Virus record (IMG/VR): IMGVR_UViG_3300009982_000006
Span: 3,993-67,992 of that record
Direction: 5' to 3' (one strand)
Length of the DNA stretch: 64,000 nt
DNA from: a virus
Taxonomy: Duplodnaviria; Caudoviricetes
This document shows positions 1-64,000 of the stretch, piece after piece (the first letter of the stretch is position 1; the number at the start of each line of letters is the position of its first letter). The notes under the pieces are model-generated. The model did no database searches. It was given only the letters and a program-made list of their open reading frames with translations, and had not been told where the DNA came from. Position numbers and translations under genes: made by a program.

Positions 1-2
1 TT

Positions 3-167
3 GATGCTGCGTGTAATAGCCTTGATCGCCAATATGAATTTGCATTAAAGCGAGCTAAGAAAATAGGCGGCAAAAAATTTCATAATAAACAATATGGGGG
101 CGGAATAGTATTTCAGTCACATAACATCAAAAGCACTGAAACCGAAATAAATAATCTTTTAAATAAA
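3..167 (+). CDS. Hypothetical protein, 5'-truncated by the window edge
   Basis: Open frame from the window edge (DAACNSLD...KQYGGGIVFQSHN...LLK*), stop at 165-167. Translated by hand. Confidence 0.7.
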
Positions 168-174
168 TAATCTT

Positions 175-384
175 ATGGCTACTTATGTATGTTTCACCCG
201 TAACTGGTATAAATGGGAATATAAAAACGGCAAAAAAGAATTAGTGCCAGACCCTAGCGCACGAAGAACACAATTACAATCCTTCAATAGTGAAGAAAAA
301 GCGCGGGCATATTGTGAAGAATGGAATAATACACACAATCCTGGTAAACTATCACGTAAATGTGAATACACTTCAAATTATTAA
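175..384 (+). CDS. Small early hypothetical protein (69 aa)
   Basis: ORF in a tightly packed + strand array, A/T-rich start region. Confidence 0.7.
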   Translation: MATYVCFTRNWYKWEYKNGKKELVPDPSARRTQLQSFNSEEKARAYCEEWNNTHNPGKLSRKCEYTSNY

Positions 385-403
385 CCATAATTATATAAAG
401 CAT

Positions 404-628
404 ATGGAAACAATAAAATTATTTGACGGCACCCGTATACCGGTTGTAATAAGCACAAAAGAACGAATCTTTCAGATAGAAACCTTCGACGGCGAGACTA
501 TCCTTTGCAATCTGGGTACAGCTCAAAAGCTAATAAACACCGATTTGTGCAAGAGAATAAAACACTATTGGAATAACAAGTTTAGCGCTATTAGCAAATT
601 AGAGGTTAAGCAAATGCCAGCCTCATAA
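404..628 (+). CDS. Small hypothetical protein (METIKLFDG..., 74 aa)
   Basis: Start moved from 290 to ATG 404 to avoid overlap with the upstream gene. Confidence 0.65.
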   Translation: METIKLFDGTRIPVVISTKERIFQIETFDGETILCNLGTAQKLINTDLCKRIKHYWNNKFSAISKLEVKQMPAS

Positions 629-643
629 TTACATAACAAACAT

Positions 644-656
644 AAAGACGGAAGCA
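644..656 (+). repeat. Intergenic motif AAAGACGGAAG, copy 1
   Basis: Identical 11-mer also at 1439-1449 and 2334-2344, each just after a stop codon. Confidence 0.75.
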
Positions 657-657
657 T

Positions 658-891
658 ATGAACAACATACAAGACAAAGGATTAATTAAAAATGATCCCC
701 GCATAAAGGATTATATTTTATATAAACGCCAAAAAATAAACGTCCCTGAAAGATTTGCTGATTATAAGCTGGTAAACAAAAACAAACCCTACAACCATGC
801 CCAGCTTATTAAAGACGGCTTTCACATAACTGAAATAGAAAGAATAATAAATCGGTTTGACGGCATTTCCTTCGAACTTCTTATTAATTAG
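658..891 (+). CDS. Small hypothetical protein (77 aa)
   Basis: ORF track, co-oriented array. Confidence 0.65.
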   Translation: MNNIQDKGLIKNDPRIKDYILYKRQKINVPERFADYKLVNKNKPYNHAQLIKDGFHITEIERIINRFDGISFELLIN

Positions 892-994
892 TTTTAAATA
901 AGGGTAAATAGTTTGTTTCATATGCCGGGCAACTCAGGGAAGGCTCATGTTGCCCATCTTTATTAAATCATTCTAATTAACTTAATATATCGCT

Positions 995-1210
995 ATGGAT
1001 TATAAACACTTAACCATTATTCAGAAAATAGCATTAAAAGGGTGGATGCAGTGCCCATCGACACGCCCTGCATTTTTCACTCTAAAAGAACATAATTATT
1101 TCGATGCCTTAAATGCAATGTGGATAGTTTCAGATTTCGAAACAGCCATTACAACGTTTTTACTTTCTTTAAATTCTCCTACCCAATTATATAAATCACT
1201 TTTCAACTAA
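995..1210 (+). CDS. Small hypothetical protein (71 aa)
   Basis: ORF track, co-oriented array. Confidence 0.65.
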   Translation: MDYKHLTIIQKIALKGWMQCPSTRPAFFTLKEHNYFDALNAMWIVSDFETAITTFLLSLNSPTQLYKSLFN

Positions 1211-1216
1211 TATATC

Positions 1217-1426
1217 ATGCCTCAATTACTAACCGTAGGCTATTGGCATTTAAACCCGTTGCCAAACCTACCCTATAAACATATGCAATCATTCCCTTAC
1301 TCAATAGAGCAAAGAAATGAAATAATTGATACAGTACTGAATGCGGGCTACTCTGTAATGATAAGACCGCTAAATTTTGACGAAATGATTATCTGGATAG
1401 ATAAAGGTAGGTTTGGACAGAAATAA
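1217..1426 (+). CDS. Small hypothetical protein (69 aa)
   Basis: ORF track, co-oriented array. Confidence 0.65.
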   Translation: MPQLLTVGYWHLNPLPNLPYKHMQSFPYSIEQRNEIIDTVLNAGYSVMIRPLNFDEMIIWIDKGRFGQK

Positions 1427-1438
1427 GCCAACAGCCCC

Positions 1439-1449
1439 AAAGACGGAAG
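1439..1449 (+). repeat. Intergenic motif AAAGACGGAAG, copy 2
   Basis: Identical to copies at 644 and 2334. Confidence 0.75.
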
Positions 1450-1480
1450 AAATTAACCATTGTAATTAAATTAATATATT

Positions 1481-1669
1481 ATGAAAAAAGATGAATACCT
1501 AATAGGTTATACTCCTAGATATATCGCTCTTCCTAAAACATATGCCGTTTGGGATACTCAGACTCAATGTTGGGTAGGGGACACTGACAACACCGAACAA
1601 TCAACCGTTCAGGAAACAGCCGAACAATTTAATAATTGGAACAATAAAGCAAATACCAATGATAACTGA
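1481..1669 (+). CDS. Small hypothetical protein (62 aa)
   Basis: ORF track, overlaps next start. Confidence 0.65.
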   Translation: MKKDEYLIGYTPRYIALPKTYAVWDTQTQCWVGDTDNTEQSTVQETAEQFNNWNNKANTNDN

Positions 1670-1883
1670 ATTTACATGCGGGATATTTAAGGCCGTTGCT
1701 GATCCAATAAATACAAGATTTATGCTACTCATAGGGGGTTCTTCAATAGGTTATATTACCGGAGACGGGGAAAGCATTAAATTATATTCCAGCCATCCAT
1801 ATTTTACACAAGATTCATTAATAGAAATAGCCGTATTAATGAACAACATTAAACGTCAATACAAACAACTACAAACTAATTAA
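1659..1883 (+). CDS. Small hypothetical protein (74 aa)
   Basis: ORF track, packed array. Confidence 0.65.
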   Translation: MITEFTCGIFKAVADPINTRFMLLIGGSSIGYITGDGESIKLYSSHPYFTQDSLIEIAVLMNNIKRQYKQLQTN

Positions 1884-1884
1884 T

Positions 1885-2079
1885 ATGTCAAAATCAAATG
1901 CATTAACCAGGCGCAAGCAACAATATGCTATTGAGTTATATAAAGTAGCCAATGATCTAAGACGGGCAGTATTTGTAAACGGTAGTTATCCTGACGATAT
2001 AATGAAAGTAGCAACAGAAGCACTACGGATTGTTCGCTTAATAGATAACCCAATATTAGAACCAAAACCTAAAAAATAA
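1885..2079 (+). CDS. Small hypothetical protein (64 aa)
   Basis: ORF track, packed array. Confidence 0.65.
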   Translation: MSKSNALTRRKQQYAIELYKVANDLRRAVFVNGSYPDDIMKVATEALRIVRLIDNPILEPKPKK

Positions 2080-2089
2080 TTAAAATACT

Positions 2090-2326
2090 ATGGAACAATT
2101 AACATTAGAACAGGCTGCTACCAATTATGCCCCATTAACGGCAGAAAGAATTAAGCGTGAATCTTTTAAAGCTGGTGCAGAATGGCAGAAAGAACAGATA
2201 AGAGAAATATTTAAACAGCTACTTCCTATTCTCAAAGAAGCGTTTTTCGTGTGCCTTAACGAAGGCCAGGATGATGTGGTTGAACGGGCAGAAGCTTTTA
2301 TAGATCAGTTACAGCTGAATGAATAA
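2090..2326 (+). CDS. Small hypothetical protein with FKAGAEWQ motif
   Basis: The F-x-AGAEWQ motif is recalled from Bacteroidota phage hypothetical proteins; not searched. Confidence 0.65.
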   Translation: MEQLTLEQAATNYAPLTAERIKRESFKAGAEWQKEQIREIFKQLLPILKEAFFVCLNEGQDDVVERAEAFIDQLQLNE

Positions 2327-2333
2327 CCTACCT

Positions 2334-2346
2334 AAAGACGGAAGCA
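2334..2346 (+). repeat. Intergenic motif AAAGACGGAAG(CA), copy 3
   Basis: 13 bp identical to copy 1; intergenic if the next gene starts at ATG 2379. Confidence 0.75.
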
Positions 2347-2378
2347 AAACAATACATAAATTCTTAAATCTATTTACA

Positions 2379-2591
2379 ATGTCAAATTTAACTGATTTAG
2401 CATTCCCTTTAATCGAACCTCATGGCCCAATTGGCAGTATGTCATTAGGCTTCACTAAACACGAATACGCAGCTATTTTGATTGCTCAAGGACTAGTTGC
2501 AAAATATAATTTAAAAACGCCTGAAGATCAAAAAACAATAGCCCAATTGGCTTATGAGCTTGCGGGTGAAGTATTGGGTCAATTTAAATAA
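2379..2591 (+). CDS. Small hypothetical protein (MSNLTDLAFP..., 70 aa)
   Basis: Start moved to ATG 2379, which follows an A/T-rich initiation region. Confidence 0.65.
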   Translation: MSNLTDLAFPLIEPHGPIGSMSLGFTKHEYAAILIAQGLVAKYNLKTPEDQKTIAQLAYELAGEVLGQFK

Positions 2592-2610
2592 TACTTAAAC
2601 TGTTTTCATA

Positions 2611-2958
2611 ATGGGAGAAATAAGCGACGGATTAATTAATGGGGATTTTGATTTTTATACGGGAGAATATTTAGGGCGCGGGTATGGTATACCACGTACT
2701 GGCAATCGCTCGCTACCTTGGGAGCGTAGAAAAGGAAAGATAGGTAAAGCAAAAGATCCTAAAGAGAGCGCTTACAATGGAGTTAAAAAGTACATATCTA
2801 TGCGATGGGCTGGCCGCAAAGATATACCAGGAATGCGCGAATTGATTTATGAGTTTACAGGAGAAAAGAATTTAGATATAAAAGAAAAATGCATTGACAT
2901 ACAAAAGGATTTTAAAGCTTTTATAAACTTTATAAACCAAAAACTAAAACATACTTAA
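2611..2958 (+). CDS. Hypothetical protein (115 aa)
   Basis: ORF track. Confidence 0.7.
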   Translation: MGEISDGLINGDFDFYTGEYLGRGYGIPRTGNRSLPWERRKGKIGKAKDPKESAYNGVKKYISMRWAGRKDIPGMRELIYEFTGEKNLDIKEKCIDIQKDFKAFINFINQKLKHT

Positions 2959-2998
2959 AATGAATATACCTTAATTATGTTTACCTGATAAAACAATA

Positions 2999-3121
2999 AT
3001 GCTTGGTTATTCAGGGGGCATGGCCTTATATGTGGCCCATTGGAACTCTTATAGATGCCTTTTTAAACTGGTTTGCAATGAGTTTGCCTTATGGTATGAA
3101 CCAATCCCGAATTTAAACTAA
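2999..3121 (+). CDS. Small hypothetical protein (40 aa), below the ORF-track cutoff
   Basis: MLGYSGGMALYVAHWNSYRCLFKLVCNEFALWYEPIPNLN* fills the gap between neighbours. Confidence 0.4.
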   Translation: MLGYSGGMALYVAHWNSYRCLFKLVCNEFALWYEPIPNLN

Positions 3122-3123
3122 TA

Positions 3124-3432
3124 ATGCATATGACTATTTATGATTTAAGGAAAGTAATTAAAGCTACTGAATGGATTAATGATTCAGGCGGCGCAACTAT
3201 TTTTTATAAATTAGGGAGTATAAAAAGTGCTGCTCATTTCACATTCGATGAGCTAGTATCTGAATTAACGCATATAAGCTCAATTGAATCAGCGGAAGAA
3301 TTATTCACCGGCTATGAAATAAGCCAATGGGACGCCCTTAACCTTGTAATTCGGCATGAATATGCAAAGCACATGGAATCTGAAATAGAAAATTCAGATC
3401 TAGGAAAAGCAATTAATAAACTCACAAAATAA
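3124..3432 (+). CDS. Hypothetical protein (102 aa)
   Basis: ORF track. Confidence 0.7.
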   Translation: MHMTIYDLRKVIKATEWINDSGGATIFYKLGSIKSAAHFTFDELVSELTHISSIESAEELFTGYEISQWDALNLVIRHEYAKHMESEIENSDLGKAINKLTK

Positions 3433-3440
3433 AAACCAAC

Positions 3441-3803
3441 ATGAAAAAGAACCTCTTAATCATTCTGCTACTTGCCATTTCTTTATTAAGTGCCTTTTGG
3501 GCTACAGCCCAAGATTCAACAAATAATCAAGGGGGCTGTGGCACTATAGCTACTATTATCCAGGATAATGTTCCAAAGCTGATTGCAGATGAAACCTGGC
3601 GAACCTACACTAAGACGGGAGCCAAAATAGTAACTTATTCAGAGAGTGTATTTAAAGAGTTATCCTTGCGTTTTGGCGATAGATTTAATAAAATTACTAT
3701 TCACAGAAAGAAGGATCGGCACGGCGAATACAAAGAATATACACTACTAACATCAGCACAAATAGGAGCTGAAATTACTAACTGGGCAAAACATAACTTA
3801 TAA
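3441..3803 (+). CDS. Secreted/periplasmic hypothetical protein
   Basis: Sec-type signal peptide MKKNLLIILLLAISLLSAFWATA-QD. Confidence 0.7.
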   Translation: MKKNLLIILLLAISLLSAFWATAQDSTNNQGGCGTIATIIQDNVPKLIADETWRTYTKTGAKIVTYSESVFKELSLRFGDRFNKITIHRKKDRHGEYKEYTLLTSAQIGAEITNWAKHNL

Positions 3804-3937
3804 TGAAAACATCTTCATGGGTTATATTCAGCATTATTATGTTAATGGGGTGGGTAGCCCTATTTTCTAAATGTTATGAAATTTCATTTCAATGCTTTTT
3901 GGCAGTTGCAATAATATTCACAACCCAAAACAAATAA
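3803..3937 (+). CDS. Small membrane protein (44 aa), below the ORF-track cutoff
   Basis: MKTSSWVIFSIIMLMGWVALF...FLAVAIIF; start overlaps the upstream stop (TAATG). Confidence 0.55.
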   Translation: MKTSSWVIFSIIMLMGWVALFSKCYEISFQCFLAVAIIFTTQNK

Positions 3938-3946
3938 ACTTACAAC

Positions 3947-4129
3947 ATGCAAACTCCACACTCAACTCGTAGAATGTCAATACATGCGATCTTTTTAATC
4001 CTAATTGGATTTATTATTATTACAATGGCCTTTTCTTCCTGTAGCCCATATAAAAATGGATGCAAAGAAGTAAGAGGTAAAAACTACAAAGTAGGCTATT
4101 TCATAACTAATAGGCCATATAGATATTAA
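3947..4129 (+). CDS. Small putative lipoprotein
   Basis: Hydrophobic stretch followed by lipobox-like FSS-C. Confidence 0.55.
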   Translation: MQTPHSTRRMSIHAIFLILIGFIIITMAFSSCSPYKNGCKEVRGKNYKVGYFITNRPYRY

Positions 4130-4257
4130 ACTTCTGTCATGGAAGGACGCAAGAGAGCCGGTTAAGTATTTATCCTTTGTAAATCCCGGCTCTTATTTAG
4201 TAACCTTTTTAAAGAGTCTCATAAGCAGTAGTTACTCTCAGCCTGGGAGTAAATTTC

Positions 4258-4286
4258 AGCCCCTTTAGTCTTATCGGGGCTTTTTT
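4258..4286 (+). terminator. Intrinsic terminator directly upstream of the ECF sigma gene
   Basis: AGCCCC-N12-GGGGCT followed by a T run. Confidence 0.75.
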
Positions 4287-4305
4287 ATCCTTAAACCTTG
4301 TTACC

Positions 4306-4797
4306 ATGACTGAGCATGAATTTAATACCATCTTTAATACCTATAGAATGTACATATTTAATTATGTAAATAAGACTATAGGCAGCAGACCTGACGCGGA
4401 AGAAATAACATCTACGGTATTCATCAAAATGTGGAATACACAACCTGTTTTTATAACAGAGGAACAGACGAAAGCATGGTTATTTAAAACCGCAAAAAGA
4501 AAATGCTTTGATCATATCAAAATGCATAAACATAGAATGTTGCGAGAGAAAGTATGGATTGCAGAAGTTCCTGAATGGGAAGAGTTGAACATTATAGAGC
4601 TAGATGCACATACAGCTACCTTACAAAGGATCATTGAGATGATTAAATCATATACAAAACAGGAGCGATTGGTATTTAATCTTCATTTTATAGAAGGGTT
4701 AAAGCCTAGAGAAATATCAAAAATTTTAAAATCTTCCCCTCAAACCATCAGTAATCAATTAACAGCAATTAGAAATAAAATAAAAAAGGGCCAATAA
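4306..4797 (+). CDS. ECF-type sigma-70 factor
   Basis: Region 2 (DAEEITSTVFIKMW...KAWLFKTAKRKCFD) and region 4 HTH (ERLVFNLHFIEGLKPREISKIL...TISNQL). Confidence 0.85.
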   Translation: MTEHEFNTIFNTYRMYIFNYVNKTIGSRPDAEEITSTVFIKMWNTQPVFITEEQTKAWLFKTAKRKCFDHIKMHKHRMLREKVWIAEVPEWEELNIIELDAHTATLQRIIEMIKSYTKQERLVFNLHFIEGLKPREISKILKSSPQTISNQLTAIRNKIKKGQ

Positions 4798-4843
4798 GAA
4801 TAAAGGCCCCGGCAAAAACTAATGATTATGAAAAATGTATTAC

Positions 4844-5368
4844 TTACGCTAATGATTTTATCAAAATAGCCGCCCCGCATTGTTGATCAATATAATTTGG
4901 ATCAAACTTACCATCTGCAACATACTTTCCCTTTTGATATTTGTCTGACCAACTCCATAAATATGGGCTTGGTAAGCCTTTCTTTTTATACCCCAGCCCG
5001 TTATATGCTTCTACTAAATTGAGTGTATTTTCTATTGACCAATCTTTTACCTTATCCCATCCTTTTAGCTTTATTGCATCTATGGCGCTTTCTACCCAGG
5101 TAAATGGAGGCTGTCCTTTTATTGGCCTACCAGCAGGGACATGTTTAGTACGTGCGGTTAATGGGTCACCATTATGTAAATGGCGGGAGAAATTTAAAGA
5201 CGATTCGCGGTAGTGAATAGCCCCTAGCACATACCATGGAACATTAGTTATTTGGCTTACTTCATCATACTTGGATTTATTCTTTAGTATCCTAGCTGTC
5301 AATAAATCTAGTTGAGGTTTCTTTTTGGGCGCGACTATCATTCCATCAAAAGATTCTTTATAACTCAT
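4844..5368 (-). CDS. Endolysin, lysozyme-fold (COG5526-like)
   Basis: VPWYVLGAIHYRES with candidate catalytic Glu, EAYNGLGY, PSPYLWS, GKYVADGKFD; last gene of the membrane cassette. Confidence 0.8.
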   Translation of the reverse strand: MSYKESFDGMIVAPKKKPQLDLLTARILKNKSKYDEVSQITNVPWYVLGAIHYRESSLNFSRHLHNGDPLTARTKHVPAGRPIKGQPPFTWVESAIDAIKLKGWDKVKDWSIENTLNLVEAYNGLGYKKKGLPSPYLWSWSDKYQKGKYVADGKFDPNYIDQQCGAAILIKSLA

Positions 5369-5715
5369 TACTTTATTTTAAATACTTTATGGTAGAATAA
5401 AATAAATGTGCAATTCCAATTGATGCCAGCGCAAACTAGATAAACAGCCCAATGTAAAGAAGCAGATGGGGTAAAGAGGGCCGCTACAATAGCCCCGCAC
5501 ATGCAAGTCACCATAAGAGACTTGCTTATGTGCCAGCTATCAAATTTATAACCCCATAAGCGCTTTGCATATTGCCATGACACTTCCTTACACCAAAACT
5601 TCTTATCCCAGTTTTTAAATATACTTTCGTTATAATTAGGTTCGTTCTCAAATGCATCCATGCAGGCATTAAAGAATGCTCCTAAGAATATAAGTATACC
5701 TATAACCCATATCAT
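5368..5715 (-). CDS. Membrane protein in the lysis cassette
   Basis: Three hydrophobic segments; start overlaps neighbour's stop. Confidence 0.6.
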   Translation of the reverse strand: MIWVIGILIFLGAFFNACMDAFENEPNYNESIFKNWDKKFWCKEVSWQYAKRLWGYKFDSWHISKSLMVTCMCGAIVAALFTPSASLHWAVYLVCAGINWNCTFILFYHKVFKIK

Positions 5716-6056
5716 TGCTTAGCAGCATTTTCTTTACTATCTATTATCACTTGCTTATCTTCTCTATTCAGTGCGTGGTGTAATCCAATTGTAAATGCCA
5801 ATAAAAGAGCCACAATAGTAGCTGCCTTTCTAAAGTAGTCATAATTAGGATCTTTAAAATAAGCTATGGTAGCCACCCACAAAGCACTCAACAACCCATG
5901 CCCAACCCATATTCCCAATCTAGCAATCTTCGACATATCATTTACAGATGAGTAGCCAAAATCAATAATAATAAGAAATGCCGTAAACAGAATACCAACA
6001 AGCAACCATGCTAACATTTCATCATCTTTTTTCTTTGTTCTTGTTTCGAGTGTCAT
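5712..6056 (-). CDS. Membrane protein, holin-like candidate
   Basis: Three TM segments and a charged C-terminus. Confidence 0.5.
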   Translation of the reverse strand: MTLETRTKKKDDEMLAWLLVGILFTAFLIIIDFGYSSVNDMSKIARLGIWVGHGLLSALWVATIAYFKDPNYDYFRKAATIVALLLAFTIGLHHALNREDKQVIIDSKENAAKQ

Positions 6057-6057
6057 A

Positions 6058-6822
6058 TTATTTACGTTTTAATGATAAAGGAAAATTAATTGAGGTTTCC
6101 ACTGTAGTTTTATTGGGGCCATAGTACCCTTTAACTCCAAATAAAACATTTCTTGTAGTTTGATATAATAGCCCGGCTCCTGCTGCAACCGGCCACGGCG
6201 ACCACAAAACGCCCCATGATAAGTATAAACGGCCTTTGGGCCTTATATTACTAATTGAACCTTTTTGAATAAGAGTGAGGCTATCTACTTTGGAACGGAA
6301 ATCATCTCGTTCTCGTTCGACCAGGAATACTCTGTTTGAAATGAGGGACGTTTCTCTTTTAAATCTTACGGCCCAATCTGCAACTTCTTGTTTGTATTTT
6401 AAAGTGAGCTTATCTGTTACATCTAATCTTTCAAAGCACTCTTTACAATCATCTACAAACTCTTTTGGTGCCAGCACAGTTGCGGTATCTGTGTATTTTT
6501 GATCTCTATATTTTTTGAGTAGTTTTTTGTTTTCACTTAACGCGCTATTTAAGTCGTCTTCCGCCCGCTCTTTTTGATTTTCTGCCAATAGCCTTTGGCC
6601 TCTTTCAAACTCCAAAGAGTCTTCATATGATTTCTTAGATTCTGTCCAGCCATCTATGGCGCGTTTAGAAATAACAGAAAAGCTATCTGTTAACTCAATT
6701 AGTGTTTCGATCTGTTGCTGGTTATTCTTTACTTTTTTACATCCTCTATAAAGAGCAATTATAAGTATGCCAATAGCTACAAGCATGGCAAAAATCACCC
6801 AATTGGAAATTTTTATATTCAC
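6058..6822 (-). CDS. Membrane-anchored coiled-coil protein, Rz/i-spanin-like
   Basis: N-terminal TM, long coiled coil, C-terminal beta-rich segment; located in the lysis region. Confidence 0.55.
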   Translation of the reverse strand: MNIKISNWVIFAMLVAIGILIIALYRGCKKVKNNQQQIETLIELTDSFSVISKRAIDGWTESKKSYEDSLEFERGQRLLAENQKERAEDDLNSALSENKKLLKKYRDQKYTDTATVLAPKEFVDDCKECFERLDVTDKLTLKYKQEVADWAVRFKRETSLISNRVFLVERERDDFRSKVDSLTLIQKGSISNIRPKGRLYLSWGVLWSPWPVAAGAGLLYQTTRNVLFGVKGYYGPNKTTVETSINFPLSLKRK

Positions 6823-6841
6823 GCTACAAACATTTTTAAAA

Positions 6842-6940
6842 TGAAATGCCCCCTGTCCTAAAGTGTCTCACCAGATCCTCTACGGAATCTACACTCTAAA
6901 ACAGGAGGCGCTTCAAATGAAATATCTTTTATCTGGTGAG
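6842..6940 (-). ncRNA. Candidate structured (pseudoknotted) cis RNA element
   Basis: On the - strand, 6909-6891 pairs with 6866-6848 over 19 bp (15 WC, 4 G-U), and 6940-6931 pairs perfectly with 6876-6867 over 10 bp; the stems interleave. Confidence 0.65.
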
Positions 6941-6964
6941 TTTGTCAAAGTTGGATATTTTTTA

Positions 6965-7414
6965 TTACCCATCCAAATCTTTCTTTACTTTATAGAAGCC
7001 AACGAAAGCCGCCGATATAGAACACAATCCTAGCACTACTATATACATCCAATAAGATGTTTTATAGTTATACATGAATGAAACAGTATCAAAAACATGA
7101 TACATAAAATAAATATACCATATCACATACAAACGCATGCTATATCGTTGCCATTCAAGATATGTAGCATAATTTCGTGAATGCGCCTGACATGCACCTG
7201 CAAATAAAATAGCCATCAGTACAAGTGAATCTTCAAGCATCTTCGAATACCATAAAATACTTAACTGTTCTGCCTTAAAGGAAGTCTGCAAAAACCAATC
7301 ATCTACATAATAATCTTTAGACTCCGGCCATGCCCAATAAATAAATGTATGTGATTCTGTTAGCAGATGACCCACTACCAACAGAATCACTATACTTGCG
7401 TACCGGCTTTTCAT
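6965..7414 (-). CDS. Multi-pass membrane protein (149 aa)
   Basis: About four TM helices; ATGA overlap with the upstream small gene. Confidence 0.65.
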   Translation of the reverse strand: MKSRYASIVILLVVGHLLTESHTFIYWAWPESKDYYVDDWFLQTSFKAEQLSILWYSKMLEDSLVLMAILFAGACQAHSRNYATYLEWQRYSMRLYVIWYIYFMYHVFDTVSFMYNYKTSYWMYIVVLGLCSISAAFVGFYKVKKDLDG

Positions 7415-7587
7415 GGGGGAGTCGCTGGCCCATGTCCAGGAGGATTAGAACCATCTTCATCTCCCGCAGGGGCAACAAAGGACTCTAATTCGGTTACTAT
7501 TTCATCCAATTCCTTATCCCTCTCTTTGCCTTCATTCCATTTTTTAAGCCTGTCAAGAAGCTCTTTTAATCTTTGTTGATCTTTCAT
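7411..7587 (-). CDS. Small charged protein with Pro/Gly tail (58 aa)
   Basis: MKDQQRLKELL...GDEDGSNPPGHGPATPP*; start moved to ATG 7587 after an A-rich region. Confidence 0.55.
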   Translation of the reverse strand: MKDQQRLKELLDRLKKWNEGKERDKELDEIVTELESFVAPAGDEDGSNPPGHGPATPP

Positions 7588-7864
7588 TTTTATTTTGTTT
7601 ACGTTTTGTCTTTCTCTTTGCGATCTTATCTTTAGCCCATTTATAAAGATCATTACCGGCGACTGTAGCACATCCTGATATTAATCCACTAACACCTACT
7701 GCAAATACTTTGACCAGATAGGCAATAAGGAAAGCGCTTTTATGAGACAAGTTACTACCAAATAGAAAAATCCCAGAAACAATCCAGCCCCCAGTAGCGC
7801 CTTTAATAAATATATTGATCTTCTCTCCCCATAGGATTTTAAGCCAGTCGAATATTCTTTGCAT
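7553..7864 (-). CDS. Holin-like membrane protein
   Basis: Two TM segments and a very basic C-terminal tail (KRKTKRKQNK). Confidence 0.55.
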   Translation of the reverse strand: MQRIFDWLKILWGEKINIFIKGATGGWIVSGIFLFGSNLSHKSAFLIAYLVKVFAVGVSGLISGCATVAGNDLYKWAKDKIAKRKTKRKQNKNERSTKIKRAS

Positions 7865-7906
7865 GGTATAGTGGTATTATAATTACGATGTATCATTTGT
7901 GCATTT

Positions 7907-8305
7907 TTATTGTTTGGTACTGTCCACTCCCATTCTATTCAATAGCGTTTTCTCATATGTGCCAAAATAATTCAATAATGCAGATGGGCCAGCTAAAGCA
8001 GTTAAAAAGTAAAAAGGAGCTAACAATGTTTGTAGCGTAATAGTTGCTATTATGGCTCCTTCAGTACTCTTAATATCCACTGTCGCCCCTCCAATCATCA
8101 TTGGTGCAAATATTACTAATGCAATACCGCCAATCAGCAAAATAGCAAGATTAATTGCTTCTTTGTCTCGAAACTTAGTCCAACTAAACGCAACTTTGGG
8201 GTCTGGGTTAGCTTCTGCTATTTCTTTTAGCTTTTTCGCTTTCATTAATATATATAACGTACCGCCTAATAGAAACGCTCCGTAATCAAGCAAATAATGT
8301 AACAT
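7907..8305 (-). CDS. Membrane protein (3 TM)
   Basis: Hydrophobic segments; directly after the tail fibre. Confidence 0.6.
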   Translation of the reverse strand: MLHYLLDYGAFLLGGTLYILMKAKKLKEIAEANPDPKVAFSWTKFRDKEAINLAILLIGGIALVIFAPMMIGGATVDIKSTEGAIIATITLQTLLAPFYFLTALAGPSALLNYFGTYEKTLLNRMGVDSTKQ

Positions 8306-8327
8306 ATTTTAGAATTTATAGGGTTAA

Positions 8328-11300
8328 TTAAAATCCAATTACATACCAAAAAGATGAGCCAGCCGCTAATACAACATCTGCCCCAGCCGCGACTGTGATG
8401 CTAGTTACCGAGCTTGTGTTATATATATTATCAGACCCCGCTCTTTGAACAGTAAGGTTGCCGCCGCCTGCATTCTTTATAAAAAGAAATTTACCAGGAT
8501 GCGTGTCTAATGCTGGCAATGTCCATGTATTACCTCCTGCACCTGTATATATATTCACTCCGCTTGAGGTCCCAATGGTAGCATCGCCAGATTGTTCATT
8601 TAGTGATAATGCTAATCCAGCAAACCTACTTACATCAGATGCATATATGTTATATGGATGATCAATAGTAGCGCTTCCAGATGCAATAGGCGCTCCACTA
8701 AAATTAACCGAAGCAACGGTGCCTGTATAAGTAACCGCATTTGAAGTACTAAGGGTAGGCGCAGAAAACAAAGAGAACATTTGCCCCTGTGTCTCTGTCC
8801 CAGCAGCTCCCGTGTATGTATATGTAACTGGCAGCAAAGAGAAGTTAATCCCAAATATACCAACCTGTGAAGCGCTCGATAAATTACCGTTTATGGTAAT
8901 TCTTGCAGATGAACTCGATGTAGCGACAAGGCCATCATTAAATGTCTTTGTCCCTCCAAGAGTTTGAGAAACGGTAGTAATAAGCCCTCTATTTGAAGTA
9001 GATGCAGATGGAATATTAAATGTATGAGTTGAGGTGCTGGATGAAATATTAAAATCAGTTCCAGATGTACCTGTGGCAAATGTCTGAGTTGCAGAGGTTA
9101 ATGCATTTAGGCTTGTAATACCAGAACTTATGCTACTTTGAGCCACTTTTTTTATCTCATACCCGGCAGTTAATACTAATATCGAATCTGTATTATCCCC
9201 GGTATCCACGGTCCCCAAATGCGTTTTGCCAGAATTTATAAATAAGGCCCACGGATTTGATATTGTTAAATTTGTGGATGCAGTAGGGGCGTTCTCGATA
9301 TATAATGTAGACGCATTGGTAAACGTAACACCAGTACTCATAGCAGCTAGATTTGGAGTGAGTATACTATTAGACGCCACATGCGCTACTGTGCCACTAA
9401 TGGCCGTATTATTGTCTATATACGTTGCAGTATCTATTAATAATGACAGCCCGTGTATTCCTTGATTTTGAAATGTCCTCATCCTTCCTATAACGGTCTT
9501 ATCTTTTAAATAAGATTCACCATCGACTTGTAACTTGGCTGACCCAGAAGCAGTCCCTGTTCCTATCAAAGTAAGCCCTCCAAATTCCTGTAACGCCAGA
9601 TTCTTAGATAATGAATTTGGATTGTCATAAGCCTGCAAACCACCATATCCAGCAGCAGCATAATACATTTGTGTAGACGGACCAACAGAATTTCCTGAAA
9701 ATGCCGCCATCCCCTGTACCGTTCCTGATGCAATAACATTCCCGCCTACACTTAGACGAGCGCCACTATTTAAAGTTCCAGGGCCTACTTGCACTGTTCC
9801 TCCAAATTCATGTAAATACAAAGGCATCGTTCCACTTGTAGCCCAATTGACGGCCCATATATGGGCGAAATTAGAACCATCCACCCATGCTTGTATTGCA
9901 GGTACGCCAACATCTCGCGCAGAAGACGCTCCGGCAATTTCTAATCTTGTTGACCGGAAAGCAGTTTGTGAATACCCCATCCCGGTTATTCCAAAACTAG
10001 CAGCATCTAATTCACTTAATGAAGTATTATTACGGATGAACCAATTAGGAGCAAAAGCTACAACTTTACCTAAACTATCAATCCCTATGGCTCTTGATGT
10101 ATAAGCGGCGGTATCAGCATTTTTGTAAAAAAGAGTTTCCAATTCAGAATCTCCATTAATCGCAAGAACTTGATTATTATTTTTTACTTGCCCCTTTATT
10201 ACAGATATAAGACTATATGCACTGAAAGCATGTCCATTGTTATTTGGATGATACCCATCAGAAGCAACAAACCCAGAAGCAGCATCTGCGGCCATCCGAT
10301 CCCATGTCGGATCGAATAAGGTTCCCTTAACCAAGGCAACAGTTCTAGTTGCATTTTTAAAATTTATAAATTCAGAAAATGATACACTCTCAGTGCTATA
10401 CTCCATTTGCTTTATTACAATATGATCTAAAGGCCATCCGGCAGCCACAGCAGCATCTACCCAATTCGAATATGCAGTTTTATATGCCGTGGTATCAAAT
10501 CCAGGAACTCCAGCTGCCGCAAATCTTGCATCGTTAGTTCCAAAATTTATCACCAAATAACTCCCAATAGTAGAGGCGCTATAGGATGGCAAATTTGTGA
10601 TAATGGAGGTATTACCTATCATTGTTGTTCCACCTACACCAAAGTTACGTTCTATGTATCCCAACATTTCAACTGTCAACGTACTGAACCTTCTCGTAAT
10701 AGTAGTTGCTAAATCTCCCACGGTATGTGAATCTCCAAAATAATATATCGTATCTATATTATATCGGCCGGTAATTTTCCTTCTGGTAGTGTCGGGTTCT
10801 AGCCATGATCTTGATATGTCTAATTTATTTCCAGGAGTCCCGTACAAGAACCTATTAGTTGATAATTGGCCGGTGGAAGAGCTGTCAGTATTACCTAATC
10901 TTATATCACTCCCCACAGCAATAAGCCCCTCAGAAGCAGTTGCACCTCCTCCCGATGGAACTGGGAATTTTACTAATTTACCCGTGCCATTAGCGCCTCT
11001 ATTTACAAGGCCTAAAACGCTATCGGCAGTAGCAGCTGGGACCGCCCCCTTTATCCAAATAGAGTCCTTAGCGCTTATATTTATAAGTCCAGTTTGTTGA
11101 GCGTATGAAATAAATGTATTATTTGCAGAATTTGTTACATCATAATACCCCATACTTAAAACACCGGTTCCACTGGATATTAATCCTAACCTGAGTGAAT
11201 CCCCAGAATTATCAGCTTTGTTAATGGTGGTCATTATGTTATATCCGTCCAGGTTATCGCCAAATGAACTACCACCCCAGTTAATTCTAAAGTCCTTCCT

Positions 11301-12455
11301 TCGCGTTCCAGTACTGCCAACGCCACCCATCCTAAACAAAAACTGCCCAGCAATACTATCTACATACCATTGCTTATTGTTCCAGTTTTGAGTATAGTCC
11401 CCGTCTGCCGTTAAGGATGCATTGCTAATATTTTCAGACGAAAGAGTTAATCCATCCGTATTTGAAACAGAATCTATATTCATCCCGCCTCCGACAAAAA
11501 TAGTTCTCATTTCTTGTGTAACAGCATTTAATATCCTAAATCCGGCTCCGATATTTGTATTATTAGTAGCTCCTCCCGCACCATCTGAGTATCCAGTAAT
11601 ACGCCCTTTTGCATCAATATTTAAATTACATCCTGTACAACTACCTGCACTCACTAAATCCAATAGATCTATTAATCCTGACCCATTATCCGAAAATGCT
11701 GCTGTAAATGAAGCAGCACCTTTAGTCCCTGAAGTATTTGCATTATTTATTCCTATTGCGCCAGTGAATTGATTAAATGTAATAGGCGATGTGCCTGAAA
11801 TCAAACCTCTTGCTTTGAGATAGAAGTTAGGAATCATGCCAGTATCTGTCGTTGCCAATGTTCCGTTCCCTCGTATATACTGCAATGTTGTACCAGCTCC
11901 AGAAACAGCAAATGTCCCGCTACTGGTAATCGGCGACCCAGTTACCGTAAATGCAGAAGGCATAGATAAGGCTACACTTTCAACAGTGCCAGAACCGCCG
12001 CCGCCAGCAGCACCTCCTTTTATTTCAAAAGTCTGCTGTGCGCCACCGTTTATTGTAAATCCAATTGTAGAGTCGTTAACCCGATATACAGTATCCACCC
12101 ATCTTTTACCAATACCCCACCATTTAGATGTAGTATCGGTTATATTTAGTTTGAGGTTTATTCTATTGCTCAGGGATGTTGTATCTAAGGCATCCGCAAA
12201 TTGATTCCAAGTCAGATTTGTGCTATCAAACCAATAAAACTTTTTATTGGACGGTTTAAATACAACTGTACCACTATATTTAGCCAACCAATTAGTATCT
12301 CTATTAGCTACGATAAGACCGCTATCTGTCATTCCATAGCCCCATTTATTCCAACCCTGGTTCGCTTGCGTTGGGAACCCGGATGGGAATCTCTGCTGAG
12401 ACTTCGCAGTAAACGCACATAATATAATCACCAATATTATTAAATACTTTCTCAT
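8328..12455 (-). CDS. Tail fibre/spike with an internal SGNH/GDSL esterase domain
   Basis: 1375 aa, G/S/T/N-rich; SGNH blocks YFGDSHT, NFGVGG, NFGTND and DGYHPN. Confidence 0.8.
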   Translation of the reverse strand: MRKYLIILVIILCAFTAKSQQRFPSGFPTQANQGWNKWGYGMTDSGLIVANRDTNWLAKYSGTVVFKPSNKKFYWFDSTNLTWNQFADALDTTSLSNRINLKLNITDTTSKWWGIGKRWVDTVYRVNDSTIGFTINGGAQQTFEIKGGAAGGGGSGTVESVALSMPSAFTVTGSPITSSGTFAVSGAGTTLQYIRGNGTLATTDTGMIPNFYLKARGLISGTSPITFNQFTGAIGINNANTSGTKGAASFTAAFSDNGSGLIDLLDLVSAGSCTGCNLNIDAKGRITGYSDGAGGATNNTNIGAGFRILNAVTQEMRTIFVGGGMNIDSVSNTDGLTLSSENISNASLTADGDYTQNWNNKQWYVDSIAGQFLFRMGGVGSTGTRRKDFRINWGGSSFGDNLDGYNIMTTINKADNSGDSLRLGLISSGTGVLSMGYYDVTNSANNTFISYAQQTGLINISAKDSIWIKGAVPAATADSVLGLVNRGANGTGKLVKFPVPSGGGATASEGLIAVGSDIRLGNTDSSSTGQLSTNRFLYGTPGNKLDISRSWLEPDTTRRKITGRYNIDTIYYFGDSHTVGDLATTITRRFSTLTVEMLGYIERNFGVGGTTMIGNTSIITNLPSYSASTIGSYLVINFGTNDARFAAAGVPGFDTTAYKTAYSNWVDAAVAAGWPLDHIVIKQMEYSTESVSFSEFINFKNATRTVALVKGTLFDPTWDRMAADAASGFVASDGYHPNNNGHAFSAYSLISVIKGQVKNNNQVLAINGDSELETLFYKNADTAAYTSRAIGIDSLGKVVAFAPNWFIRNNTSLSELDAASFGITGMGYSQTAFRSTRLEIAGASSARDVGVPAIQAWVDGSNFAHIWAVNWATSGTMPLYLHEFGGTVQVGPGTLNSGARLSVGGNVIASGTVQGMAAFSGNSVGPSTQMYYAAAGYGGLQAYDNPNSLSKNLALQEFGGLTLIGTGTASGSAKLQVDGESYLKDKTVIGRMRTFQNQGIHGLSLLIDTATYIDNNTAISGTVAHVASNSILTPNLAAMSTGVTFTNASTLYIENAPTASTNLTISNPWALFINSGKTHLGTVDTGDNTDSILVLTAGYEIKKVAQSSISSGITSLNALTSATQTFATGTSGTDFNISSSTSTHTFNIPSASTSNRGLITTVSQTLGGTKTFNDGLVATSSSSARITINGNLSSASQVGIFGINFSLLPVTYTYTGAAGTETQGQMFSLFSAPTLSTSNAVTYTGTVASVNFSGAPIASGSATIDHPYNIYASDVSRFAGLALSLNEQSGDATIGTSSGVNIYTGAGGNTWTLPALDTHPGKFLFIKNAGGGNLTVQRAGSDNIYNTSSVTSITVAAGADVVLAAGSSFWYVIGF

Positions 12456-13054
12456 ATTGCCACGAATTGTCGTCCGGTTATTACTATCAAATCTCCATTC
12501 TGAAAAGCATCATTCACGTTTATAGTTACATTGTTATCTGTATATAACGGGGTAAATGATTCCCGATCGTTTAGCCCTATCGGCAGTGGAGTATTCCCTT
12601 TTATAAACTCTACTGAATTATTAGACACGTATGTTAATGGAATTACTATTTGCGTATCCCCATCGTTTGGCAATATCACATTTACTCCATTCACGTTAAC
12701 AGGCGAAGATGTTGTACCTACTATAAATTGCAACCACCAATCCTCAAGTGTTGATTCAGCGCCATTGGCTGGATTTATAACTATACCAGTTCCCATGTTA
12801 GCAATTAATTGTTTCGCTCTTTGAATATACTTTCCACACAATGCATATAAATAATTCGAAGTTGGGTCTAATGTTGGATCACCAGAATCTAAACTTTGCC
12901 TGAACTCAATTTGCTTTCTTACTATATAAACCTGTCGGGCATATCTTTGCACGAAAGCATTTCCTCTTAACAAATTTTGAGTGGCAATATCAGTGGCAGC
13001 CAAAAACTGGGTACACTTACCATAAGCTATATATGCTGAAACGTCTACCGCCAT
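12452..13054 (-). CDS. Putative tail accessory protein
   Basis: Position directly before the tail fibre; beta-rich C-terminus. Confidence 0.5.
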   Translation of the reverse strand: MAVDVSAYIAYGKCTQFLAATDIATQNLLRGNAFVQRYARQVYIVRKQIEFRQSLDSGDPTLDPTSNYLYALCGKYIQRAKQLIANMGTGIVINPANGAESTLEDWWLQFIVGTTSSPVNVNGVNVILPNDGDTQIVIPLTYVSNNSVEFIKGNTPLPIGLNDRESFTPLYTDNNVTINVNDAFQNGDLIVITGRQFVAI

Positions 13055-13564
13055 TTAAAAAAAGAATTGTTGGTTTGACATAATATAAAAAGCCCTATCC
13101 AACGCACTTTGTGCATTAAATAAATCAGCAAATGAAATAGCCAATGCGCAGCTATCAACCTCAGTTTGCAATTTGCTCAAGTTTTCATAATAGCCTGCGT
13201 CATTTAGGATTGATGGCTGCGCTGCTATATCTTGAATTAAATTATATATGAAATAATTGGTATTTCCCGTAAACCCATAATAAGCAGATTTCGTATATGT
13301 GCTACTGGGAAGGGGAGAAGAACTTGTCCAATCTACGACAATATTCAGGGCAAAATCTCTGGACAAATATCCAGTTAATGCCTTAGTGGAGCCATCTGAG
13401 TAAGGCCACGATATAGCACTTCCTCCCAATAAACTTCCATCTGCCTGAAATAATGAGATTGTCCGGGTAACAAGACTAGGATCACTGCCCGTACTAGTAT
13501 CGGTCAAAGTGAATGAGGTAGGGTCTAGCCCTTGAGAAACGCTATAATCGCCGTTAAATGCCAT
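13055..13564 (-). CDS. Putative tail accessory protein
   Basis: S/T-rich beta-type N-terminus; position in the structural block. Confidence 0.5.
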   Translation of the reverse strand: MAFNGDYSVSQGLDPTSFTLTDTSTGSDPSLVTRTISLFQADGSLLGGSAISWPYSDGSTKALTGYLSRDFALNIVVDWTSSSPLPSSTYTKSAYYGFTGNTNYFIYNLIQDIAAQPSILNDAGYYENLSKLQTEVDSCALAISFADLFNAQSALDRAFYIMSNQQFFF

Positions 13565-13605
13565 TACAAATCAGGATTAAAATATTAACTAAAAATACAT
13601 ATTTT

Positions 13606-14064
13606 TTATTTACTTGTGCGCAGCATTATACGCCTTTTGACTTCTGGACTTACTTCCCCTGTTACCTCACCGCCTATTTTACCTGTCAATCTCTGATTTA
13701 ACACATTAGGGCTTGTTTGAACCCCAGGAATTACGCCATATCCAAGTGATTTGCTTTTCGCTAAAACATCTGCGATTTCGGGGTCGCTTGATCCTATATC
13801 ATAAAACCTGCGAAGTCTATCATCTAAAGAAAGACTTTGCAAATCGGGACGCTGATTAAATATATAGGCATGATTCATTAATTTGGTTGCCCGATCCTTC
13901 CCCAGCGAAGAAACAAGACTACCATATAAGGACGCTTTATCATCTGGGCTTAAAACATTCTTTGACCCAACCAACCCAGTTAACACATCCCGAATGTCGA
14001 AATCTGATTTAACCGGCACTTTAGGGTTACCGCCGCCAGATACTTTTAGCATTACTTTAGCCAT
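13606..14064 (-). CDS. Hypothetical protein after the ejection proteins
   Basis: ORF track. Confidence 0.6.
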   Translation of the reverse strand: MAKVMLKVSGGGNPKVPVKSDFDIRDVLTGLVGSKNVLSPDDKASLYGSLVSSLGKDRATKLMNHAYIFNQRPDLQSLSLDDRLRRFYDIGSSDPEIADVLAKSKSLGYGVIPGVQTSPNVLNQRLTGKIGGEVTGEVSPEVKRRIMLRTSK

Positions 14065-14069
14065 ATAGT

Positions 14070-17000
14070 TTAATGTTTAATGTGTGGACTTTTTCTTTTA
14101 ACTCCTTTATGAATTTTTGATTTAGACTTTGATGGCTTTTGCTCATAGGTAGTAGTACCAATACCCAAAGCCGAAGGAACTCCTACCGTTAGAATTGATT
14201 TTGGCCCTTGCTCTTTCCACGCCTCTTGAATATCCTGATAGATCATTGGCACAAATAATTCATACGCTTTTTTAGCCGGGTCAAACTCTTCGCCTACTAC
14301 ATTTTTACCAGCAAGCAAATCTACAGCTGTCCCTGGTACTGGCGCTAATTTACCCCTAAAGAAACTACCCAATTGGTCGAGGCGTGTTTTGTAAGGGAAT
14401 TTATCTCCTTTCAATTCATATATCTGCCCAGTACTTGATGACTTAGTTTCCCCTTTATACAGCTGTGCTAACAGTCTTATGTACTGCTGAAAGCCTCCCC
14501 AAATATCCCACCTAGTATTACCTACCCTTATCTTCCCAAAATCTGAACTGCGAGGATCTTTTTCTACTTGCGCTCCAGCCAAAGACGCCAGCCATAAAAT
14601 ACTAGCTCCAAATCCTATTAATTTCCCCATATCCTTCAAAGCCATCCATCTAACTTCTTTAGGCAATTTAGTATAGAATATTGGGTTGAGCATGTTTAAT
14701 CTGGACGCAATAAGACGAGGCGAGAAAAATGCTGTATTCAAAATTTGCGCTGATCGCTCCAATGGCCCTAACCCACCACGACCTGTCGCATTATTTATAA
14801 ATGTTGCCAACCCTTTATACAACTCTGGGCTATTCTCAAATGTCCTCCCCTGATCTGCAAACACCTCAGATCCTTGGTTAAATAAATCGGCCCTCATCTT
14901 ATTAAGATAAGCCACATACCCACGTTCGCTGCCTTTTACAATTCGCCCAATTACAGGAATCTTTTCACCTAAGTTACTCATGAACTGCTCTTCCTGTACC
15001 TGTAACTTTAAATTATTAGGGTCGGCTATATATAGCCCAGAATCCTCCATTAATTTGTACTGCGGACTTTCTTTTAATTCTACCAACCACCGATCAAACT
15101 GTTTTTGAGAAAATGCCTGTCTTAACATTTCCGGGAATGCCTTAGCTGCTATTTTAGGATGGCCAACTGTAGCCACTATTCCTTGACGTAATGGGGCTGA
15201 CAAGTCAGCGGACGCCATAAGCGTTCTTGGGACGTTTAATACATTGGTCACTACATCTTTTGCTTTTTCTACTTTAGTTCTATTTTCATATTCTAATTGC
15301 GCTATTCTTTTTTCTCTTTCTTGTTTTAATTTAATCAGCTTATCCTTCAATTCAATCGCCTCTTCATCTAATTTAACATCCGGCTTCTTAGGTTCAGAGA
15401 AATCTCCTGACTTTAATTGATCTTGAACTTTTGTTATCTCTCTTTCAATTCTCTTTTTATGCGCGGCCAACCTGGTAAGATCATGTTCTTTTATTTGCTG
15501 TCTTAATTCTTCAATCTCTCTGCTTCGTTTTATTCGTTGCTTTTCATTTTTTGGTTCGTCCCCAGCTTCTAATTTTTCTAACCTATTTATAAGCTTTGCT
15601 TCCGTCCTGAGATCATACAGCCTTTCAGCCAATTCATTTTTAGTAACCTTTGATTTGTTATACTCCCCTGCTATTAAATCATGTACATCTTTTTCTGTTA
15701 TTTCAGGGATAAGATTTTTCAAATGACCGTGTGCTGTTTTTACCAAATCGGGCAATTTATCAATCCCCTCTTCTACTAATACTTTTACTAATTTTAAGGC
15801 ATCGGGAGCTATCTTAACTAACCTGTCGGCATATGGGATAAATGTAGCACTGAGTTGATCTTTTGAGTCATCCCACTTCTTTTTCATATCCTTCAAAATC
15901 TGATCTCGCTCAGCCTTGAAATCCCTCTTTTCACCTTTCTTAGTTGTCTTGGCAATTTTATCTACCTCTTTTTGCGCCTTCAGCTTAGCATTTTCAGCTT
16001 CCAGTTTTGAAACCTTTTCATCGAGAGCATCTTTAGCCGCCTTTATTTCTTTATATTCCTTTATTGTCTGCTTAGTTTGTTCTTCAGTCAATGGTGCCCT
16101 GTTAGCTTCCATATCGTTTACCAGGAAATCACCAAGCCTTTCTTCAGTTGCTACCGACCCTTTACGAGCTGCTAATCCCTTACCTTGAATACGGCCAGCT
16201 ACATTAAATAAATCTTTTGTTCTTTTTAGCTGTGTAATAAGATTAGGATCGGTTGGATTAGCTTCTATTTTTGCCATCAAATCCCCCATATATTGAACCA
16301 TCATCCTGGTCTCTACATGATCGGGAGGCTGGCCATTTCTGAGCTTTTCAAATAAATTGGGCAATGCATTTGGATCATCTGCTAATTTCTTTGCCGCCTG
16401 CTGATCCCATTCGGGTACTCGTTCTGGCGATTTTTCATAAGTATCAAAGCCAAACTCTCTGGCAATATCATCCATCTGTTTATGAGTAATGCCTACCTCC
16501 GTTGGCCCCACTACCCCTTCCTGACCTTTAACATTACCTTCTTCGATTGGGATTTGCTGTCCTTCTTGTGGTATGGTAGCTTCCCCTGATTCGGGTATTC
16601 CGCTGCCCATTTCCTGGCTACTTCCGGGTGTTTCATCCACAATAGCCTCCTCTGGGCCTCTGACTGAAACGGCATCTTCTTTGGGTTTTATTGTTATAGT
16701 TTCAGGTTGTTTTATTTCTCCTGGGGGAATAACAGTTACCCCCGACTTAGATTCAGGTTCTGGTTTTATAACAGTTACTCCTTCTATGGTGCTTTCAGCT
16801 CCTGTTTTCTTTGGATACGTAATAGATACTGATGATTCTTTTGTTTCAGGTGCAGGGAATAATTCTTTAGCATAATCAACTACCGTGTCACCAAACTGAT
16901 CTCTCACAGCTTGTTCGTCTATTGGTTCAGTTAATGGCTTCCAGTTTTCATCCATATTTTGAGCTTGTTGGGCCACCATTCGCCAAAACCCTACGGGATC

Positions 17001-18959
17001 TTTTTTAACCATCTCATTATACACGTCAGGCAATACGCCTTCTGCAACAAATTCTTCAGCGGTTTCGATGGCTTCTTTTTCTTTAGCTTTCGACAATCCC
17101 GACTCTACTTTTACCGGCTTTTCGGTTTCCTTAGATAAAGCCAGATTTTCTTCAGTTAATTTCTGAATTTTCTCTTTAATGGGGTCTTGTAATGATTTAT
17201 GTGTCGATTCTTTTTGCTGTTCTAATTCATTTATCTTATCAATATTGTCTTGTATTTTAAATCTGGCTTCTTCATTTACGTTTGTTGGTATCTGAGAGTC
17301 CTTGTTTTTATAATCACTTATCCTTTGCCGTGTTTCATCAGCTGCGGCCTGTGTAATATCGCCATTATTAACTTTTTCGGCAAGCATTTCATGTATCTGA
17401 TCATCTGGCAACTTCGATAGGCCATGCATAAGTTGCTTTGCTTTTGGTCCTGTAATACCTCTAAACCCTTTAATAGCTGCGGCCATAGCCACGGTCATGA
17501 GTAAGTTTTGTTCAAACACTTCAGCTGTCCCTTCATCAATATCTCGTTTAATACCTGCATCCTGAGCTAATTTATTTTTATACTTTTCGCCAACTACACC
17601 TATAGCCCCGGTAGCAAGTCCTTCAAGTCCAGCTTTGCCTATATCGTAACCGTTTTGTTTTAACACATTAAATGCAGCACTCTTAAACCCTTGCGAGAAA
17701 TTTATTTTAGGCGCTGCCCCCATCCCAATCCTGGCCCCTACTAAACCACTAAGACCCCCCGTTATAGCTCCTACTTCAGCAGCCTGATCCGCTTGGTATC
17801 GTGCCTTTTGAACTGCTTCATGCTCAGGAACACCTTGTGATATTAATTCATCTAAAGTGCGCCAAAAAGTAGCAGGATATTCTAATTTAGCCATTTCTCT
17901 GCCACCAATTATAGTAGCAGCTGCGATGCCTGCTTCAGGACCGCCTAAACTTCCCAATGCCCCCCCAGCTAATGCCTGCCAAGGCGTACCAGCCAACCCT
18001 CCTACTATTTCTGACAACTTCCCTTTTGGAACCGGGATAGGATCATCTTGTTGATCTTTTTTTCTGGCCTTATATTCTGATAGTATGGCGGAATCATTTT
18101 CTGTATTTTTAAGAAATTCCCGATCTGCATATAATTGATTCTTTTGCTTTGCAGCCTCAACGGCTGACCCAATCAACCCCACAGGCTTAAATGCCTGTCC
18201 TGTTTCTGGATTGTAAACAACTCGCCCGGCTTTTATCTCTTTCTCTACATTTTTTATTTTTGGTATTCTTTGTACTGCGTCTGGATCATGAACTATTTCA
18301 TTGAATTTGTCAACCATAAAAGAGTTAGCCATTACATCACTCTTATTGAGATCCTTTATAAATCTCCTTGCCCCTCTTTCATCTAAAACAGTCCCCGTTT
18401 TAACGTCTGAAATTTCTTCAGGCGTAACAGGCATATTATACAACCGCTGTTTCTCTTTTAATAATAATCTCTTTTCGTCTTGGGGTAATAATATTTCGCC
18501 TCTGCTCTTATAATCACTCCTCAACTGTTCAATACTATAATTATCCCTTTTCAGCTCTCGCGCTATTTTTTCATATTTATCATCATTTGCCAGAAGTTCA
18601 GTATGTAGTTTTTTATGCGCCTCCTGTGCCTTACCCCTCATCTTTTCTACCTGTATAGTTCTTTCATCTGGCACATACGCTATTTCTTCTTTCTTTATAT
18701 TTATAGGCTCACTAACAACGCCAGGTCGTAGTATAGTTGTTTCCTGCTTTTGTCTAAATGTAGGTTCAGACAATTTCAACTGGAACACAGGTAGCTGTAC
18801 GACTTTTTCAACTTCACTGCCTTGTACAGGTTCATATTTTTTATTAGGGTTAAATTCTGGCTTACGTTTAGGGACATGCGTATCTTGTACAGTCTCGTAG
18901 GCTGCGTTTGGATTGAACTTTGGCTTTTCGCCTGTAGAAGGGAATACTTTGCTACTCAT
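14070..18959 (-). CDS. Large internal virion/DNA ejection protein (1629 aa)
   Basis: Size, helical and coiled-coil composition, Gly/Ala-rich hydrophobic segments; third of three genes after the nozzle, as in podoviral ejectosomes. Confidence 0.65.
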   Translation of the reverse strand: MSSKVFPSTGEKPKFNPNAAYETVQDTHVPKRKPEFNPNKKYEPVQGSEVEKVVQLPVFQLKLSEPTFRQKQETTILRPGVVSEPINIKKEEIAYVPDERTIQVEKMRGKAQEAHKKLHTELLANDDKYEKIARELKRDNYSIEQLRSDYKSRGEILLPQDEKRLLLKEKQRLYNMPVTPEEISDVKTGTVLDERGARRFIKDLNKSDVMANSFMVDKFNEIVHDPDAVQRIPKIKNVEKEIKAGRVVYNPETGQAFKPVGLIGSAVEAAKQKNQLYADREFLKNTENDSAILSEYKARKKDQQDDPIPVPKGKLSEIVGGLAGTPWQALAGGALGSLGGPEAGIAAATIIGGREMAKLEYPATFWRTLDELISQGVPEHEAVQKARYQADQAAEVGAITGGLSGLVGARIGMGAAPKINFSQGFKSAAFNVLKQNGYDIGKAGLEGLATGAIGVVGEKYKNKLAQDAGIKRDIDEGTAEVFEQNLLMTVAMAAAIKGFRGITGPKAKQLMHGLSKLPDDQIHEMLAEKVNNGDITQAAADETRQRISDYKNKDSQIPTNVNEEARFKIQDNIDKINELEQQKESTHKSLQDPIKEKIQKLTEENLALSKETEKPVKVESGLSKAKEKEAIETAEEFVAEGVLPDVYNEMVKKDPVGFWRMVAQQAQNMDENWKPLTEPIDEQAVRDQFGDTVVDYAKELFPAPETKESSVSITYPKKTGAESTIEGVTVIKPEPESKSGVTVIPPGEIKQPETITIKPKEDAVSVRGPEEAIVDETPGSSQEMGSGIPESGEATIPQEGQQIPIEEGNVKGQEGVVGPTEVGITHKQMDDIAREFGFDTYEKSPERVPEWDQQAAKKLADDPNALPNLFEKLRNGQPPDHVETRMMVQYMGDLMAKIEANPTDPNLITQLKRTKDLFNVAGRIQGKGLAARKGSVATEERLGDFLVNDMEANRAPLTEEQTKQTIKEYKEIKAAKDALDEKVSKLEAENAKLKAQKEVDKIAKTTKKGEKRDFKAERDQILKDMKKKWDDSKDQLSATFIPYADRLVKIAPDALKLVKVLVEEGIDKLPDLVKTAHGHLKNLIPEITEKDVHDLIAGEYNKSKVTKNELAERLYDLRTEAKLINRLEKLEAGDEPKNEKQRIKRSREIEELRQQIKEHDLTRLAAHKKRIEREITKVQDQLKSGDFSEPKKPDVKLDEEAIELKDKLIKLKQEREKRIAQLEYENRTKVEKAKDVVTNVLNVPRTLMASADLSAPLRQGIVATVGHPKIAAKAFPEMLRQAFSQKQFDRWLVELKESPQYKLMEDSGLYIADPNNLKLQVQEEQFMSNLGEKIPVIGRIVKGSERGYVAYLNKMRADLFNQGSEVFADQGRTFENSPELYKGLATFINNATGRGGLGPLERSAQILNTAFFSPRLIASRLNMLNPIFYTKLPKEVRWMALKDMGKLIGFGASILWLASLAGAQVEKDPRSSDFGKIRVGNTRWDIWGGFQQYIRLLAQLYKGETKSSSTGQIYELKGDKFPYKTRLDQLGSFFRGKLAPVPGTAVDLLAGKNVVGEEFDPAKKAYELFVPMIYQDIQEAWKEQGPKSILTVGVPSALGIGTTTYEQKPSKSKSKIHKGVKRKSPHIKH

Positions 18960-20496
18960 ATGAACCGTTTTCTTCTGACCATGTATAAATATGCCCGTCT
19001 TGTTTTACAGTTCTTGGCTGACCAGCTGGTAATGGATATTTAACACTACTTTTATTACCCCCAACCGTATTTACCATTTGTTTATTAAGCTGTTTACCCG
19101 TCAATGCCCTTTTGCCTAATGCCAACTCTAATTGTTCTTGTGTTATCTGTGGGCGACTTAAAGTTTGATCGACTTCTATGTTCCCATTACTACTTTTCAG
19201 ATCGCCAACCTTTTTACCTTTAGGTATATCCGTATCCCCTTCTTCATACCTCTTATAGAATATTCTTCTAAACTTACCATCCTTATCTACTCTAACAGCA
19301 TCAGGCTCTACATTTCCAACACTTAATGCTTTGCCAAGAATTGGATCTACCGGTATGTCATATTCCTGTGAAGTTGACCCAGTTGCATATTTGTATGGTG
19401 ATGCCGGTTTTTGGTAGGCTTCATCCTTTAATTTGCCTACATAGGATGTAACCCACAAATCGTTCATATCCGGATCTTTCTCTGCATCCTTTCTCAACGC
19501 AACTAATTCCTTAGCATTCGCGTGTTTTATAGCTTGCAGTTTTAATTGGTTTGCATATTGCAAATCCATTTTAGCCTTTTCTGATGTTCTTTTCTCATAC
19601 CCAGATAATCTAGGAGTCGTATTAATAGCATTCTGCATAGCCAATAATCTCATATACTTCTCAGCATCGCTCCCCCCTCTCAAATCAATCTTTTGCGGCC
19701 CCGGCAGACCCATTTGTTCCCACTTAGATTGTGGGATAGCATTATAATCTGTCTCTATTTTTTGAACTACATCTGGCGTTAATTGCTTCCATTTATATGC
19801 AGCATCTCTTTCTGTTTTATGATCTAATGCATTAACAAGACCTTCGTATACCTGTGCTGGGGGCGTCCCATATTCATAAACTGGTGATCTGAATTGTATT
19901 CCTTGTTTATCCAGGGCCTCCTCTTTACCTACTATTTTTCTAGGTTGCCCATATACTTTATTCACTATGTCATTAAAATTTGTATTGGAGCCTTGGTATC
20001 TATACATATCCCAATTAACCAAATCAGGCGCATTTGCTAGTTCAGAAACCGGGGTGCTGTTAAGCATCGCTACTCTTTGACCATAATCATCAGCATATGC
20101 ATCAGGATTTTTAAACCGATCTGTAGTCATTGTTTTGGTCATCTCCTTTATTTCCTTACTCTGATTTATATGCTTGTTCATATCAGCAAAAGCCTGATTG
20201 GCCGCTTGTTGAGCCTGATTATACAGCATAGGATCACGCTGTAAGTCCTTATTGAAAAGTAAATTCTTTTTTAATTGCTTATACTTATTATAAGAATTAA
20301 CAACATCTGGAGTATCAACAGCGCGGATATTCGTAAAATCTTTTTGCAGCATATTATCTAATGCCTGATTCTCTTGTTGCTGCCGTAGTTGACGCTGCTG
20401 TTGTTGTACATACAATTGTTTAGCAACACTATCCAAAGAAGGAGTGTTAACAAGAAATATATCGCCATAAGGCCCAGGTATACGTTGCTCTGCCAT
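18952..20496 (-). CDS. Internal virion/ejection protein (514 aa)
   Basis: Q-rich helical N-terminus; position. Confidence 0.55.
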   Translation of the reverse strand: MAEQRIPGPYGDIFLVNTPSLDSVAKQLYVQQQQRQLRQQQENQALDNMLQKDFTNIRAVDTPDVVNSYNKYKQLKKNLLFNKDLQRDPMLYNQAQQAANQAFADMNKHINQSKEIKEMTKTMTTDRFKNPDAYADDYGQRVAMLNSTPVSELANAPDLVNWDMYRYQGSNTNFNDIVNKVYGQPRKIVGKEEALDKQGIQFRSPVYEYGTPPAQVYEGLVNALDHKTERDAAYKWKQLTPDVVQKIETDYNAIPQSKWEQMGLPGPQKIDLRGGSDAEKYMRLLAMQNAINTTPRLSGYEKRTSEKAKMDLQYANQLKLQAIKHANAKELVALRKDAEKDPDMNDLWVTSYVGKLKDEAYQKPASPYKYATGSTSQEYDIPVDPILGKALSVGNVEPDAVRVDKDGKFRRIFYKRYEEGDTDIPKGKKVGDLKSSNGNIEVDQTLSRPQITQEQLELALGKRALTGKQLNKQMVNTVGGNKSSVKYPLPAGQPRTVKQDGHIYTWSEENGSYE

Positions 20497-21194
20497 TAAT
20501 CGTAGGGATTTTCAATTGTTCCGTAATCGCTATCTGGCCCATATCCACCACTATATATTGGTTGACTAACTGGACTGCTTATATTTGTCTTCTTTTTGCC
20601 ACCAAACGCGCCGCCCAATAATAAACCAGCACCAGAAGCCGCCTTATCAATTCCACCAATTAAATTCTGATTGCCAGCACCCAGTAAAGACCTGTAATAA
20701 TTTAAATTGTCCTGATAAGGCTGCATTTTATTTATGTTAAAAGCCTTATCACGATAGCCCGCTACCTGAGAATTTATCCCATACAATTGTTGCTGATTAG
20801 CCATCCTTGCCTGAGCATCTTTCACATCTAAATTTAACTGTTGGTCGTTAGCCTGTTGTTGTAATCCCGGCAATGCCATTAATGCCCCTCTTCGGCTGCC
20901 AGCCGCCGTTAATGCCCTGCTTTGTTGCCTTTGAATATTCTGCATTGCCTGATTGTATTGCTGAGAAGGCAATCCCTCATTCGCCGCCTGTTCAGCCCTT
21001 CTTTGGTTTTGCAGTATTTCATTTGGTATGGTATATTCGGGGCGCTGAAGTTTAGCTAATTCTTTCTTAGCTTTTCTGCGCTGGAAGTAGCCTGTTACTC
21101 CCGATAACAATCCACCAGCAATATTAGCAGCGCCCTGCCCCGCTCCTCCTTGTCCCCCCATCAATGATGATATTAACAAACTTGATACTGGCAT
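20496..21194 (-). CDS. Small ejection protein (232 aa)
   Basis: Gly-rich hydrophobic ends flanking a Q/A-rich coiled coil, typical of first ejection proteins. Confidence 0.6.
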   Translation of the reverse strand: MPVSSLLISSLMGGQGGAGQGAANIAGGLLSGVTGYFQRRKAKKELAKLQRPEYTIPNEILQNQRRAEQAANEGLPSQQYNQAMQNIQRQQSRALTAAGSRRGALMALPGLQQQANDQQLNLDVKDAQARMANQQQLYGINSQVAGYRDKAFNINKMQPYQDNLNYYRSLLGAGNQNLIGGIDKAASGAGLLLGGAFGGKKKTNISSPVSQPIYSGGYGPDSDYGTIENPYD

Positions 21195-21195
21195 A

Positions 21196-21585
21196 TTATA
21201 TGCTTAATAAAGTTATTAAATGATTTTCTTCTTCTTTCTTCATTCCTATCCTTTCTAAGAAGTTGATTGCTTTTGTGTTTTTGGTAAACAAAAAACAATC
21301 AAAATGATGGCCCAATTTACTTTTTATTAAATTACCAAAGTAGGCTAAGTTGGCTTTATCCCTACATTTCTTTTTGACGCAAAATGAAATCAATAAATCG
21401 CCAGAATGAAATATATAACCAATATCATCTCTTATAAATTCGCATTTCCTTTCCTTGGCATGTTCTATTAATTTGTGGTATATATCTATTACAGCTTCAT
21501 CATGCGTTTTGACTTTACTTGTGGGGTCATAGTAGCTCAATAAATCATCGCCCTTAAAATACTCGTATATATTATTAAGTGTCAT
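21196..21585 (-). CDS. GNAT-like protein between nozzle and ejection genes
   Basis: C-terminal N-x-KAINFLERIGM motif; same position as T7 gp13-like genes; start moved to ATG 21585. Confidence 0.45.
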   Translation of the reverse strand: MTLNNIYEYFKGDDLLSYYDPTSKVKTHDEAVIDIYHKLIEHAKERKCEFIRDDIGYIFHSGDLLISFCVKKKCRDKANLAYFGNLIKSKLGHHFDCFLFTKNTKAINFLERIGMKKEEENHLITLLSI

Positions 21586-21586
21586 A

Positions 21587-24500
21587 CTATAAATTTCTTG
21601 GGTCTGGTTCGTATACAATATACGGTGAAAATAAATAATTATCTCCGGTTGTACTGCTTCGTAGTCTTACCAAAACATAGTGGCCATTTAAGAAAGCTCC
21701 TTCCCATAATGCTACACCAGCATCTGACATACTATTTACATCTCTATTAAAACTTGCGTAACGATTTGGACTTTCCAGGCTATCGTAATCCTGAACCATT
21801 ATTCTGCTTTGCTGTCTTAAGCCGGTTTGTGAGCTTACAGTATCCGTTTCTACATCCCCGGAAGTATTTGACCCCCATACTTGCAAAGACTGATAAGAAA
21901 ACGCATTATACACTTTCTTTATTACCATGTTATCATTGAATGGGAGTAAAATATTTGGCTCATATTGGACTCCAAAAAAATTATTCTTTGTAGCAGACGT
22001 TGATCGCTTCCATAATTTACCATTCTTAAACATAAACAACATGTTCTCTGCACAAATTATAGAATCGCAATCTATTGGTAAACGACCATAAAATGAATTA
22101 TACCTTTCCTCAAATGCAAAAGTTTCTCCTGCTGCACTACCCCCTTGGGCCAATAATAAATACTCTCCTACATTGTCTGGTCGAAGATTAAACGTGCCAA
22201 GAACTTTTTGAACACCCCCGTATGGATAACTAGTGGGCGCTAAATATTTAGGTAGGTTTTGAGATGCCCATGATTTTACCTTATACGTTTCACTTAAATC
22301 AGTAATACCATCTCTTGATAGCCTCCATATAACATTCTTGAATGTGTCCACACCATAAAACACATAATCGCTTTGAACGACTGCCGTTGGCTGATTCCCA
22401 ACACCTATATCCCCGTTATAGTATTGTATATTGTTTTGTGTTATTATAGAGTCCGAGGTCACTAATTGGTTGTCACCTGAATTATTGGTTATAAACCTCT
22501 GGAAAATGCCAGTATGCCCAATCTTTCGCTCCATAAAAAAGATAAGTTCGGCCCCAGCCTGGGCCATTTTTCTGATAGCTCCATACTTTCTATTTGTTTC
22601 ATCAAAATTGACGGGATAGAACCTACATGTTTGATTTATACTGGTATTTGTTTGATATGCCAAGCTCCATCTATACATATTAGGGTAATTGACCTGTGCA
22701 GCATCCGGCTCATATACCCATGCCCTGCCATTAGAATTAACTGCACTTGCGAAGAAATCAGAGAAATTTCTGTCTATCATCTGTTGCGGTATAATTCTAC
22801 TAATAGTGTATGTTATATTAGTTGAAATGAAAGTAGCGTCCCTTGCAGATGATGTTTTAGATATTAAAAACAATCTATCATCCTCTAAAGTAATATTCAA
22901 ATCTACTGTCCATGTATACACTCCGGCGGCAGAAGTATCTATAGAATTAACAATATACGTTTTTTCATCGTATCTGTTTTGAAGGTAAACACTTGTTGTA
23001 GCGCCAGCTTGGGCAGTTTTATAATTAATAACTATTGTTCCCCTGACTCTAAAATCAGTAACATTTATTGCCTGAATATGCCATCTGGTATCCGTAAATG
23101 GGTCAAATACTGGCTGACCAACAAATGCTATGCTTTTAGTTGTAATATTAGAATCGCTATAAGTTTGGCTTATAAAATTAATACCCATTAAAATAACAGA
23201 AGCTCCAGTGATTGTTGCATCCGGTATAGTAAACAAAAACTCATTTCCAGTTTCTACGCTCCTGCTCTTTATATAAAAGTCACCATTTATAAATGTGAAC
23301 GTCGCTGGTGTAGTCGTATTAGGTATTTGATTTTGGGTCATCCCCTGATGAAAGCGATTAGATGTTCCCGGATTCCCTATAGCATATCTTTCACCATATT
23401 CATAGTACACATCAAGCCCATTAGCAACAGATTGCGCCGGGGTATATAATTCTATAAAATAATTATTAAATCCTTCTCCGAAATCAAATGTACCATCTGT
23501 AGCTGGTAAAATTATTTTTATGAATTGGCCAGTTCTTACTTGTCCATTTATTGTAGGATCAATAACAGATGCTATTATTTCAAAGTCCTTTGCATTCCCA
23601 TATAGATTAGCAGTGCTATTATCTGAATTAAATCTTTTAAAAAATGTAATCCTATCTCCGCTGGTAAAGGAATATCCCAATGGTGTTCCTTGGTTCTGTC
23701 TTATCCATGCGTTTAGAGATTCAATGCTTATATATGCGTACTTCGTTATACCTGTTGTGGCTAAGTTATCTTTATAAGTTCGGTCACTTATCCATTGCTG
23801 AAACGCTGACTTTTTTAAATCCTTAGTACGAACCCAATGATAATAATATGCCCATGATGGCGGAGTATGATATATTGATGCAGTGAAAGATGGTTTCTGA
23901 GCAAACCCGGCAGATTCATCATAAGAAGATGAATTTACAGAAAACCCGCGAGTATAAACCGCGCCATTTGTTCTGCCTTTCGGATCCAAATAAACCAATC
24001 CCCATCCGTGTGATCCTAACCAATCATATGCATATAATGAAGAATTAAATAGGCTCACATATGCATAATCTGAAGTTATAATCGTTCTTGCCAATGATAT
24101 ATTGGCCTTTTCAACTATCAGATCATTATCACCTACACTTATTATTGTATATCCTTTTGATAACGCATCCACTCGTAATCCTTCAATAATAGCAGGAGCG
24201 TCATCCCCATTAGAAAGTGTATATGATATGTTACTACCATCTGTCATATAGATAGTATATGTATCTAATGGAGATGTTATGGACACAATAAGACCACGAA
24301 CGACAATATGAATATTACCTGTTCCAAATCCACTATTCCCACTTTGTGACGCGACTAATTTACTGTATGTATTACCGTAGTAACTGGGAACTTGTGTAGG
24401 GGATATGTTACTCGTTTGCCCATCAAAAGAAAAATCTGTTAAATTCGGATACCCTTCTGTTATATTACCATAAGAAATGACATTGCCGTTTAAAGTAGTT

Positions 24501-25465
24501 TCAGATTGTGTAGTAATTGGTACATAATCCTGCAACTGAATACTCTCTTCTACGTCAATATAATTATACGCTTTGTCGTTATAAAATAGATACGTTGCAA
24601 TATCGTTATCTCCAATGTTACTTACCGCCTTATCTATTGATTCAATCAAAAAGAAATCACCCATCACATTACCTAAACTAACGGCACCTAATATTTCTAT
24701 TTTTTTTACATTTGAAGCCCCTGTTTGATAGACGATTGCAAGCCTACAATTAGCAGCAGGATTTGAATCATACGCCTGCTCGAATGAGTTCCAGGGTAGC
24801 GCCATTTCGCATTGAGAAGATGTAACAGCCTTATCTTGGTCATCAAATACCCACCTTATTTTAAATCTAAACAGCTTCTTCCTTAAATTATTTACAGTAT
24901 TTGCGGCATCATACTCATATACAACTATTGGAGGGATTGGAGCAGGCTCTTTAGCTACATCTAAGAATGAGCGCTGTATAGTGCCATATCCGCCAGACAA
25001 AGCCCTGTTTATGTTAATTTTTGAAGGGCGGCCCAAAGAATCAACAAATAGCAATAAATCTCCTAATGTACTATCGCCATAAATAATATCAATATTTGTG
25101 TGACTTTCTGCTGTAAATTCTAATGGATCGCCTGTAGTATTTATACCTACTTCTACTAATCGTTGAAAAGTATTAGATAATCTATTGTAAACATAGATAC
25201 CATGATTGCCTAATGAATTATAATTAAAGAAAAATATTCTATTATTTATTGCATCATACTTCTGACAGATTGTTTTATTTGTTCCGGTAGCGGGTAATAA
25301 ACTGTTTACTATTTCTTCATTACTACTCAAAACCCTAAATCTCCTGTTAGGAGGTGTGCCTTCTGGATAAACTCCAGTAGCATCCCGATGAAACCCTTTT
25401 CCTAAAACCTCTATAGGATCATCCAGGTTCAACGCGCCAATAAGTTGTTTTATTTCTGTAGGCAT
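21587..25465 (-). CDS. Tail nozzle/muzzle (stabilisation) protein
   Basis: 1292 aa, beta-rich; propeller-like C-terminus (FYGVDTFKNVIWRLSRDGITDLS); follows the ring-like genes. Confidence 0.7.
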   Translation of the reverse strand: MPTEIKQLIGALNLDDPIEVLGKGFHRDATGVYPEGTPPNRRFRVLSSNEEIVNSLLPATGTNKTICQKYDAINNRIFFFNYNSLGNHGIYVYNRLSNTFQRLVEVGINTTGDPLEFTAESHTNIDIIYGDSTLGDLLLFVDSLGRPSKININRALSGGYGTIQRSFLDVAKEPAPIPPIVVYEYDAANTVNNLRKKLFRFKIRWVFDDQDKAVTSSQCEMALPWNSFEQAYDSNPAANCRLAIVYQTGASNVKKIEILGAVSLGNVMGDFFLIESIDKAVSNIGDNDIATYLFYNDKAYNYIDVEESIQLQDYVPITTQSETTLNGNVISYGNITEGYPNLTDFSFDGQTSNISPTQVPSYYGNTYSKLVASQSGNSGFGTGNIHIVVRGLIVSITSPLDTYTIYMTDGSNISYTLSNGDDAPAIIEGLRVDALSKGYTIISVGDNDLIVEKANISLARTIITSDYAYVSLFNSSLYAYDWLGSHGWGLVYLDPKGRTNGAVYTRGFSVNSSSYDESAGFAQKPSFTASIYHTPPSWAYYYHWVRTKDLKKSAFQQWISDRTYKDNLATTGITKYAYISIESLNAWIRQNQGTPLGYSFTSGDRITFFKRFNSDNSTANLYGNAKDFEIIASVIDPTINGQVRTGQFIKIILPATDGTFDFGEGFNNYFIELYTPAQSVANGLDVYYEYGERYAIGNPGTSNRFHQGMTQNQIPNTTTPATFTFINGDFYIKSRSVETGNEFLFTIPDATITGASVILMGINFISQTYSDSNITTKSIAFVGQPVFDPFTDTRWHIQAINVTDFRVRGTIVINYKTAQAGATTSVYLQNRYDEKTYIVNSIDTSAAGVYTWTVDLNITLEDDRLFLISKTSSARDATFISTNITYTISRIIPQQMIDRNFSDFFASAVNSNGRAWVYEPDAAQVNYPNMYRWSLAYQTNTSINQTCRFYPVNFDETNRKYGAIRKMAQAGAELIFFMERKIGHTGIFQRFITNNSGDNQLVTSDSIITQNNIQYYNGDIGVGNQPTAVVQSDYVFYGVDTFKNVIWRLSRDGITDLSETYKVKSWASQNLPKYLAPTSYPYGGVQKVLGTFNLRPDNVGEYLLLAQGGSAAGETFAFEERYNSFYGRLPIDCDSIICAENMLFMFKNGKLWKRSTSATKNNFFGVQYEPNILLPFNDNMVIKKVYNAFSYQSLQVWGSNTSGDVETDTVSSQTGLRQQSRIMVQDYDSLESPNRYASFNRDVNSMSDAGVALWEGAFLNGHYVLVRLRSSTTGDNYLFSPYIVYEPDPRNL

Positions 25466-25467
25466 AC

Positions 25468-26202
25468 TTATGATCTTAACTTCATTCCGTTTGGTTCTCT
25501 CAATACATGATTGATTGTCTGTAGTGTAACCTTCTTACCCGGCATTCTTCTTTGCGCCTCTATTTTTCTTGCATAATAGTTTTGATCTGTATTCAACTTC
25601 TGTTTCCATTCAATAAAAGCAATAACGGCCTCCTGAAGTTGTATTTCTACACAATAATCGCCATCCATTTGAGGAGAGCTTATATATTCTAAGATAATGC
25701 TATCATATAAAAAGTCTGGCTCCAAAACAATCACCTTGTTCTTTTCATCTACACGGCAAGACCCGTATTGAATTAAGCCACCTCCAACACCAAATAAATT
25801 ATAATAAAGACCGTTGTCATAATAATTAAAAAAGAAAGGGAACCCAAGAATTAACGGCAACCCGCTCTGAACATCCGGCGTGATTTGACTTAACCTATTC
25901 GGATTTGTATCCCTATACAGGGTTAATGCATTATTCACCCTCAACGTACTCACTTCTCCCACATTATTAAGAACACCTATTTTAGACCACCCTATATAAT
26001 CAGATGGCAGTGTTACCGTTTGGTTTGCATTCTTAGGGATACGTACTGTTTTAGGTTCCCATGAAATATCAAGGCCCAAGTCCACAAGACCCCTGAAAGC
26101 CATAATCCATGATCTATCAAAATCATCATTGCTTTTCTTGTATTGGTCAAGAAAATACGACACCACAGTTTTAAGAGGAATATATTTTTCTGCGCCTACC
26201 AT
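25468..26202 (-). CDS. Head-tail adaptor/ring-like protein
   Basis: 244 aa, helix-beta-helix layout; position. Confidence 0.55.
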   Translation of the reverse strand: MVGAEKYIPLKTVVSYFLDQYKKSNDDFDRSWIMAFRGLVDLGLDISWEPKTVRIPKNANQTVTLPSDYIGWSKIGVLNNVGEVSTLRVNNALTLYRDTNPNRLSQITPDVQSGLPLILGFPFFFNYYDNGLYYNLFGVGGGLIQYGSCRVDEKNKVIVLEPDFLYDSIILEYISSPQMDGDYCVEIQLQEAVIAFIEWKQKLNTDQNYYARKIEAQRRMPGKKVTLQTINHVLREPNGMKLRS

Positions 26203-26208
26203 TAATTA

Positions 26209-26874
26209 TTATTTTTGAGTTGTATTGCCGCCCCCAATCTGATCATCAATAATATCCTTCGGCATCTTGTATCGTTGCACTAATTTATTATACGCCCCGT
26301 TATACACCAATTCAATCATATCATCAGGCATATTTAATTCTTCAGTCATGCTCTCTGTTCTAGTTTTTATCATTTGCACATATACAGTTAGGTTAGATAA
26401 TGGCGACCCATCATTTGCTGTCACTATTAATTTTGTCCCATTATCTACTCTGTATTCAGCACCTGCCGGACGTGGCATATTTCTTCTATATGAAGCTCTT
26501 TTAGCTGAGATAGGCAATATATCCTGGCTAACACCAAATTGTGTGGCCGCAAAATAACACCTTGGAATACTATATCCTAAAGCAAGTGAAACTGGCGGCT
26601 GCGGCAATGTAGTATACCATTCGCTTGTCACAGCATCCTGAACAAGCGCTGGTAATTCATATGTATGAAGCACTCCTTCAGGAACTTCCATTGCCCCTGT
26701 TATCTTTGAGCCATTCCATATTTGCCCAACTATATTAAAGGCCAACGCCTGATCAATATGAAGCAAAACCTCTTTCTCTGAAATAGAAAATTCTGAATCA
26801 GGGAAATCATTCGCCAAATCCTGACGGATTCTCTGAACTAACAATTTCTTCGTGTATGGTATTAATGACGCCAT
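26209..26874 (-). CDS. Head-tail adaptor/ring-like protein
   Basis: 221 aa, similar layout; position. Confidence 0.55.
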   Translation of the reverse strand: MASLIPYTKKLLVQRIRQDLANDFPDSEFSISEKEVLLHIDQALAFNIVGQIWNGSKITGAMEVPEGVLHTYELPALVQDAVTSEWYTTLPQPPVSLALGYSIPRCYFAATQFGVSQDILPISAKRASYRRNMPRPAGAEYRVDNGTKLIVTANDGSPLSNLTVYVQMIKTRTESMTEELNMPDDMIELVYNGAYNKLVQRYKMPKDIIDDQIGGGNTTQK

Positions 26875-26882
26875 TATTTATA

Positions 26883-27557
26883 TTAGTTTCCTGACTGAAT
26901 TACACTGTTACCATATTGGGCCATGTCCCCATTTTTATAGCTCACCCCAAACTTCTTTAATGTTCGTTCTGTAATCTCTATTATTTCTTCCTGATTCCAC
27001 TGCGGCTGCACACTCGCGCCAGCATCATAGACCTGACGCCCGGAGCCATCAAGACTATAAGCCCAGTTTACATCTGTCGGGACTCCTAAGTAATCAATAT
27101 CAGCACTTGTCACTGTAGTTGGGAAGAATTTATATTGAGAACCATAAGGCGTATAATAATAACAATTATTAGCTACGCTAGGAGGGTCAATTACATTATC
27201 ATTGACAGTTGCAATCTGGTTTTTATTGATATGCTTTACATCATACCCCCCTATCCTAAATGCAAGTAAATACGAAAAATCGGTTGGTCGCGTTCCAAGT
27301 CCTGCCGCAATAGCAATAGTTGTTGTTTTTATAAAAGGGGATAATTTTAATTCTATTCTTTCATTCTCTATAAGACCAGTATTAATCCCTTCTTTGCCAT
27401 TGTTTCTTGCCTGAAATCTCCCTTTTAAATCCTGAAATAAATCCATCTGCTCACTGTTCCATGCATAAAAGAACTCGGTAGAAGATATAGATCCGCTTTG
27501 GTTTTTACGAACCAAAAATCTCATATACCCATATATCGTATTAACATCCCAAGCCAT
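26883..27557 (-). CDS. Head-tail adaptor/ring-like protein
   Basis: MAWDVNTIY...; start moved to ATG 27557, downstream of the terminator hairpin. Confidence 0.55.
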   Translation of the reverse strand: MAWDVNTIYGYMRFLVRKNQSGSISSTEFFYAWNSEQMDLFQDLKGRFQARNNGKEGINTGLIENERIELKLSPFIKTTTIAIAAGLGTRPTDFSYLLAFRIGGYDVKHINKNQIATVNDNVIDPPSVANNCYYYTPYGSQYKFFPTTVTSADIDYLGVPTDVNWAYSLDGSGRQVYDAGASVQPQWNQEEIIEITERTLKKFGVSYKNGDMAQYGNSVIQSGN

Positions 27558-27559
27558 GT

Positions 27560-27594
27560 AAAAAAAATAAAAGCCCATCTATCAAGATAGGCTT
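27560..27594 (-). terminator. Intrinsic terminator
   Basis: AAGCCTATCT-TGAT-AGATGGGCTT followed by TTATTTTTTTT on the - strand. Confidence 0.7.
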
Positions 27595-27619
27595 AGTTTA
27601 TAAAAGAGTATTTGAATAC

Positions 27620-28540
27620 TTATTTATTTAAAGCCTCTAATTTACCTTTAAATTCAGCACCTGGTTCAGTTTGAGCAAACTCAATAATTTTATTCAGTAT
27701 ACCTTCTTTGGTCTGAATACCGGAATAATCACAGATTACTTCTCCTGTTTTTGCCCATACTGCCCTGTTAGGAACTATAGTTGTACTGATTTCTCCTTTG
27801 GCTAAACTATTTTCTACCCAAACTTTTATATGTAAACTTTCGTCTGAGTATGTTCGAATAAAGTGTTCTGGCATATGCATAGCAGCCTTTCTATATTCTA
27901 CTCGAATAGCCTCGTCGCTTAATGGTTGCATAGTTTGCAAATCAACATCGGCAATATCAAGGAATCTAGCGTGAACCCGCATACGCTTAACGGTAGCAGT
28001 CTTTGCAAGAGACAGCGCCTTTTCAACCTCATCCATTTGGGCCGCTTCTGCCTTACGCATTCTATCGGTATCAAGCAGTTTAAATACGGCATCCACTCTG
28101 GTTATTCGATAAGGGCTTTCTTCATTCCATGAACACCAATCAAGATAATTTTTAAGGATAGTCTCATATCCATATACCTCTAAAAATCCTTTAATGAAAT
28201 GCAGTTCCCTGGTGGCAGCTACTAATTGATTAATAGTCTCTGTGTCTTTAGGTTGGTCGTCTACAAATAAGGTAGTACAGCTATCATAATACCTTATAAA
28301 ATATTTACCTGCTGGTCTTTGCTTTTTAGAAAACGGGTCGGTGCCGCCTGGCCACGCAATTGAACTACGCAAGAGTAAATTCCTTCTTGCAGGGTATTCT
28401 GGGTCTTTTATAGGGTTGCCGTCTGCATCATAAACACGCCCGCGAACATCATTTTTCAATGAAAGAACGTACACGAATTTCGTATTCAGCTCTGCCAAAA
28501 CAGTTTCCTGATCTTTAACTAAAGTTTCATTTTTAGACAT
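27620..28540 (-). CDS. Virion-module protein directly downstream of the MCP (306 aa)
   Basis: ORF track and position; function unknown. Confidence 0.65.
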   Translation of the reverse strand: MSKNETLVKDQETVLAELNTKFVYVLSLKNDVRGRVYDADGNPIKDPEYPARRNLLLRSSIAWPGGTDPFSKKQRPAGKYFIRYYDSCTTLFVDDQPKDTETINQLVAATRELHFIKGFLEVYGYETILKNYLDWCSWNEESPYRITRVDAVFKLLDTDRMRKAEAAQMDEVEKALSLAKTATVKRMRVHARFLDIADVDLQTMQPLSDEAIRVEYRKAAMHMPEHFIRTYSDESLHIKVWVENSLAKGEISTTIVPNRAVWAKTGEVICDYSGIQTKEGILNKIIEFAQTEPGAEFKGKLEALNK

Positions 28541-28554
28541 ATATGAAAATTAAG

Positions 28555-28583
28555 AAGCACCCGATCAAACTAATCGGGTGCTT
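28555..28583 (-). terminator. Intrinsic terminator after the major capsid gene
   Basis: 11-bp stem AAGCACCCGAT/ATCGGGTGCTT, followed by CTTAATTTT on the - strand. Confidence 0.75.
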
Positions 28584-28590
28584 GTATATT

Positions 28591-30009
28591 TTACTGATCC
28601 TTGCCTTGCAGGATACCAAACTGTTCAGCACATACTACCCTTGAACCAACATAACAAATTTGTTCATATTTGTTGCTGGCCTCAGTAGTTTTGGTTGCCT
28701 TAGTATAACCTAATTCCCAGCTATATATTTTCATACCAGCCGGTAAATCAGGTTGGCGTTGATATACCCATTGTAAGAACGGACGGGCCACATTCAGTTT
28801 AGCGTCCTGTACCTCTCCTTGAGGGCAAGCCATACCAAATCCTTTTCTATAATCACCTTGCGTTGGTTGATAACCAAACACAGCAGGTGCAGAAAAGCCT
28901 TTGTAACGGTGGAAGTGGAAAGAATAGGTATCGGTAGAGAATGATTTAAATCCATAAGCCACGGCAGCTTCTGAACCAAAACCTACACTACCATATGAAA
29001 TCATTCCATTAGGATATTTACCAAACAGCAGGTTGTTTATATCCTGGCGTTGGCTTAATTCCTGAATCATGTGATACTCGGCTGGGCCACCATTATAATC
29101 CAACACCTTAGTCAAATTCTGGAAGTCAGGTATTGTAAAATTGAAATTGATATAGTCAATCTCTGTACCGCGAGAAACCACTTCAGGGATACAACCTATT
29201 GTACCTACTGTACCCTGAGTATTTATATTTGAGTATGGAACGCCTTCCAGAACGGCATCTTCAATTGATACCATCATCTGCATATTCATAGCTTTTACAG
29301 CCAGATATGGCAGATAGTTATTGCCTTCGCCGAAATCAATCTGCGTTTTATTCATGCTGGCTAAGTCACTGGACTTAACAGAAGCACGTAAAACGGTAGC
29401 AGTATTATCATAGCGATACAACTTTGGTTGTTGCGTACCCTGAGAGTCTGAGCTTTCGCCAGCTAACTGATTACCGAATGTTTCAAGACCTTCGCCTGCA
29501 TTCAAAGTAGTACCAGTAGATCCGGTTATCAGCGCATAGTTGCCAAGAGGCACTAAATCTGCTGTAAAAGCTCCCGCTACAGTTCTATTAATGTTCTGGA
29601 TACGGGCCTTTCTACCATTTGAACGAATCTTCACAGTTTGGAGATTCAGGAATGGCGACTGAGTACCAGCAGCATTATTATACGATTCCGGGGATTTGAA
29701 TGTAATAGAAATAGTAGAGCCAGATGTAACGCCGTTAACGGCAGTTGCAACCAACCCAACACCAAACAAACGGCCACGCTCAAAGTGAGAGTAGGTATTT
29801 GTGGTAGTGGTTTGTTCTTCAACTGTAGATCGACCAAGCATTTCAGAAACCAGCATATAGCTGTCGTTTCCGTACTTAGCCATTAATTTTGGAATATAAT
29901 CGGGGATAACAAAGTTGAGTTCATTGAAAATACCGGTGTCCAATCCACTAGGATAGGCCACGGTTCCGGGTGCGCCAGTTGCACCCCTTACTATACCAGG
30001 TACTGCCAT
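28591..30009 (-). CDS. Major capsid protein (HK97 fold inferred)
   Basis: 472 aa; follows the scaffold-like gene; followed by a strong terminator. Confidence 0.75.
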   Translation of the reverse strand: MAVPGIVRGATGAPGTVAYPSGLDTGIFNELNFVIPDYIPKLMAKYGNDSYMLVSEMLGRSTVEEQTTTTNTYSHFERGRLFGVGLVATAVNGVTSGSTISITFKSPESYNNAAGTQSPFLNLQTVKIRSNGRKARIQNINRTVAGAFTADLVPLGNYALITGSTGTTLNAGEGLETFGNQLAGESSDSQGTQQPKLYRYDNTATVLRASVKSSDLASMNKTQIDFGEGNNYLPYLAVKAMNMQMMVSIEDAVLEGVPYSNINTQGTVGTIGCIPEVVSRGTEIDYINFNFTIPDFQNLTKVLDYNGGPAEYHMIQELSQRQDINNLLFGKYPNGMISYGSVGFGSEAAVAYGFKSFSTDTYSFHFHRYKGFSAPAVFGYQPTQGDYRKGFGMACPQGEVQDAKLNVARPFLQWVYQRQPDLPAGMKIYSWELGYTKATKTTEASNKYEQICYVGSRVVCAEQFGILQGKDQ

Positions 30010-30044
30010 TTTTTGTAGATTTTAATTGTTATTAAACAATCAAA

Positions 30045-31214
30045 CTACACAGATAAAGCCATGTTCATTTTATTATCAAATTCTGTTTTCAGCGTGGGAT
30101 CAATATTAAAATCTCTCCTAATTGATGGATTAGGAGCTTCTTTTTCAATCATCCGTTTCCGTTCTGCATTCACTGCTTGTCTTGCAATAGTTTGAGCATA
30201 CTTGTCAAAGTTCTTGTACAAGAGTGTTGCGCGAATCAGATTTTTTGGTTGAAAGTTCCCCTTGTCATCATAAAAGGAGTTATTAATCCAATCACTCAGG
30301 TTAAGCGCCTCTTCCCGCGCGGTATCAAAATCGCCTTTATCAACAGCAATGCCTAAGTCAAATTGCATTTGATTATTAGGGTCATTTACATTAAAGGCCA
30401 TATTAACATCTGCTTCAGAAAGTGCTTTTAATGCAGGGACAACCGTATTGTTGTAGGCGTCTAAGCTCTTGGCAGTACTGGCTTTGTAGCTTTCATATTC
30501 CTCATCAATTGATTGTGCAACCTGCGGCTTTATTTCTGGAAGTTCAATTTTAGATTTGTACTGTGTAAAATATTCACTTGCCCGACTTAAATCATTCTGC
30601 ATTTTTTGTTGTGCAGATATTTTCGCATAGTCAAGGCCAATTTGATCAATCACATTTCCATCCTCATCTTTAAACTGCGACTCATCAAATCCATAGTCAC
30701 GTTTAAACTGATAATCTATGTGTTGTTGCTGAAACAGCGGGTTTTGCATTTTGATGTACAGCTTTATCTTCTGTTCATCAGAAAGCGTATCTATATTTTT
30801 AACTTGTTGTCTTGCGTGTAATGATTGGTATAACTCATCTTCTTTACCAGAAATGAAATATTCGGCCCATCTTTTAGCCTCGTCGTTTGCGTATTTTATT
30901 TCTGCCGGAGTTTGCGCTCTCTCCCTTAGAGCTTGCAATTCTTGTTTCGCCACATCCCAATTATCCCAACCTAAATTTTGTTTTAAATATTCATTAGGAT
31001 CTACATACACAATATTATCATCAACTACAGGAGCAGGAGGAGCGGCGGCATCAGAAGCTGCCGGAGGGGCTGAAGGAGCTGGAGGCTCAGAAACATTAGA
31101 AGGTGCTGGAGGAGCAGCTACAACAGGAGTTGCAGGCACAGGCTCACCAAAAGCCATAGCCATTTGCTGCTGAATTTCAATCGGCAAAGGATTTGTCGCT
31201 ACATTTTCAGACAT
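30045..31214 (-). CDS. Capsid scaffolding-like protein
   Basis: Pro/Ala-rich disordered N-terminus and acidic helical body; directly upstream of the MCP. Confidence 0.65.
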   Translation of the reverse strand: MSENVATNPLPIEIQQQMAMAFGEPVPATPVVAAPPAPSNVSEPPAPSAPPAASDAAAPPAPVVDDNIVYVDPNEYLKQNLGWDNWDVAKQELQALRERAQTPAEIKYANDEAKRWAEYFISGKEDELYQSLHARQQVKNIDTLSDEQKIKLYIKMQNPLFQQQHIDYQFKRDYGFDESQFKDEDGNVIDQIGLDYAKISAQQKMQNDLSRASEYFTQYKSKIELPEIKPQVAQSIDEEYESYKASTAKSLDAYNNTVVPALKALSEADVNMAFNVNDPNNQMQFDLGIAVDKGDFDTAREEALNLSDWINNSFYDDKGNFQPKNLIRATLLYKNFDKYAQTIARQAVNAERKRMIEKEAPNPSIRRDFNIDPTLKTEFDNKMNMALSV

Positions 31215-31239
31215 AAATCAGGGAATGAGTTAGTTACAG

Positions 31240-31271
31240 TAAAGTTATTATAAAAAATACCAAAAGTCAAA
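31240..31271 (-). promoter_or_regulatory. Bacteroidota-type sigma-A-like promoter for scaffold/MCP
   Basis: TTTG-N20-TAACTTTA on the - strand (consensus TTTG-N19-21-TAnnTTTG). Confidence 0.55.
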
Positions 31272-31285
31272 AAACTTATTTCAAT

Positions 31286-33406
31286 TTAATTATAGTTCAT
31301 CTTTTTTAAATCATAAGTTGGCAATATTTCTTTAGGCTTCAAGTTGGTAGACTTAACCTCTGGAGCGCGTAATGCAGCCACTAGGCACATCATTAAAGCA
31401 ATCATCCAATCAAACGGGGTTCTTTCCGCATGATTATATCCAAGCGCCTGATTTAGAAGAATTAAGAACTTAACTCTATGTATATTCCCATTATAAACAA
31501 CAGGATTATTTCCATCAAAATACAATTTTGCGCATTCCAGCTGCATACTGACCTGGAAAGGGCTTGCGCTTTCCGTTCCTGCCAGTGGTTTTTGATCAGG
31601 CTTATTGGGATTACGCGCTGGTGTCCAGTATAGCAACTCATCACATCCCTGTTTATAAAAATATTCTACAAAATGATCCCCTGCACTTCTTTCTATATTA
31701 GCCTTACACCCATAAAATAAACACGCCTTTATAATCTCCTCGTATAGTAAAGAAGGCGTCTTGGGCTTCCCAGCATAAAAGGCTACGGGATAATTCCCTT
31801 TTTCCTCCCCATTAATTACACAGGACTTTTTAAAGACACATATAGTAGCCATACTGCCATGTTCTGCACTAAAAATCCTGACTGTATCTGCCCCTACTAC
31901 ATACTTGTGTGCCGCATTAACCGAATAAACATCTCCCAGACAATTAAAATCATTCTTAACCTCTGGTTCTTCTAAAATTAGCCAATATCCAGAATCGTCA
32001 TCAATGTATGAAACAGAACGTCTATCTTTCCCACTAGCTGGCGCGATCCCATTAGGTAATATAGAAGTGCTATCATACAATCTCGCCCGTCTTAAATATA
32101 CAGGGTTCTCTTCTAGTGACCGGATTTGATCTCTTAACATCTTTTCATTAAATTCACATATACCAGCCTCAAAAGAAAACGCATCAAAAACATCTAAAGG
32201 ATAATCTCTCCTATGCTCCATCAACTGATCATCCTTTAGTTTTGCCCGATCTCGTAATATTTTAGTTCTTGAACCTTCTGTTATCATTCTTCCATCGTTC
32301 CCCATAACAGGTTCTTTGGGGTTATCAATAACACTTCTTCCATATTTATCTATACATCCCGCATATCCTCTTGTAGCAGCCATAAAATATTGAACACATT
32401 TTGTAGGCGTGTTTACTCCATATGGCCGACCGGTTTCTGGATCTATTTTTGTCTGATCAGATTCGTTAAAGAATATTTTATATGCTTCGCCCCCTTCCTT
32501 CTTTTGTCCAACAGTTGTTGGCATATATGCGAATCCTACCTTATTAACACCAACTTCTAATGTTTTACTTAATCGTGACCAATATGAATTGATGTTAACC
32601 TTTACACCTCTCTTTGCAGTTTCATCTGGTACGTTATATGATTGCCGACCAGAATCATAAGAATTAATAGCATTAGACTTATAATCTGCATAACTATTTA
32701 ACCCTTCTCTTTTTACAGCCAAGACGCCCTTTTTCTTTTTCTCTACGGCTTTTACAAATCGTATAAAATTTTCTGAGTCGCTGTCAAATTCAGCCTGAAA
32801 GCATGGCAGCATTGATTTGAATCCATACATGAACATCTTCTGAAAGTTATCCTGACATGCCGTATCATTAAAAGATGTTGTCCCACAGTTTTGATACTCT
32901 TTACGTCCAGCAACAAACCACATAAAAAACATTCCGATAGATGTTGCTCCTTGACGACGACCTTTCAACCTAAGAAGCCCACGACATTCTGTGTGAAGTC
33001 TAAGATATTCATGAAACAAAAAAAACTCTCTATCATCCTCTCTATAATCTGGTTTTTCACCGTGTTCTAATGTCCAATAATTTACGTAACAATAATAAGC
33101 CCCTGGCAGATAAGTCAAATCCCCATTTATGTATGCATAAACTCCTTCTTCAAATCTTTTGTTTTCTCTATCTACCCATTGTTTTTGAATAGGTGTATAC
33201 CCTTGATAGGTTAATTCTTTGGCCGCAATGGCAACTAAATCATCATCCGAAAAGGGGATTTCTGTTCGTCTAAAATATTGTTCTTCTTTTGGAAGATCGG
33301 AATATAATATTTCTTCCCCATCAATAAGCTCCCCCTCTTCAGTAATAATAGATTTACCTAAATCCCTGTATTTGCATAATATCCCCTGGATTAACACTTC
33401 AGCCAT
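31286..33406 (-). CDS. terL: Terminase large subunit
   Basis: Walker A-like KGRRQGATS, Walker B-like YNVPDE, RNase H-like VVGAD; next to the portal. Confidence 0.85.
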   Translation of the reverse strand: MAEVLIQGILCKYRDLGKSIITEEGELIDGEEILYSDLPKEEQYFRRTEIPFSDDDLVAIAAKELTYQGYTPIQKQWVDRENKRFEEGVYAYINGDLTYLPGAYYCYVNYWTLEHGEKPDYREDDREFFLFHEYLRLHTECRGLLRLKGRRQGATSIGMFFMWFVAGRKEYQNCGTTSFNDTACQDNFQKMFMYGFKSMLPCFQAEFDSDSENFIRFVKAVEKKKKGVLAVKREGLNSYADYKSNAINSYDSGRQSYNVPDETAKRGVKVNINSYWSRLSKTLEVGVNKVGFAYMPTTVGQKKEGGEAYKIFFNESDQTKIDPETGRPYGVNTPTKCVQYFMAATRGYAGCIDKYGRSVIDNPKEPVMGNDGRMITEGSRTKILRDRAKLKDDQLMEHRRDYPLDVFDAFSFEAGICEFNEKMLRDQIRSLEENPVYLRRARLYDSTSILPNGIAPASGKDRRSVSYIDDDSGYWLILEEPEVKNDFNCLGDVYSVNAAHKYVVGADTVRIFSAEHGSMATICVFKKSCVINGEEKGNYPVAFYAGKPKTPSLLYEEIIKACLFYGCKANIERSAGDHFVEYFYKQGCDELLYWTPARNPNKPDQKPLAGTESASPFQVSMQLECAKLYFDGNNPVVYNGNIHRVKFLILLNQALGYNHAERTPFDWMIALMMCLVAALRAPEVKSTNLKPKEILPTYDLKKMNYN

Positions 33407-33407
33407 A

Positions 33408-35825
33408 CTACTGCATCATTTGTGGTGATTGTTGTTGCTCTTCTACTTCTTCTTGATCTTCTCCTTCTTGTACTTCTTCTAATTCTTCCTGTTGCTGCAT
33501 AGTGTTTAATACAATCTCCTGTTGCATTTGCTGGTTTTCAACAGTAATTGGGATGCCTACATTCTGCATTACCTGATTTATCAAAGGTTTTAATTCAGCA
33601 GGGACCGGAGTGCCATTGGTAAGACATGTATTGTATATTTGAAGAACTCCTTGTAGTAGTATTTGTTCTTTTTTGCTTTTAGCTTCTGATTGTGATTTCG
33701 CTGTTTCTGCCTGTTGTTTAACTTGTTCAATCTGGGCATCCATTTGTCCTTTTTGCTGCAATGACTGAGCCTGCGCTTCTGCATTCATTCTAACACTTGC
33801 TTCCTGCGCTTGCGCCTGTTGCTTTCTATTCTTTTCGGTCATTGCATCCAGATACATTGTTGCCAATTTATAATTCTTTATTTGTCGAATCTGGAAGGCA
33901 TCTTTAAATGTCAGTAACTGTTCCTGCATACCCACCTGAATCATTTGTTCAAGGATTTGCTTTTCGTATGCTGTCAGCTTCATTTCTACATGTACCTTAA
34001 ACCTGGCATTAATCATAGATTCATCGCCTTCCTTAATCGCATCCTGCCACTCCAGCAATGCACACTTATAAAGAGTTTCCTCCATAAGTTGATTATGAGC
34101 ATTAGGGATGAAGTCGGTAACATTAAATGAAGACTCAGCTTGCCCTTCCGCTAATTTAGCTGCTGTACGATCGCCTACATCTGACCCATCCCTGAATCTG
34201 GGGACTCCCAATAAACCACGCAGCTCATTCTCTATCCCTTCTAATGTCTGAGTAAGTTGCATTATCTTCTGTAAGGTATCATCTGGCGCAGTTGCGCTAA
34301 TGGCAGGCGCTTCTTGTCTTAATGGATCAACACCGCGACTACTCCATATCTCGTTACCCGTTTGATCGAATATTCTCACTACCTCTTCCCAAGGGATTAC
34401 ATTACCATTCCCTAAATCAATATTTCTGGCAGAATGCACATCAATGCGAATACCTGAAGGCCTTAGTTTAGCTATCAGTTGCTTTCGCTTCAATTTTGTT
34501 AACGCATATTCACGCAGCGGCTCCATTGCTCTTTCAAACAATGAAGGGATATACTGACCGTTGTTGAATGGAATAACAATAGAGTAGGAAGAAAGAGATT
34601 CATCAAAATTCAGAAAAGGCAGTATCACTACATCAGGCAGCCCCCAATAAATCATTTTGTGAGCATAAGGCGCATATACTCCTCTATACCATCTGCTTTT
34701 GTCTTTTTTATGTATCCGAGCTTTTTCTGATGTGGGGGCCGGAATACTTTGCTTTGGAGCAATATTTTCATTGCCATATCTATCTGGCTTACTTACATAA
34801 TAATCAGAGGTGCCTACCTTAATTTCAAAATCTATAACATAGACAGAATAGTCATCCCAGGGGCAATTATAATTATAGAATTGATACTCCATCTTCCACA
34901 GGAAATTAAACCCTAACCCTGTGTTTCTTGTAGATGACATTCGCACCAATTCATATATTTCTTTTTCTGTTAACCCGTCTGGGTTTTCTGGAGACCTCCC
35001 ATACTTTGACCTCAAATCCCGAACCTTTAGTGCATACACTTCCCCGATATACGACAACTCGTATTTACCTGTCTCCCCAACAAAATAATTATAAAACATA
35101 TTTTGAGGAACCGGTTTTCGAATGCAGTATTTTTTACCATGACGCTCTATCTTAGTTGACCCTAAATTATGCACAACCAAATCATAAAGACTCTTCGGCT
35201 TTAAAACCCGCATATACTGATTTTCATCCAATATGCACTGTAACTTTTTTTCCAGATTTACTTCTATTGGAAGCCTATCCTGTAATTCAAAATATACATC
35301 CGCTGCCAGCTCGTCATCCGGGACATAGGCATCGGGAGGCTCGACCATAACGCCAGTGCTTTGTTGTACCTGGTTAATTGTTTCAACCTCTCGCATCCGA
35401 TATAACGCGTCTTCTTTTCTATCTTTTTTCTCCTGCGCACTTGACTCGTCAATGGCGGTAACACATGGGTACTCTTCATTTTTGCTCATGCTTTCAACAA
35501 GCGTTAAAACAAATTGAGGCCCGATCATGATAGGGGTCATATCTATTTTAACGTATGCCTTATTACCATCACTTACATTAAAAAAATCAAGGAACTCCGT
35601 CATGTCCTGAGTCCCTGTGGCCCATTTCAAAACCTGAATCCACTTTGCTGCCCTGGCAGAAAAGAAATTGAGGTTGCTGGAGGATTGGGTTTGTTCAGTA
35701 TAAATTCGCTGCGCTATCTTTTCCCCGGTTTCTTTTTTAGCAACCTCTTTAGGATCTGCGAATTGTACGGACAACAATATATCGGTGAAGGGGAAGGCCG
35801 TTTGCCCCGTAGTCATATCTGGCAT
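33408..35825 (-). CDS. Portal protein
   Basis: 805 aa with a C-terminal Q/E-rich barrel-type coiled coil; next to TerL. Confidence 0.75.
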   Translation of the reverse strand: MPDMTTGQTAFPFTDILLSVQFADPKEVAKKETGEKIAQRIYTEQTQSSSNLNFFSARAAKWIQVLKWATGTQDMTEFLDFFNVSDGNKAYVKIDMTPIMIGPQFVLTLVESMSKNEEYPCVTAIDESSAQEKKDRKEDALYRMREVETINQVQQSTGVMVEPPDAYVPDDELAADVYFELQDRLPIEVNLEKKLQCILDENQYMRVLKPKSLYDLVVHNLGSTKIERHGKKYCIRKPVPQNMFYNYFVGETGKYELSYIGEVYALKVRDLRSKYGRSPENPDGLTEKEIYELVRMSSTRNTGLGFNFLWKMEYQFYNYNCPWDDYSVYVIDFEIKVGTSDYYVSKPDRYGNENIAPKQSIPAPTSEKARIHKKDKSRWYRGVYAPYAHKMIYWGLPDVVILPFLNFDESLSSYSIVIPFNNGQYIPSLFERAMEPLREYALTKLKRKQLIAKLRPSGIRIDVHSARNIDLGNGNVIPWEEVVRIFDQTGNEIWSSRGVDPLRQEAPAISATAPDDTLQKIMQLTQTLEGIENELRGLLGVPRFRDGSDVGDRTAAKLAEGQAESSFNVTDFIPNAHNQLMEETLYKCALLEWQDAIKEGDESMINARFKVHVEMKLTAYEKQILEQMIQVGMQEQLLTFKDAFQIRQIKNYKLATMYLDAMTEKNRKQQAQAQEASVRMNAEAQAQSLQQKGQMDAQIEQVKQQAETAKSQSEAKSKKEQILLQGVLQIYNTCLTNGTPVPAELKPLINQVMQNVGIPITVENQQMQQEIVLNTMQQQEELEEVQEGEDQEEVEEQQQSPQMMQ

Positions 35826-35851
35826 TAAAATAGGATTTGATATAAAATTAA

Positions 35852-36397
35852 CTATTTTACCGATATGGCAACAATATCGTCTTTTTCAACTTTTATGATT
35901 CTGCGCTCCTTATTTCCCCAATTATATACAATTTCATAGTTAGCGTAGGGGGTATGGAATACCACCTGCCCTACTTTATACCCATACCCATTAGATATAA
36001 CTTTAGCCCGGTCTATGTACTCCTTTTTGTAGGCGTCTGGCATTTCTAACTCTGATGATGGCCATATACGCTCACATATAATATTTCCATACATTGAATG
36101 GGGGTCGCCATTTTCATCAATTCGCATGAATATATTTTTATTAATCGGGATCGAAAAGAGGCCATCCCCCATTGAATAAACACTCACATCCCCATAAAAA
36201 TAATTATGATGGCATATCAGTACTGTTCCTGGTTGTATATCCTCATTGCCAACTTCTACAATTCCAACCACCGGGTGTTTCTCCCGATGGTTGGTTCTAT
36301 ACTTAGTAGCCACCATTAACTCTACATCGCCAATCACAGCCCGCTCTTTCTGGTCTGGGTTAACCCTCAAAATAATCCCGTTTTTTGTTGGTTTCAT
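35852..36397 (-). CDS. Tandem GroES-like co-chaperonin (two domains)
   Basis: Start ATG 36397 overlaps the GroES stop (ATGA). Domain 1 begins MKPTKNGIILRV; domain 2 GNIICERI...MPDAYKK...RAKVI...KVGQVVF...KDDIVAI follows the GroES pattern. Confidence 0.6.
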   Translation of the reverse strand: MKPTKNGIILRVNPDQKERAVIGDVELMVATKYRTNHREKHPVVGIVEVGNEDIQPGTVLICHHNYFYGDVSVYSMGDGLFSIPINKNIFMRIDENGDPHSMYGNIICERIWPSSELEMPDAYKKEYIDRAKVISNGYGYKVGQVVFHTPYANYEIVYNWGNKERRIIKVEKDDIVAISVK

Positions 36398-36660
36398 ACA
36401 CACGCTATTACATCTTGTTCTCGTAGGCAAAATATCACTTCTCCCTCTATTTCCATTTCAAATCCGGCTGTCATATGGAAATAAGCCTTCTCACCCTTCT
36501 TTATTGTTTTATCTTGAACCAAAGACCCTACACTAAATATCTTTCCCGTCTGAGGTTTTTTCTTTGCTGAATCGGGAATCAAGAGGCCCATCTTCTCCTC
36601 CTCTGGTATATCCCGAATGAGCAACACGTAATTATTTTTAGCCTTTATTTTGTTTTGCAT
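36394..36660 (-). CDS. groS: Co-chaperonin GroES (Cpn10)
   Basis: GLLIPDSAKKKPQTGKIFSVGSLV...LREQDVIACV. Confidence 0.9.
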   Translation of the reverse strand: MQNKIKAKNNYVLLIRDIPEEEKMGLLIPDSAKKKPQTGKIFSVGSLVQDKTIKKGEKAYFHMTAGFEMEIEGEVIFCLREQDVIACV

Positions 36661-36663
36661 ATA

Positions 36664-38262
36664 TTAAAATGTATCTACGATTAAACATTCAGATGTAAGA
36701 AGCATTCCTGCGACACTTGCCGCGTTCTGAAGGGAACATCTAAGCACCTTTACAGGATCAATAATGCCAGCTTCTAATAAATTTTCCACATGTCCTGTTT
36801 TTGCATTCAAGCCAATATCATCCCCATATTCCTGTATCTGTTGCATATATTCAACCTCATCCAACCCGGCATTCCTGATAATCTGCCGAACGGGAGCCTC
36901 CATTGCTGTAAACAATATATCCCATCCTAGTTTATTTTCATTGTATTGCTCAGATGTTATATGTTTTATAGATTTAATGAAAGTAATGCCAGCTCCCGGT
37001 ACGTATCCTTCTTCGTTTGCTGATTTTGCTGCTCTAACTGCATCATCCACCCGATCAACCCTTTCTTTCATTTCAGTTTCTGTTGGACCTCCAACATATA
37101 TAACAGCTATCCCACCTTTCAACCTAGCAATCCTTCTTTCGATGACTGATTTATCATCTTCCCCTTTGGCTTGCGTCAGATTCATTCTAAGCTCATTTAG
37201 TAAATCATCATGAGCCTGAGTGTTCTTTTCTCCCCCTATAATAGTACAGCTATTTTCAGATACAATTACTTTTTGCGCTTTGCCTAAATGCTTCTCCGTA
37301 GCCCTTTCTAATCCAACGCCTTTTGAATCTGTTAAATATGTTGCCCCGGTACATACCGCAATATCTTCCATCACTTCAAACTTGTTTTCTGTAAATGATG
37401 GACACTTTACTATACAAACAGGCGGTATTGTTTTTTGAAGTGTATTCATAATTACAGTTGCTAATGCTTCCCCATCAGAATCTTCACAGACTATCAACAA
37501 TGGTCTACCAGTTTTAATACTGGCTTGAAAAACTGGCGCAAATTTGGCCATATTACTAACTACTTTTTCATATAGCAAAATATTAGGGTTTATCAATTCG
37601 CATGTTTTCTTTGCTTTATCTGTAATAAAATATGGGCTTATAAAGCCTGTTTTTATCTGAAATCCTTCAGATATTTTAATTTCAGTATTAACACTTTTAG
37701 CTTGTTCAATATCTATGATCCCGTCTTCTCCTATCTTTTCAAATGCCTTTGTAACCAAATCCCCAATTGATGGGTCATTATTGGATGAAACGGTAGCTAT
37801 TTTCCTAATAGTTTCAATATCTCCCCCAACTGGCAATGCGTCTTGTTTTATCTTATCAACTATATATTCGACACATTTATCCATTTGTCGCTTTATCGAC
37901 ATTGGGTTGTAACCTTTATCTATCATTTCTAAACCGGCATTAACAATAGCCCTAGCTAATACAATAGTGGTAGTGGTTCCGTCGCCCGCCTGTGTCAACG
38001 TTTTTTCAGCAGCTTCCCTTAACATAATAGCCCCTACATTCTCTACTGGATCGGTCATATGCACAGCGCGACTAACCGTAACACCATCCTTTGTAACTTT
38101 TACAGGCAGGGATCTTGTACCGTAATCAATAACAACTGATTCACTTAGTAAAACGTTTCGGCCATTAGCCCCTAACGTAACAGAAACCGCATTAGCCATT
38201 GTATTGACTCCGATTCTTACTTTGTCTCTTGCTTCTTTTGAAAATAAAATTGATTTGTTCAT
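36664..38262 (-). CDS. groL: Chaperonin GroEL (Cpn60)
   Basis: TKDGVTV, AGDGTTTT, RIARLKGGIAVIYVGG, EEGYVPGAG, GIIDPVKV; no GGM tail. Confidence 0.97.
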   Translation of the reverse strand: MNKSILFSKEARDKVRIGVNTMANAVSVTLGANGRNVLLSESVVIDYGTRSLPVKVTKDGVTVSRAVHMTDPVENVGAIMLREAAEKTLTQAGDGTTTTIVLARAIVNAGLEMIDKGYNPMSIKRQMDKCVEYIVDKIKQDALPVGGDIETIRKIATVSSNNDPSIGDLVTKAFEKIGEDGIIDIEQAKSVNTEIKISEGFQIKTGFISPYFITDKAKKTCELINPNILLYEKVVSNMAKFAPVFQASIKTGRPLLIVCEDSDGEALATVIMNTLQKTIPPVCIVKCPSFTENKFEVMEDIAVCTGATYLTDSKGVGLERATEKHLGKAQKVIVSENSCTIIGGEKNTQAHDDLLNELRMNLTQAKGEDDKSVIERRIARLKGGIAVIYVGGPTETEMKERVDRVDDAVRAAKSANEEGYVPGAGITFIKSIKHITSEQYNENKLGWDILFTAMEAPVRQIIRNAGLDEVEYMQQIQEYGDDIGLNAKTGHVENLLEAGIIDPVKVLRCSLQNAASVAGMLLTSECLIVDTF

Positions 38263-38270
38263 AGTGTGTT

Positions 38271-39023
38271 TTATGGTCTATCTAAGACCCATTTTTGAAT
38301 ATATTTTGAATGAAAAAAAGTAGGATTTAAGTCTTTACCTGAGAACCATAATTCACTTTTAAAAATTTCAGATTGATCTAGTTTAGGATCATGGAACCCT
38401 AGTTCAAAAACATTTTCCTGCATATTTATGACCTTATCTTTCATGACTTCTCTTTTCCTAACAAAACCATAATGTCTCATGTATATCCCAGATAAATATT
38501 TATCTACAGCCGGGGCATCTATTGACTCCCCATCCCCTATAGAGATATATTTTGTCTTAGCTAAACGTATAACCTTAGTACTACAGGGTTGTCTTTCTTC
38601 AGGAACAATTAAGCAATGGTTACAATCTCCCCACATATTCACTCTTCGAATATAATACGCTTCCTCTCCTTCAGCTATAGCTTCTCTTATTATTTCAAAC
38701 CCAGCTTCATGGGTTATCTCGTCTGCTTGTTGTAAATAATAATAATCAGTGTCTAAAAATGATAATGCTAGATTCTGAAAAAAAGCCAATTTTTCTCTAC
38801 CCTTTTGCTTATTCCATTCTTCAACACTCAAAACAGTAACAAATAGGTTATTGTATTCTTTCCCAAGATCATAAAGCAATTCTATAGTATTATCTTCTGA
38901 TTCTATACCAACAACGGATACCTGATCGCACATATCACAAAGGCATCTTATGCTTTCCTGAAAGCAATAATCATATTTTACGCCGTCTTTAATAAACATT
39001 ACGCCGCCTAATGTTTTACCCAT
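38271..39023 (-). CDS. Glycosyltransferase, GT-A fold (GT2-like)
   Basis: DQVSVV...SEDNT, QADE DxD-like motif, C-terminal HYGF. Confidence 0.7.
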   Translation of the reverse strand: MGKTLGGVMFIKDGVKYDYCFQESIRCLCDMCDQVSVVGIESEDNTIELLYDLGKEYNNLFVTVLSVEEWNKQKGREKLAFFQNLALSFLDTDYYYLQQADEITHEAGFEIIREAIAEGEEAYYIRRVNMWGDCNHCLIVPEERQPCSTKVIRLAKTKYISIGDGESIDAPAVDKYLSGIYMRHYGFVRKREVMKDKVINMQENVFELGFHDPKLDQSEIFKSELWFSGKDLNPTFFHSKYIQKWVLDRP

Positions 39024-39741
39024 AAATAAATTTATCTTTTAAATCAATGTGTTGATATTTAGATAACCTACTTTTTACATATTCTCGCCTCATTGTCACC
39101 TCGCCTATTCTATCCTGATGCTTATTGAATACATCCCAAGATACTTTACCTATGTGATCAAACTTATCATATCTCATACTAACTATATCAACATCCTGAT
39201 TACCAGGTTTTCGTTCTATATGATAATTTGAAAACCCATTTGCTTGTATCGACTCCCAAAATTCACTTCCAACATCATATGTCCAATCCTCTTTAGTCCT
39301 AAATCTTTCTATACCGGCTTTCTTTGTAGCCTCACAATCAAACAGCCAGAACCAAGGACTTATTCTATCTTTTATCTTTGTAGCCCCCATGAAGTTCTTA
39401 TCAATTAATTCTCCTGCACTAATAACTTTATCATTAAGCAAATACAAATACCCCCATACATCATCCTTAAATTCTACATCAGTATCAGTAAGAAGTACAT
39501 ATTTTGTTCTTACTTCTTCGTACAGCGCATTCAATGCATTTTCATGACCAACATTCTCTTGGTAGTCAAAAAATGGGATATGATTTTCTCGCAGCCACTC
39601 CTTACTTCCATCTGTACTTCCATTGTCTACCAGCATTAATTTCAACGGTTCCCCCTGATAATGATAATAAACGTAAGATTTTAGCAACAGCTCTACGCAT
39701 GGCAGCTGGTTCCAATTAACAGATAATAATGTTATGTCCAT
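39016..39741 (-). CDS. Glycosyltransferase family 2
   Basis: LSVNWN, LVDNGSTDGS, LLTDTDVEF. Confidence 0.85.
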   Translation of the reverse strand: MDITLLSVNWNQLPCVELLLKSYVYYHYQGEPLKLMLVDNGSTDGSKEWLRENHIPFFDYQENVGHENALNALYEEVRTKYVLLTDTDVEFKDDVWGYLYLLNDKVISAGELIDKNFMGATKIKDRISPWFWLFDCEATKKAGIERFRTKEDWTYDVGSEFWESIQANGFSNYHIERKPGNQDVDIVSMRYDKFDHIGKVSWDVFNKHQDRIGEVTMRREYVKSRLSKYQHIDLKDKFIYG

Positions 39742-40367
39742 TATATTTTTTTAATTATTACTGTACCGCAGGCAGCAAACACCCACTCAATATTTGTTTC
39801 AAAATAATTGGCTTTATATTTTGCAATAGCTTCTTTTTTGTTAGCACAAATGTGGCTATTAGGGATAATACCATTCATATTCACCTCCCCTATCATGTTT
39901 TTTATATATTCTATAACGCTTTCCCCCTTATTCCATCTATCATCATAATCACACAATAAGTCCTCAATTATATAATACCCACTTGGTTTAAGATATTGAA
40001 ATAGCAATGAAAATGTTTTAATCATATCACTACTCATGTGGCTTCCGTCATCAACAACTATATCAAAATAATAAGGATATTGCTCACCAAAGAAAAATAA
40101 ATCCGCAAAACTACTTTGGTCTACAACATGCGTAGTAACCCCATTCAAATATTCATACCCATCTCTTATATCAATACCGTGTATTTCCCCGTTCTCAAAA
40201 TAATCTCGCCACATCAATAGGGACGCGCCTTTATCAATACCTATTTCTAATAGCTTGACCGGCTGTTTTCTAATAGGCGTTAATATCATGTCGTAATATT
40301 GACAATATGAATGCCCCTTACTTGACTTATCAGTTCCATATTTTATAGCTAGATCATCTAAAGTCAT
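39741..40367 (-). CDS. Class I SAM-dependent methyltransferase, sugar O-methyltransferase-like
   Basis: KYGTDK, LLEIGIDKGAS, GIDI, FDIVVDDGSH, YIIEDL. Confidence 0.85.
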   Translation of the reverse strand: MTLDDLAIKYGTDKSSKGHSYCQYYDMILTPIRKQPVKLLEIGIDKGASLLMWRDYFENGEIHGIDIRDGYEYLNGVTTHVVDQSSFADLFFFGEQYPYYFDIVVDDGSHMSSDMIKTFSLLFQYLKPSGYYIIEDLLCDYDDRWNKGESVIEYIKNMIGEVNMNGIIPNSHICANKKEAIAKYKANYFETNIEWVFAACGTVIIKKI

Positions 40368-41122
40368 ATTTTCTTAATTAAGTGTTTAAATTCTTCTTGA
40401 TTATCCTGTAAATACTTTGGGAATGATTCATCTATCTTAACGAACCTCCAATAATCATTGGCCCAAAGAGACTGACCGCTTTCATACTTATATTCCAGGT
40501 GGTCTAGCAGCTCTGGCTTTAATGTTTCAGTATGGGCATATGCGAATAGTTTTTCTCTCATTCTTTCAACGCCACCCATAAAACTCATATGCCACCCGCC
40601 GAAATAAATACCAAAATCAGCGCCGCCATTCCGTATCTCACTAGCGCTTCTTTCTAAAAGATGCTTTCCAGTTACTATTTTGCCTATCCCCCAATTTTGG
40701 ATTCCCTCTAGCAGATTCAAATAAACCGAGTATTTATCCATCTGCAAAGAAGCAATTCCCATTCGTGGTTCATAGAATTGAACCGCTTGCCATCTTGGGA
40801 TTTCATCGAGATCACTTATTATCACAATATCTTCATTTTCTAAATCAATCATTTCCCCATAATTCAAACAAGCATCTCTTTGGTATTTTTCATTATCCCA
40901 CGCATCCCCGTTATTAGGCATATCATTAACAACTATATGCCTGATATTATAAGATGAAAACAAATGCTTGTTCTGCGCAAATACCAATTCTTTTGGCTCA
41001 CCTGTATGCGTATATGTAGATTCTACCAGAACATGTATTGGATTAAGAGGTTTTAACTCCTCGCATCTCAACTTCAATAATTCCAACTCGTTAAAAAAAC
41101 TAAATGCATCAAAGACTTTCAT
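40364..41122 (-). CDS. Glycosyltransferase family 17-like, copy 1
   Basis: FFNELELLKLR, VLVESTYTHTGEPK, WDNEKYQR, ISDLDEIP, GWHMSF. Confidence 0.8.
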   Translation of the reverse strand: MKVFDAFSFFNELELLKLRCEELKPLNPIHVLVESTYTHTGEPKELVFAQNKHLFSSYNIRHIVVNDMPNNGDAWDNEKYQRDACLNYGEMIDLENEDIVIISDLDEIPRWQAVQFYEPRMGIASLQMDKYSVYLNLLEGIQNWGIGKIVTGKHLLERSASEIRNGGADFGIYFGGWHMSFMGGVERMREKLFAYAHTETLKPELLDHLEYKYESGQSLWANDYWRFVKIDESFPKYLQDNQEEFKHLIKKI

Positions 41123-41862
41123 TTAATTAAGTGCTTAAGTTTTTCAATATTTTTTCTAATGTATTCTGGATATGATTCATCTATGTCTACATATTTGTAT
41201 TCAACATCACTCCAAAAATTATCTAACCCATCTATCAAATAGTGATTATGGTCAGTATTTAATTCTGTATGGGAAAATGATTCTAGCTTCTCATGCGCTC
41301 TATTATGGAGCCATGTGAAGTGAAACCCTGCATTATGTATAGATATTTTATACCCGCTATTCCTAATATCATCTGGCGTTTTATCTTTTAAATATTCCCA
41401 CCGCATAATTCTTGACCTATCCCATTTTAAACCTGCATCTTTGGCGTTCAAATAATAAGAATATACGCTCATTGATAATGAAGCAAACCAACTCCCATTA
41501 CTATCAGCGAATTTATCCACGATGTGAGCCATAACTATTTCATCTACATCTCCTACTATAACTATATTATCATCACCAGGGTTCATCATATTTAACGCTG
41601 GCTTTATCAAATTACGCTGATACCGTTCCCTATCCCACGGATTTTCTGTTTCTGGGAATTTCTCTACTGTAACTGATATAATAGGCCATTCTGCATATTC
41701 TTCTTTTACCTGGCTAAAATATAAAGGCTTTTCTTTACCTGAAAATGTATAAGCCGCCTCTACTAAGATATGCGTCACCGGCTCTTTGCACTTAGACAAT
41801 TCATGCAATCTTATGTCTAAAAGCTCTCGCTCACCATTGTACAAAAAACAATCGTAAATCAT
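41119..41862 (-). CDS. Glycosyltransferase family 17-like, copy 2
   Basis: YDCFLYNGERELLDIR, LVEAAYTFSGKEK, WDRERYQR, VGDVDEI, GFHFTW, KLESFSHTE. Confidence 0.8.
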   Translation of the reverse strand: MIYDCFLYNGERELLDIRLHELSKCKEPVTHILVEAAYTFSGKEKPLYFSQVKEEYAEWPIISVTVEKFPETENPWDRERYQRNLIKPALNMMNPGDDNIVIVGDVDEIVMAHIVDKFADSNGSWFASLSMSVYSYYLNAKDAGLKWDRSRIMRWEYLKDKTPDDIRNSGYKISIHNAGFHFTWLHNRAHEKLESFSHTELNTDHNHYLIDGLDNFWSDVEYKYVDIDESYPEYIRKNIEKLKHLIK

Positions 41863-43280
41863 GAAATAAATTTATCTATTGAATACATCACATCATCCAT
41901 ATTATATTGCGTGCATGGTGGCTTTTTAGCATCAACTACACATCCTTTACCAGTTGTGCCACCAACCACATCCGACCAACACTTAGGAGTATCGCAGGAC
42001 TTTTCTTTTTGGATAACACATATATTTGATAAATCAGGATGTATGTGAGAGGGATCAACTGAACCAAAGAATATAACAGAAGGCACTCCAGTAGCTACCG
42101 CAATTGAAGCAGGCCCAGAATCTACGCCAATAAAATAGGAAGCCCCAGCCACAACATACATTAAAAAATTATTCGCAATAGTTTTCATCTCAATCGCTCC
42201 TTCTACTGGCTCATGCTTACTTAATCCTACCTGGATTACCGTATACCCTTTCTTATTTAAGTATTGCACAACTTCTCGCCAGTTAACACCGTACACGTTC
42301 CTATATGGTTGATCGCGGTCATCAATATGAAGAACTATATATCGTTTAAATATCCTGTTATGTTCTCCTATTACAAAGTTCAATTTAGGATTTTTTACTT
42401 CTCCGTCAAATATTCCCGCTGCCTCGTAATAACTTTTAAGATGTAGTTGTTTTGGATTTGCTTCGTAACTCCCATCAAGATCAATTACTGTTGTTGGCAC
42501 TCTATTATCTAATTGCGAGATATGGAATACAGGGTAGTGATGTTGCGCATAAACCATAGCTAATTCTAATGGCATATCAATAGCTACCTTATACCCTTTT
42601 TTATGGTAATATTCAAGAACTGGCTCAATAGCCACACAATCCCCAAGCGCCGCACTTCGTTTTATCACTATCGTAGGAGTATACGGCTTATGGAAATTGC
42701 CATGAAACCCAAATGTAGGCTGTATTGGTTCGCGCAGTTCAAATGAAAACTTATCGGCTAATTCTGTTGGGGCAAACATTATCCCGTAATTCTCTTCTAA
42801 ATAAGGTCGATATATTTTGGCGATGCAATTATCTTCCGGGTGAAGCGGCATAATAAAATCGTCTGTAGCAAGTATATTCTGTAGCCTTTTTGATCGAAGA
42901 GAAAAGCCGCCATTCCCAACATTTGGGCCTTCGTTTTCGAGCCATGCGGCTCCGATATAATCATGCTCAAAAAACTCATCAGACCATGCATTTGCATCAA
43001 GAACGTATCCGTCATGTTGAATTATCAATGCATAATCGGTATCAACATACTTATAAAGCTCTTTAATTACAAACTTGGAATATTCTTCTTTTGTTGAAAT
43101 GGTGTCAATCTTTACTATTTCGAATGGGAACTTTGGATTATAGGCTTTAATATCGGTAAGAAATTTTGTAGCGCCAAATTCAACCTGATATTGAGATTTC
43201 TTTATTGCAGTAATAGCATCACCATAATTTTTACAGTCAATACAAACCAATGTAACGTTCGGTAATTTCAGTTTATCCAT
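41859..43280 (-). CDS. DUF5672-like domain fused to a GT9-like (GT-B) glycosyltransferase
   Basis: N-terminal IQHDGYV...DYIGAAW...VGNGGFSLRS; C-terminal RSAALGD and FIGVDSGPASIAVATGVPSV. Confidence 0.75.
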   Translation of the reverse strand: MDKLKLPNVTLVCIDCKNYGDAITAIKKSQYQVEFGATKFLTDIKAYNPKFPFEIVKIDTISTKEEYSKFVIKELYKYVDTDYALIIQHDGYVLDANAWSDEFFEHDYIGAAWLENEGPNVGNGGFSLRSKRLQNILATDDFIMPLHPEDNCIAKIYRPYLEENYGIMFAPTELADKFSFELREPIQPTFGFHGNFHKPYTPTIVIKRSAALGDCVAIEPVLEYYHKKGYKVAIDMPLELAMVYAQHHYPVFHISQLDNRVPTTVIDLDGSYEANPKQLHLKSYYEAAGIFDGEVKNPKLNFVIGEHNRIFKRYIVLHIDDRDQPYRNVYGVNWREVVQYLNKKGYTVIQVGLSKHEPVEGAIEMKTIANNFLMYVVAGASYFIGVDSGPASIAVATGVPSVIFFGSVDPSHIHPDLSNICVIQKEKSCDTPKCWSDVVGGTTGKGCVVDAKKPPCTQYNMDDVMYSIDKFIS

Positions 43281-44184
43281 TTGTTTCGTTTAGTAGTTTA
43301 TTAAATCTATACTCCAAGGCTCCTTGCTTTACAAAACTATACCCATTAGGGCCAGTTGGAAATGTGTTGGGGTATTCCACACAAACCTCTAATATACGAG
43401 GAACTTTCATTGCATCTGCAATATGCCATGCAAGACTTTGATTGCCTATGAAAAACTTACACCCTTTTATCGCTTGCGCTACTTTATAAAAATCATTAAC
43501 CGCTAACCTATATATATAATTACCAGATTCATCTCCTAAACCCCATTCTTTACAAAAAGAATCACATTCGTCTTTGGTGCCAATAAAAACTATTCTATTT
43601 GTGTGATTTTTTAGAAAGTGATATGATATATATGGATTTCTATACCGCGCTGTTCGGTTTATCACAATCTGGCCTATGGGATATGTTTCATTACATAAGT
43701 GTTCAACCTTGCCTCTGCCACCTATACTTATACATCCTGCTTCATAATGACCATCATGCCTCTTAACTCTTTCAGGATAATTTACATAAATCCAAGGCTT
43801 GTCTAATTCACATTCAAGCTGAGGATAAATAAGCGAAGGCCATTTATGTATATCGCCGCCTGGTAATGGCATTCTGGCATCATGTCTTGTTAAATCATAA
43901 TCAAATGTAACTTCTTGCCCATCCCAAATCTCAAATCTTTCTACATACTCTTGCGATTCTATAAGGGGCTTCATCATATCAAACATCTGCCTATTCATAC
44001 ATACCTGCGTTCCATCTTCCGATTTTACAGGATGTGCATCATTATGACCATAGTTTGCAGGAAGATTTAATCGCTGATAGATTACAGCTTTTTGACCATT
44101 TTTTTCAGCTAAATGTTTTATGCCTGGTAAAACAGTAATCAAGTCGCCGCTATTGAAAGAATGCTTAAAAGTTAAAGAATCCAT
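43273..44184 (-). CDS. GT9-like (GT-B) glycosyltransferase
   Basis: HSFNSGDLI, FFIGNQSLAWHIADAMKVP. Confidence 0.65.
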   Translation of the reverse strand: MDSLTFKHSFNSGDLITVLPGIKHLAEKNGQKAVIYQRLNLPANYGHNDAHPVKSEDGTQVCMNRQMFDMMKPLIESQEYVERFEIWDGQEVTFDYDLTRHDARMPLPGGDIHKWPSLIYPQLECELDKPWIYVNYPERVKRHDGHYEAGCISIGGRGKVEHLCNETYPIGQIVINRTARYRNPYISYHFLKNHTNRIVFIGTKDECDSFCKEWGLGDESGNYIYRLAVNDFYKVAQAIKGCKFFIGNQSLAWHIADAMKVPRILEVCVEYPNTFPTGPNGYSFVKQGALEYRFNKLLNETNG

Positions 44185-44238
44185 TAAAATTGTTATTTTT
44201 ACCTGTCATTAAATTATCTAACTAATTATCAATCTTTT

Positions 44239-44514
44239 ATGGCAACAGCAACCTTAATAGCAGTACCGGTATACCAAATCAACTCCAACAATGTGATTAA
44301 CAGGAGTTTATATCCGTATGGGATGAGCATTCAATTTGCCGGTGCTACGCTGAATGTTCAGCCAAATTCCTTTTCCTCATTAAATGATTTGCAGGCTGGC
44401 CGACAAGCAGGTGGCGCATTAATCTACAGCAAGATATTAACTGCCGCAACAGGAGATACTGTCTTCTACAGCAGCTTAACCCCTGCTCAGATCGCCACAT
44501 TAGCCAATGCTTAA
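44239..44514 (+). CDS. Lone opposite-strand small protein (91 aa), possibly structural
   Basis: A/T-rich start region, own terminator, composition rich in A/T/S/N/Q. Confidence 0.65.
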   Translation: MATATLIAVPVYQINSNNVINRSLYPYGMSIQFAGATLNVQPNSFSSLNDLQAGRQAGGALIYSKILTAATGDTVFYSSLTPAQIATLANA

Positions 44515-44545
44515 TGCCTGATTTTTTCATTGAATTTGTTAGTTG

Positions 44546-44578
44546 AATGCCCCGCACTTCTGCGGGGTATTTTTATTT
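44546..44578 (+). terminator. Intrinsic terminator between convergent genes
   Basis: AATGCCCCGCA-CTTC-TGCGGGGTATT followed by TTTATTT. Confidence 0.8.
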
Positions 44579-44890
44579 CTTCTTATTAGTGGTGTCCGGC
44601 TTAGTAGCTTTCTCTGCTACTATCTGTTGCTGGATCTGTCGGCTAAATTCGTTTTGATATAGAATTATTATAGAATCTGATATAAAGGTGGCTTGGGCAG
44701 CAGACATATTAGAAGTCTTTACTGCATTCTTTACTGCCTCCAGGCCATTCAGAATAGATTGCCATTGGTCAATTGAAAGGGATACATGGTAGGTTTTAGG
44801 AGTTTCTTTGGGTTTAGTTTGAGCTTTTAACGCCCATGTAATACAAGAAGCAGCTACAATAATAGCAAGGAATAATACTAGTCTTTTCAT
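44573..44890 (-). CDS. Secreted or membrane-anchored hypothetical protein
   Basis: Signal-like N-terminus MKRLVLFLAIIVAASCITWALKA-Q. Confidence 0.6.
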   Translation of the reverse strand: MKRLVLFLAIIVAASCITWALKAQTKPKETPKTYHVSLSIDQWQSILNGLEAVKNAVKTSNMSAAQATFISDSIIILYQNEFSRQIQQQIVAEKATKPDTTNKKK

Positions 44891-44899
44891 GTTTTGTTT

Positions 44900-45280
44900 T
44901 TATAATTGTTTTAAACGTTCTAATACATCGTTGCTTGTGTGCCCATCCCATTCAGGAGCAGAATCCAACTCTTCACAGTAATCAATATCATCCCATCTGG
45001 ATATTGGCAGATGATAGCTAATTTGTTTCCCCTTCTCTTTAAATATGCCCATGATAAACCATCCGTCATAAGATGTTCCGTCATGGTGTTTCTTTGATTT
45101 CCAAACCGGTCCTCCCATTTCAAGGGAATATATTCGGCACAATGCAATAAACAATGTTATTCGATGCTCATACAATTCACCGAATGTATGATACCCATCA
45201 CTTATTTTGTTTGTATCTAAACTTGCATCTGTTACTCCGGTATTTATATATCCATTAATAAAATATACACTTGCTGTCAT
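44900..45280 (-). CDS. WDGH-motif phage protein
   Basis: DGYHTFGELYEHR, KHHDG, ISYHLP, PEWDGHT. Confidence 0.6.
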   Translation of the reverse strand: MTASVYFINGYINTGVTDASLDTNKISDGYHTFGELYEHRITLFIALCRIYSLEMGGPVWKSKKHHDGTSYDGWFIMGIFKEKGKQISYHLPISRWDDIDYCEELDSAPEWDGHTSNDVLERLKQL

Positions 45281-45300
45281 AATTATTATTTATTGTAGGT

Positions 45301-45717
45301 TTAGTACTTTTTACCATGCATATGTGGTCTTGAAGCATTATATCTCATTTTGGCTTTTATGTGCCATTCAAGGTCTATGTTTTTTGAATGAGCCAAATCC
45401 ATTATTCTAATCATTGCATCCGCAAGCTCGTCAGCGAATGAGTTCTTAACCTCAGATCGAAACCAATTAAGCCACGCTTCATCATTATTATCAACAACAT
45501 TAAAAGACCATCTTGACCCATTTTGAGTTAAGTCTTTATCAACTCGATACCTTGTAAGTGCATCATAGTAATTATTAGTTCTATCTGCTTCCATCGCCTC
45601 TGAAACTTCAGAAACGATAAGCATTAACATTTCTCCTACATTTCTTTCTTTATCCCAGAATCCCTTATTACGAGCATTTTCGTGTATTTGCTTTGCTAAA
45701 TCTTTTAATACAGACAT
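45301..45717 (-). CDS. MazG-like nucleoside triphosphate pyrophosphohydrolase
   Basis: LMLIVSEVSEAMEA, ELADAMIRIMDL, KMRYNASRPHMHGKKY; start moved to ATG 45717. Confidence 0.85.
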   Translation of the reverse strand: MSVLKDLAKQIHENARNKGFWDKERNVGEMLMLIVSEVSEAMEADRTNNYYDALTRYRVDKDLTQNGSRWSFNVVDNNDEAWLNWFRSEVKNSFADELADAMIRIMDLAHSKNIDLEWHIKAKMRYNASRPHMHGKKY

Positions 45718-45795
45718 AATAGAATTAATAATGCGATTATAAAAATTGAACACATGATAATAAAAAATGTATCACCATAAAACTTACGCATAAAA

Positions 45796-45996
45796 TCATT
45801 TATTAAAAAGTTGATTAAATGCTACAGTAGGCATAAGACCTTGATCGTAGTATGGTTTAATTTGTTCGTCTTTTATGTTTTTTATCCTGTCATCTATGCC
45901 TATTTTATGTGTATAAATATTAATCAATGACTCTTTCCATTGCTCATAGGTACGAGTTGACTTACCGGATTGATCTGGTTGTATTTCTTCTGGCAT
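45796..45996 (-). CDS. Small hypothetical protein
   Basis: ORF track, packed array. Confidence 0.6.
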   Translation of the reverse strand: MPEEIQPDQSGKSTRTYEQWKESLINIYTHKIGIDDRIKNIKDEQIKPYYDQGLMPTVAFNQLFNK

Positions 45997-45999
45997 ACA

Positions 46000-46215
46000 T
46001 TACGGATTTAAAATTTTAAGCGAATTTATAAGTTCTTCGTATGATAAAAACTCCTTCATCTCCATTCGTTCAAGAATTTCATCAACTTTTGCTTGCCACT
46101 TTGTAACTATCCCAAATGTTTCCAGATCAGGGTCAGCTAAGTATTCTTTCTCAAAGAACCGGAGCTGAGTGGTCGCAAAAATAAGCTTGGCTACTATTTC
46201 AGGGGTTACTGTCAT
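46000..46215 (-). CDS. Small hypothetical protein
   Basis: ORF track, packed array. Confidence 0.6.
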   Translation of the reverse strand: MTVTPEIVAKLIFATTQLRFFEKEYLADPDLETFGIVTKWQAKVDEILERMEMKEFLSYEELINSLKILNP

Positions 46216-46217
46216 AA

Positions 46218-46640
46218 TTAAAAAGGTAAATCCGAGTCGTCAGTACTTCCATTCATTGTCACAGGTGCATACCCTCCTTGGTCAGAGCTTTGCGTTTGAA
46301 CTGAACCTCCTTCCTGGTTATCTTTATTACCTCCTAAAAGTTGAATGCTATATACGCGCATGTTTAAGAATGCTTTTGCTTCGCCATTTTTATCAGTCCA
46401 GCTTTTAGCCTCTGGAACGCCGGAGCAATAGATCAAAGTGCCTTTCTTTAAATATTGCGCAATAGTCGTTCTTTCTACCCAATAAGAACAACTAATCCAT
46501 GTAACTTTTTCATATTTCTGGCCACTGGCATCTTTGTATTTGTCTGTGTGTGCCAAAGAAAAGTTGATCACACTATCAGTCCCATGCTGCTGAACAACGC
46601 AGTCTTTTCCAAGATACCCGATTATATCAGCTCTTAACAT
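46218..46640 (-). CDS. ssb: Single-stranded DNA-binding protein
   Basis: IIGYLGKD, YLKKGTLIYCSG OB fold, acidic tail DDSDLPF. Confidence 0.93.
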   Translation of the reverse strand: MLRADIIGYLGKDCVVQQHGTDSVINFSLAHTDKYKDASGQKYEKVTWISCSYWVERTTIAQYLKKGTLIYCSGVPEAKSWTDKNGEAKAFLNMRVYSIQLLGGNKDNQEGGSVQTQSSDQGGYAPVTMNGSTDDSDLPF

Positions 46641-46646
46641 TTTTAC

Positions 46647-46979
46647 TTATTGTTTTTCGTTTAAAAAATATTCAATTACATAAAGTGCCTTTGCTATTTC
46701 TGCCATCTTTTGCCTGTCATCCGTTTTACCAGCGCATATATCTTTTACCGTGGCCCACATGTTTTCTTTTACTTCAACATCCAGCTTTTCAACCTTGTCT
46801 ATCTTTTTAGCCTGCACCAAGTCGTTATAAACCCATACCATTATACCACGCCGTAAGTTGGAGAATATTATACTATCCAGGTAGAATAGGTTATCTTCTT
46901 CAAAGTAGGCAACTTCTTTTCTACCTATCCCCCACATTACTTGCTCCCAATCGTATCGTATTTGCTGGTACTTATCCAT
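46647..46979 (-). CDS. Hypothetical protein
   Basis: ORF track. Confidence 0.6.
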   Translation of the reverse strand: MDKYQQIRYDWEQVMWGIGRKEVAYFEEDNLFYLDSIIFSNLRRGIMVWVYNDLVQAKKIDKVEKLDVEVKENMWATVKDICAGKTDDRQKMAEIAKALYVIEYFLNEKQ

Positions 46980-47230
46980 TATATTATCGGGAAATCAAGA
47001 AGTTTTATAGAACCCATTCTACTTTTCAATAACCATCCTAATATAGCATAAACATTGGTCGGCAAATCCTCCATAATCCCTCCATAATTATTTACAACTA
47101 CTGTATATCCTTCTTTCTGATAATCCAGATTAATACAGCAATATTGATTAGCATATGCGCCATCTTCTCCTGTGCTTTCAAACCCGGCCTCCGTAAGAAG
47201 ATCAATTATTTGCTTATTTGGATTGTTCAT
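46979..47230 (-). CDS. Hypothetical protein
   Basis: ORF track, coupled overlap. Confidence 0.6.
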   Translation of the reverse strand: MNNPNKQIIDLLTEAGFESTGEDGAYANQYCCINLDYQKEGYTVVVNNYGGIMEDLPTNVYAILGWLLKSRMGSIKLLDFPII

Positions 47231-47708
47231 TATTTATAGTTTTAGCATCAAGAGCCTGATCTGTCTCTATAAGGCCGAATAAATCAAATCTTTGTTTAAT
47301 TAAATAGTTGAATTGTTCCGCGCTCCATGTTCTTTCACAACTAGCGTTGTACTTATATTCAAATTCATCATCACCATCAATAGGAATTAAATCACCCCAC
47401 CCAACTATCAGATCACCCAAAACATTTCGGTAAACTTTAGGGTTAAGGAACTCGCTTTGGTGAACAACTAAGCTCGTTAATGCGATTGCTTCATGATTGC
47501 CTATATCTTCTAATCGTCTTAGTATTGGCTTTATTTTATCAATACCTACAGGAGCAGACGATTGCCACCCATTAAATTTAATTTCCCATACATCGCCAAG
47601 AACCCCAACCAAAACACCTTCCTCATACCGATTTGGTTGACCGCCATATGGAGCTGCCATTACACGACAATTTAGATAGTAATGGATAACATCTTTTAGC
47701 TCTATCAT
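47214..47708 (-). CDS. Hypothetical protein (KPILRRLEDI motif)
   Basis: ORF track, coupled overlap. Confidence 0.6.
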   Translation of the reverse strand: MIELKDVIHYYLNCRVMAAPYGGQPNRYEEGVLVGVLGDVWEIKFNGWQSSAPVGIDKIKPILRRLEDIGNHEAIALTSLVVHQSEFLNPKVYRNVLGDLIVGWGDLIPIDGDDEFEYKYNASCERTWSAEQFNYLIKQRFDLFGLIETDQALDAKTINNEQSK

Positions 47709-48064
47709 TGTAAAATATTATTATGAAATTCATGTAATAATCCATGATGTGCTTTACATAACCAGACAACATCTAATGGCTTATCGTAATCATGGTGATG
47801 AGCCTGAGCTGGTTCAGAGCCACAAAACATACATGGCTGCTTTTGAATTTTACCTCTTCTAATATAAACATGTAAGTATGATCTTGCATTCGCTCTCTTT
47901 CTGGCCTCATCAGGCAAATCAGAATGTTTTGTTCGACTAATTCTATTTGCTAGATTATGGCATGATAAACAATACCTCTGCTTACCTTGCCTATTAGTTT
48001 CTAATTCGCCACCACACTTAGAACATGTCTTCTTAGGATTACCAGCTACATTTCTTTTTCTCAT
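47705..48064 (-). CDS. Zn-finger/HNH-like protein
   Basis: CSKC, CLSC, CMFC...AHHHDYDKPLDVVWLCKAHHGLLH. Confidence 0.7.
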   Translation of the reverse strand: MRKRNVAGNPKKTCSKCGGELETNRQGKQRYCLSCHNLANRISRTKHSDLPDEARKRANARSYLHVYIRRGKIQKQPCMFCGSEPAQAHHHDYDKPLDVVWLCKAHHGLLHEFHNNILQ

Positions 48065-48102
48065 TGTTTTCGAGTAACGTTAATGCGAACTGTGGAACAT
48101 TT

Positions 48103-48945
48103 CTACTTTCTTCGGCTAGGGCCGCCCAGCTCTATAAGGTTAACTGCCTGCCTTAGCCGATCAACTACACGCCCCCCATAATATTCCTTAATCTGCTCGG
48201 ATGTTAAGTTGGTCGTTCCGTGAAACCAGCCAACGAGTCCATGATCTGAATAACGACTTTCTACTATTTCTTCAATAACTAAGCACTTATCGCCGTAATG
48301 TCCGCGAACATCTTCGGCTCCAATATCCTCTATACAAAGGCCCGCATATTCCTGATAGAACACTGTAGGGTCATTAAAGGGGTTTTTTACCCGAGTGAAA
48401 TACTTTTCAATAGCTTCTATCCCATTCTTTTTATATTCCCTGGCAATATCTTTGGCATGGGCCACATGGTAAACGCGCCTGTTGTTTTTTCTGAAAAGGC
48501 TCATCATCCAGGTTTTCCCTACTCCAAAGTTCCCGGCCAATAAGATCCCCTTATCCAAATGAGCGCCTTTAACTCCCATATCTTTTGCGGCTTTAACAAA
48601 ATGAGCGTCATTGCTAAAGTATAGGCATAGGAGATCAAAGACTGCTTTATTATATTCATCCAGTTTAAACAGACCACCCCACATTTCCGCGGCCCTGTAA
48701 AGCATATAATCGCGGGTTTGCGCCTCTGTCCATATCTTCCCGGTCAACTGCTGCCGGCTCTTTTCAGCCCGCTGTTCCCTCTCTTTCTTCTTTATTAACT
48801 CCTCTTTCTTCCTTTTAGCCTCAATAAGCGCCATACAATATTCATCATCAGTAAGTTCTATATGACTATAACTCGCCAAAACCACCTGTAGCGACATTTC
48901 CTGTGGGTCTTGGCTTTTGAGTATTTCTTTGATTGATCGTTCCAT
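48103..48945 (-). CDS. DnaC/IstB-like AAA+ ATPase (helicase-loader-like)
   Basis: Walker A GNFGVGKT, Walker B LCIEDIG, TTNL, YGGRVVDRL. Confidence 0.8.
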   Translation of the reverse strand: MERSIKEILKSQDPQEMSLQVVLASYSHIELTDDEYCMALIEAKRKKEELIKKKEREQRAEKSRQQLTGKIWTEAQTRDYMLYRAAEMWGGLFKLDEYNKAVFDLLCLYFSNDAHFVKAAKDMGVKGAHLDKGILLAGNFGVGKTWMMSLFRKNNRRVYHVAHAKDIAREYKKNGIEAIEKYFTRVKNPFNDPTVFYQEYAGLCIEDIGAEDVRGHYGDKCLVIEEIVESRYSDHGLVGWFHGTTNLTSEQIKEYYGGRVVDRLRQAVNLIELGGPSRRK

Positions 48946-49207
48946 TTGGTAAGTTTTTAAGCTGAAAGAGGCCGCGCCATCCTTTGTTGATAGATTGATT
49001 AATTATCTGTATTGCCACCTGTTCATCCCCACCGGATAGGTCATTAAAAAGCTCATCTATCGCCCCCTGCTCTCCGATGGGTTTATATGTAAAATAGAAC
49101 TGCTCCTTTTTAAAGGCTTTCCAGCGTTCCCAGTGTGGTATGAAATTTTCAGTAAATGGATTGGAGAATGGTTTAACCTCTTTTTTTGTCGAGTTACGTT
49201 TAGTCAT
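48866..49207 (-). CDS. Replication initiator-like protein (C-terminal type domain)
   Basis: W-x-RWKAFKK...IINQSINKGWRGLF directly upstream of the loader; start moved to ATG 49207. Confidence 0.5.
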   Translation of the reverse strand: MTKRNSTKKEVKPFSNPFTENFIPHWERWKAFKKEQFYFTYKPIGEQGAIDELFNDLSGGDEQVAIQIINQSINKGWRGLFQLKNLPNGTINQRNTQKPRPTGNVATGGFGEL

Positions 49208-49519
49208 TTTATTTAAGTTTAGGACATACAAAAGGTAGATACTGGCACCTTTAATAGTGCCGTATTTGACTTCCTTTTTAGCTAATCTCACCTTCATATA
49301 TCCAGACCCCTCACAAAACCTATCTGTATGCCCACTCAGGATATATTAAGAAATAAGGCTATGTTTTCATAGTATTAAGTCCCCTATTTCAGATTAGCCC
49401 TCCACTTATTCTGCTGGGGGAGTGACCCCATGTGCCCTTGTTGTTAATGGTCGTACCTTTTGAAGAACGTTGCCAAAAGTGGATGATAAGAATATCAAAA
49501 AAGAATCGTAACTTTGAGG

Positions 49520-49618
49520 TTGTATGCGGTTTAGTCAGCCGCTGTATCCGGTCAAAGGCTTTAAAAACACCGGACGTATGTTATTTGGTGGCCCCGTTTA
49601 TTGCGGGGCTTTTGCTTT
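49520..49618 (+). ncRNA. Candidate antisense small RNA (oop-like)
   Basis: TAACTTTG -7 box at 49509-49516; hairpins at 49526-49542 and 49547-49574; terminator GCCCCG-N7-CGGGGC-TTTTG at 49591-49614. Confidence 0.45.
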
Positions 49619-49810
49619 AGGTAAAGACTTCTGCTTGGATTGATATTCTATCCACTTATTGTAAGTTTTTAATTTGTTGTAGATTGTTTTTCGATCTATT
49701 TGAAGTAAGTTTGCAGCCTCTCCTACTTTACCATCTGTTTTATCCAACGCTTCCCCAATTTGTTTTATTTCGGCTTGCAGTTTTGCTAACTTGTAGGGAG
49801 TAATCTTCAT
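49598..49810 (-). CDS. Fis-type HTH regulator
   Basis: EALDKTDGKVGEAANLLQIDRKTIYNKLK. Confidence 0.85.
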   Translation of the reverse strand: MKITPYKLAKLQAEIKQIGEALDKTDGKVGEAANLLQIDRKTIYNKLKTYNKWIEYQSKQKSLPKAKAPQ

Positions 49811-49818
49811 TTAAGGGG

Positions 49819-49833
49819 AATTTGTTTCACAAT
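49819..49833 (-). promoter_or_regulatory. Putative operator ATTGTGAAACAAATT, overlapping a TTTG-N20-TATCATTG promoter (49861-49830)
   Basis: Identical 15-mer at 54720-54734; dyad core TTGT-N3-ACAA. Confidence 0.6.
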
Positions 49834-49953
49834 GATATGGCGTATTTTTTGCATTGCCAAATATTTATGTTGTTTTATTTGCACATTTTCAGAGGCCATA
49901 GGCATATTGGATGGTAACGGGATTGATTAATGGTCATCCTGGTTTTTCAATAA

Positions 49954-50271
49954 TTACTTTTTTCGTTGACTACCTCTTTCTCCTTTAAAAGTATACCCTA
50001 TGGATGAAGCAGCCGCCTGCAAAGGTAACCAGTGATGATGATTATCACATTTTACCCATAATAATTCTAATCGTTCCTGGTAAACCTCAACAGGTTCTTC
50101 TATAATTTCAACAGTTATTTTATATCGTTTAAATGCAACTACTCCATTAAAACAATAAGGTTCTGGCGAACTTTTACTCAAGTTATCTAATTCCCATCCA
50201 GGGTTTCTGTATGTTTCAATTTGTTTAGGGTATATTGACTTTGCAGTTGGATGTTCTTTCTTTTTAGCCAT
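49954..50271 (-). CDS. Hypothetical protein
   Basis: ORF track. Confidence 0.6.
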   Translation of the reverse strand: MAKKKEHPTAKSIYPKQIETYRNPGWELDNLSKSSPEPYCFNGVVAFKRYKITVEIIEEPVEVYQERLELLWVKCDNHHHWLPLQAAASSIGYTFKGERGSQRKK

Positions 50272-50277
50272 ATTGTA

Positions 50278-50526
50278 TTACAATTTTGGATGTTCTTCTA
50301 AAATAAGGTCTGGATATTTCACGCTTCGCTTACGTGTTTCTACCCAGTACCCGTGACTGTATTCGTGGTGTGATCTTATGAGGCATACATACTTATTGCC
50401 GCCATCAACGCATTCCTTATATAGTCTTTTTGCAGATTCATAAGCCTCCTTGTCTTCTGCTGAATCCCAGGGGCCATCCATTGGGATATAATAACCGTAT
50501 TTGGTTTCTGTTATTTCTGCTGGCAT
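50278..50526 (-). CDS. Hypothetical protein
   Basis: ORF track. Confidence 0.6.
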   Translation of the reverse strand: MPAEITETKYGYYIPMDGPWDSAEDKEAYESAKRLYKECVDGGNKYVCLIRSHHEYSHGYWVETRKRSVKYPDLILEEHPKL

Positions 50527-50538
50527 ATTGTTAGTTGT

Positions 50539-50748
50539 TTAAATATTTACCCATTCTGGTTTTTTATCAGCAGGTAAGCTATCAATCCAATCCTTTGCGT
50601 TTTGCCATGCTATTCTTTCAAAAAATTCTGATTCTCCAATGATAAGTTGTTCTCCATCATCTTCTATAGCTACTGCCCATTTTTTATCCCGGCTATAATC
50701 ACAAAACGCATCTGGGTAAAATTGTTTTACGTATTGTTCAGGAGTCAT
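50539..50748 (-). CDS. Hypothetical protein
   Basis: ORF track. Confidence 0.6.
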   Translation of the reverse strand: MTPEQYVKQFYPDAFCDYSRDKKWAVAIEDDGEQLIIGESEFFERIAWQNAKDWIDSLPADKKPEWVNI

Positions 50749-50756
50749 ATTGTATA

Positions 50757-51065
50757 TTAGTTTATGTCTTGTTTAAGATTCTGTTTTGCAATGGTTTCTT
50801 TTAAGTCAAGCAATTCTCCTTCTAATTTGAAATACCGTTGCTGCCAATCTATCTCAGCTCCTGTTTCCATTGCGAACCCGTCACCAGCTTGTAGTTCATT
50901 TAAGTAGTCAGCGATTCTTTTTAAGTATTCTTCTATTTCATCGCCATCTTCTCTTGTGATAATTCGATCAATACCGTTAGTTATTTCCCAGTAACCATCA
51001 TAATCTCCGGTATCAGCTATTTGATATGAGTGAGATTTAACTTCAAACTTTGGTTTATTTTTCAC
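50757..51065 (-). CDS. Hypothetical protein
   Basis: ORF track. Confidence 0.6.
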   Translation of the reverse strand: MKNKPKFEVKSHSYQIADTGDYDGYWEITNGIDRIITREDGDEIEEYLKRIADYLNELQAGDGFAMETGAEIDWQQRYFKLEGELLDLKETIAKQNLKQDIN

Positions 51066-51071
51066 TGCTTA

Positions 51072-51263
51072 TTATTTTATTGATTTTAAAACTGCATAAA
51101 TAATAAACCCTAATATAAATAAGACTACCGGAATCCATAGAGGAGACAATACCAACCACCACGACCAATCAATATTGCGAGTCAGTTTCAATACAATAAA
51201 TATAAGTGCCAAAATAGCTAGGAAAGACATGCTTCCTCCTTTATTAGATTTGTTATCGCTCAT
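51072..51263 (-). CDS. Small 2-TM phage membrane protein
   Basis: IFIVLKLT-x-x-IDWSWWLVLSPLWIP motif, recalled as common in phages. Confidence 0.7.
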   Translation of the reverse strand: MSDNKSNKGGSMSFLAILALIFIVLKLTRNIDWSWWLVLSPLWIPVVLFILGFIIYAVLKSIK

Positions 51264-51274
51264 GTTTGTTATTT

Positions 51275-51478
51275 TTAATATTCCATAAATAAATCAAGTG
51301 CATCATCTACTATACCATGCTTACCGTTTAGGTAGTAGTTTTCCATTTCCCCATCCACCTCTACAAGTACTGGTGCAGGTTGACCGCCATCCAAATGGGC
51401 GATTAATGTTGCGGGTCGGCCATACCTGGTACGCATTGGTATGCCTTTCTTTGCTTTGTTTAAATCAAATGGTATCAT
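51275..51478 (-). CDS. Small hypothetical protein (FDLNKAKKG...TRYGR)
   Basis: ORF track. Confidence 0.6.
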   Translation of the reverse strand: MIPFDLNKAKKGIPMRTRYGRPATLIAHLDGGQPAPVLVEVDGEMENYYLNGKHGIVDDALDLFMEY

Positions 51479-52496
51479 TGTTAAATATTAATTCCATAAT
51501 TAGTGAAGTGAAGCCGGAGTCGCCAGTAATATACACCATCCCTTTGCCGCGACTAAAAGTAAGTTCTTCATCTGGCGCTGTCTTTAGTAATCGATTAAGT
51601 GTAGCTGCATCATACTGCAACTTACCTTCCATTTTACCTACCACTTCTATCTCTTTTTCATTGTCTACACCAAAATCACTATTAACTGCTGACATTATTA
51701 ACTTACCGTCTTTTATTTCTAAAAATGGATGGCATATCTTCAACTTGGACATAGATAAACATGTATCATTAAAGGCTATTAGTTCATCCTTCGGGGCATG
51801 AAATGAATCAAGGTTTTCGTATTTAAAAAAGCTACTCATGTCGATGTATGTAGCCTCTGTTTTTTGAAACCCATATATAACTTTCCCGGCTTTAAAAAAC
51901 AGCTTCTTTTCTGTTTGAGCAAAGTCTGCGGGATCTATCGAGCTAACTCTTTGCGCAACGCTTCTATGGATGGCTGTTTTGGGCAGCATCCTGTCTATTT
52001 TTCTATAAAACGCGATATTGGCATCTGAAGCTAGAATTGTATCACCCCCTATGAAGATGTGAGTTTTTCTAAGATCATCGCCGCCTTCTTTTGTATACTT
52101 TGCGGCTGCCCCGAAGTGTTTGAGAATTGTATCAGTTAATGATACTGTTTCTTTAGGCATTTCTTCAGGGATGGGGAATAATGAAATATCGCCTTGTGTA
52201 GAACTAGCTTTTTGTGAGCCATCAGAAATAACAACCCTTTTGCCATCTGTTACAAATGTTACATCTGAAGCATTTGTGTAGTCAATAAAGCTAAATAGTA
52301 TTCTCTCTTCGATAAGAAACGATCCGGTAAAGGTTGATTCCTGAATTACAAATTCATTTATGTTTGTTCTTGTTATAGCACCGTTGTCGAACTTTATGTA
52401 ATCAAGAATAGGGAGAACGCCTTTATTTTGAATATGCGATGAGCTTTTTTTGAATGACCTTATATCTGCTACAGGAACTTTTATAGTCTGCTTCAT
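51465..52496 (-). CDS. dnaN: DNA polymerase III beta sliding clamp-like protein
   Basis: 343 aa; KGVLPILDYIKF N-terminus, ILASDA, VNSDFG...EIEV and three-domain periodicity. Confidence 0.7.
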   Translation of the reverse strand: MKQTIKVPVADIRSFKKSSSHIQNKGVLPILDYIKFDNGAITRTNINEFVIQESTFTGSFLIEERILFSFIDYTNASDVTFVTDGKRVVISDGSQKASSTQGDISLFPIPEEMPKETVSLTDTILKHFGAAAKYTKEGGDDLRKTHIFIGGDTILASDANIAFYRKIDRMLPKTAIHRSVAQRVSSIDPADFAQTEKKLFFKAGKVIYGFQKTEATYIDMSSFFKYENLDSFHAPKDELIAFNDTCLSMSKLKICHPFLEIKDGKLIMSAVNSDFGVDNEKEIEVVGKMEGKLQYDAATLNRLLKTAPDEELTFSRGKGMVYITGDSGFTSLIMELIFNNDTI

Positions 52497-52903
52497 TAAA
52501 ATAGTGTGTTTGTTTGAGTTTTAGGGTTTGAATTAGCGATAGCTTGTATATTTCGCGAGTGATCCTGTACTGTCGGAGTTGACTTTAATTTTGCATCTTC
52601 TATAATAGAATTTACTTCATCTAATGAAAGGATCATCCATATATAGCCCGATCTTCCGGATTTAAGCGTTTTTTTATTCCCTGGCCGATAAAGTATTTTA
52701 GCTCTCTCTAATTCAGATAAACGCTTCCACACTACACTTTTATCTACCTTCATCTTTTTGGCGATATCTTCAAAAGTTCCACTTCCTAATTCGGCCAAGG
52801 CTAATATTATTTTCTTATAAGTTTCTCTAAGTTTTACTGGATCAAGGCTCCTGTATGCCTCCAGGCTTGTTTCTTGAATTTTTGATTTTCTCATAATTAT
52901 CAT
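52496..52903 (-). CDS. Winged-HTH DNA-binding protein
   Basis: GTFEDIAKKMKVDKSVVWKRLSELER...KSGRSGYIW. Confidence 0.75.
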   Translation of the reverse strand: MIIMRKSKIQETSLEAYRSLDPVKLRETYKKIILALAELGSGTFEDIAKKMKVDKSVVWKRLSELERAKILYRPGNKKTLKSGRSGYIWMILSLDEVNSIIEDAKLKSTPTVQDHSRNIQAIANSNPKTQTNTLF

Positions 52904-53135
52904 TTAATACATTTCCATGAACTTTTATTTTAGTTGAATGATCGAAGACTAAATCCCAGAATCTACCTTTCCCATCAGTGATATTTAAAGAATGGCCCCT
53001 GGCTTTTACTAAAATACCAAACCTTGCAGGGTTATCATACGAAGCCCATCCATTCTCTATTATATCGCCAAATTTTAAATAAACACTAGCCATATTGAAG
53101 CCTTCTTCTCCTAGTTCTTTTATTTCTTCACTCAT
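52842..53135 (-). CDS. Hypothetical protein
   Basis: ORF track. Confidence 0.55.
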   Translation of the reverse strand: MSEEIKELGEEGFNMASVYLKFGDIIENGWASYDNPARFGILVKARGHSLNITDGKGRFWDLVFDHSTKIKVHGNVLNDNYEKIKNSRNKPGGIQEP

Positions 53136-53145
53136 TGTTTATTAT

Positions 53146-53394
53146 TTATAGAAAATCATAATAACGTGAAGCGAGATATTTTAAATTTCTAGAGCGCTGA
53201 TCGATTGTCCAGTTTTCAAAGATGCTGATTACAGCAAGTAATTCTTTTAGTTCACTATCTAATGGACTTGGTGGCTGTACTGGCACCAGTTTAGGTTTCT
53301 TATTATATGCGCGTTTCTTCGCGGCTTTCTTTTTTGCTATCGTTTTACTTTGTCTCATGATTAATAATTTATAGTTGTTGTTTACGTATCCCAT
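53146..53394 (-). CDS. Small basic hypothetical protein
   Basis: ORF track; the true start is probably the internal MRQSK. Confidence 0.55.
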   Translation of the reverse strand: MGYVNNNYKLLIMRQSKTIAKKKAAKKRAYNKKPKLVPVQPPSPLDSELKELLAVISIFENWTIDQRSRNLKYLASRYYDFL

Positions 53395-53560
53395 TTTTAC
53401 ATGAAATTAAAGACACAAGTATCCAGTGAGTAGTTTCATCATTCATACCGTTTTCTTTACAGTCTTTTAGCCACGATATAAGATCATCTACTTTTACATA
53501 CACTGACCCTTCAAGCATAACAGTGTCTATCTGAAATGAATCATCATTTATTACTGGCAT
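53369..53560 (-). CDS. Small hypothetical protein
   Basis: ORF track. Confidence 0.55.
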   Translation of the reverse strand: MPVINDDSFQIDTVMLEGSVYVKVDDLISWLKDCKENGMNDETTHWILVSLISCKNGIRKQQL

Positions 53561-53575
53561 AGTATTTATTATTGT

Positions 53576-53794
53576 TTATAGTGATTGTAATAGAGCTTCT
53601 TTAGAAGGAAATAGATCGTTGTCAGATAAGTATTGGCCTGATTCTTCAAGACGATACCTGGCTTTTATTGAAATACCTCTGTCGTATGTATTACAGGCAA
53701 TAGGTTCAACAGAATAAATATATCTGGATGTTATCTTATTTTGATGCATAAACCATACCTCAGAACCAACATCATATTTAGTTTCTATTATCAT
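53576..53794 (-). CDS. Small hypothetical protein (IETKYDVGSEVWF...LFPSKEALL)
   Basis: ORF track; pattern recalled from Bacteroidota phage genes. Confidence 0.6.
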   Translation of the reverse strand: MIIETKYDVGSEVWFMHQNKITSRYIYSVEPIACNTYDRGISIKARYRLEESGQYLSDNDLFPSKEALLQSL

Positions 53795-53802
53795 TTATTA
53801 TT

Positions 53803-54165
53803 TTATTTATGATTATTACTTTTAAAAGTATGTCTTTTGTATTCATCCCATATCTGGGATTTACTTGTATAATTAGACCAATCGGTCATAAATTCAGGAT
53901 CATCCTGGCGTAAATACTCCCTAGCCATTTCTCTATGGAAAATGCAGGTTTTATGATCTTCTAATCCAACTAATTCTCCTATACTTACTAAAGTAGCATC
54001 TGTTGTCATACACGCAACGTATATGTAAATTCTCCTGCACTTTACATATACATCTTTTCTGCATTTTCTTTTTACATCTTCCAATGTAACATTAAACACA
54101 CCTACAACTTCTTTTAATATATCTTTTAAATCAGGACCGCGTGTTTGCTTATATTTATATTTCAT
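53803..54165 (-). CDS. DnaA C-terminal (domain IV)-like HTH protein
   Basis: ILKEVVGVFNVTLEDVKRKCRK...RRIYIY...LVSIGELVG-x-x-DHKTCIF. Confidence 0.7.
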   Translation of the reverse strand: MKYKYKQTRGPDLKDILKEVVGVFNVTLEDVKRKCRKDVYVKCRRIYIYVACMTTDATLVSIGELVGLEDHKTCIFHREMAREYLRQDDPEFMTDWSNYTSKSQIWDEYKRHTFKSNNHK

Positions 54166-54168
54166 AAC

Positions 54169-54675
54169 TTATACTTTATTAATGAGTGACTTAATCTTTT
54201 GTATAGCAACCCATCTTCTCCTGGCAATTATTTGATGTGTTGTTTTTTCTATTTTAGCTATCTCAACCCCACTTAATCCATCAATCTCTAATAGTAATAT
54301 CCTTTTATACATATCAGGCAGCTTGTTGATGAGGTATAATAATCTCCTTCTGTTTTGTGGTTCTGATTGTTCATCATCTATAAGAAGGTAATCTTCAAAG
54401 ACTTGGCTAGTCGGTATCTTTAATCTCTTCTTGTAATTATAAATTCCGTTTCTGACTCCATAATATATATAAGCCTCAATCCCTTCATATTCCTTGAATA
54501 TAGCATCCCCTATCCATAGTCCGGCGAATACCCATAATACCGTATCCTCAGCATCTTGATGATCTGCTATTTCTTTCTTTGCTTGTTTCAGAAATCTTGG
54601 ATAAAGAGCTTCAAATACAACTCTAAAAGTTATTTCATCTCTTTCATTGAATCGGTTTATGAACTCACTGTCCAT
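54169..54675 (-). CDS. ECF-type sigma-70 factor (second copy)
   Basis: DAEDTVLWVF, YIYYGVRNGIYN, INKLPDMYKRILLLEIDGLSGVEIAK; start moved to ATG 54675. Confidence 0.8.
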   Translation of the reverse strand: MDSEFINRFNERDEITFRVVFEALYPRFLKQAKKEIADHQDAEDTVLWVFAGLWIGDAIFKEYEGIEAYIYYGVRNGIYNYKKRLKIPTSQVFEDYLLIDDEQSEPQNRRRLLYLINKLPDMYKRILLLEIDGLSGVEIAKIEKTTHQIIARRRWVAIQKIKSLINKV

Positions 54676-54714
54676 GATCTGTTTGCTTTGATAGAACAAA
54701 CTTAGAAATAATAT

Positions 54715-54744
54715 TTTGAATTGTGAAACAAATTTGTATTTTTG
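54715..54744 (+). promoter_or_regulatory. Promoter TTTG-N18-TATTTTTG with a 15-bp operator (54720-54734) in its spacer
   Basis: Exact TAnnTTTG match; operator identical to 49819-49833 (inverted). Confidence 0.65.
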
Positions 54745-54759
54745 ATGAAATTATTTCAA

Positions 54760-54978
54760 ATGGATGTGATCTGGAATGGGAAACAATTCTCTAAGCAATT
54801 AAAGCAGAAGCGACTTATTGATGATGATATTGACATGCGAACATTGGCTGATAGAATAGATGTTAGTGCAGCTACAATATCTCGTTGTGAGAATGGCGAA
54901 ATGCCAGACTTGAAATCGTATGCAAAACTATGTCACTATATTGAAAAGCCGCTAGATATGTTTGTTAAAGTAAAGTAG
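54760..54978 (+). CDS. XRE-family HTH regulator (Cro/CI-like)
   Basis: MRTLADRIDVSAATISRCENGEMPD; divergent from the ECF sigma gene. Confidence 0.85.
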   Translation: MDVIWNGKQFSKQLKQKRLIDDDIDMRTLADRIDVSAATISRCENGEMPDLKSYAKLCHYIEKPLDMFVKVK

Positions 54979-55002
54979 ATTATTCATTATACATAAATAA
55001 TA

Positions 55003-55587
55003 ATGGCTAATATAAATTTTAATTGCGCTTATTGTGGCAAAGAAGGTGTTAAGCATATTAGTAAATATCATTGGTCTATAAAAGAAGGGCTTAATCAGTA
55101 TTGCAATCGTAAGTGCGCTGGGCTTGGCCGAAGAACTAATGAAACGGAAGAAGAAAAGAAGGTGTATAAACAATGGTACGACTTATTTATAAGAGCTTCA
55201 AGAACTGAAGATGAGTATATTTTATATACCCTACAAAAGCTGGTTCTTTTTCATTTAGATTACCGGGTAAATCCTGAAAAATACAAAAAACACCGCCAAA
55301 GAAGAATGCCCGCACATATTGAATATTGTCGGCAGCCGAAATATAAAGAATATAAGAAGGCGTATGATGAACAATATAGAGCCAAGAAAGATTACGGTGA
55401 ATTTTGGGAGGCCGCAATAGCTCTTAAAAATCTTGACAAAGAAATAGATTATCGAGAATCAAAAAGGCAGAATAAACTATATCATAAATCATCTACAAAA
55501 CGTAAACGAGCATGGCAAAAACAGCTAAAACAGAGCGTCAGGAACTTACGGCAACTAACCTCAAAAACGTCCTTTGGGACACTTTAA
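55003..55587 (+). CDS. Zn-finger protein
   Basis: CAYCGK...YCNRKCAG, basic helical C-terminus. Confidence 0.6.
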   Translation: MANINFNCAYCGKEGVKHISKYHWSIKEGLNQYCNRKCAGLGRRTNETEEEKKVYKQWYDLFIRASRTEDEYILYTLQKLVLFHLDYRVNPEKYKKHRQRRMPAHIEYCRQPKYKEYKKAYDEQYRAKKDYGEFWEAAIALKNLDKEIDYRESKRQNKLYHKSSTKRKRAWQKQLKQSVRNLRQLTSKTSFGTL

Positions 55588-55751
55588 ATAAGGTTAAGGA
55601 TGGCGAAATGGATGCTGGAGCAGCAGATTCTATTGCTACTCAATCCAGAGAAATTATGAGAACTATTAATGTTCAATTGCAGGTAGCAAGACAAACTAAA
55701 AGACAGGTCCCTATGGAAATTATTGATTTTAGTGAATCAAATGGTAAATAA
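55512..55751 (+). CDS. Small helical hypothetical protein
   Basis: ORF track, overlap-coupled. Confidence 0.6.
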   Translation: MAKTAKTERQELTATNLKNVLWDTLNKVKDGEMDAGAADSIATQSREIMRTINVQLQVARQTKRQVPMEIIDFSESNGK

Positions 55752-56251
55752 TGGGATTAGAAGAAATCCGTAAATTAAAGGAACAGGCACAGCTTCCGAA
55801 GCAACAAAAACTTCGGAAGCCTATCGCTAAAAAGTCAGCTAAAAAGATAAAGGAAGAAGCGGCCTTTAAAGCTGGCAAATCAAAAGGTGGACAGGAATTG
55901 GGTAGATGGTTTGATGACAGACGAAAAGAAATGACAGGTAGATGTATGCACTGCGGAGGTAAATCATGCAAGGATAATAATGATTATTGGCTTTTTTCAA
56001 TCGCGCATATTCTGCCAAAGAGGTTATTTAAGTCTGTAGCAACACACCCCTTGAATTGGATTGAATTGTGTTACTTTTCGCCATCATGTCATGCGAATTT
56101 TGATAACCACACTATAGATATAACAGAATTAAACTGCTATGATTTAGTTATCGAACGATTTATTGCAATGTACCCAAGTATAGCTTCAAAAGAACGAAGA
56201 TATATTCCTGACACATTATTACAATACGTAAAAAACGAAACAGATATATGA
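55751..56251 (+). CDS. NinG/HNH-like nuclease
   Basis: CMHCGG...AHILPKR...HPLNWIELC...CHANFD. Confidence 0.65.
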   Translation: MGLEEIRKLKEQAQLPKQQKLRKPIAKKSAKKIKEEAAFKAGKSKGGQELGRWFDDRRKEMTGRCMHCGGKSCKDNNDYWLFSIAHILPKRLFKSVATHPLNWIELCYFSPSCHANFDNHTIDITELNCYDLVIERFIAMYPSIASKERRYIPDTLLQYVKNETDI

Positions 56252-56463
56252 GTGAAGTAAAATTAACAGAAAAAGATTTGATTGTTTTAAAAGTACTTGA
56301 AGATAGTCAATACGCTTTAGGCCCAACAGAGATAGGGTTAAAATTAGGCATATCATATAATTCTGCCAGTTCTTATTGTAATGCGTCTCTAAAGCGATTA
56401 CTGGCAGCAGGCAAGGTTGTGAAGATTACAACAGATCGAGTAAAATATAAAATACATCATTAA
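56248..56463 (+). CDS. Small winged-HTH protein
   Basis: LGPTEIGLKLGISYNSASSYC...LKRLLAAGKV. Confidence 0.65.
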   Translation: MSEVKLTEKDLIVLKVLEDSQYALGPTEIGLKLGISYNSASSYCNASLKRLLAAGKVVKITTDRVKYKIHH

Positions 56464-56474
56464 CCCCACCCCCG

Positions 56475-56828
56475 ATGCAAAAGAACGCGAACGCCACAGT
56501 TGAAGATAATAATGAACCAGTATACCCAATCGGGGGCTACGCTCCTGGTGAATATTTTTGCATATGTTCAACTTGTAACGAAAGGTATATAGGCGCTAGG
56601 AGATCGTTTCAATGCTTAGCATGTGGCACTAAGTCTAAGGCTGAATGGGATGCGTTAACACCTAGTCAGCAAGAGGAAAGACTTAAGCGTAACGTTGAGA
56701 TATATAATGAGTTCATAAAGACATATAGCAGCAATGAGCAGTTGTCGGGCGCTGACCAAGTGTGCGGGAAAACCGAACTAAATAACCTTGCTGCTATTTC
56801 AAACCAACAAAAGCAAAACGATGAGTAA
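56475..56828 (+). CDS. Zn-ribbon hypothetical protein
   Basis: GYAPGEYFCICSTC...FQCLAC. Confidence 0.6.
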   Translation: MQKNANATVEDNNEPVYPIGGYAPGEYFCICSTCNERYIGARRSFQCLACGTKSKAEWDALTPSQQEERLKRNVEIYNEFIKTYSSNEQLSGADQVCGKTELNNLAAISNQQKQNDE

Positions 56829-57144
56829 AGGCAGAGACGAAATTGAATATTTAAAAGAGCTTCACTATGAAGTATTTCATATGCTTGATAAAAAAGAATA
56901 TAATAAGCTCAACAGGAAAATGAAGGATATTAGGTTTATGCATGACCCTAATAAATCCAAAATGATCCTAACCTTAACTCAATCACTAGTAAACTTTGAG
57001 CCAATATTAGAAGAAAGGTATTTATTGTACAAATGGTTTATGGATGATTGCGGACTTGTTTATTATGATATGCCATTATTCAAAAACAAAGACAATAACG
57101 TTCCTGATAAATATAAGACCAATGATACCCCAACAACGCATTAA
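56821..57144 (+). CDS. Hypothetical protein
   Basis: Start moved to ATG 56821. Confidence 0.55.
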   Translation: MSKGRDEIEYLKELHYEVFHMLDKKEYNKLNRKMKDIRFMHDPNKSKMILTLTQSLVNFEPILEERYLLYKWFMDDCGLVYYDMPLFKNKDNNVPDKYKTNDTPTTH

Positions 57145-57538
57145 GGATGAGGCATTAAAAATATTCCCGACACAAATGCATAGTGTCCAGCATGGGGCAT
57201 TCTGCGACTTAAATGAATACCCACGTGAGTTGTGGATCGCCGGAGCGACTGCGGAGAATACCAGGGCGCAAGGTCTGGTGGATGCGCTGGAAGAAGCTAA
57301 GAAGCGTATCCACGAATTATGCATGACCATTATTAGGCTTGGTTATACTCCATTTAATCCAATAGGCGAAATAAATCAAGCCCTTGCGAAATGGAAAGGG
57401 GAGGGGGAGGAGCCACAAGAAATGTGCGGCATATGCAAAGAAAAGCCTGTCGGGAAAGATATTACCGTATGCAATGACTGTTACTATAGCTTTGACGGTG
57501 ATCGGCGCGGGTTCTGGAAAGGAGACGCATATCAATAA
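57122..57538 (+). CDS. Hypothetical protein with C-terminal CxxC...CxxC
   Basis: Start moved to ATG 57122. Confidence 0.55.
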   Translation: MIPQQRIKDEALKIFPTQMHSVQHGAFCDLNEYPRELWIAGATAENTRAQGLVDALEEAKKRIHELCMTIIRLGYTPFNPIGEINQALAKWKGEGEEPQEMCGICKEKPVGKDITVCNDCYYSFDGDRRGFWKGDAYQ

Positions 57539-57556
57539 CCAACAAAAAAGCAAGTA

Positions 57557-57739
57557 ATGGATATAAAGCATGAATATATTGCAGTTGGCCCTGAATTATA
57601 TAAGCGCGTATACTGGCCTGAACAACCTATTGATTCATATGTCGCAACATATGTTTCAGATGAAGCTGCAAAAGACGCAGCAATTGTATGGAATGAGCGA
57701 ATGAATAATTATAAAAATGAACTCACTAACCCCCACTAA
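57557..57739 (+). CDS. Small hypothetical protein
   Basis: ORF track. Confidence 0.55.
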   Translation: MDIKHEYIAVGPELYKRVYWPEQPIDSYVATYVSDEAAKDAAIVWNERMNNYKNELTNPH

Positions 57740-58514
57740 CATGTCAATAGCAACTAAATGTACGTGCGGCCACTCGTTAACCGGCATATGCACAAGTTCA
57801 GTAAAAGAATGTAAATTATTACGTCGAACCCCCACTAACATGGAAAAGAAAGAGATACAGGAACAAATAGACGCAAACCAATTAGCAGGCATGTCACTTG
57901 AAGAAGCTATTTATCAGGCAGGGTATGCTCACGGAGTAGAATATCAAATTAAGAAAAAAGAGGCACAAGGTTTGGGGTTGATAAGGGAAAAGAAAGAGCT
58001 GCCGTTAGAGGTGGTAATACCCGCCGATAAGGTTGTCTTCATGAAGGAATCAATTACAAAGCTACGCGCCTTAAACCATAGCGATTACAAAGATGGTGAA
58101 TTTGGTTCTTATAACTATAAGAACGAAGGTCGATATAAGGCGTTTGAAGAAGTGCTTCAATGGGCAAATCCACTGAAATTCTATGAAGAAGAAAAATCAA
58201 TCATAATGGATGAAATGACGATTTTGTCAAAAGAACTTCAAGAGAAGGATGCCAAACTTCACCAGGCAGAGGAGAAGATAAAAGAATTGGAACGATGGAA
58301 ATCGGAAGCAAACGCTATCTTAAATCCAATATGGAAGTACACTGATACCTTGAAAGTGCCATTAGGAGCAAGTAAGACGGATGCGGTTATAACATACGCG
58401 AAACGTGCGAAAGATCTACTCAGCGAAGTATTGTTGGGTCGGTTTGGTGCAACGCTAGAGTTTCACAATAATGAATGTTATAATAATATTAAAACATTTT
58501 TATATGGAGAGTAA
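57717..58514 (+). CDS. Mosaic coiled-coil hypothetical protein with nested starts
   Basis: In-frame ATGs at 57741 and 57840, each at the end of the same 16-bp repeat. Confidence 0.55.
   Translation: MNSLTPTNMSIATKCTCGHSLTGICTSSVKECKLLRRTPTNMEKKEIQEQIDANQLAGMSLEEAIYQAGYAHGVEYQIKKKEAQGLGLIREKKELPLEVVIPADKVVFMKESITKLRALNHSDYKDGEFGSYNYKNEGRYKAFEEVLQWANPLKFYEEEKSIIMDEMTILSKELQEKDAKLHQAEEKIKELERWKSEANAILNPIWKYTDTLKVPLGASKTDAVITYAKRAKDLLSEVLLGRFGATLEFHNNECYNNIKTFLYGE
57728..57842 (+). repeat. 16-bp direct repeat AACCCCCACTAACATG, two copies 99 bp apart
   Basis: Copies at 57728-57743 and 57827-57842. Confidence 0.8.
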
Positions 58515-58965
58515 ACGACTGCAATTTATACGCAAACAAGCGAGTGATACATTAGAACTAACGAAAGGGTTTACGCCAGAGCAACGGGCAACTTTCAGTA
58601 ACGAATTAAAAGCGGCTGAAGAACTTGCCGGTTATATTTTGGAATTAACTAACGCCCATACCGGCGCAGTGTGGGTGAAGGCGAGTGAGCGGTTGCCAGA
58701 TAGTTGGTTATTAAAATGTGTAAGATTTATTCACACTAAGCAAACGTTAATCGACCCTGAAAGATGGTTAAGCGAAAATAAGTCAGCGATTGAAGTTGTC
58801 GAATGGCTCGACGAATCCGCAGGGGAATGCGACGCGGTGGAGCTAATACAGTACATCAGGGAGAACTACAAGCCTAGTAAAGAGGTTTGGAAGGATAAGT
58901 TTGGTATTGCGTTACTGTCAGACGAAGGCGTTTTAAGTATGTATAAACAACAAAAGGAGAAGTGA
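58504..58965 (+). CDS. Hypothetical protein (WVKASERLP motif)
   Basis: Start moved to ATG 58504. Confidence 0.6.
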   Translation: MESKRLQFIRKQASDTLELTKGFTPEQRATFSNELKAAEELAGYILELTNAHTGAVWVKASERLPDSWLLKCVRFIHTKQTLIDPERWLSENKSAIEVVEWLDESAGECDAVELIQYIRENYKPSKEVWKDKFGIALLSDEGVLSMYKQQKEK

Positions 58966-59165
58966 TGAGGAATAATAAATTAGAAATAGCCTTGATCGAG
59001 ACCGGTAAAGAGGCTGAGAAGGTGGGGATCCCGTCTGTTGCCGATTTAGATGAACAGTACCAGGCGTTACATAATGCGATACTATCCGATGATTTGAAGG
59101 CAATTAGGCAACATGGGAGGGCACTGGGAGCGATGGTAGTAAAAATAATCGTGGAAAGGTGTTAA
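58962..59165 (+). CDS. Small hypothetical protein
   Basis: Last gene of the + strand array. Confidence 0.6.
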   Translation: MMRNNKLEIALIETGKEAEKVGIPSVADLDEQYQALHNAILSDDLKAIRQHGRALGAMVVKIIVERC

Positions 59166-59194
59166 ATGACCCAATCAAAAAAAGATATTGAATA

Positions 59195-59222
59195 GTAAAA
59201 GACCATGATCATGGTCTTTTAC
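59195..59222. terminator. Perfect 28-bp palindrome, probably a bidirectional terminator
   Basis: GTAAAAGACCATGA|TCATGGTCTTTTAC between convergent gene arrays. Confidence 0.65.
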
Positions 59223-59272
59223 ATTGAAAGCAAATCACAGTCCTTTAGATTAAGTTCTATTGGGGCTTTGTT

Positions 59273-59479
59273 TTATTTAGCAAGTTCATCAAGGATATGC
59301 TCAGTCTCATCGTGAGAATAGCATGTACAATTATTTAGACTTAAAATGGTATTTATGTTTGATAACAAAAGCATGTCAGGCCATTTTTCAATATTTTCTG
59401 GCTTTAATTTCGTTTCCCTGCATATATTATTATAAAGTTGTTCATACCCCTTCCTGGAGTGAAATATATTCTGTGGCAT
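59273..59479 (-). CDS. Small hypothetical protein
   Basis: ORF track. Confidence 0.55.
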   Translation of the reverse strand: MPQNIFHSRKGYEQLYNNICRETKLKPENIEKWPDMLLLSNINTILSLNNCTCYSHDETEHILDELAK

Positions 59480-59615
59480 TATAGTCTATTTGTTTAAGGG
59501 TTGTTTTAATGTAGAATGGGTTCATGTTCATCCAGCGCATATGCTTATTGTTTTCGTACCGGAATAATAACTTGCTGAGCTGATGATATACTATATCTCC
59601 TACTTGGATGTTCAT
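59442..59615 (-). CDS. Small hypothetical protein (57 aa), below the ORF-track cutoff
   Basis: MNIQVGDIVYHQLSKLLFRYENNKHMRWMNMNPFY...; start overlaps the upstream stop. Confidence 0.5.
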   Translation of the reverse strand: MNIQVGDIVYHQLSKLLFRYENNKHMRWMNMNPFYIKTTLKQIDYNATEYISLQEGV

Positions 59616-59866
59616 TTATTAATAGATTGAATTGGATTTGAAATAGGTAGTCGATGCAACTTGGCCTTGTCAACTCTTTTCTGCCATTTCTTTATAACTG
59701 ATTCACAACGGGGCCATTTACCATAAAATACATCATACAATTCATGTCCATTAATTAATTGCATGTTTTCGTCATAAATAAGGCAGTAACAATGGTAATT
59801 AGATTTTCTACTTCCAGTTGTAAAAGCAGCCTCGTAAGACCCAATTTTATAATAAGTTGCTTTCAT
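59612..59866 (-). CDS. Small hypothetical protein
   Basis: Start moved to ATG 59866. Confidence 0.55.
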   Translation of the reverse strand: MKATYYKIGSYEAAFTTGSRKSNYHCYCLIYDENMQLINGHELYDVFYGKWPRCESVIKKWQKRVDKAKLHRLPISNPIQSINK

Positions 59867-60179
59867 GTTTAGTTTCTGGTTTACCAAATGATTCCAGTTC
59901 TTTAATTAATTCTAATATCCTTATATGATCTGATTTATGCGCAAGTAATTCAATGTGAAGTGCGTTTTTAAATTCTATCCATTTATCCATAGGGAAGGCT
60001 TCGATCTCTAAGCGGTAATGGCAATCGTTCCCGTTTACTGGATTTTGCCAGCCGAATGATTCTGCAATTAAATCACCCATATCAGCCTGAAGGATGTTCT
60101 TTTTATTTTGAAGCCCCGCTTTATGCCAAGTATCTTCGAAATGATACCTTTCTAATTGAAACTCAGTTATAAATCTCAT
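59847..60179 (-). CDS. Hypothetical protein
   Basis: ORF track. Confidence 0.6.
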   Translation of the reverse strand: MRFITEFQLERYHFEDTWHKAGLQNKKNILQADMGDLIAESFGWQNPVNGNDCHYRLEIEAFPMDKWIEFKNALHIELLAHKSDHIRILELIKELESFGKPETKHESNLL

Positions 60180-60181
60180 AA

Positions 60182-60487
60182 TTAGTTTAGTTTAAGAAGT
60201 TCTTTAAGTTGTTCTTTCGAATAATAAAGTATTTTTCTTTCATATATCTTGTCGGGATCGTATTCGCCTACCAACATGCATTCTAGTTGTGTATCTTCTA
60301 AGGAGTCTTCCGATGCTTGCTCTTTGCCGTCATTAACCATGTATACTTCCCCGTCTATTACTGCATAATAATCCTTACAAGCTGCATACTGTTCTCCAAT
60401 CATTGTTACCCAGATATGTTCATATAGTTTCCCCTCCATTTTAGGGGCAAGCGCTTCTTCAACCCATAATGCTTTACTCCTACTCAT
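60182..60487 (-). CDS. Hypothetical protein
   Basis: ORF track. Confidence 0.6.
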   Translation of the reverse strand: MSRSKALWVEEALAPKMEGKLYEHIWVTMIGEQYAACKDYYAVIDGEVYMVNDGKEQASEDSLEDTQLECMLVGEYDPDKIYERKILYYSKEQLKELLKLN

Positions 60488-60489
60488 AA

Positions 60490-60684
60490 TTAGTTTACTG
60501 TTTTGTTGTTTTCTAATTGTCGTAATCTTAATTGAAATTCGGCCAATTTAGTTAAAATGAACGTTTCGGCCATTTGGGTTTTGGATAGCCTTAAATTTGG
60601 CTCTGATTTTATTCGGTCATATACGTAACTATTTAGCTGGTCAATAATATCAGACATTTCTGCATCCAGCTCTTTATTATTCAT
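60490..60684 (-). CDS. Small hypothetical protein
   Basis: ORF track. Confidence 0.6.
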   Translation of the reverse strand: MNNKELDAEMSDIIDQLNSYVYDRIKSEPNLRLSKTQMAETFILTKLAEFQLRLRQLENNKTVN

Positions 60685-60725
60685 TTTTTAAAATCATTTT
60701 AGTATTATGGTAGTTGTTTAAATAG

Positions 60726-61301
60726 TTAACGGCATTGCGAAGCAAATTCACAAGCGGCATCATATGATCTTTGACATTCAATAGCTCTTAGTTTTGCCAC
60801 ATCAAGGGAAGAACTTATGTCGCTTAATCTAAATTCATCATTTATAACCAGGTTATTTCTTTTAATAAATTCTTTATCAGTTAGCGTTGAGGAGTAAACT
60901 TCTATCTTTTTCACTTCTATCTCCATTGCTTCAAATCGTTTTACCGCTTCATATCTAACGCGAACCATTCTATTGAATCGCTTTTCATGAGTAGGCTTTA
61001 TTATCCATTCCTTTACGACGGCTATTTTATCTCCAATCTTTAAACCCAACGATGCAAGTATTTCTGCTTTTATTGGTTCAAAGGCAGCCTTCTGTGCAGC
61101 TTCACGGTCTTGCATGTCTTTTTGATACGATGGTCGTTTACTACATTCGGTCATGTGCTTACGAAACCCATTTTCAGTTTTCCACGTTTTCTCTGGGTAT
61201 CCAGAATGGGCACTACATTTAAATGGGCATTTATATATCCCGCGTTTAGGCTTCACCAACTTGCCTTCAAATTCTATATCTGGAAGATTTTTATTACTCA
61301 T
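60726..61301 (-). CDS. Hypothetical protein with a C2HC-like Zn finger
   Basis: CPFKC...FRKHMTEC. Confidence 0.6.
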   Translation of the reverse strand: MSNKNLPDIEFEGKLVKPKRGIYKCPFKCSAHSGYPEKTWKTENGFRKHMTECSKRPSYQKDMQDREAAQKAAFEPIKAEILASLGLKIGDKIAVVKEWIIKPTHEKRFNRMVRVRYEAVKRFEAMEIEVKKIEVYSSTLTDKEFIKRNNLVINDEFRLSDISSSLDVAKLRAIECQRSYDAACEFASQCR

Positions 61302-61339
61302 AACATTTGTTTAGAGTTTATCTATTAGTTTAGGTTGGA

Positions 61340-61603
61340 CTATTCAGGATGTTTTTCGCCACAAAAGGGGCAGTATTTATGAATAAGATTGACTGTTTGC
61401 TTTTTAGGCTTCCCAATAGTTCCGTCTTTTTTCTTAGGGGCAAATGTGAACTCGTATTCGCTGTGTGTTGCGCGGTTACTAAATTTATTCCTGATTATCA
61501 GGAAGCTACTTGGGATTATGTTCCCTTTCGTAAACTCTCCTTCTTTCTGTTCTTTTACAGCTTCAAATGTTTTTTCTTCTATTTCTTTAATACAATTGCA
61601 CAT
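61340..61603 (-). CDS. Small Zn-binding protein (MCNC...YCPFCG)
   Basis: Terminal Cys pairs. Confidence 0.65.
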   Translation of the reverse strand: MCNCIKEIEEKTFEAVKEQKEGEFTKGNIIPSSFLIIRNKFSNRATHSEYEFTFAPKKKDGTIGKPKKQTVNLIHKYCPFCGEKHPE

Positions 61604-61610
61604 GTATATT

Positions 61611-61805
61611 CTATTTAGGTTGAGATAATTGTTTGGGCTGGGTTATTTCGTATTCTGCGTCTTTTGCTTGTTGATCTTTTAGGATCTGTAATTGAAACCT
61701 GCAAACTAAATCCCAAACTTCGCCGCCAAGTAAATCGCTTTCGCTGCTCATGACCGCTTTTCTAATATCATCTTCGGTAATTCGTTTTTCTACCTTCATT
61801 TTCAA
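61611..61805 (-). CDS. Small hypothetical protein
   Basis: ORF track. Confidence 0.55.
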   Translation of the reverse strand: MKMKVEKRITEDDIRKAVMSSESDLLGGEVWDLVCRFQLQILKDQQAKDAEYEITQPKQLSQPK

Positions 61806-61817
61806 TATTTTGATTGG

Positions 61818-62033
61818 TTAAAATATGTCAAGCAAAACAGCTATCTCTTTGTTTATGTGCTGCATCATTTCATGACCAGCTGTTACGTTATTTGATTCTA
61901 TTAATCTTCTTGCTAAATGCTTTCTTTCTCTTAGATACGGCATTAATGCAGATAGCGTTTCCAGGAAGTCGCTATGCGCGATATGCTCTATCTTTTCTGA
62001 CATTTCGTATAATTCAGTTGCAGTTTTTGCCAT
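61818..62033 (-). CDS. Small hypothetical protein
   Basis: ORF track. Confidence 0.55.
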   Translation of the reverse strand: MAKTATELYEMSEKIEHIAHSDFLETLSALMPYLRERKHLARRLIESNNVTAGHEMMQHINKEIAVLLDIF

Positions 62034-62057
62034 GTTATTTTTGATTGGTTAATAATG

Positions 62058-62279
62058 TTATTTTGACATAGTTTCTCTTAGCGCCCCTTCAAAATCAGGC
62101 TGAATGGTAAATTCACATGGGCCTATCTTGTAAACAGGGTTACATTTTTCGTCTATTCTTTTTTCAGCAAATAGTAATAGAATTTCCCTTTGCTCTTCTG
62201 TTATACGCAACATTTTTGCAGGCATCTGCTGCCGCTCATCTACATTCCACATAGTTCCGATACAAATGTTATAATTCAT
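62058..62279 (-). CDS. Small hypothetical protein
   Basis: ORF track. Confidence 0.55.
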   Translation of the reverse strand: MNYNICIGTMWNVDERQQMPAKMLRITEEQREILLLFAEKRIDEKCNPVYKIGPCEFTIQPDFEGALRETMSK

Positions 62280-62298
62280 TTAAGTTGATTTAATAATG

Positions 62299-62562
62299 TT
62301 ATTGTTTTAGTTGTTTAATACAGTCATCCAAGGTGGTGCAGTACGCCTTTTCTTGAGTACCATAAAAAACCTTGAAGTAGCCACCCAGGTAATATCTTAT
62401 TTTCCAAAGATTACCAATGTTAAATGGCGTGTATTCAACATATTTGCCTCTGGCTTTTGGGGTTGACGTATCAAAAAATCTAAACCCGGAATTAAATACC
62501 TGAAATCTAAACTCAAAGTCCATCTTCTGGTCTATCCCCATTAGCAACTTATAATAACCCAT
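62299..62562 (-). CDS. Small hypothetical protein
   Basis: ORF track. Confidence 0.55.
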   Translation of the reverse strand: MGYYKLLMGIDQKMDFEFRFQVFNSGFRFFDTSTPKARGKYVEYTPFNIGNLWKIRYYLGGYFKVFYGTQEKAYCTTLDDCIKQLKQ

Positions 62563-62581
62563 TTAAATTGATTTTATATAG

Positions 62582-62881
62582 TTATGGTTCTCTAAACCAG
62601 CTTGTTTCAATATCCAGATCAAGGTTAGGACGGCCAAAGTATTTTTCGCCAATGTGATACAATCTGGTTTGTTCAGCCTCGATTATTTTTGAGGCCCCAT
62701 TAATCCAGATATGAGTGAAGCAGGTTTCATCTAAAAAAGAATCGACTGTCGGGTCTGCGGGACGGCTCATCCCTGGTTGTTTATCAAGCGCCATGCAAAA
62801 TTCTTCAAGAATCTGGCTTGCTTGCGAGTTGAAGTCGCCAATATCCTCAACTTCAATATCTAATTCTTCTATCTTTATCAT
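62582..62881 (-). CDS. Acidic hypothetical protein
   Basis: ORF track. Confidence 0.6.
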   Translation of the reverse strand: MIKIEELDIEVEDIGDFNSQASQILEEFCMALDKQPGMSRPADPTVDSFLDETCFTHIWINGASKIIEAEQTRLYHIGEKYFGRPNLDLDIETSWFREP

Positions 62882-62886
62882 TTGAG

Positions 62887-63147
62887 TTATAGTTTTATTT
62901 CTTTCCCCTTTTTAGTTAAAACAAAATCAAATGGATAATGACTTTGCTGAAGTATTAAAGGTTCGTCTCTGTCCCAAACTTGCTTATCTGTCTGCGTAAG
63001 CGCATACCATACACGCCATTGTATTTTATGGGACTTAAATCCATCGCTTACGAAGTAGTTTCGATCATTATGTGTAATTACTTCGCCCTTTTGTAGCAAG
63101 CGTATGACTTTTGCTTGTGCAGGCGTTAATTTAGTTTTAGATTCCAT
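62887..63147 (-). CDS. Small hypothetical protein (possible wHTH)
   Basis: KLTPAQAKVIRLLQKG; start moved to ATG 63147. Confidence 0.55.
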   Translation of the reverse strand: MESKTKLTPAQAKVIRLLQKGEVITHNDRNYFVSDGFKSHKIQWRVWYALTQTDKQVWDRDEPLILQQSHYPFDFVLTKKGKEIKL

Positions 63148-63355
63148 CTTCGTTCCCTTTAATGTAATCAGGATTTTCATCATCGTATGCTTCTGATTTT
63201 TCGGGTCGCCAAACGGATTTGCCAGCCAATTTATCCAATGCGTCCTCGATCTCGCCTATTTCGGTGTTGTATTTATTGACAATACTATTTCTTTCCATCA
63301 TTAACTGGTGTCTTTTGTTCATCAAGGTGCTTATAACTACTTGATTGTTACTCAT
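63137..63355 (-). CDS. Small coiled-coil hypothetical protein
   Basis: ORF track. Confidence 0.55.
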   Translation of the reverse strand: MSNNQVVISTLMNKRHQLMMERNSIVNKYNTEIGEIEDALDKLAGKSVWRPEKSEAYDDENPDYIKGNEDGI

Positions 63356-63790
63356 TTAAAAGTCTATTTTAGTTTGTTGATAATCTTTAAGTTTGGTTAA
63401 TTCTTTTATCTGCCAAGAGGCTAATTCTTTATTTCGCTCGACTTGCTTCCAGGCTGCATGTAATTCAGAAGAAGACGTTGCAGCTTCAATTAAATCCCTA
63501 AGCTCATTATAGCTTAATATCGGCTTTAAATTAGCGGGATGAAGAGGTTCGTCCCCGGTAAATGATTTAGAAAGTTTTGGGGCGTCATATGGCGTATTAG
63601 CCACCAATTGTTTTATTTTAAGCAAGGTTTCGCTTAACTCATCTTGAACTAAGAGAGCTTTTGAAAGAAGGGATTCTTGTGTTTTTTTATTACTTTTTCT
63701 AAAAAAAGCCGCCCGGCATTTACTGGAGCAAAATTTAGCCGTGGATCTCTTTTCTTCAAATTGAACCTTACAATTTAGGCACTCTATCAT
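63356..63790 (-). CDS. Zn-finger protein (CLNC...FCSSKCR)
   Basis: Treble-clef-like Cys pattern; start moved to ATG 63790. Confidence 0.6.
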   Translation of the reverse strand: MIECLNCKVQFEEKRSTAKFCSSKCRAAFFRKSNKKTQESLLSKALLVQDELSETLLKIKQLVANTPYDAPKLSKSFTGDEPLHPANLKPILSYNELRDLIEAATSSSELHAAWKQVERNKELASWQIKELTKLKDYQQTKIDF

Positions 63791-64000
63791 AGCGTTTATC
63801 GTTTCGAACGCTAAGTACGGTAAAGAGGGCGAATATTCCAAATAAATTCCTTTCAACCTTAATATTTCCCTCTTTAATCACCTTCTCCAAATAAAATATA
63901 TCATATCACATAACACACCCCCGCATTAACCCCCACAGCACAGCCTATTCCCCACCAACCACAACACACAACACATAATCAATTAACAACCAGATCCAAA

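Follow-up and report, generated by a model that had tools for sequence, protein, structure and literature searches.

The element described here lies on the minus strand of the window (i.e., the whole 64,000-nt stretch of phage DNA that was analysed), between a gene for a multi-pass membrane protein and a gene for a 254-aa protein (Table 1). The 254-aa protein has an N-terminal hydrophobic segment, a coiled-coil-like middle part and a conserved C-terminal hydrophobic/beta region, and its homologues have AUG at the aligned start position. It belongs to no family in Pfam, PHROGs or NCBIfam, and its description as ‘spanin-like’ is putative and unproven; the downstream genes are likewise putatively assigned to lysis. 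The neighbouring proteins also lacked a family assignment in these three databases, and no antiterminator protein or other trigger was identified. The position of the element before the spanin-like gene and a lysozyme-like gene proved to be conserved in homologous loci, with a beta-helix protein of ~1000 aa encoded downstream instead in some relatives. The sigma factor gene beside the cassette is a member of a Bacteroidetes ECF subfamily. A three-hairpin leader ahead of the ECF sigma gene (4130–4305, plus strand) was considered as a second copy of the element and rejected because its architecture differs.

Table 1. Features of the element and its flanking genes (positions in the window)
Feature	Position	Strand	Remarks
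Upstream gene, 149 aa, multi-pass membrane protein	6965–7414	-	Stop codon 23 nt before predicted +1
-33 element TTTG (TTG 6976–6974)	6974–6977	-	Within last codons of upstream ORF
-7 box CAACTTTG	6946–6953	-	7/8 match to Bacteroidetes sigma-A consensus TAnnTTTG
Predicted transcription start (+1), A	6941	-	From box position, rule of PMC9723704
Strand a, CUCACCAGAU	6940–6931	-	5'-terminal strand of helix a:a'
L1 linker	6910–6930	-	Part 6915–6911 is the 5-bp extension of helix b
Strand b	6909–6891	-	5' strand of terminator helix
P3 hairpin, AGAU-U-CC / loop GUAGA / GGAUCU	6873–6890	-	MFE fold
Strand a', AUCUGGUGAG	6876–6867	-	Partner of a or, via its 5' four nt, of the P3 5' strand
Strand b'	6866–6848	-	3' strand of terminator helix; adjoins a' directly
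U-rich tract UUUCAUUUU	6838–6846	-	6846–6842 also able to pair with 6915–6911
Mini-ORF AUG UUU GUA GCG UGA	6833–6819	-	Not conserved
Downstream gene, 254 aa, GUG start (6822–6820)	6058–6822	-	94 homologues, 35–74% identity

Read on the minus strand, every coordinate and pairing that the earlier note had given for a/a' and b/b' was reproduced in the window: a pairs perfectly with a', and b pairs with b' over 19 bp, comprising 15 Watson–Crick and four G–U pairs. The direct adjacency of a' and b' was also as described, as was the extension of helix b past one mismatch (C6910/A6847) by five further pairs (6915–6911 with 6846–6842). In addition, the terminator hairpin is extended at its apex by the hairpin P3. 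In the window, the 3' strand of P3 has 6876–6873 in common with a' (an overlap of 4–5 nt), and the 5' half of a' is contested between P3 and a. The 150-nt region folded with −44.3 kcal/mol (z = −4.3), and none of 200 shuffles was as stable. A 10-bp match to the hairpin loop arose in 0.5% of shuffles of the 5' region. A descriptor scan of the whole 64 kb on both strands revealed no comparable second element, and shuffled windows gave 0–1 weak matches. By fold z-score, shuffle tests and descriptor scan, the stems are beyond chance.

Relatives of the element were sought in several collections. No match was obtained by blastn of 4 kb against GenBank phages, by scanning IMG/VR with each of the two flanking proteins singly or by an exact search for stem b in IMG/VR. 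A profile scan of IMG/VR yielded four loci, two with the element, and a search of the JGI metagenomes yielded 15 loci. The GTDB genomes contained no prophage copy, and two degenerate pattern scans of IMG/VR, in which 80 loci were filtered by the covariance model, returned only a contig already in the set. In total, 15 further phage loci from metagenomes, with very different sequences, showed the a-b-a'-b' layout ahead of the homologous gene. Together with the window, 16 loci (approximately 12 distinct sequence types) thus keep the architecture in the same place, and the proteins encoded downstream of it are 35–74% identical. The covariance model R1 detected exactly one copy per locus; it detected no further copy in the window, nor any copy where an HTH gene is present instead. 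In more distant relatives, the RNA is replaced by this small HTH gene, which has a −7 box of its own. The family is new and so far restricted to uncultured soil phages.

Both interleaved stems and P3 were supported by compensatory changes. In the structure-naive MAFFT alignment (A2), 95.6% of the cells of stem a were paired, and compensatory changes occurred in seven of the ten pairs; slid alignments were 22–41% paired, and none of 500 shuffles reached the score. At column 95 of this alignment, a C/U change in a' has its counterpart in G/A changes of both partners. The covariance model R1, for which the MAFFT alignment served as the basis, left stem b of the divergent types out of register (alignment A4). 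Therefore, an alignment was adopted in which only the loop and the inner 15 bp of b were retained from each sequence (A5). In A5, 90% of the inner 15 bp of stem b was paired, with compensatory changes in 12 of 15 pairs; these counts are conservative, since the rows of two relatives (L023 and L025) were still one to two columns out of register. P3 was 93% paired in the same alignment, with compensatory changes at five of its seven pairs. Per-sequence shuffle tests identified a:a' helices of 10–18 bp (p ≤ 0.02 in 15 of the 16 loci), where the counts overstate independence because the 16 sequences share ancestry. Covariation in homologues, on which the earlier note had made its proposal depend, was thus present in both stems. 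Its suggestion of a two-state arrangement was upheld as well: the partner of a' can be strand a or, alternatively, the stretch that immediately follows b (P3), and the arrangement is real because both alternatives covary. The invariant columns were confined to the promoter box and the helices, and no unpaired position was conserved. The linker L1 varied from 1 to 27 nt in the relatives and was not conserved in sequence, and the gap between a' and b' was 0–3 nt when mismatch-truncated helices were allowed for. The idea that L1 length tracks the difference in helix height, as in a two-helix bundle, was dropped because the correlation, calculated with automatically extended helices, was r = −0.15. 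Judged by this comparative evidence, the stems belong to a conserved RNA family of ~100 nt in uncultured soil and rhizosphere phages of Bacteroidota.

The same alignments bear on whether the signal resides in RNA or DNA. In the fixed inner 15 bp of b, 31 G–U pairs were found versus two A–C pairs (p = 1e-7), and in each of the 16 loci the sense strand folded more stably than the antisense strand. The compensatory changes and the large excess of G–U over A–C therefore indicate that both interleaved stems have been selected as coding-strand RNA, in agreement with the earlier note. A DNA-level signal (protein-binding inverted repeats, a cruciform or a homing-endonuclease target) could be suspected from the HNH endonuclease gene inserted in the same intergenic region of one relative. 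However, G–U pairs would be mismatches in DNA or on the opposite strand, and the helix sequences have been swapped wholesale between relatives with pairing retained. A chance inverted repeat is excluded by the fold z-score, the shuffle tests and the descriptor scan. We therefore give a DNA signal or a chance repeat next to no weight.

Directly upstream of strand a lies a Bacteroidetes-type sigma-A promoter, overlooked in the earlier account, with a −33 TTG and a −7 box of the consensus TAnnTTTG (PMC9723704, PMC7366714). In the window, the two elements are separated by a 20-nt spacer, and the −7 box is imperfect, with CA where the consensus has TA. The exact TAnnTTTG occurs at the same place in all 15 related loci (15 of 16 overall), and TTG lies 19–20 nt upstream of the −7 box in 12 of the 16 loci, the window among them. 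Over the window as a whole, the motif shows no excess (66 found vs. 82 expected), so its fixed position is not a composition effect. Given the position of the −7 box relative to the start (−12 to −5; PMC9723704), strand a begins at the predicted +1 in 15 of the 16 loci and at +2 in the window. Since the promoter lies directly upstream, strand a is expected at the very 5' end of the transcript. The promoter overlaps the 3' end of the 149-aa upstream gene.

At the other end of the element, the earlier note had seen no U-tract and had concluded that this is not a simple terminator. This conclusion needs revision: in the window, b' is followed by AUUUCAUUUU (7 U in 10), with UUUU past the extended stem, and the interrupted U-tract of the window corresponds to clearer runs of U6–U8 after b' in the relatives, weak only in L025. 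The helix b:b' comprises 19 bp in the window (25 bp with the extension) and 15–23 bp in the relatives. Thus, a stable G+C-containing hairpin and an immediate 3' U-rich tract, the hallmarks of intrinsic terminators, are both present. Because the U-rich tract follows b', we read the motif as an intrinsic terminator, at which transcription would be expected to end. A simple terminator scanner missed it because only loops of 3–8 nt were allowed. The start codon of the first lysis-region gene lies 13–30 nt past the U-tract. The mini-ORF described in the earlier note does overlap the GUG start (at 6822–6820), and translational coupling to it had been proposed. Among the 16 loci, an in-frame AUG near the start was found in the window, L025 and L027 only; the AUG mini-ORF is absent in the other 13, which does not bear out coupling, and it is probably fortuitous.

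On balance, we consider it somewhat probable that the element is a promoter-proximal terminator leader that gates the lysis-region genes and whose two states are set by the 5'-terminal helix and P3. The sequences themselves show the covarying helices, the strand on which they are selected, the motifs of a promoter and a terminator and the conservation of the site; from these we infer the transcription start, termination and the roles of a:a' and P3. The non-coding transcription unit would span ~100 nt, from a predicted 6941 to ~6838 on the minus strand, beginning with strand a and a linker of variable length, followed by strand b, P3, a', b' and the U-tract. As the terminator would sit between a host-type promoter and the genes it faces, both expression from this promoter and read-through from the upstream structural genes would depend on the polymerase passing it. 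During transcription, a:a' (about −16 to −27 kcal/mol) could close before b' is synthesised, trapping b in its loop directly against the emerging b', so that winding of the 17–25-bp terminator helix would be hindered or delayed. The helix a:a' would thereby act as an antiterminator with no nucleotides in common with the terminator stem. P3, by occupying the 5' half of a', would favour the plain terminator hairpin. The balance could be tipped by a factor from phage or host, by the speed of the polymerase or by the condition of the 5' end. Transcripts that terminate would be compact, ~100 nt long and base-paired at both ends.

In the predicted folds, RNA transcribed as far as a' adopts the a:a' hairpin, as opposed to −5 to −12 kcal/mol if a is blocked. 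The energies of the complete states are close (mean of −34.5 for the nested terminator state vs. −38.7 for the pseudoknot, as a rough estimate), and in each of the states the terminator helix is the thermodynamically preferred one. As a:a' shares no nucleotide with b or b', the basis of classical antitermination is missing. Two interleaved helices, each with covariation, are as expected of an H-type pseudoknot; the loop lengths are not those of the classical coaxial form, since the third loop of 0–3 nt would need to span a helix of 10–17 bp and the middle loop is 7–27 nt long. By geometric reasoning, the a'–b' loop would be too short for anything other than a side-by-side arrangement or alternating states. 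Tentatively, and with the reservation that we think it rather unlikely, a:a' could be a topological antiterminator, in which the 5' strand of the terminator is enclosed in a loop before its 3' strand is made. The terminator helix could then not wind while RNA polymerase holds the 3' end, and the full pseudoknot would form only by threading of a free, short 5' end; transcripts from the element's own promoter would be treated differently from read-through of the upstream operon. If true, this would be a promoter-specific terminator bypass that needs neither a protein nor shared nucleotides.

The same features could serve a different end, and a role as a stability element or small RNA is a plausible, if distinctly less probable, alternative. 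The terminator would be constitutive for transcripts of this promoter, a:a' would hold the 5' end in a helix that stacks on the terminator hairpin, and P3 would be a mere folding intermediate; the product would be a ~100-nt RNA that resists nucleases and serves as a trans-acting sRNA or as a decoy or, where the polymerase reads through, a lysis mRNA with a protected 5' end. Strand a lies at the predicted +1/+2 in all loci, as required of the 5'-terminal stem-loops that, as Emory, Bouvet and Belasco reportedly described in 1992, stabilise bacterial mRNAs, and the terminated RNA would have both ends base-paired. Precedents exist in the sRNA RydC, in which disruption of the pseudoknot results in a half-life of ~2 min (PMC4337610), in the short pR' transcript of Stx phages, which acts as an sRNA (StxS; PMC7547250), and in the canonical Bacteroides sRNAs, which have their own start site and an intrinsic terminator (PMC7366714). 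However, neither L1 nor the P3 loop, which make up the single-stranded portion, keeps its sequence or its length, so that a conserved seed is lacking, and no complementary target of L1 was found within the window at up to three mismatches. Moreover, because a simple 5' hairpin would suffice for protection, this explanation does not account for the position of a' inside the terminator loop, 0–3 nt from b', and the covariation of P3 suggests that the alternative state matters. RNase III (or another dsRNA nuclease) might instead cut the long irregular hairpin formed by b:b', a one-sided internal loop and P3, separating the structural-gene mRNA from the lysis mRNA. Early mRNAs of T7 are cut by RNase III, and the helix of 17–25 bp between genes, with its asymmetric internal loop on the 3' side, resembles the R1.1-type sites and offers the about two turns of dsRNA typical of such signals. 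A covarying a:a', a promoter that makes a 5'-terminal and a conserved U-tract would then be left unexplained, and we regard such a site as improbable, although processing may coexist with a terminator leader.

Pairing of a with a' between molecules, by which the 5' tail of one RNA would bind the internal loop of another to form dimers or chains, deserves mention because covariation does not distinguish pairing in cis from pairing in trans. Rings of phi29 pRNA form by loop–loop pairing. The cis fold is sterically demanding, given the a'–b' gap of 0–3 nt and an L1 of down to 1–5 nt, strand a is palindromic in several relatives (GCUGAUCAGC), and inverted terminal repeats are recorded in IMG/VR for the window's contig. 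Nevertheless, the element lies before the lysis region with no packaging or replication module near, and by our own estimate the geometry of every sequence would permit a cis fold with the two helices lying side by side, which makes intermolecular pairing very improbable. The metabolite riboswitch or self-cleaving ribozyme suggested by the earlier note is scarcely credible. The pseudoknotted topology with a terminator after it would suit such an RNA, and some relatives contain CUGAUGAG, the core box of the hammerhead (invariant catalytic core CUGAUGA … GAAA). This box varies (CUGGUGAG, CUGAUCAG, UUGAUUAAG), is paired with a and is followed by neither GAAA nor stem II, and the hammerhead reading was rejected. 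The Rfam search that the earlier note had proposed gave no match on the element, in the window at E ≤ 10 or in eight relatives at E ≤ 1. Since unpaired nucleotides are not conserved (L1 ranging over 1–27 nt) and Rfam holds no match, a riboswitch or ribozyme is unlikely.

Whether it controls termination or protects the transcript, the element is a candidate for a new Rfam family. To our knowledge, almost nothing is known of lysis timing or late transcription control in phages of Bacteroidota, and Bacteroidetes are, as far as we know, generally held to lack canonical Hfq. RydC, an Hfq-dependent enterobacterial sRNA, resembles the phage RNA in its small, interleaved two-helix fold and 3' U-tail, and its pseudoknot is needed for stability in vivo (PMC4337610). 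The two sequences are unrelated, and the 5' end of RydC is a single-stranded conserved seed, whereas that of the phage RNA is paired and has no conserved seed. If the phage element is a stability fold, it would offer a clean example of a 5' end locked onto a terminator hairpin.

With classical attenuators (trp, pyr, T-box and riboswitch platforms), the element shares alternative leader helices before an intrinsic terminator; three helices covary, two of which (a and P3) compete for a'. Unlike in these systems, the candidate antiterminator a:a' shares no terminator nucleotides and instead encloses b and abuts b', and the leader lacks a leader peptide, a conserved ORF, a ligand or tRNA core and an Rfam match. 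Thus, neither of the two defining features of attenuators, an antiterminator that shares terminator nucleotides and a sensing device, was found. We know of no earlier description of an interleaved antitermination geometry. The ‘tug-of-war’ antitermination, in which a stable structure abutting the terminator suppresses termination with no sequence overlap (Bushhouse, Fu and Lucks 2026, bioRxiv 10.64898/2026.06.17.733018), likewise involves a very short spacer to the terminator, comparable to the 0–3 nt between a' and b'. There, however, the structure is wholly upstream of the terminator hairpin and stabilised by a ligand, whereas the phage helices are interleaved, in that the terminator loop contains one strand of a:a' and a:a' in turn encloses the terminator's 5' strand, and no ligand is indicated. 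If a:a' modulates termination, the element would represent natural antitermination without sequence overlap and could be useful for the design of RNA devices in Bacteroidetes.

A parallel in genome position is found in lambdoid phages. The late leader of lambda, pR'-tR', contains a promoter-proximal terminator and gives 6S RNA. In lambdoid phages, an always-active late promoter is terminated just downstream, before the lysis genes (PMC7547250). The phage element similarly combines a host-type promoter with an intrinsic terminator ~100–200 nt on, directly before the putative lysis genes, and its short terminated RNA, like 6S RNA and StxS, would be a by-product with a possible function of its own. 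Sequence and structure show no likeness, no Q-like antiterminator gene or binding site was identified for the phage element, and the cassette is located at the end rather than the head of the late region. The host is a member of Bacteroidota with a promoter grammar unlike the lambdoid one, and the phage element has a pairing between the 5' end and the terminator loop that the lambda leader lacks. At the very site that pR'-tR' occupies in lambdoid phages, the cassette offers a compact, testable cis-element of ~100 nt in which a recognisable promoter, a terminator and three covarying helices are combined.

The paired element lies on the − strand between the ORFs of a 149-aa membrane protein and a 254-aa protein, and every pairing described in the earlier note was found at its coordinates in the − strand sequence (the virus record containing the window comprises 67,992 bases). 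In the window, a' directly adjoins b'. The element region folded at −44.3 kcal/mol (z = −4.3), and the nested minimum-energy fold was b:b' prolonged by an apical helix, P3, which takes up nucleotides 1–4 of a'. A U-rich tract follows 3' of b' (AUUUCAUUUU in the window, U6–U8 in most relatives), so that b:b' is built like an intrinsic terminator, contrary to the earlier view that no U-tract was present and that the structure was not a simple terminator. Judged from its sequence, the element appears to combine a promoter and a putative terminator with a structured RNA of about 100 nt, immediately ahead of the next gene. No second such element was detected when the full window was scanned with a descriptor.

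Coordinates of the element and of its neighbouring features in the window
Feature	Position	Strand	Remarks
Upstream ORF	6965-7414	-	149-aa membrane protein
TTTG	6977-6974	-	20-nt spacer to the -7 box
-7 box	6953-6946	-	CAACTTTG
Stem a	6940-6931 with a' 6876-6867	-	10 perfect pairs
Stem b	6909-6891 with b' 6866-6848	-	19 pairs, 4 of them G-U; single mismatch, then 5-bp extension
P3	6890-6884 with 6878-6873	-	AGAU.CC/GGAUCU
Downstream ORF	6058-6822	-	254 aa, GUG start
174-aa protein	4844-5368	-	probable endolysin of unnamed family

The predicted promoter was overlooked in the earlier note. The −7 box motif of the primary sigma factor in Bacteroidetes, TAnnTTTG, occurred directly upstream of strand a in every relative, and its fixed position is meaningful because the motif was not enriched across the window as a whole. 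In 12 of 16 loci, a TTG preceded the box by 19–20 nt. Placing the box at −12 to −5 (PMC9723704) puts the predicted +1 at 6941, so that strand a would start at +2 in the window and at +1 in the 15 other loci. A Bacteroidota host would fit the adjacent sigma factor gene, which belongs to a Bacteroidetes ECF subfamily, and the A-rich leaders of genes without Shine-Dalgarno sequences (by eye). Three simple hairpins at 4130–4305 (+ strand) represent another leader-plus-terminator of the same phage with a different architecture; the last of them, AGCCCC/GGGGCU followed by U6, ends 20 nt short of the ECF sigma gene (4306–4797). The fold z-score was only −1.98, and no −7 box was seen at this leader.

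The 254-aa protein had 94 homologues (35–74% identity), nearly all from soil or rhizosphere metagenomes; many lay on 65–78 kb contigs. Comparison of the DNA upstream of the homologous gene in about 30 loci revealed the same order in 16 (about 12 distinct sequence types), with largely different sequences: a, the linker L1, b, the P3 hairpin, a', 0–3 nt, b', the U-rich tract and, 13–30 nt on, the start codon. In distant relatives (35–44% identity), the RNA element is replaced by a small gene that encodes a helix-turn-helix protein and has a promoter box of its own, and one distant relative has a plain hairpin terminator at this position. The RNA was absent from the 200 nt that precede the homologous gene in loci L005, L010, L011, L012, L014, L015, L018 and L021; there, the replacement gene encodes about 56–60 aa resembling excisionase/AlpA (...SR.TLYRMIKDGKI..., by eye), and its TAnnTTTG box lies a few nucleotides before its start. 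In one close relative (the contig of protein P0005), an HNH_3 endonuclease gene is inserted in the intergenic region of the element.

Covariation among the homologous intergenic regions supported both stems of the earlier note. In a MAFFT alignment made without structural information, 95.6% of stem a cells were paired, with both-side changes in 7 of 10 pairs; none of 500 shuffles reached this score, and slid partners paired in just 22–41%. Because covariance-model realignment did not bring divergent types into register for stem b, its inner 15 bp and loop were aligned separately. Here 90% of stem b cells were paired, with compensatory changes in 12 of 15 pairs, counts that are conservative since two rows were still out of register; the corresponding values for P3 were 93% and 5 of 7. 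Independently of any alignment, shuffling the 5' region or loop of each sequence showed a:a' helices of 10–18 bp to be significant (p ≤ 0.02) in 15 of 16 loci; the helix in locus L028 was just 6 bp. Furthermore, a C-to-U change in a' was matched by G-to-A in both partners, strand a and the 5' strand of P3, and therefore both alternative pairings of a' appear to be under selection.

Within the inner 15 bp of b, 188 cells were Watson-Crick, 31 G-U, 2 A-C and 4 other (G-U versus A-C, p = 1e-7), and the sense fold was more stable than the antisense fold in 16/16 loci. The element is thus an RNA of the coding strand, as first proposed, and not a DNA repeat. The earlier note recognised no known family, and an Rfam search likewise returned no match. 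Its suggestion of a riboswitch or ribozyme core is unlikely because invariant columns are confined to the promoter box and helices, while there is free variation in the loops and in the length of L1 (1 to 27 nt). A hammerhead-like CUGAUGAG in some relatives differs among them and pairs with a. A classical coaxial H-type fold is impossible for a helix a of 10–17 bp with only 0–3 nt between a' and b'; by our reasoning, the two helices would lie side by side or alternate. The AUG mini-ORF exists in the window and near the start in two other loci but is missing from the remaining loci, and is not a general feature.

Homologues have AUG at the position aligned with the GUG at 6822, which upholds this start and supports the 254-aa form over the stored gene call P0001 (246 aa), which begins 8 codons downstream (6796–6822, −). 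G27-C28, just past the N-terminal hydrophobic segment, is invariant in the family; no canonical lipobox precedes C28. The pair C126/C129 is likewise invariant, and the C-terminal region includes a highly conserved block (GRLYLSWGVLW..PWP..AGAGLMYQ...NFPLS). As no library places the protein in a family, the name "spanin" is guesswork based on where the gene lies and on the shape of the protein. Two small membrane proteins and the 174-aa protein complete the downstream genes, plausibly a lysis cassette. Searches of Pfam, PHROGs, NCBIfam and PDB sequences gave no match for the 174-aa protein. The Atlas model of this protein (pLDDT 0.95) matched the catalytic domain that certain phage proteins carry fused to PG_binding_1, with GH23/goose-type lysozyme as the nearest named clusters (0.85). 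In some relatives (P0005 contig, L028:2734-4729, L030:2780-4777), a beta-helix/tail-like protein of about 950–1000 aa comes next after the spanin-like gene and replaces the small membrane proteins and lysozyme-like protein. A profile of the 254-aa family found no copy in 185,579 species genomes (GTDB); thus, the phage group may be strictly lytic or its hosts unsequenced.

When the nascent transcript was folded from +1 through a', the result was the a:a' hairpin (−16 to −27 kcal/mol); blocking a left no fold better than −5 to −12 kcal/mol. Mean energies of the full-length RNA were −34.5 kcal/mol for the nested terminator state, −21.9 kcal/mol for a:a' alone and −38.7 kcal/mol for the pseudoknot, the last a crude estimate with a generic 9.6 kcal/mol penalty and no sterics, by which the nested and pseudoknotted end states would be close in energy. 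These energies suggest that a:a' can form first and that b:b' is favoured in the end. The main rival explanation gives the fold a stabilising role, with the 5' end locked in a helix; the parallel is RydC, an RNA that needs its pseudoknot for its half-life (PMC4337610).

Of the readings considered, a promoter-proximal terminator leader gating the downstream genes has the best support; the element is a real, conserved and uncatalogued RNA and constitutes a new family of terminator-leader type, for which the mechanism is a proposal. Its layout matches that of lambda pR'-tR' with its short RNA. Leaders of the pR'-tR' type with a short RNA have been described (PMC7547250). In the element described here, a:a', which has no position in common with b:b', would impede the closing of the terminator helix by steric or topological means, and P3 would counteract this hindrance. 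Recent experiments indicate that termination can be suppressed by a structure lying directly against the terminator, with no sequence overlap between them (bioRxiv 10.64898/2026.06.17.733018), although the geometry of those systems differs from that of the element.

Follow-up and report, generated by a model that had tools for sequence, protein, structure and literature searches.

Our analysis showed that a phage genome carries a cluster of seven soluble carbohydrate enzymes, g1 to g7, directly before its chaperonin, portal and terminase genes. The best explanation, to which we give an even chance, is that the cluster assembles a short, partly O-methylated glycan on a phage protein in the cytoplasm, using host nucleotide sugars.

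Layout and genomic context of the cluster

The DNA analysed here (the window, 64,000 nucleotides) belongs to an uncultured, soil/plant-associated phage of Bacteroidota, and no cultured phage was found in the clade of the g1-g7 relatives. As the first-pass annotation had described, the cluster consists of seven co-oriented ORFs on the minus strand between 38271 and 44184, whose neighbours overlap by 1-8 nt. Its reading of six glycosyltransferase-like genes and one sugar O-methyltransferase-like gene was upheld by Pfam, profiles and a structure model of g1. The features are as follows.

44545-44572, plus strand: intrinsic terminator of the sp91 gene (12-bp stem, 6 G-C pairs, T-tail on the plus strand)
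44239-44514, plus strand: sp91, a 91-aa small protein, the eighth conserved gene, between g1 and the upstream genes
43273-44184, minus strand: g1, GT-B glycosyltransferase of GT9 (heptosyltransferase-like) fold (AF2 model, pLDDT 87, and Foldseek)
42681-43280, minus strand: g2, N-terminal domain (aa 1-200), DUF5672, GT-A fold (PF18922, E 3e-16)
41859-42680, minus strand: g2, C-terminal domain (aa 201-473), predicted TibC/BAHT-like GT-B with four-Cys finger (Foldseek, VIA, hhalign)
41119-41862, minus strand: g3, GT17-family glycosyltransferase (PF04724, 69.5 bits, cut-off 26)
40364-41122, minus strand: g4, GT17-family glycosyltransferase (PF04724, 90.8 bits, cut-off 26)
39741-40367, minus strand: g5, SAM-dependent sugar O-methyltransferase, MycE/TylE type (profile A6)
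39016-39741, minus strand: g6, GT2 glycosyltransferase (PF00535 Glycos_transf_2, 40.2 bits, cut-off 23.3)
38271-39023, minus strand: g7, GT-A glycosyltransferase, GmaR/SpsA-like (profile A3)
35852-38262, minus strand: GroEL, GroES and a double-GroES-like gene, directly downstream of g7 (PF00118, E 4e-61; phrog_5725)
31286-35825, minus strand: portal and large terminase genes (phrog_6547 portal, E 2e-33; phrog_6681 TerL, E 4e-66)

The cluster is continuous with the chaperonin and head genes. The spacing between g7 and GroEL is only 8 nt, the gaps within the GroEL/GroES stretch do not exceed 8 nt, and no minus-strand terminator was found in 38271-44184, from g1 to GroEL; the same strand reads on into GroEL/GroES, portal and TerL. 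The cluster had also been placed at the head of the virion operon. This head is putative, since sp91 and its terminator precede g1 and the hairpin at 44545-44572, read on the minus strand, has no T-tract.

No membrane segment was found in g1-g7, the top 19-residue Kyte-Doolittle mean being 1.56, in agreement with the earlier reading. Each catalytic Asp or DxD-type motif that was checked is conserved.

The fusion protein g2

Pfam identified both DUF5672 and Glyco_transf_9 (E 2e-7) in g2, above their cut-offs. The DUF5672 domain matched GfsA, BoGT6a, PBCV-1 A64R, glycogenin and LH3 with tied VIA Z scores of 11.4-12.8; the value for the A64R GT-A domain (2p72), 12.4, is shared with many GT-A enzymes and denotes structural likeness only.

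By structure comparison and profile, the GT-B half appears nearest to TibC, a protein O-heptosyltransferase, and nearer to it than to the LPS heptosyltransferases. Foldseek gave 4e-12 for TibC versus 1e-7 for WaaC/WaaF. VIA gave a Z of 22.5 for 4rb4 (rmsd 2.8 Å, 262 residues) versus 19-20.5 for the GT9 LPS enzymes, and hhalign gave 95% probability (E 3.4e-8, 227 columns) for TibC versus 77-86% over 84-98 columns for the LPS heptosyltransferases. The catalytic Asp is common to g2 and the TibC/Aah BAHT enzymes (4rap, 4rb4; TIGR04414), with D214 paired with D110. Both have a four-Cys finger after the GxDSG strand: C429, C434, C447 and C456 of g2, conserved in 23 homologues, are placed where TibC has its iron finger, and the first two Cys and the next Trp align (C429/C434/W435 with C339/C342/W343). 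WaaC and WaaF share the fold of g1 and of this domain, and g2 also carries the N-terminal GD motif and the donor-site motif D(S/T)G, but WaaC and WaaF lack the Cys finger, their NCBIfam models score 12-24 bits here (cut-offs 135-467), and there is no sign here of their acceptor, Kdo2-lipid A.

However, g2 also differs from TibC. It scored 21 with TIGR04414, far below the cut-off of 200, the heptose-binding R286 and W305 of TibC are not conserved in it, and it has R322 and Y326 in place of T226 and K230. Where TibC has an N-terminal beta-barrel, g2 has its GT-A (DUF5672) domain instead. The phage has no autotransporter, and TibA-like repeats were not found in its virion proteins.

g1 and the small protein sp91

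g1 has no Pfam match. Its AF2 model found WaaC as the best Foldseek match (E 1.9e-6), followed by 3tov, WaaF and TibC, so that it is closer to the LPS enzymes WaaC/WaaF than to TibC. It has an invariant G13-D14 pair, which the alignment matches to the motif with the catalytic Asp in g2. No other enzyme of the cluster is kept as widely, and g1 is also present in relatives without g2.

These matches bring in remodelling of the host envelope as a serious rival, although we consider it rather improbable. The enzymes would then work on the cytoplasmic side of the inner membrane, where their substrates would be lipid A-core or undecaprenyl-linked intermediates of the O-antigen, capsule or general O-glycan of the Bacteroidota host, and host flippases would export the altered glycan, for example to block superinfection or to keep progeny off debris. 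GT9 is the LPS heptosyltransferase family, and loci for O-antigen and capsule typically contain GT2 enzymes and MycE/CmcI-like methyltransferases. Furthermore, the 1375-aa fibre of the phage carries a GDSL/SGNH esterase and the phage therefore deals with an acylated surface polysaccharide. The absence of membrane segments does not count against this rival. LPS heptosyltransferases, the archetype of GT9, are soluble or peripheral too and make use of host flippases, and the same is true of most GT2/GT4 enzymes whose substrates are undecaprenyl-linked. The first-pass argument that a cluster without membrane segments or flippase has a virion-protein acceptor is weak for this reason. Known seroconversion modules (gtrABC, oac, wzy), on the other hand, are sporadic morons with membrane enzymes; Pfam found no module of that type among 57 ORFs of this genome outside the cluster and the virion and chaperonin genes, and g2 is closer to TibC than to WaaC or WaaF.

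The pairing of g1 with sp91 also speaks against envelope remodelling. sp91 is almost uncharged, shows 56-75% identity in the nearest relatives (L002-L004), and has no match in Pfam, PHROG or PDB. In iterated HMM searches, 50 of 54 g1-bearing loci had it as the opposite-strand neighbour of g1, and the adjacency survives rearrangements and even the replacement of g2-g7. g1 and sp91 are thus the constant unit of the cluster. The sp91 HMM matched 289 representative clusters at E<=0.001, mostly of 75-100 aa. In the few long forms the domain corresponds to residues 1-80; among them are T/G/S-rich proteins of 618 and 982 aa that begin with it. One of these has a match to PHROG 1645 'virion structural protein' (E 1e-20), and in another long form the C-terminal part, residues 293-432, matches a chain present 18 times in PDB 9efk. 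In a few phages, then, sp91 heads fibre-like virion proteins, and the constant unit is a glycosyltransferase with a small soluble protein that is elsewhere fused to virion-type proteins. This makes sp91 a candidate acceptor or partner of g1, which is speculative. As it is oppositely oriented and has its own terminator, it could be expressed at a different time than the cluster.

The enzymes g3 to g7

The two GT17 enzymes are paralogues with 34% identity; g3 is present only in L002-L004, and g4 in a subset of related clusters. The A6 profile of g5 matched 3ssm (MycE, E 3e-26) and 8ia9 (TylE, 1.4e-25); g5 also matches the phrog_21658 methyltransferase (E 1e-27), and Methyltransf_24 of Pfam is slightly below cut-off. 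g6 has its DTD motif at residues 86-88, and its weak NCBIfam matches are to EPS, colanic-acid and teichuronic-acid enzymes, which is consistent with envelope remodelling. g7 has no Pfam match; its A3 profile found GmaR (E 5e-4) and SpsA (0.03), and the flagellin O-GlcNAc transferase GmaR is its best solved relative. Q99, D101 and E102 are invariant in g7, which occurs in 32 related loci and is widely kept alongside g2.

The same enzymes would fit another target, namely a host cytoplasmic protein modified for take-over or anti-defence, or a free methylated oligosaccharide or glycoside metabolite. Every enzyme is soluble, the substrates of MycE and TylE are sugars of small-molecule macrolides, and TibC-like and GmaR-like enzymes act on proteins generally, so a viral protein is not required. 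We regard this target as improbable. To inactivate a host protein, one transferase that adds a single sugar is enough, whereas four to nine enzymes are kept per cluster, with morphogenesis genes beside them and a small phage-specific protein as partner. Nor did Pfam find genes for aglycone synthesis among the 57 longest ORFs (76-343 aa) that belong neither to the glycan cluster nor to the virion/chaperonin block.

Modularity across relatives

Homologues of g2 number more than 2,500, mainly on phage contigs of 60-80 kb. Four complete close relatives lack g2 and have other GT2 and methyltransferase genes in its stead. The cluster is therefore modular, and the seven-gene set is one variant and no fixed pathway. 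In distant relatives it lies directly upstream of TerL and portal, and this position before the packaging genes is fixed across very divergent phages (portal about 25% identical), which again argues against envelope remodelling. In the relatives L023, L026 and L029 the genes after the cluster are not head genes and point the other way, which counts against our best explanation. The DUF5672 genes of cyanophages adjoin DegT and CDP-sugar dehydratase genes, a point in favour of envelope remodelling.

The first-pass annotation had reported no flippase, Gtr, nucleotide-sugar or base-hydroxylating gene. This holds for the window, where Pfam found no flippase, Gtr or NDP-sugar enzyme among the 57 ORFs, but not for the relatives, whose clusters include NDP-sugar epimerase/dehydratase genes and further methyltransferases.

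An unlikely alternative: glycosylation of phage DNA

The cluster might also glycosylate a modified base of the phage DNA for restriction evasion, as in T-even phages and TET/5mYOX-linked clusters. Phage DNA glycosyltransferase clusters (T4 alpha/beta-GT; TET/5mYOX- or ThyA-linked) likewise contain several soluble enzymes. Phage GT-A/GT-B enzymes akin to LPS enzymes add sugars to 5hmC, heptose or Kdo in some cases, and their clusters can sit near terminase or structural genes (bioRxiv 10.1101/2023.12.21.572611); arabinosylation of 5hoC is also known (PMC13326640). A MazG/WDGH-type pyrophosphatase is encoded at 45301-45753, 1.1 kb upstream of the cluster. DNA glycosylation is nevertheless unlikely, and its probability is very small. 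To our knowledge, every known route needs a hydroxylated base, which either a ThyA homologue or a C5-methyltransferase with TET supplies, and no thymidylate-synthase homologue, TET/JBP or C5-methyltransferase was found by Pfam among the 57 ORFs. The phage lacks its own DNA polymerase, its PHROGs matches comprising a clamp, an SSB and a DnaC-like loader only. Among solved structures TibC matches g2 best, and T4 beta-GT was not among the matches listed by Foldseek or VIA. The enzyme families differ as well: we know of no DNA pathway with the sugar O-methylation and GT17 enzymes of this cluster.

A proposed pathway

Because there are seven soluble enzymes and no sugar-nucleotide genes among the ORFs searched, the stepwise cytoplasmic pathway proposed earlier, with several sugars, O-methylation and host NDP-sugars, is well supported. 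The virion-protein acceptor proposed with it gains from separate evidence that favours a protein: g2 is TibC-like with a Cys4 finger, g7 is GmaR-like, g1 is paired with sp91, which in some phages occurs fused to fibre proteins of virion type, and the search gave no route to a hydroxylated DNA base. Fold or distant homology leaves the identity of this acceptor unfixed. The location of the glycan on the virion, its capping by methyl groups and its role as a shield, as put forward in the first-pass annotation, are hypothetical.

There are precedents for viruses that assemble glycans on proteins of their own. According to the account of Freeman et al. 2023 cited in PMC11256854, the mycobacteriophages Che8 and Rita use their own soluble glycosyltransferases, with virion proteins as the proposed cytoplasmic target, as here. 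As described there, their capsid-protein glycans were shown experimentally, their hosts are Actinobacteria, at least two glycosyltransferase genes lie near the far genome end, and the enzyme families are other than GT9/BAHT-like, GT17 and DUF5672; the putative case here has a Bacteroidota member as host and 7-8 genes before the head genes. In PBCV-1, viral cytoplasmic glycosyltransferases (A64R and partners) and methyltransferases build an O-methylated glycan (PMC9614988), as we propose here, although its host is a eukaryotic alga and its glycans are N-linked.

In the scheme that we infer, together with the acceptor, the sequence of reactions, the choice of sugars and the biological role, a GT-B enzyme, either g1 or the TibC-like domain of g2, would place the first sugar on a Ser or Thr residue of the acceptor. 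Extension of the chain would fall to the GT-A domains (g2 DUF5672, g7 and g6) and the two GT17 enzymes, and the MycE-like g5 would O-methylate a sugar hydroxyl. TibC and Aah are likewise soluble cytoplasmic enzymes, and in TibC-TibA and Aah-AIDA-I the glycosyltransferase gene as a rule adjoins the gene of its substrate (PMC4358343). The acceptor would most likely be a virion component, and sp91, encoded beside g1 on the other strand, may speculatively be named as its leading candidate.

Gene layout and enzyme families

The cluster consists of seven minus-strand ORFs between 38271 and 44184, which overlap one another by 1–8 nt. These genes and the adjoining sp91 gene are as follows.

43273–44184, minus strand, g1, glycosyltransferase (GT) of GT9 type
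41859–43280, minus strand, g2, fusion of DUF5672 with a GT9-like domain
41119–41862, minus strand, g3, GT17 enzyme
40364–41122, minus strand, g4, GT17 enzyme
39741–40367, minus strand, g5, predicted sugar O-methyltransferase
39016–39741, minus strand, g6, GT2 enzyme
38271–39023, minus strand, g7, putative GT2-like enzyme
44239–44514, plus strand, sp91, gene for a 91-aa protein
44545–44572, plus strand, strong terminator of the sp91 gene

The GroEL gene begins 8 nt past the end of the cluster and is followed by GroES, a double-GroES-like gene, portal, and large terminase (TerL). No terminator-like site was found on the minus strand, either within the cluster or between it and GroEL, which agrees with the first-pass annotation in so far as it placed these genes in the virion operon. 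Its further claim that they head that operon is less secure. The sp91 gene, 54 nt from the g1 start and on the opposite strand, stands upstream with its own terminator and complicates the start, and the hairpin at 44545–44572 has no T-tract on the minus strand, so read-through from genes upstream of g1 is possible.

The whole phage genome, an IMG/VR virus record, is 67,992 bp long, and the window covers most of it. A script showed that its two ends are inverted repeats of 123 bp that match exactly. CheckV gave a completeness of 59%, which may be too low in view of these repeats and of complete relatives of 68–79 kb. A megablast search with 10 kb against phage records returned no match.

The gene descriptions in the first-pass annotation were right. 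Four proteins (g2, g3, g4, and g6) scored above Pfam's own cut-offs, and the other three were placed by structure or profiles. There was no Pfam match to g1, but AlphaFold (pLDDT 87) models it as a GT-B enzyme of GT9 type, with WaaC (Foldseek E 1.9e-6), 3tov, WaaF, and TibC as structural matches. Its G13-D14, the G-D motif with the GT9 catalytic Asp, is invariant in 29 sequences. The match of the g1 profile to TibC was not significant. Both g3 (69.5 bits, DVD at 105–107) and g4 (90.8 bits, DLD at 104–106) match Glyco_transf_17 (PF04724), and thus have the gathering score and D-x-D motif of CAZy family GT17; they are paralogues with 34% identity. g6 belongs to GT2, with 40.2 bits for Glycos_transf_2 (PF00535) against a cut-off of 23.3.

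The g5 protein fell 0.5 bit below the Methyltransf_24 cut-off. Its family profile (A6) matches two macrolide-sugar O-methyltransferases, MycE (3ssm, E 3e-26) and TylE (8ia9, E 1.4e-25), in the methyltransferase core only; by homology, g5 would be a sugar O-methyltransferase of this type. For g7 there was no Pfam match; its family profile matches two GT-A enzymes, GmaR (E 5e-4) and SpsA, which suggests a GT2-like identity. The highest 19-residue hydropathy mean in any of the seven proteins was 1.56, which bears out the earlier statement that none has an obvious transmembrane segment. Taken together, these enzymes must assemble, in the cytoplasm and from host nucleotide sugars, a multi-sugar product with O-methylated residues.

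A TibC-like domain fused to DUF5672

The 473-aa g2 protein contains DUF5672 and Glyco_transf_9 (PF01075, residues 333–427, 30.9 bits against a cut-off of 22), and its AlphaFold model (pLDDT 92) shows two domains. Our comparisons showed that the catalytic domain is nearer to TibC, a protein O-heptosyltransferase of the bacterial autotransporter heptosyltransferase (BAHT) type, than to the LPS heptosyltransferases. With residues 201–473, the best Foldseek match was TibC (4e-12), followed by 3tov (3.5e-9) and by WaaF and WaaC (1e-7). VIA superposed the same residues on TibC with a Z-score of 22.5 (2.8 Å, 262 residues), against 19–20.5 for the GT9 LPS enzymes. The profile alignment by hhalign to TibC (ETEC H10407 sequence) covered both lobes (probability 95%, E 3.4e-8, 227 columns), whereas those to WaaC (77%, 98 columns) and WaaF (86%, 84 columns) covered the C-lobe only.

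The residue-level agreement is partial. D214 of g2, part of a G213-D214 pair invariant in 23 sequences, aligns with the catalytic base D110 of TibC, and C429, C434, and W435 align with C339, C342, and W343. The Fe ligands in TibC are C339, C342, C358, and C370 (PMC4358343). All four g2 cysteines, C429, C434, C447, and C456, are conserved, the latter two being matched to TibC by similar spacing only. At the sequence level, g2 thus has the four-Cys insertion in the C-lobe that forms the iron finger of BAHT. However, the ADP-heptose-binding residues Thr226, Lys230, Arg286, and Trp305 of TibC correspond, on our reading of the alignment, to R322, Y326, L373, and S392 and are not kept, which leaves ADP-heptose in doubt as the donor. 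At the donor site, g2 shares the motif D-S-G with WaaC and WaaF. The score of g2 for TIGR04414, the BAHT family model, was 21.3 bits against a cut-off of 200, and where TibC has an N-terminal beta-barrel, g2 has the DUF5672 GT-A domain. These differences indicate that g2 is a distant BAHT-like enzyme outside that equivalog. Of the proteins scanned in this genome, none matched an autotransporter-type family in Pfam or PHROGs.

The DUF5672 half (residues 1–200) has a GT-A fold, with about equal VIA Z-scores (11.4–12.8) on GfsA, GT6 enzymes, PBCV-1 A64R, glycogenin, and LH3. A literature search on DUF5672 returned nothing relevant. In Burkholderiales, free-standing DUF5672 genes are paired with a GT4 gene, and in Roseateles and Rubrivivax they come after giant ALTTAQ-repeat proteins. 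At one Roseateles chromosomal locus (L089:1040–10753), and at L087, L094, and L105, the DUF5672 and GT4 genes directly follow giant ALTTAQ proteins of about 31 repeats. The Burkholderiales loci resemble a protein-glycosylation locus, though this is only a hint, and could reveal the role of DUF5672.

Distribution and modularity of the cluster

At E ≤ 0.001, full-length homologues of the g2 fusion number 2,504, and many of them lie on contigs of 60–80 kb. None was found in cultured phages, where tblastn matched the DUF5672 half alone, in cyanophages. In GTDB genomes it is confined to contigs of phage size (72–78 kb), which were binned with Chitinophagaceae, Cyclobacteriaceae, and other Bacteroidota. 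The gene contexts of relatives were taken from IMG/VR and GTDB loci; searches for such loci with a single g2 or GroEL sequence gave no match, while alignment-based searches succeeded.

Across 78 IMG/VR loci the cluster is modular. g1 and g2, usually with g7, repeatedly occupy the position immediately before TerL and portal, including in phages whose portal is only about 25% identical, and the GT17 genes, the methyltransferase, and the GT2 gene vary. The complete set of seven was present only in the three nearest relatives (L002–L004). Some clusters contain, in addition, NDP-sugar epimerase/dehydratase genes and further methyltransferases, among them RMNT_CmcI (rhamnosyl O-methyltransferase) types. 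At two loci (L014:8262–9287 and L033:9030–10004) the epimerase/dehydratase genes are immediately upstream of the g2 homologues, which suggests that some relatives, unlike this phage, make their own modified sugar donor.

A search of relatives seeded with TerL is not biased toward g2. One TerL clade (about 33% identity) had no cluster genes within 10 kb upstream. Four relatives, complete by CheckV, share the GroEL-GroES-portal-TerL block and have no g2 anywhere, but keep g1, preceded by a different GT2 gene and other methyltransferases. Since g1 is kept while g2–g7 vary or are replaced, the pathway is a swappable cassette built around g1.

The g1-sp91 pair

We iterated an HMM from the four closest sp91 sequences, and with it 50 of the 54 loci that bear g1 proved to have a homologue of sp91 no more than about 100 bp from g1, in every case on the other strand. 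In g2-type loci this homologue is upstream of g1 and divergent; in the GroEL clade it lies on the downstream side, separating g1 from GroEL, and is convergent. The gene is monocistronic, on the strand opposite the whole late region, and more conserved than its neighbours (56–75% identity, against about 50% for g1).

Searches of sp91 against Pfam, PHROGs, PDB, and Atlas gave no credible match, and a word-index search for longer forms found none. An exhaustive profile search yielded 289 representative clusters, nearly all of 75–100 aa, and a handful of longer proteins with the sp91 domain at residues 1–80. Two of these, rich in T/G/V/A/S, are encoded directly downstream of g1 (L016:5879–8827, 982 aa; L017:6652–8508, 618 aa), and one of the two matches PHROG 1645, 'virion structural protein' (E 1e-20). 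Each of these loci holds two more short sp91 paralogues upstream of g1. In another long form, the C-terminal part (residues 293–432) matches a chain of which PDB 9efk contains 18 copies (E 1.5e-5). Such an architecture, in which a small module at the N-terminus carries variable extensions resembling fibres, would be expected of a virion-anchoring domain.

Two features of sp91 were considered and rejected as evidence. The C-terminal 'LTPAQIATL' resembles one ALTTAQ repeat unit, but it occurs just once and Pfam gave no match, and the conserved Thr81, considered as a glycosylation site, resembles a helix N-cap.

The acceptor

A Pfam scan was made of 57 ORFs, the longest (76–343 aa) outside the cluster and the virion/chaperonin block, including those in the 4 kb beyond the window. 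The only matches were two ECF-type sigma factors, SSB, a DnaA-C-like HTH protein, XRE-type regulators, a Lar-like restriction-alleviation protein (E 9e-4), a TreK-like terminal-repeat protein (E 4e-27), and a WDGH/MazG-type nucleotide pyrophosphatase; the PHROGs search contributed a clamp, a DnaC-like loader, and an endonuclease. The pyrophosphatase gene (45301–45753; phrog_9236, E 4e-35) is 1.1 kb upstream of the cluster, and is also found upstream of g1 in two relatives (L041 and L124).

The known routes of phage DNA glycosylation all begin from a hydroxylated base made by a ThyA (thymidylate synthase) homologue or by a C5-methyltransferase with TET/5mYOX. No ThyA homologue, TET/JBP/5mYOX, or C5-methyltransferase was found among the 57 ORFs at E ≤ 0.001, although ORFs with no Pfam match could conceal a novel one. 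Modification of phage DNA thus lacks its prerequisite here, and we consider it very improbable.

Host envelope glycans are a more serious alternative. Soluble GTs routinely act on lipid-linked acceptors, and g1 resembles LPS enzymes more than TibC. In a 1375-aa fibre-like protein (8328–12455; 22% Ser/Thr), residues 573–743 form a GDSL/SGNH esterase domain, which suggests a receptor-modifying deacylase acting on host surface polysaccharide, so that such polysaccharides matter to this phage. However, O-antigen conversion of the gtrABC type uses a GtrA flippase, a GtrB bactoprenol transferase, and a membrane-bound GtrC. The 57 ORFs include no flippase, Gtr protein, or nucleotide-sugar enzyme, so the absences listed in the first-pass annotation, base-hydroxylating genes among them, hold in this set, and the seven cluster proteins have no transmembrane segment. 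We regard an envelope target as unlikely but credible, and targets of other kinds as improbable, and leave part of the probability unassigned.

A phage protein, probably of the virion, is an acceptor for which we put the chances as even. It is favoured by the TibC-like g2 and the GmaR-like relatives of g7, the g1-sp91 pairing and the virion-type sp91 fusions, the fixed position of the cluster before the morphogenesis genes, and the failure to find a DNA-base pathway. It is less than certain because fold does not determine acceptor, and because of the LPS-like g1, the fibre esterase, and the lipid-linked acceptors of soluble GTs. No analysis here lent support to the shield role or the methyl cap that the first-pass annotation proposed. 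Ser/Thr-rich stretches occur in the 1375-aa fibre and in a 169-aa protein but are not diagnostic, and self-BLAST of the virion proteins revealed no internal repeats like those of TibA. A further virion protein of 1292 aa (21587–25465) weakly matches the crAss-virus muzzle C-terminal domain (26.2 bits against a cut-off of 27), a possible sign of a podovirus tail distantly related to the crAss-like type.

A broader reading, which we offer tentatively, is a widespread and hitherto undescribed protein-glycosylation system of uncultured Bacteroidota phages, in which a core GT9-fold transferase and the small sp91 protein, encoded divergently or convergently to it, as virion-anchoring acceptor, would be joined by swappable extension modules, including a bifunctional fusion of a TibC-like metal-finger O-glycosyltransferase with DUF5672.

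Significance

Work cited in PMC11256854 documents phage-encoded virion glycosylation in a few mycobacteriophages, and chloroviruses, which are giant algal viruses, have methylated glycans on their capsids (PMC9614988). Our literature search found no report of virion self-glycosylation for phages of Gram-negative or Bacteroidota hosts, and searches on glycosylated Bacteroidota phage capsids and on heptosyltransferases acting on phage fibres returned nothing relevant. As far as we could find, there is also no report of a BAHT-like/DUF5672 fusion, of GT17 enzymes in such a cluster, of the g1-sp91 pair, or of how large this group of uncultured Bacteroidota phages is. BAHT-like, GT17, and DUF5672 enzymes are types previously unlinked to phages.

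To judge from the fusion enzyme, for which more than 2,500 homologues exist, this is the pathway of a very large set of environmental phages. If the system proposed above is real, it would give DUF5672 its first function and would be, as far as we found, the first phage-encoded virion glycosylation for Gram-negative hosts. The g1-sp91 pair makes the acceptor question directly testable by co-expression of two genes. If the acceptor is a virion protein, the cluster would provide a compact, soluble, and modular protein-glycosylation toolkit, and would also widen the known surface chemistry of phages, on which their adsorption, their stability, and their recognition by hosts and predators depend in part.
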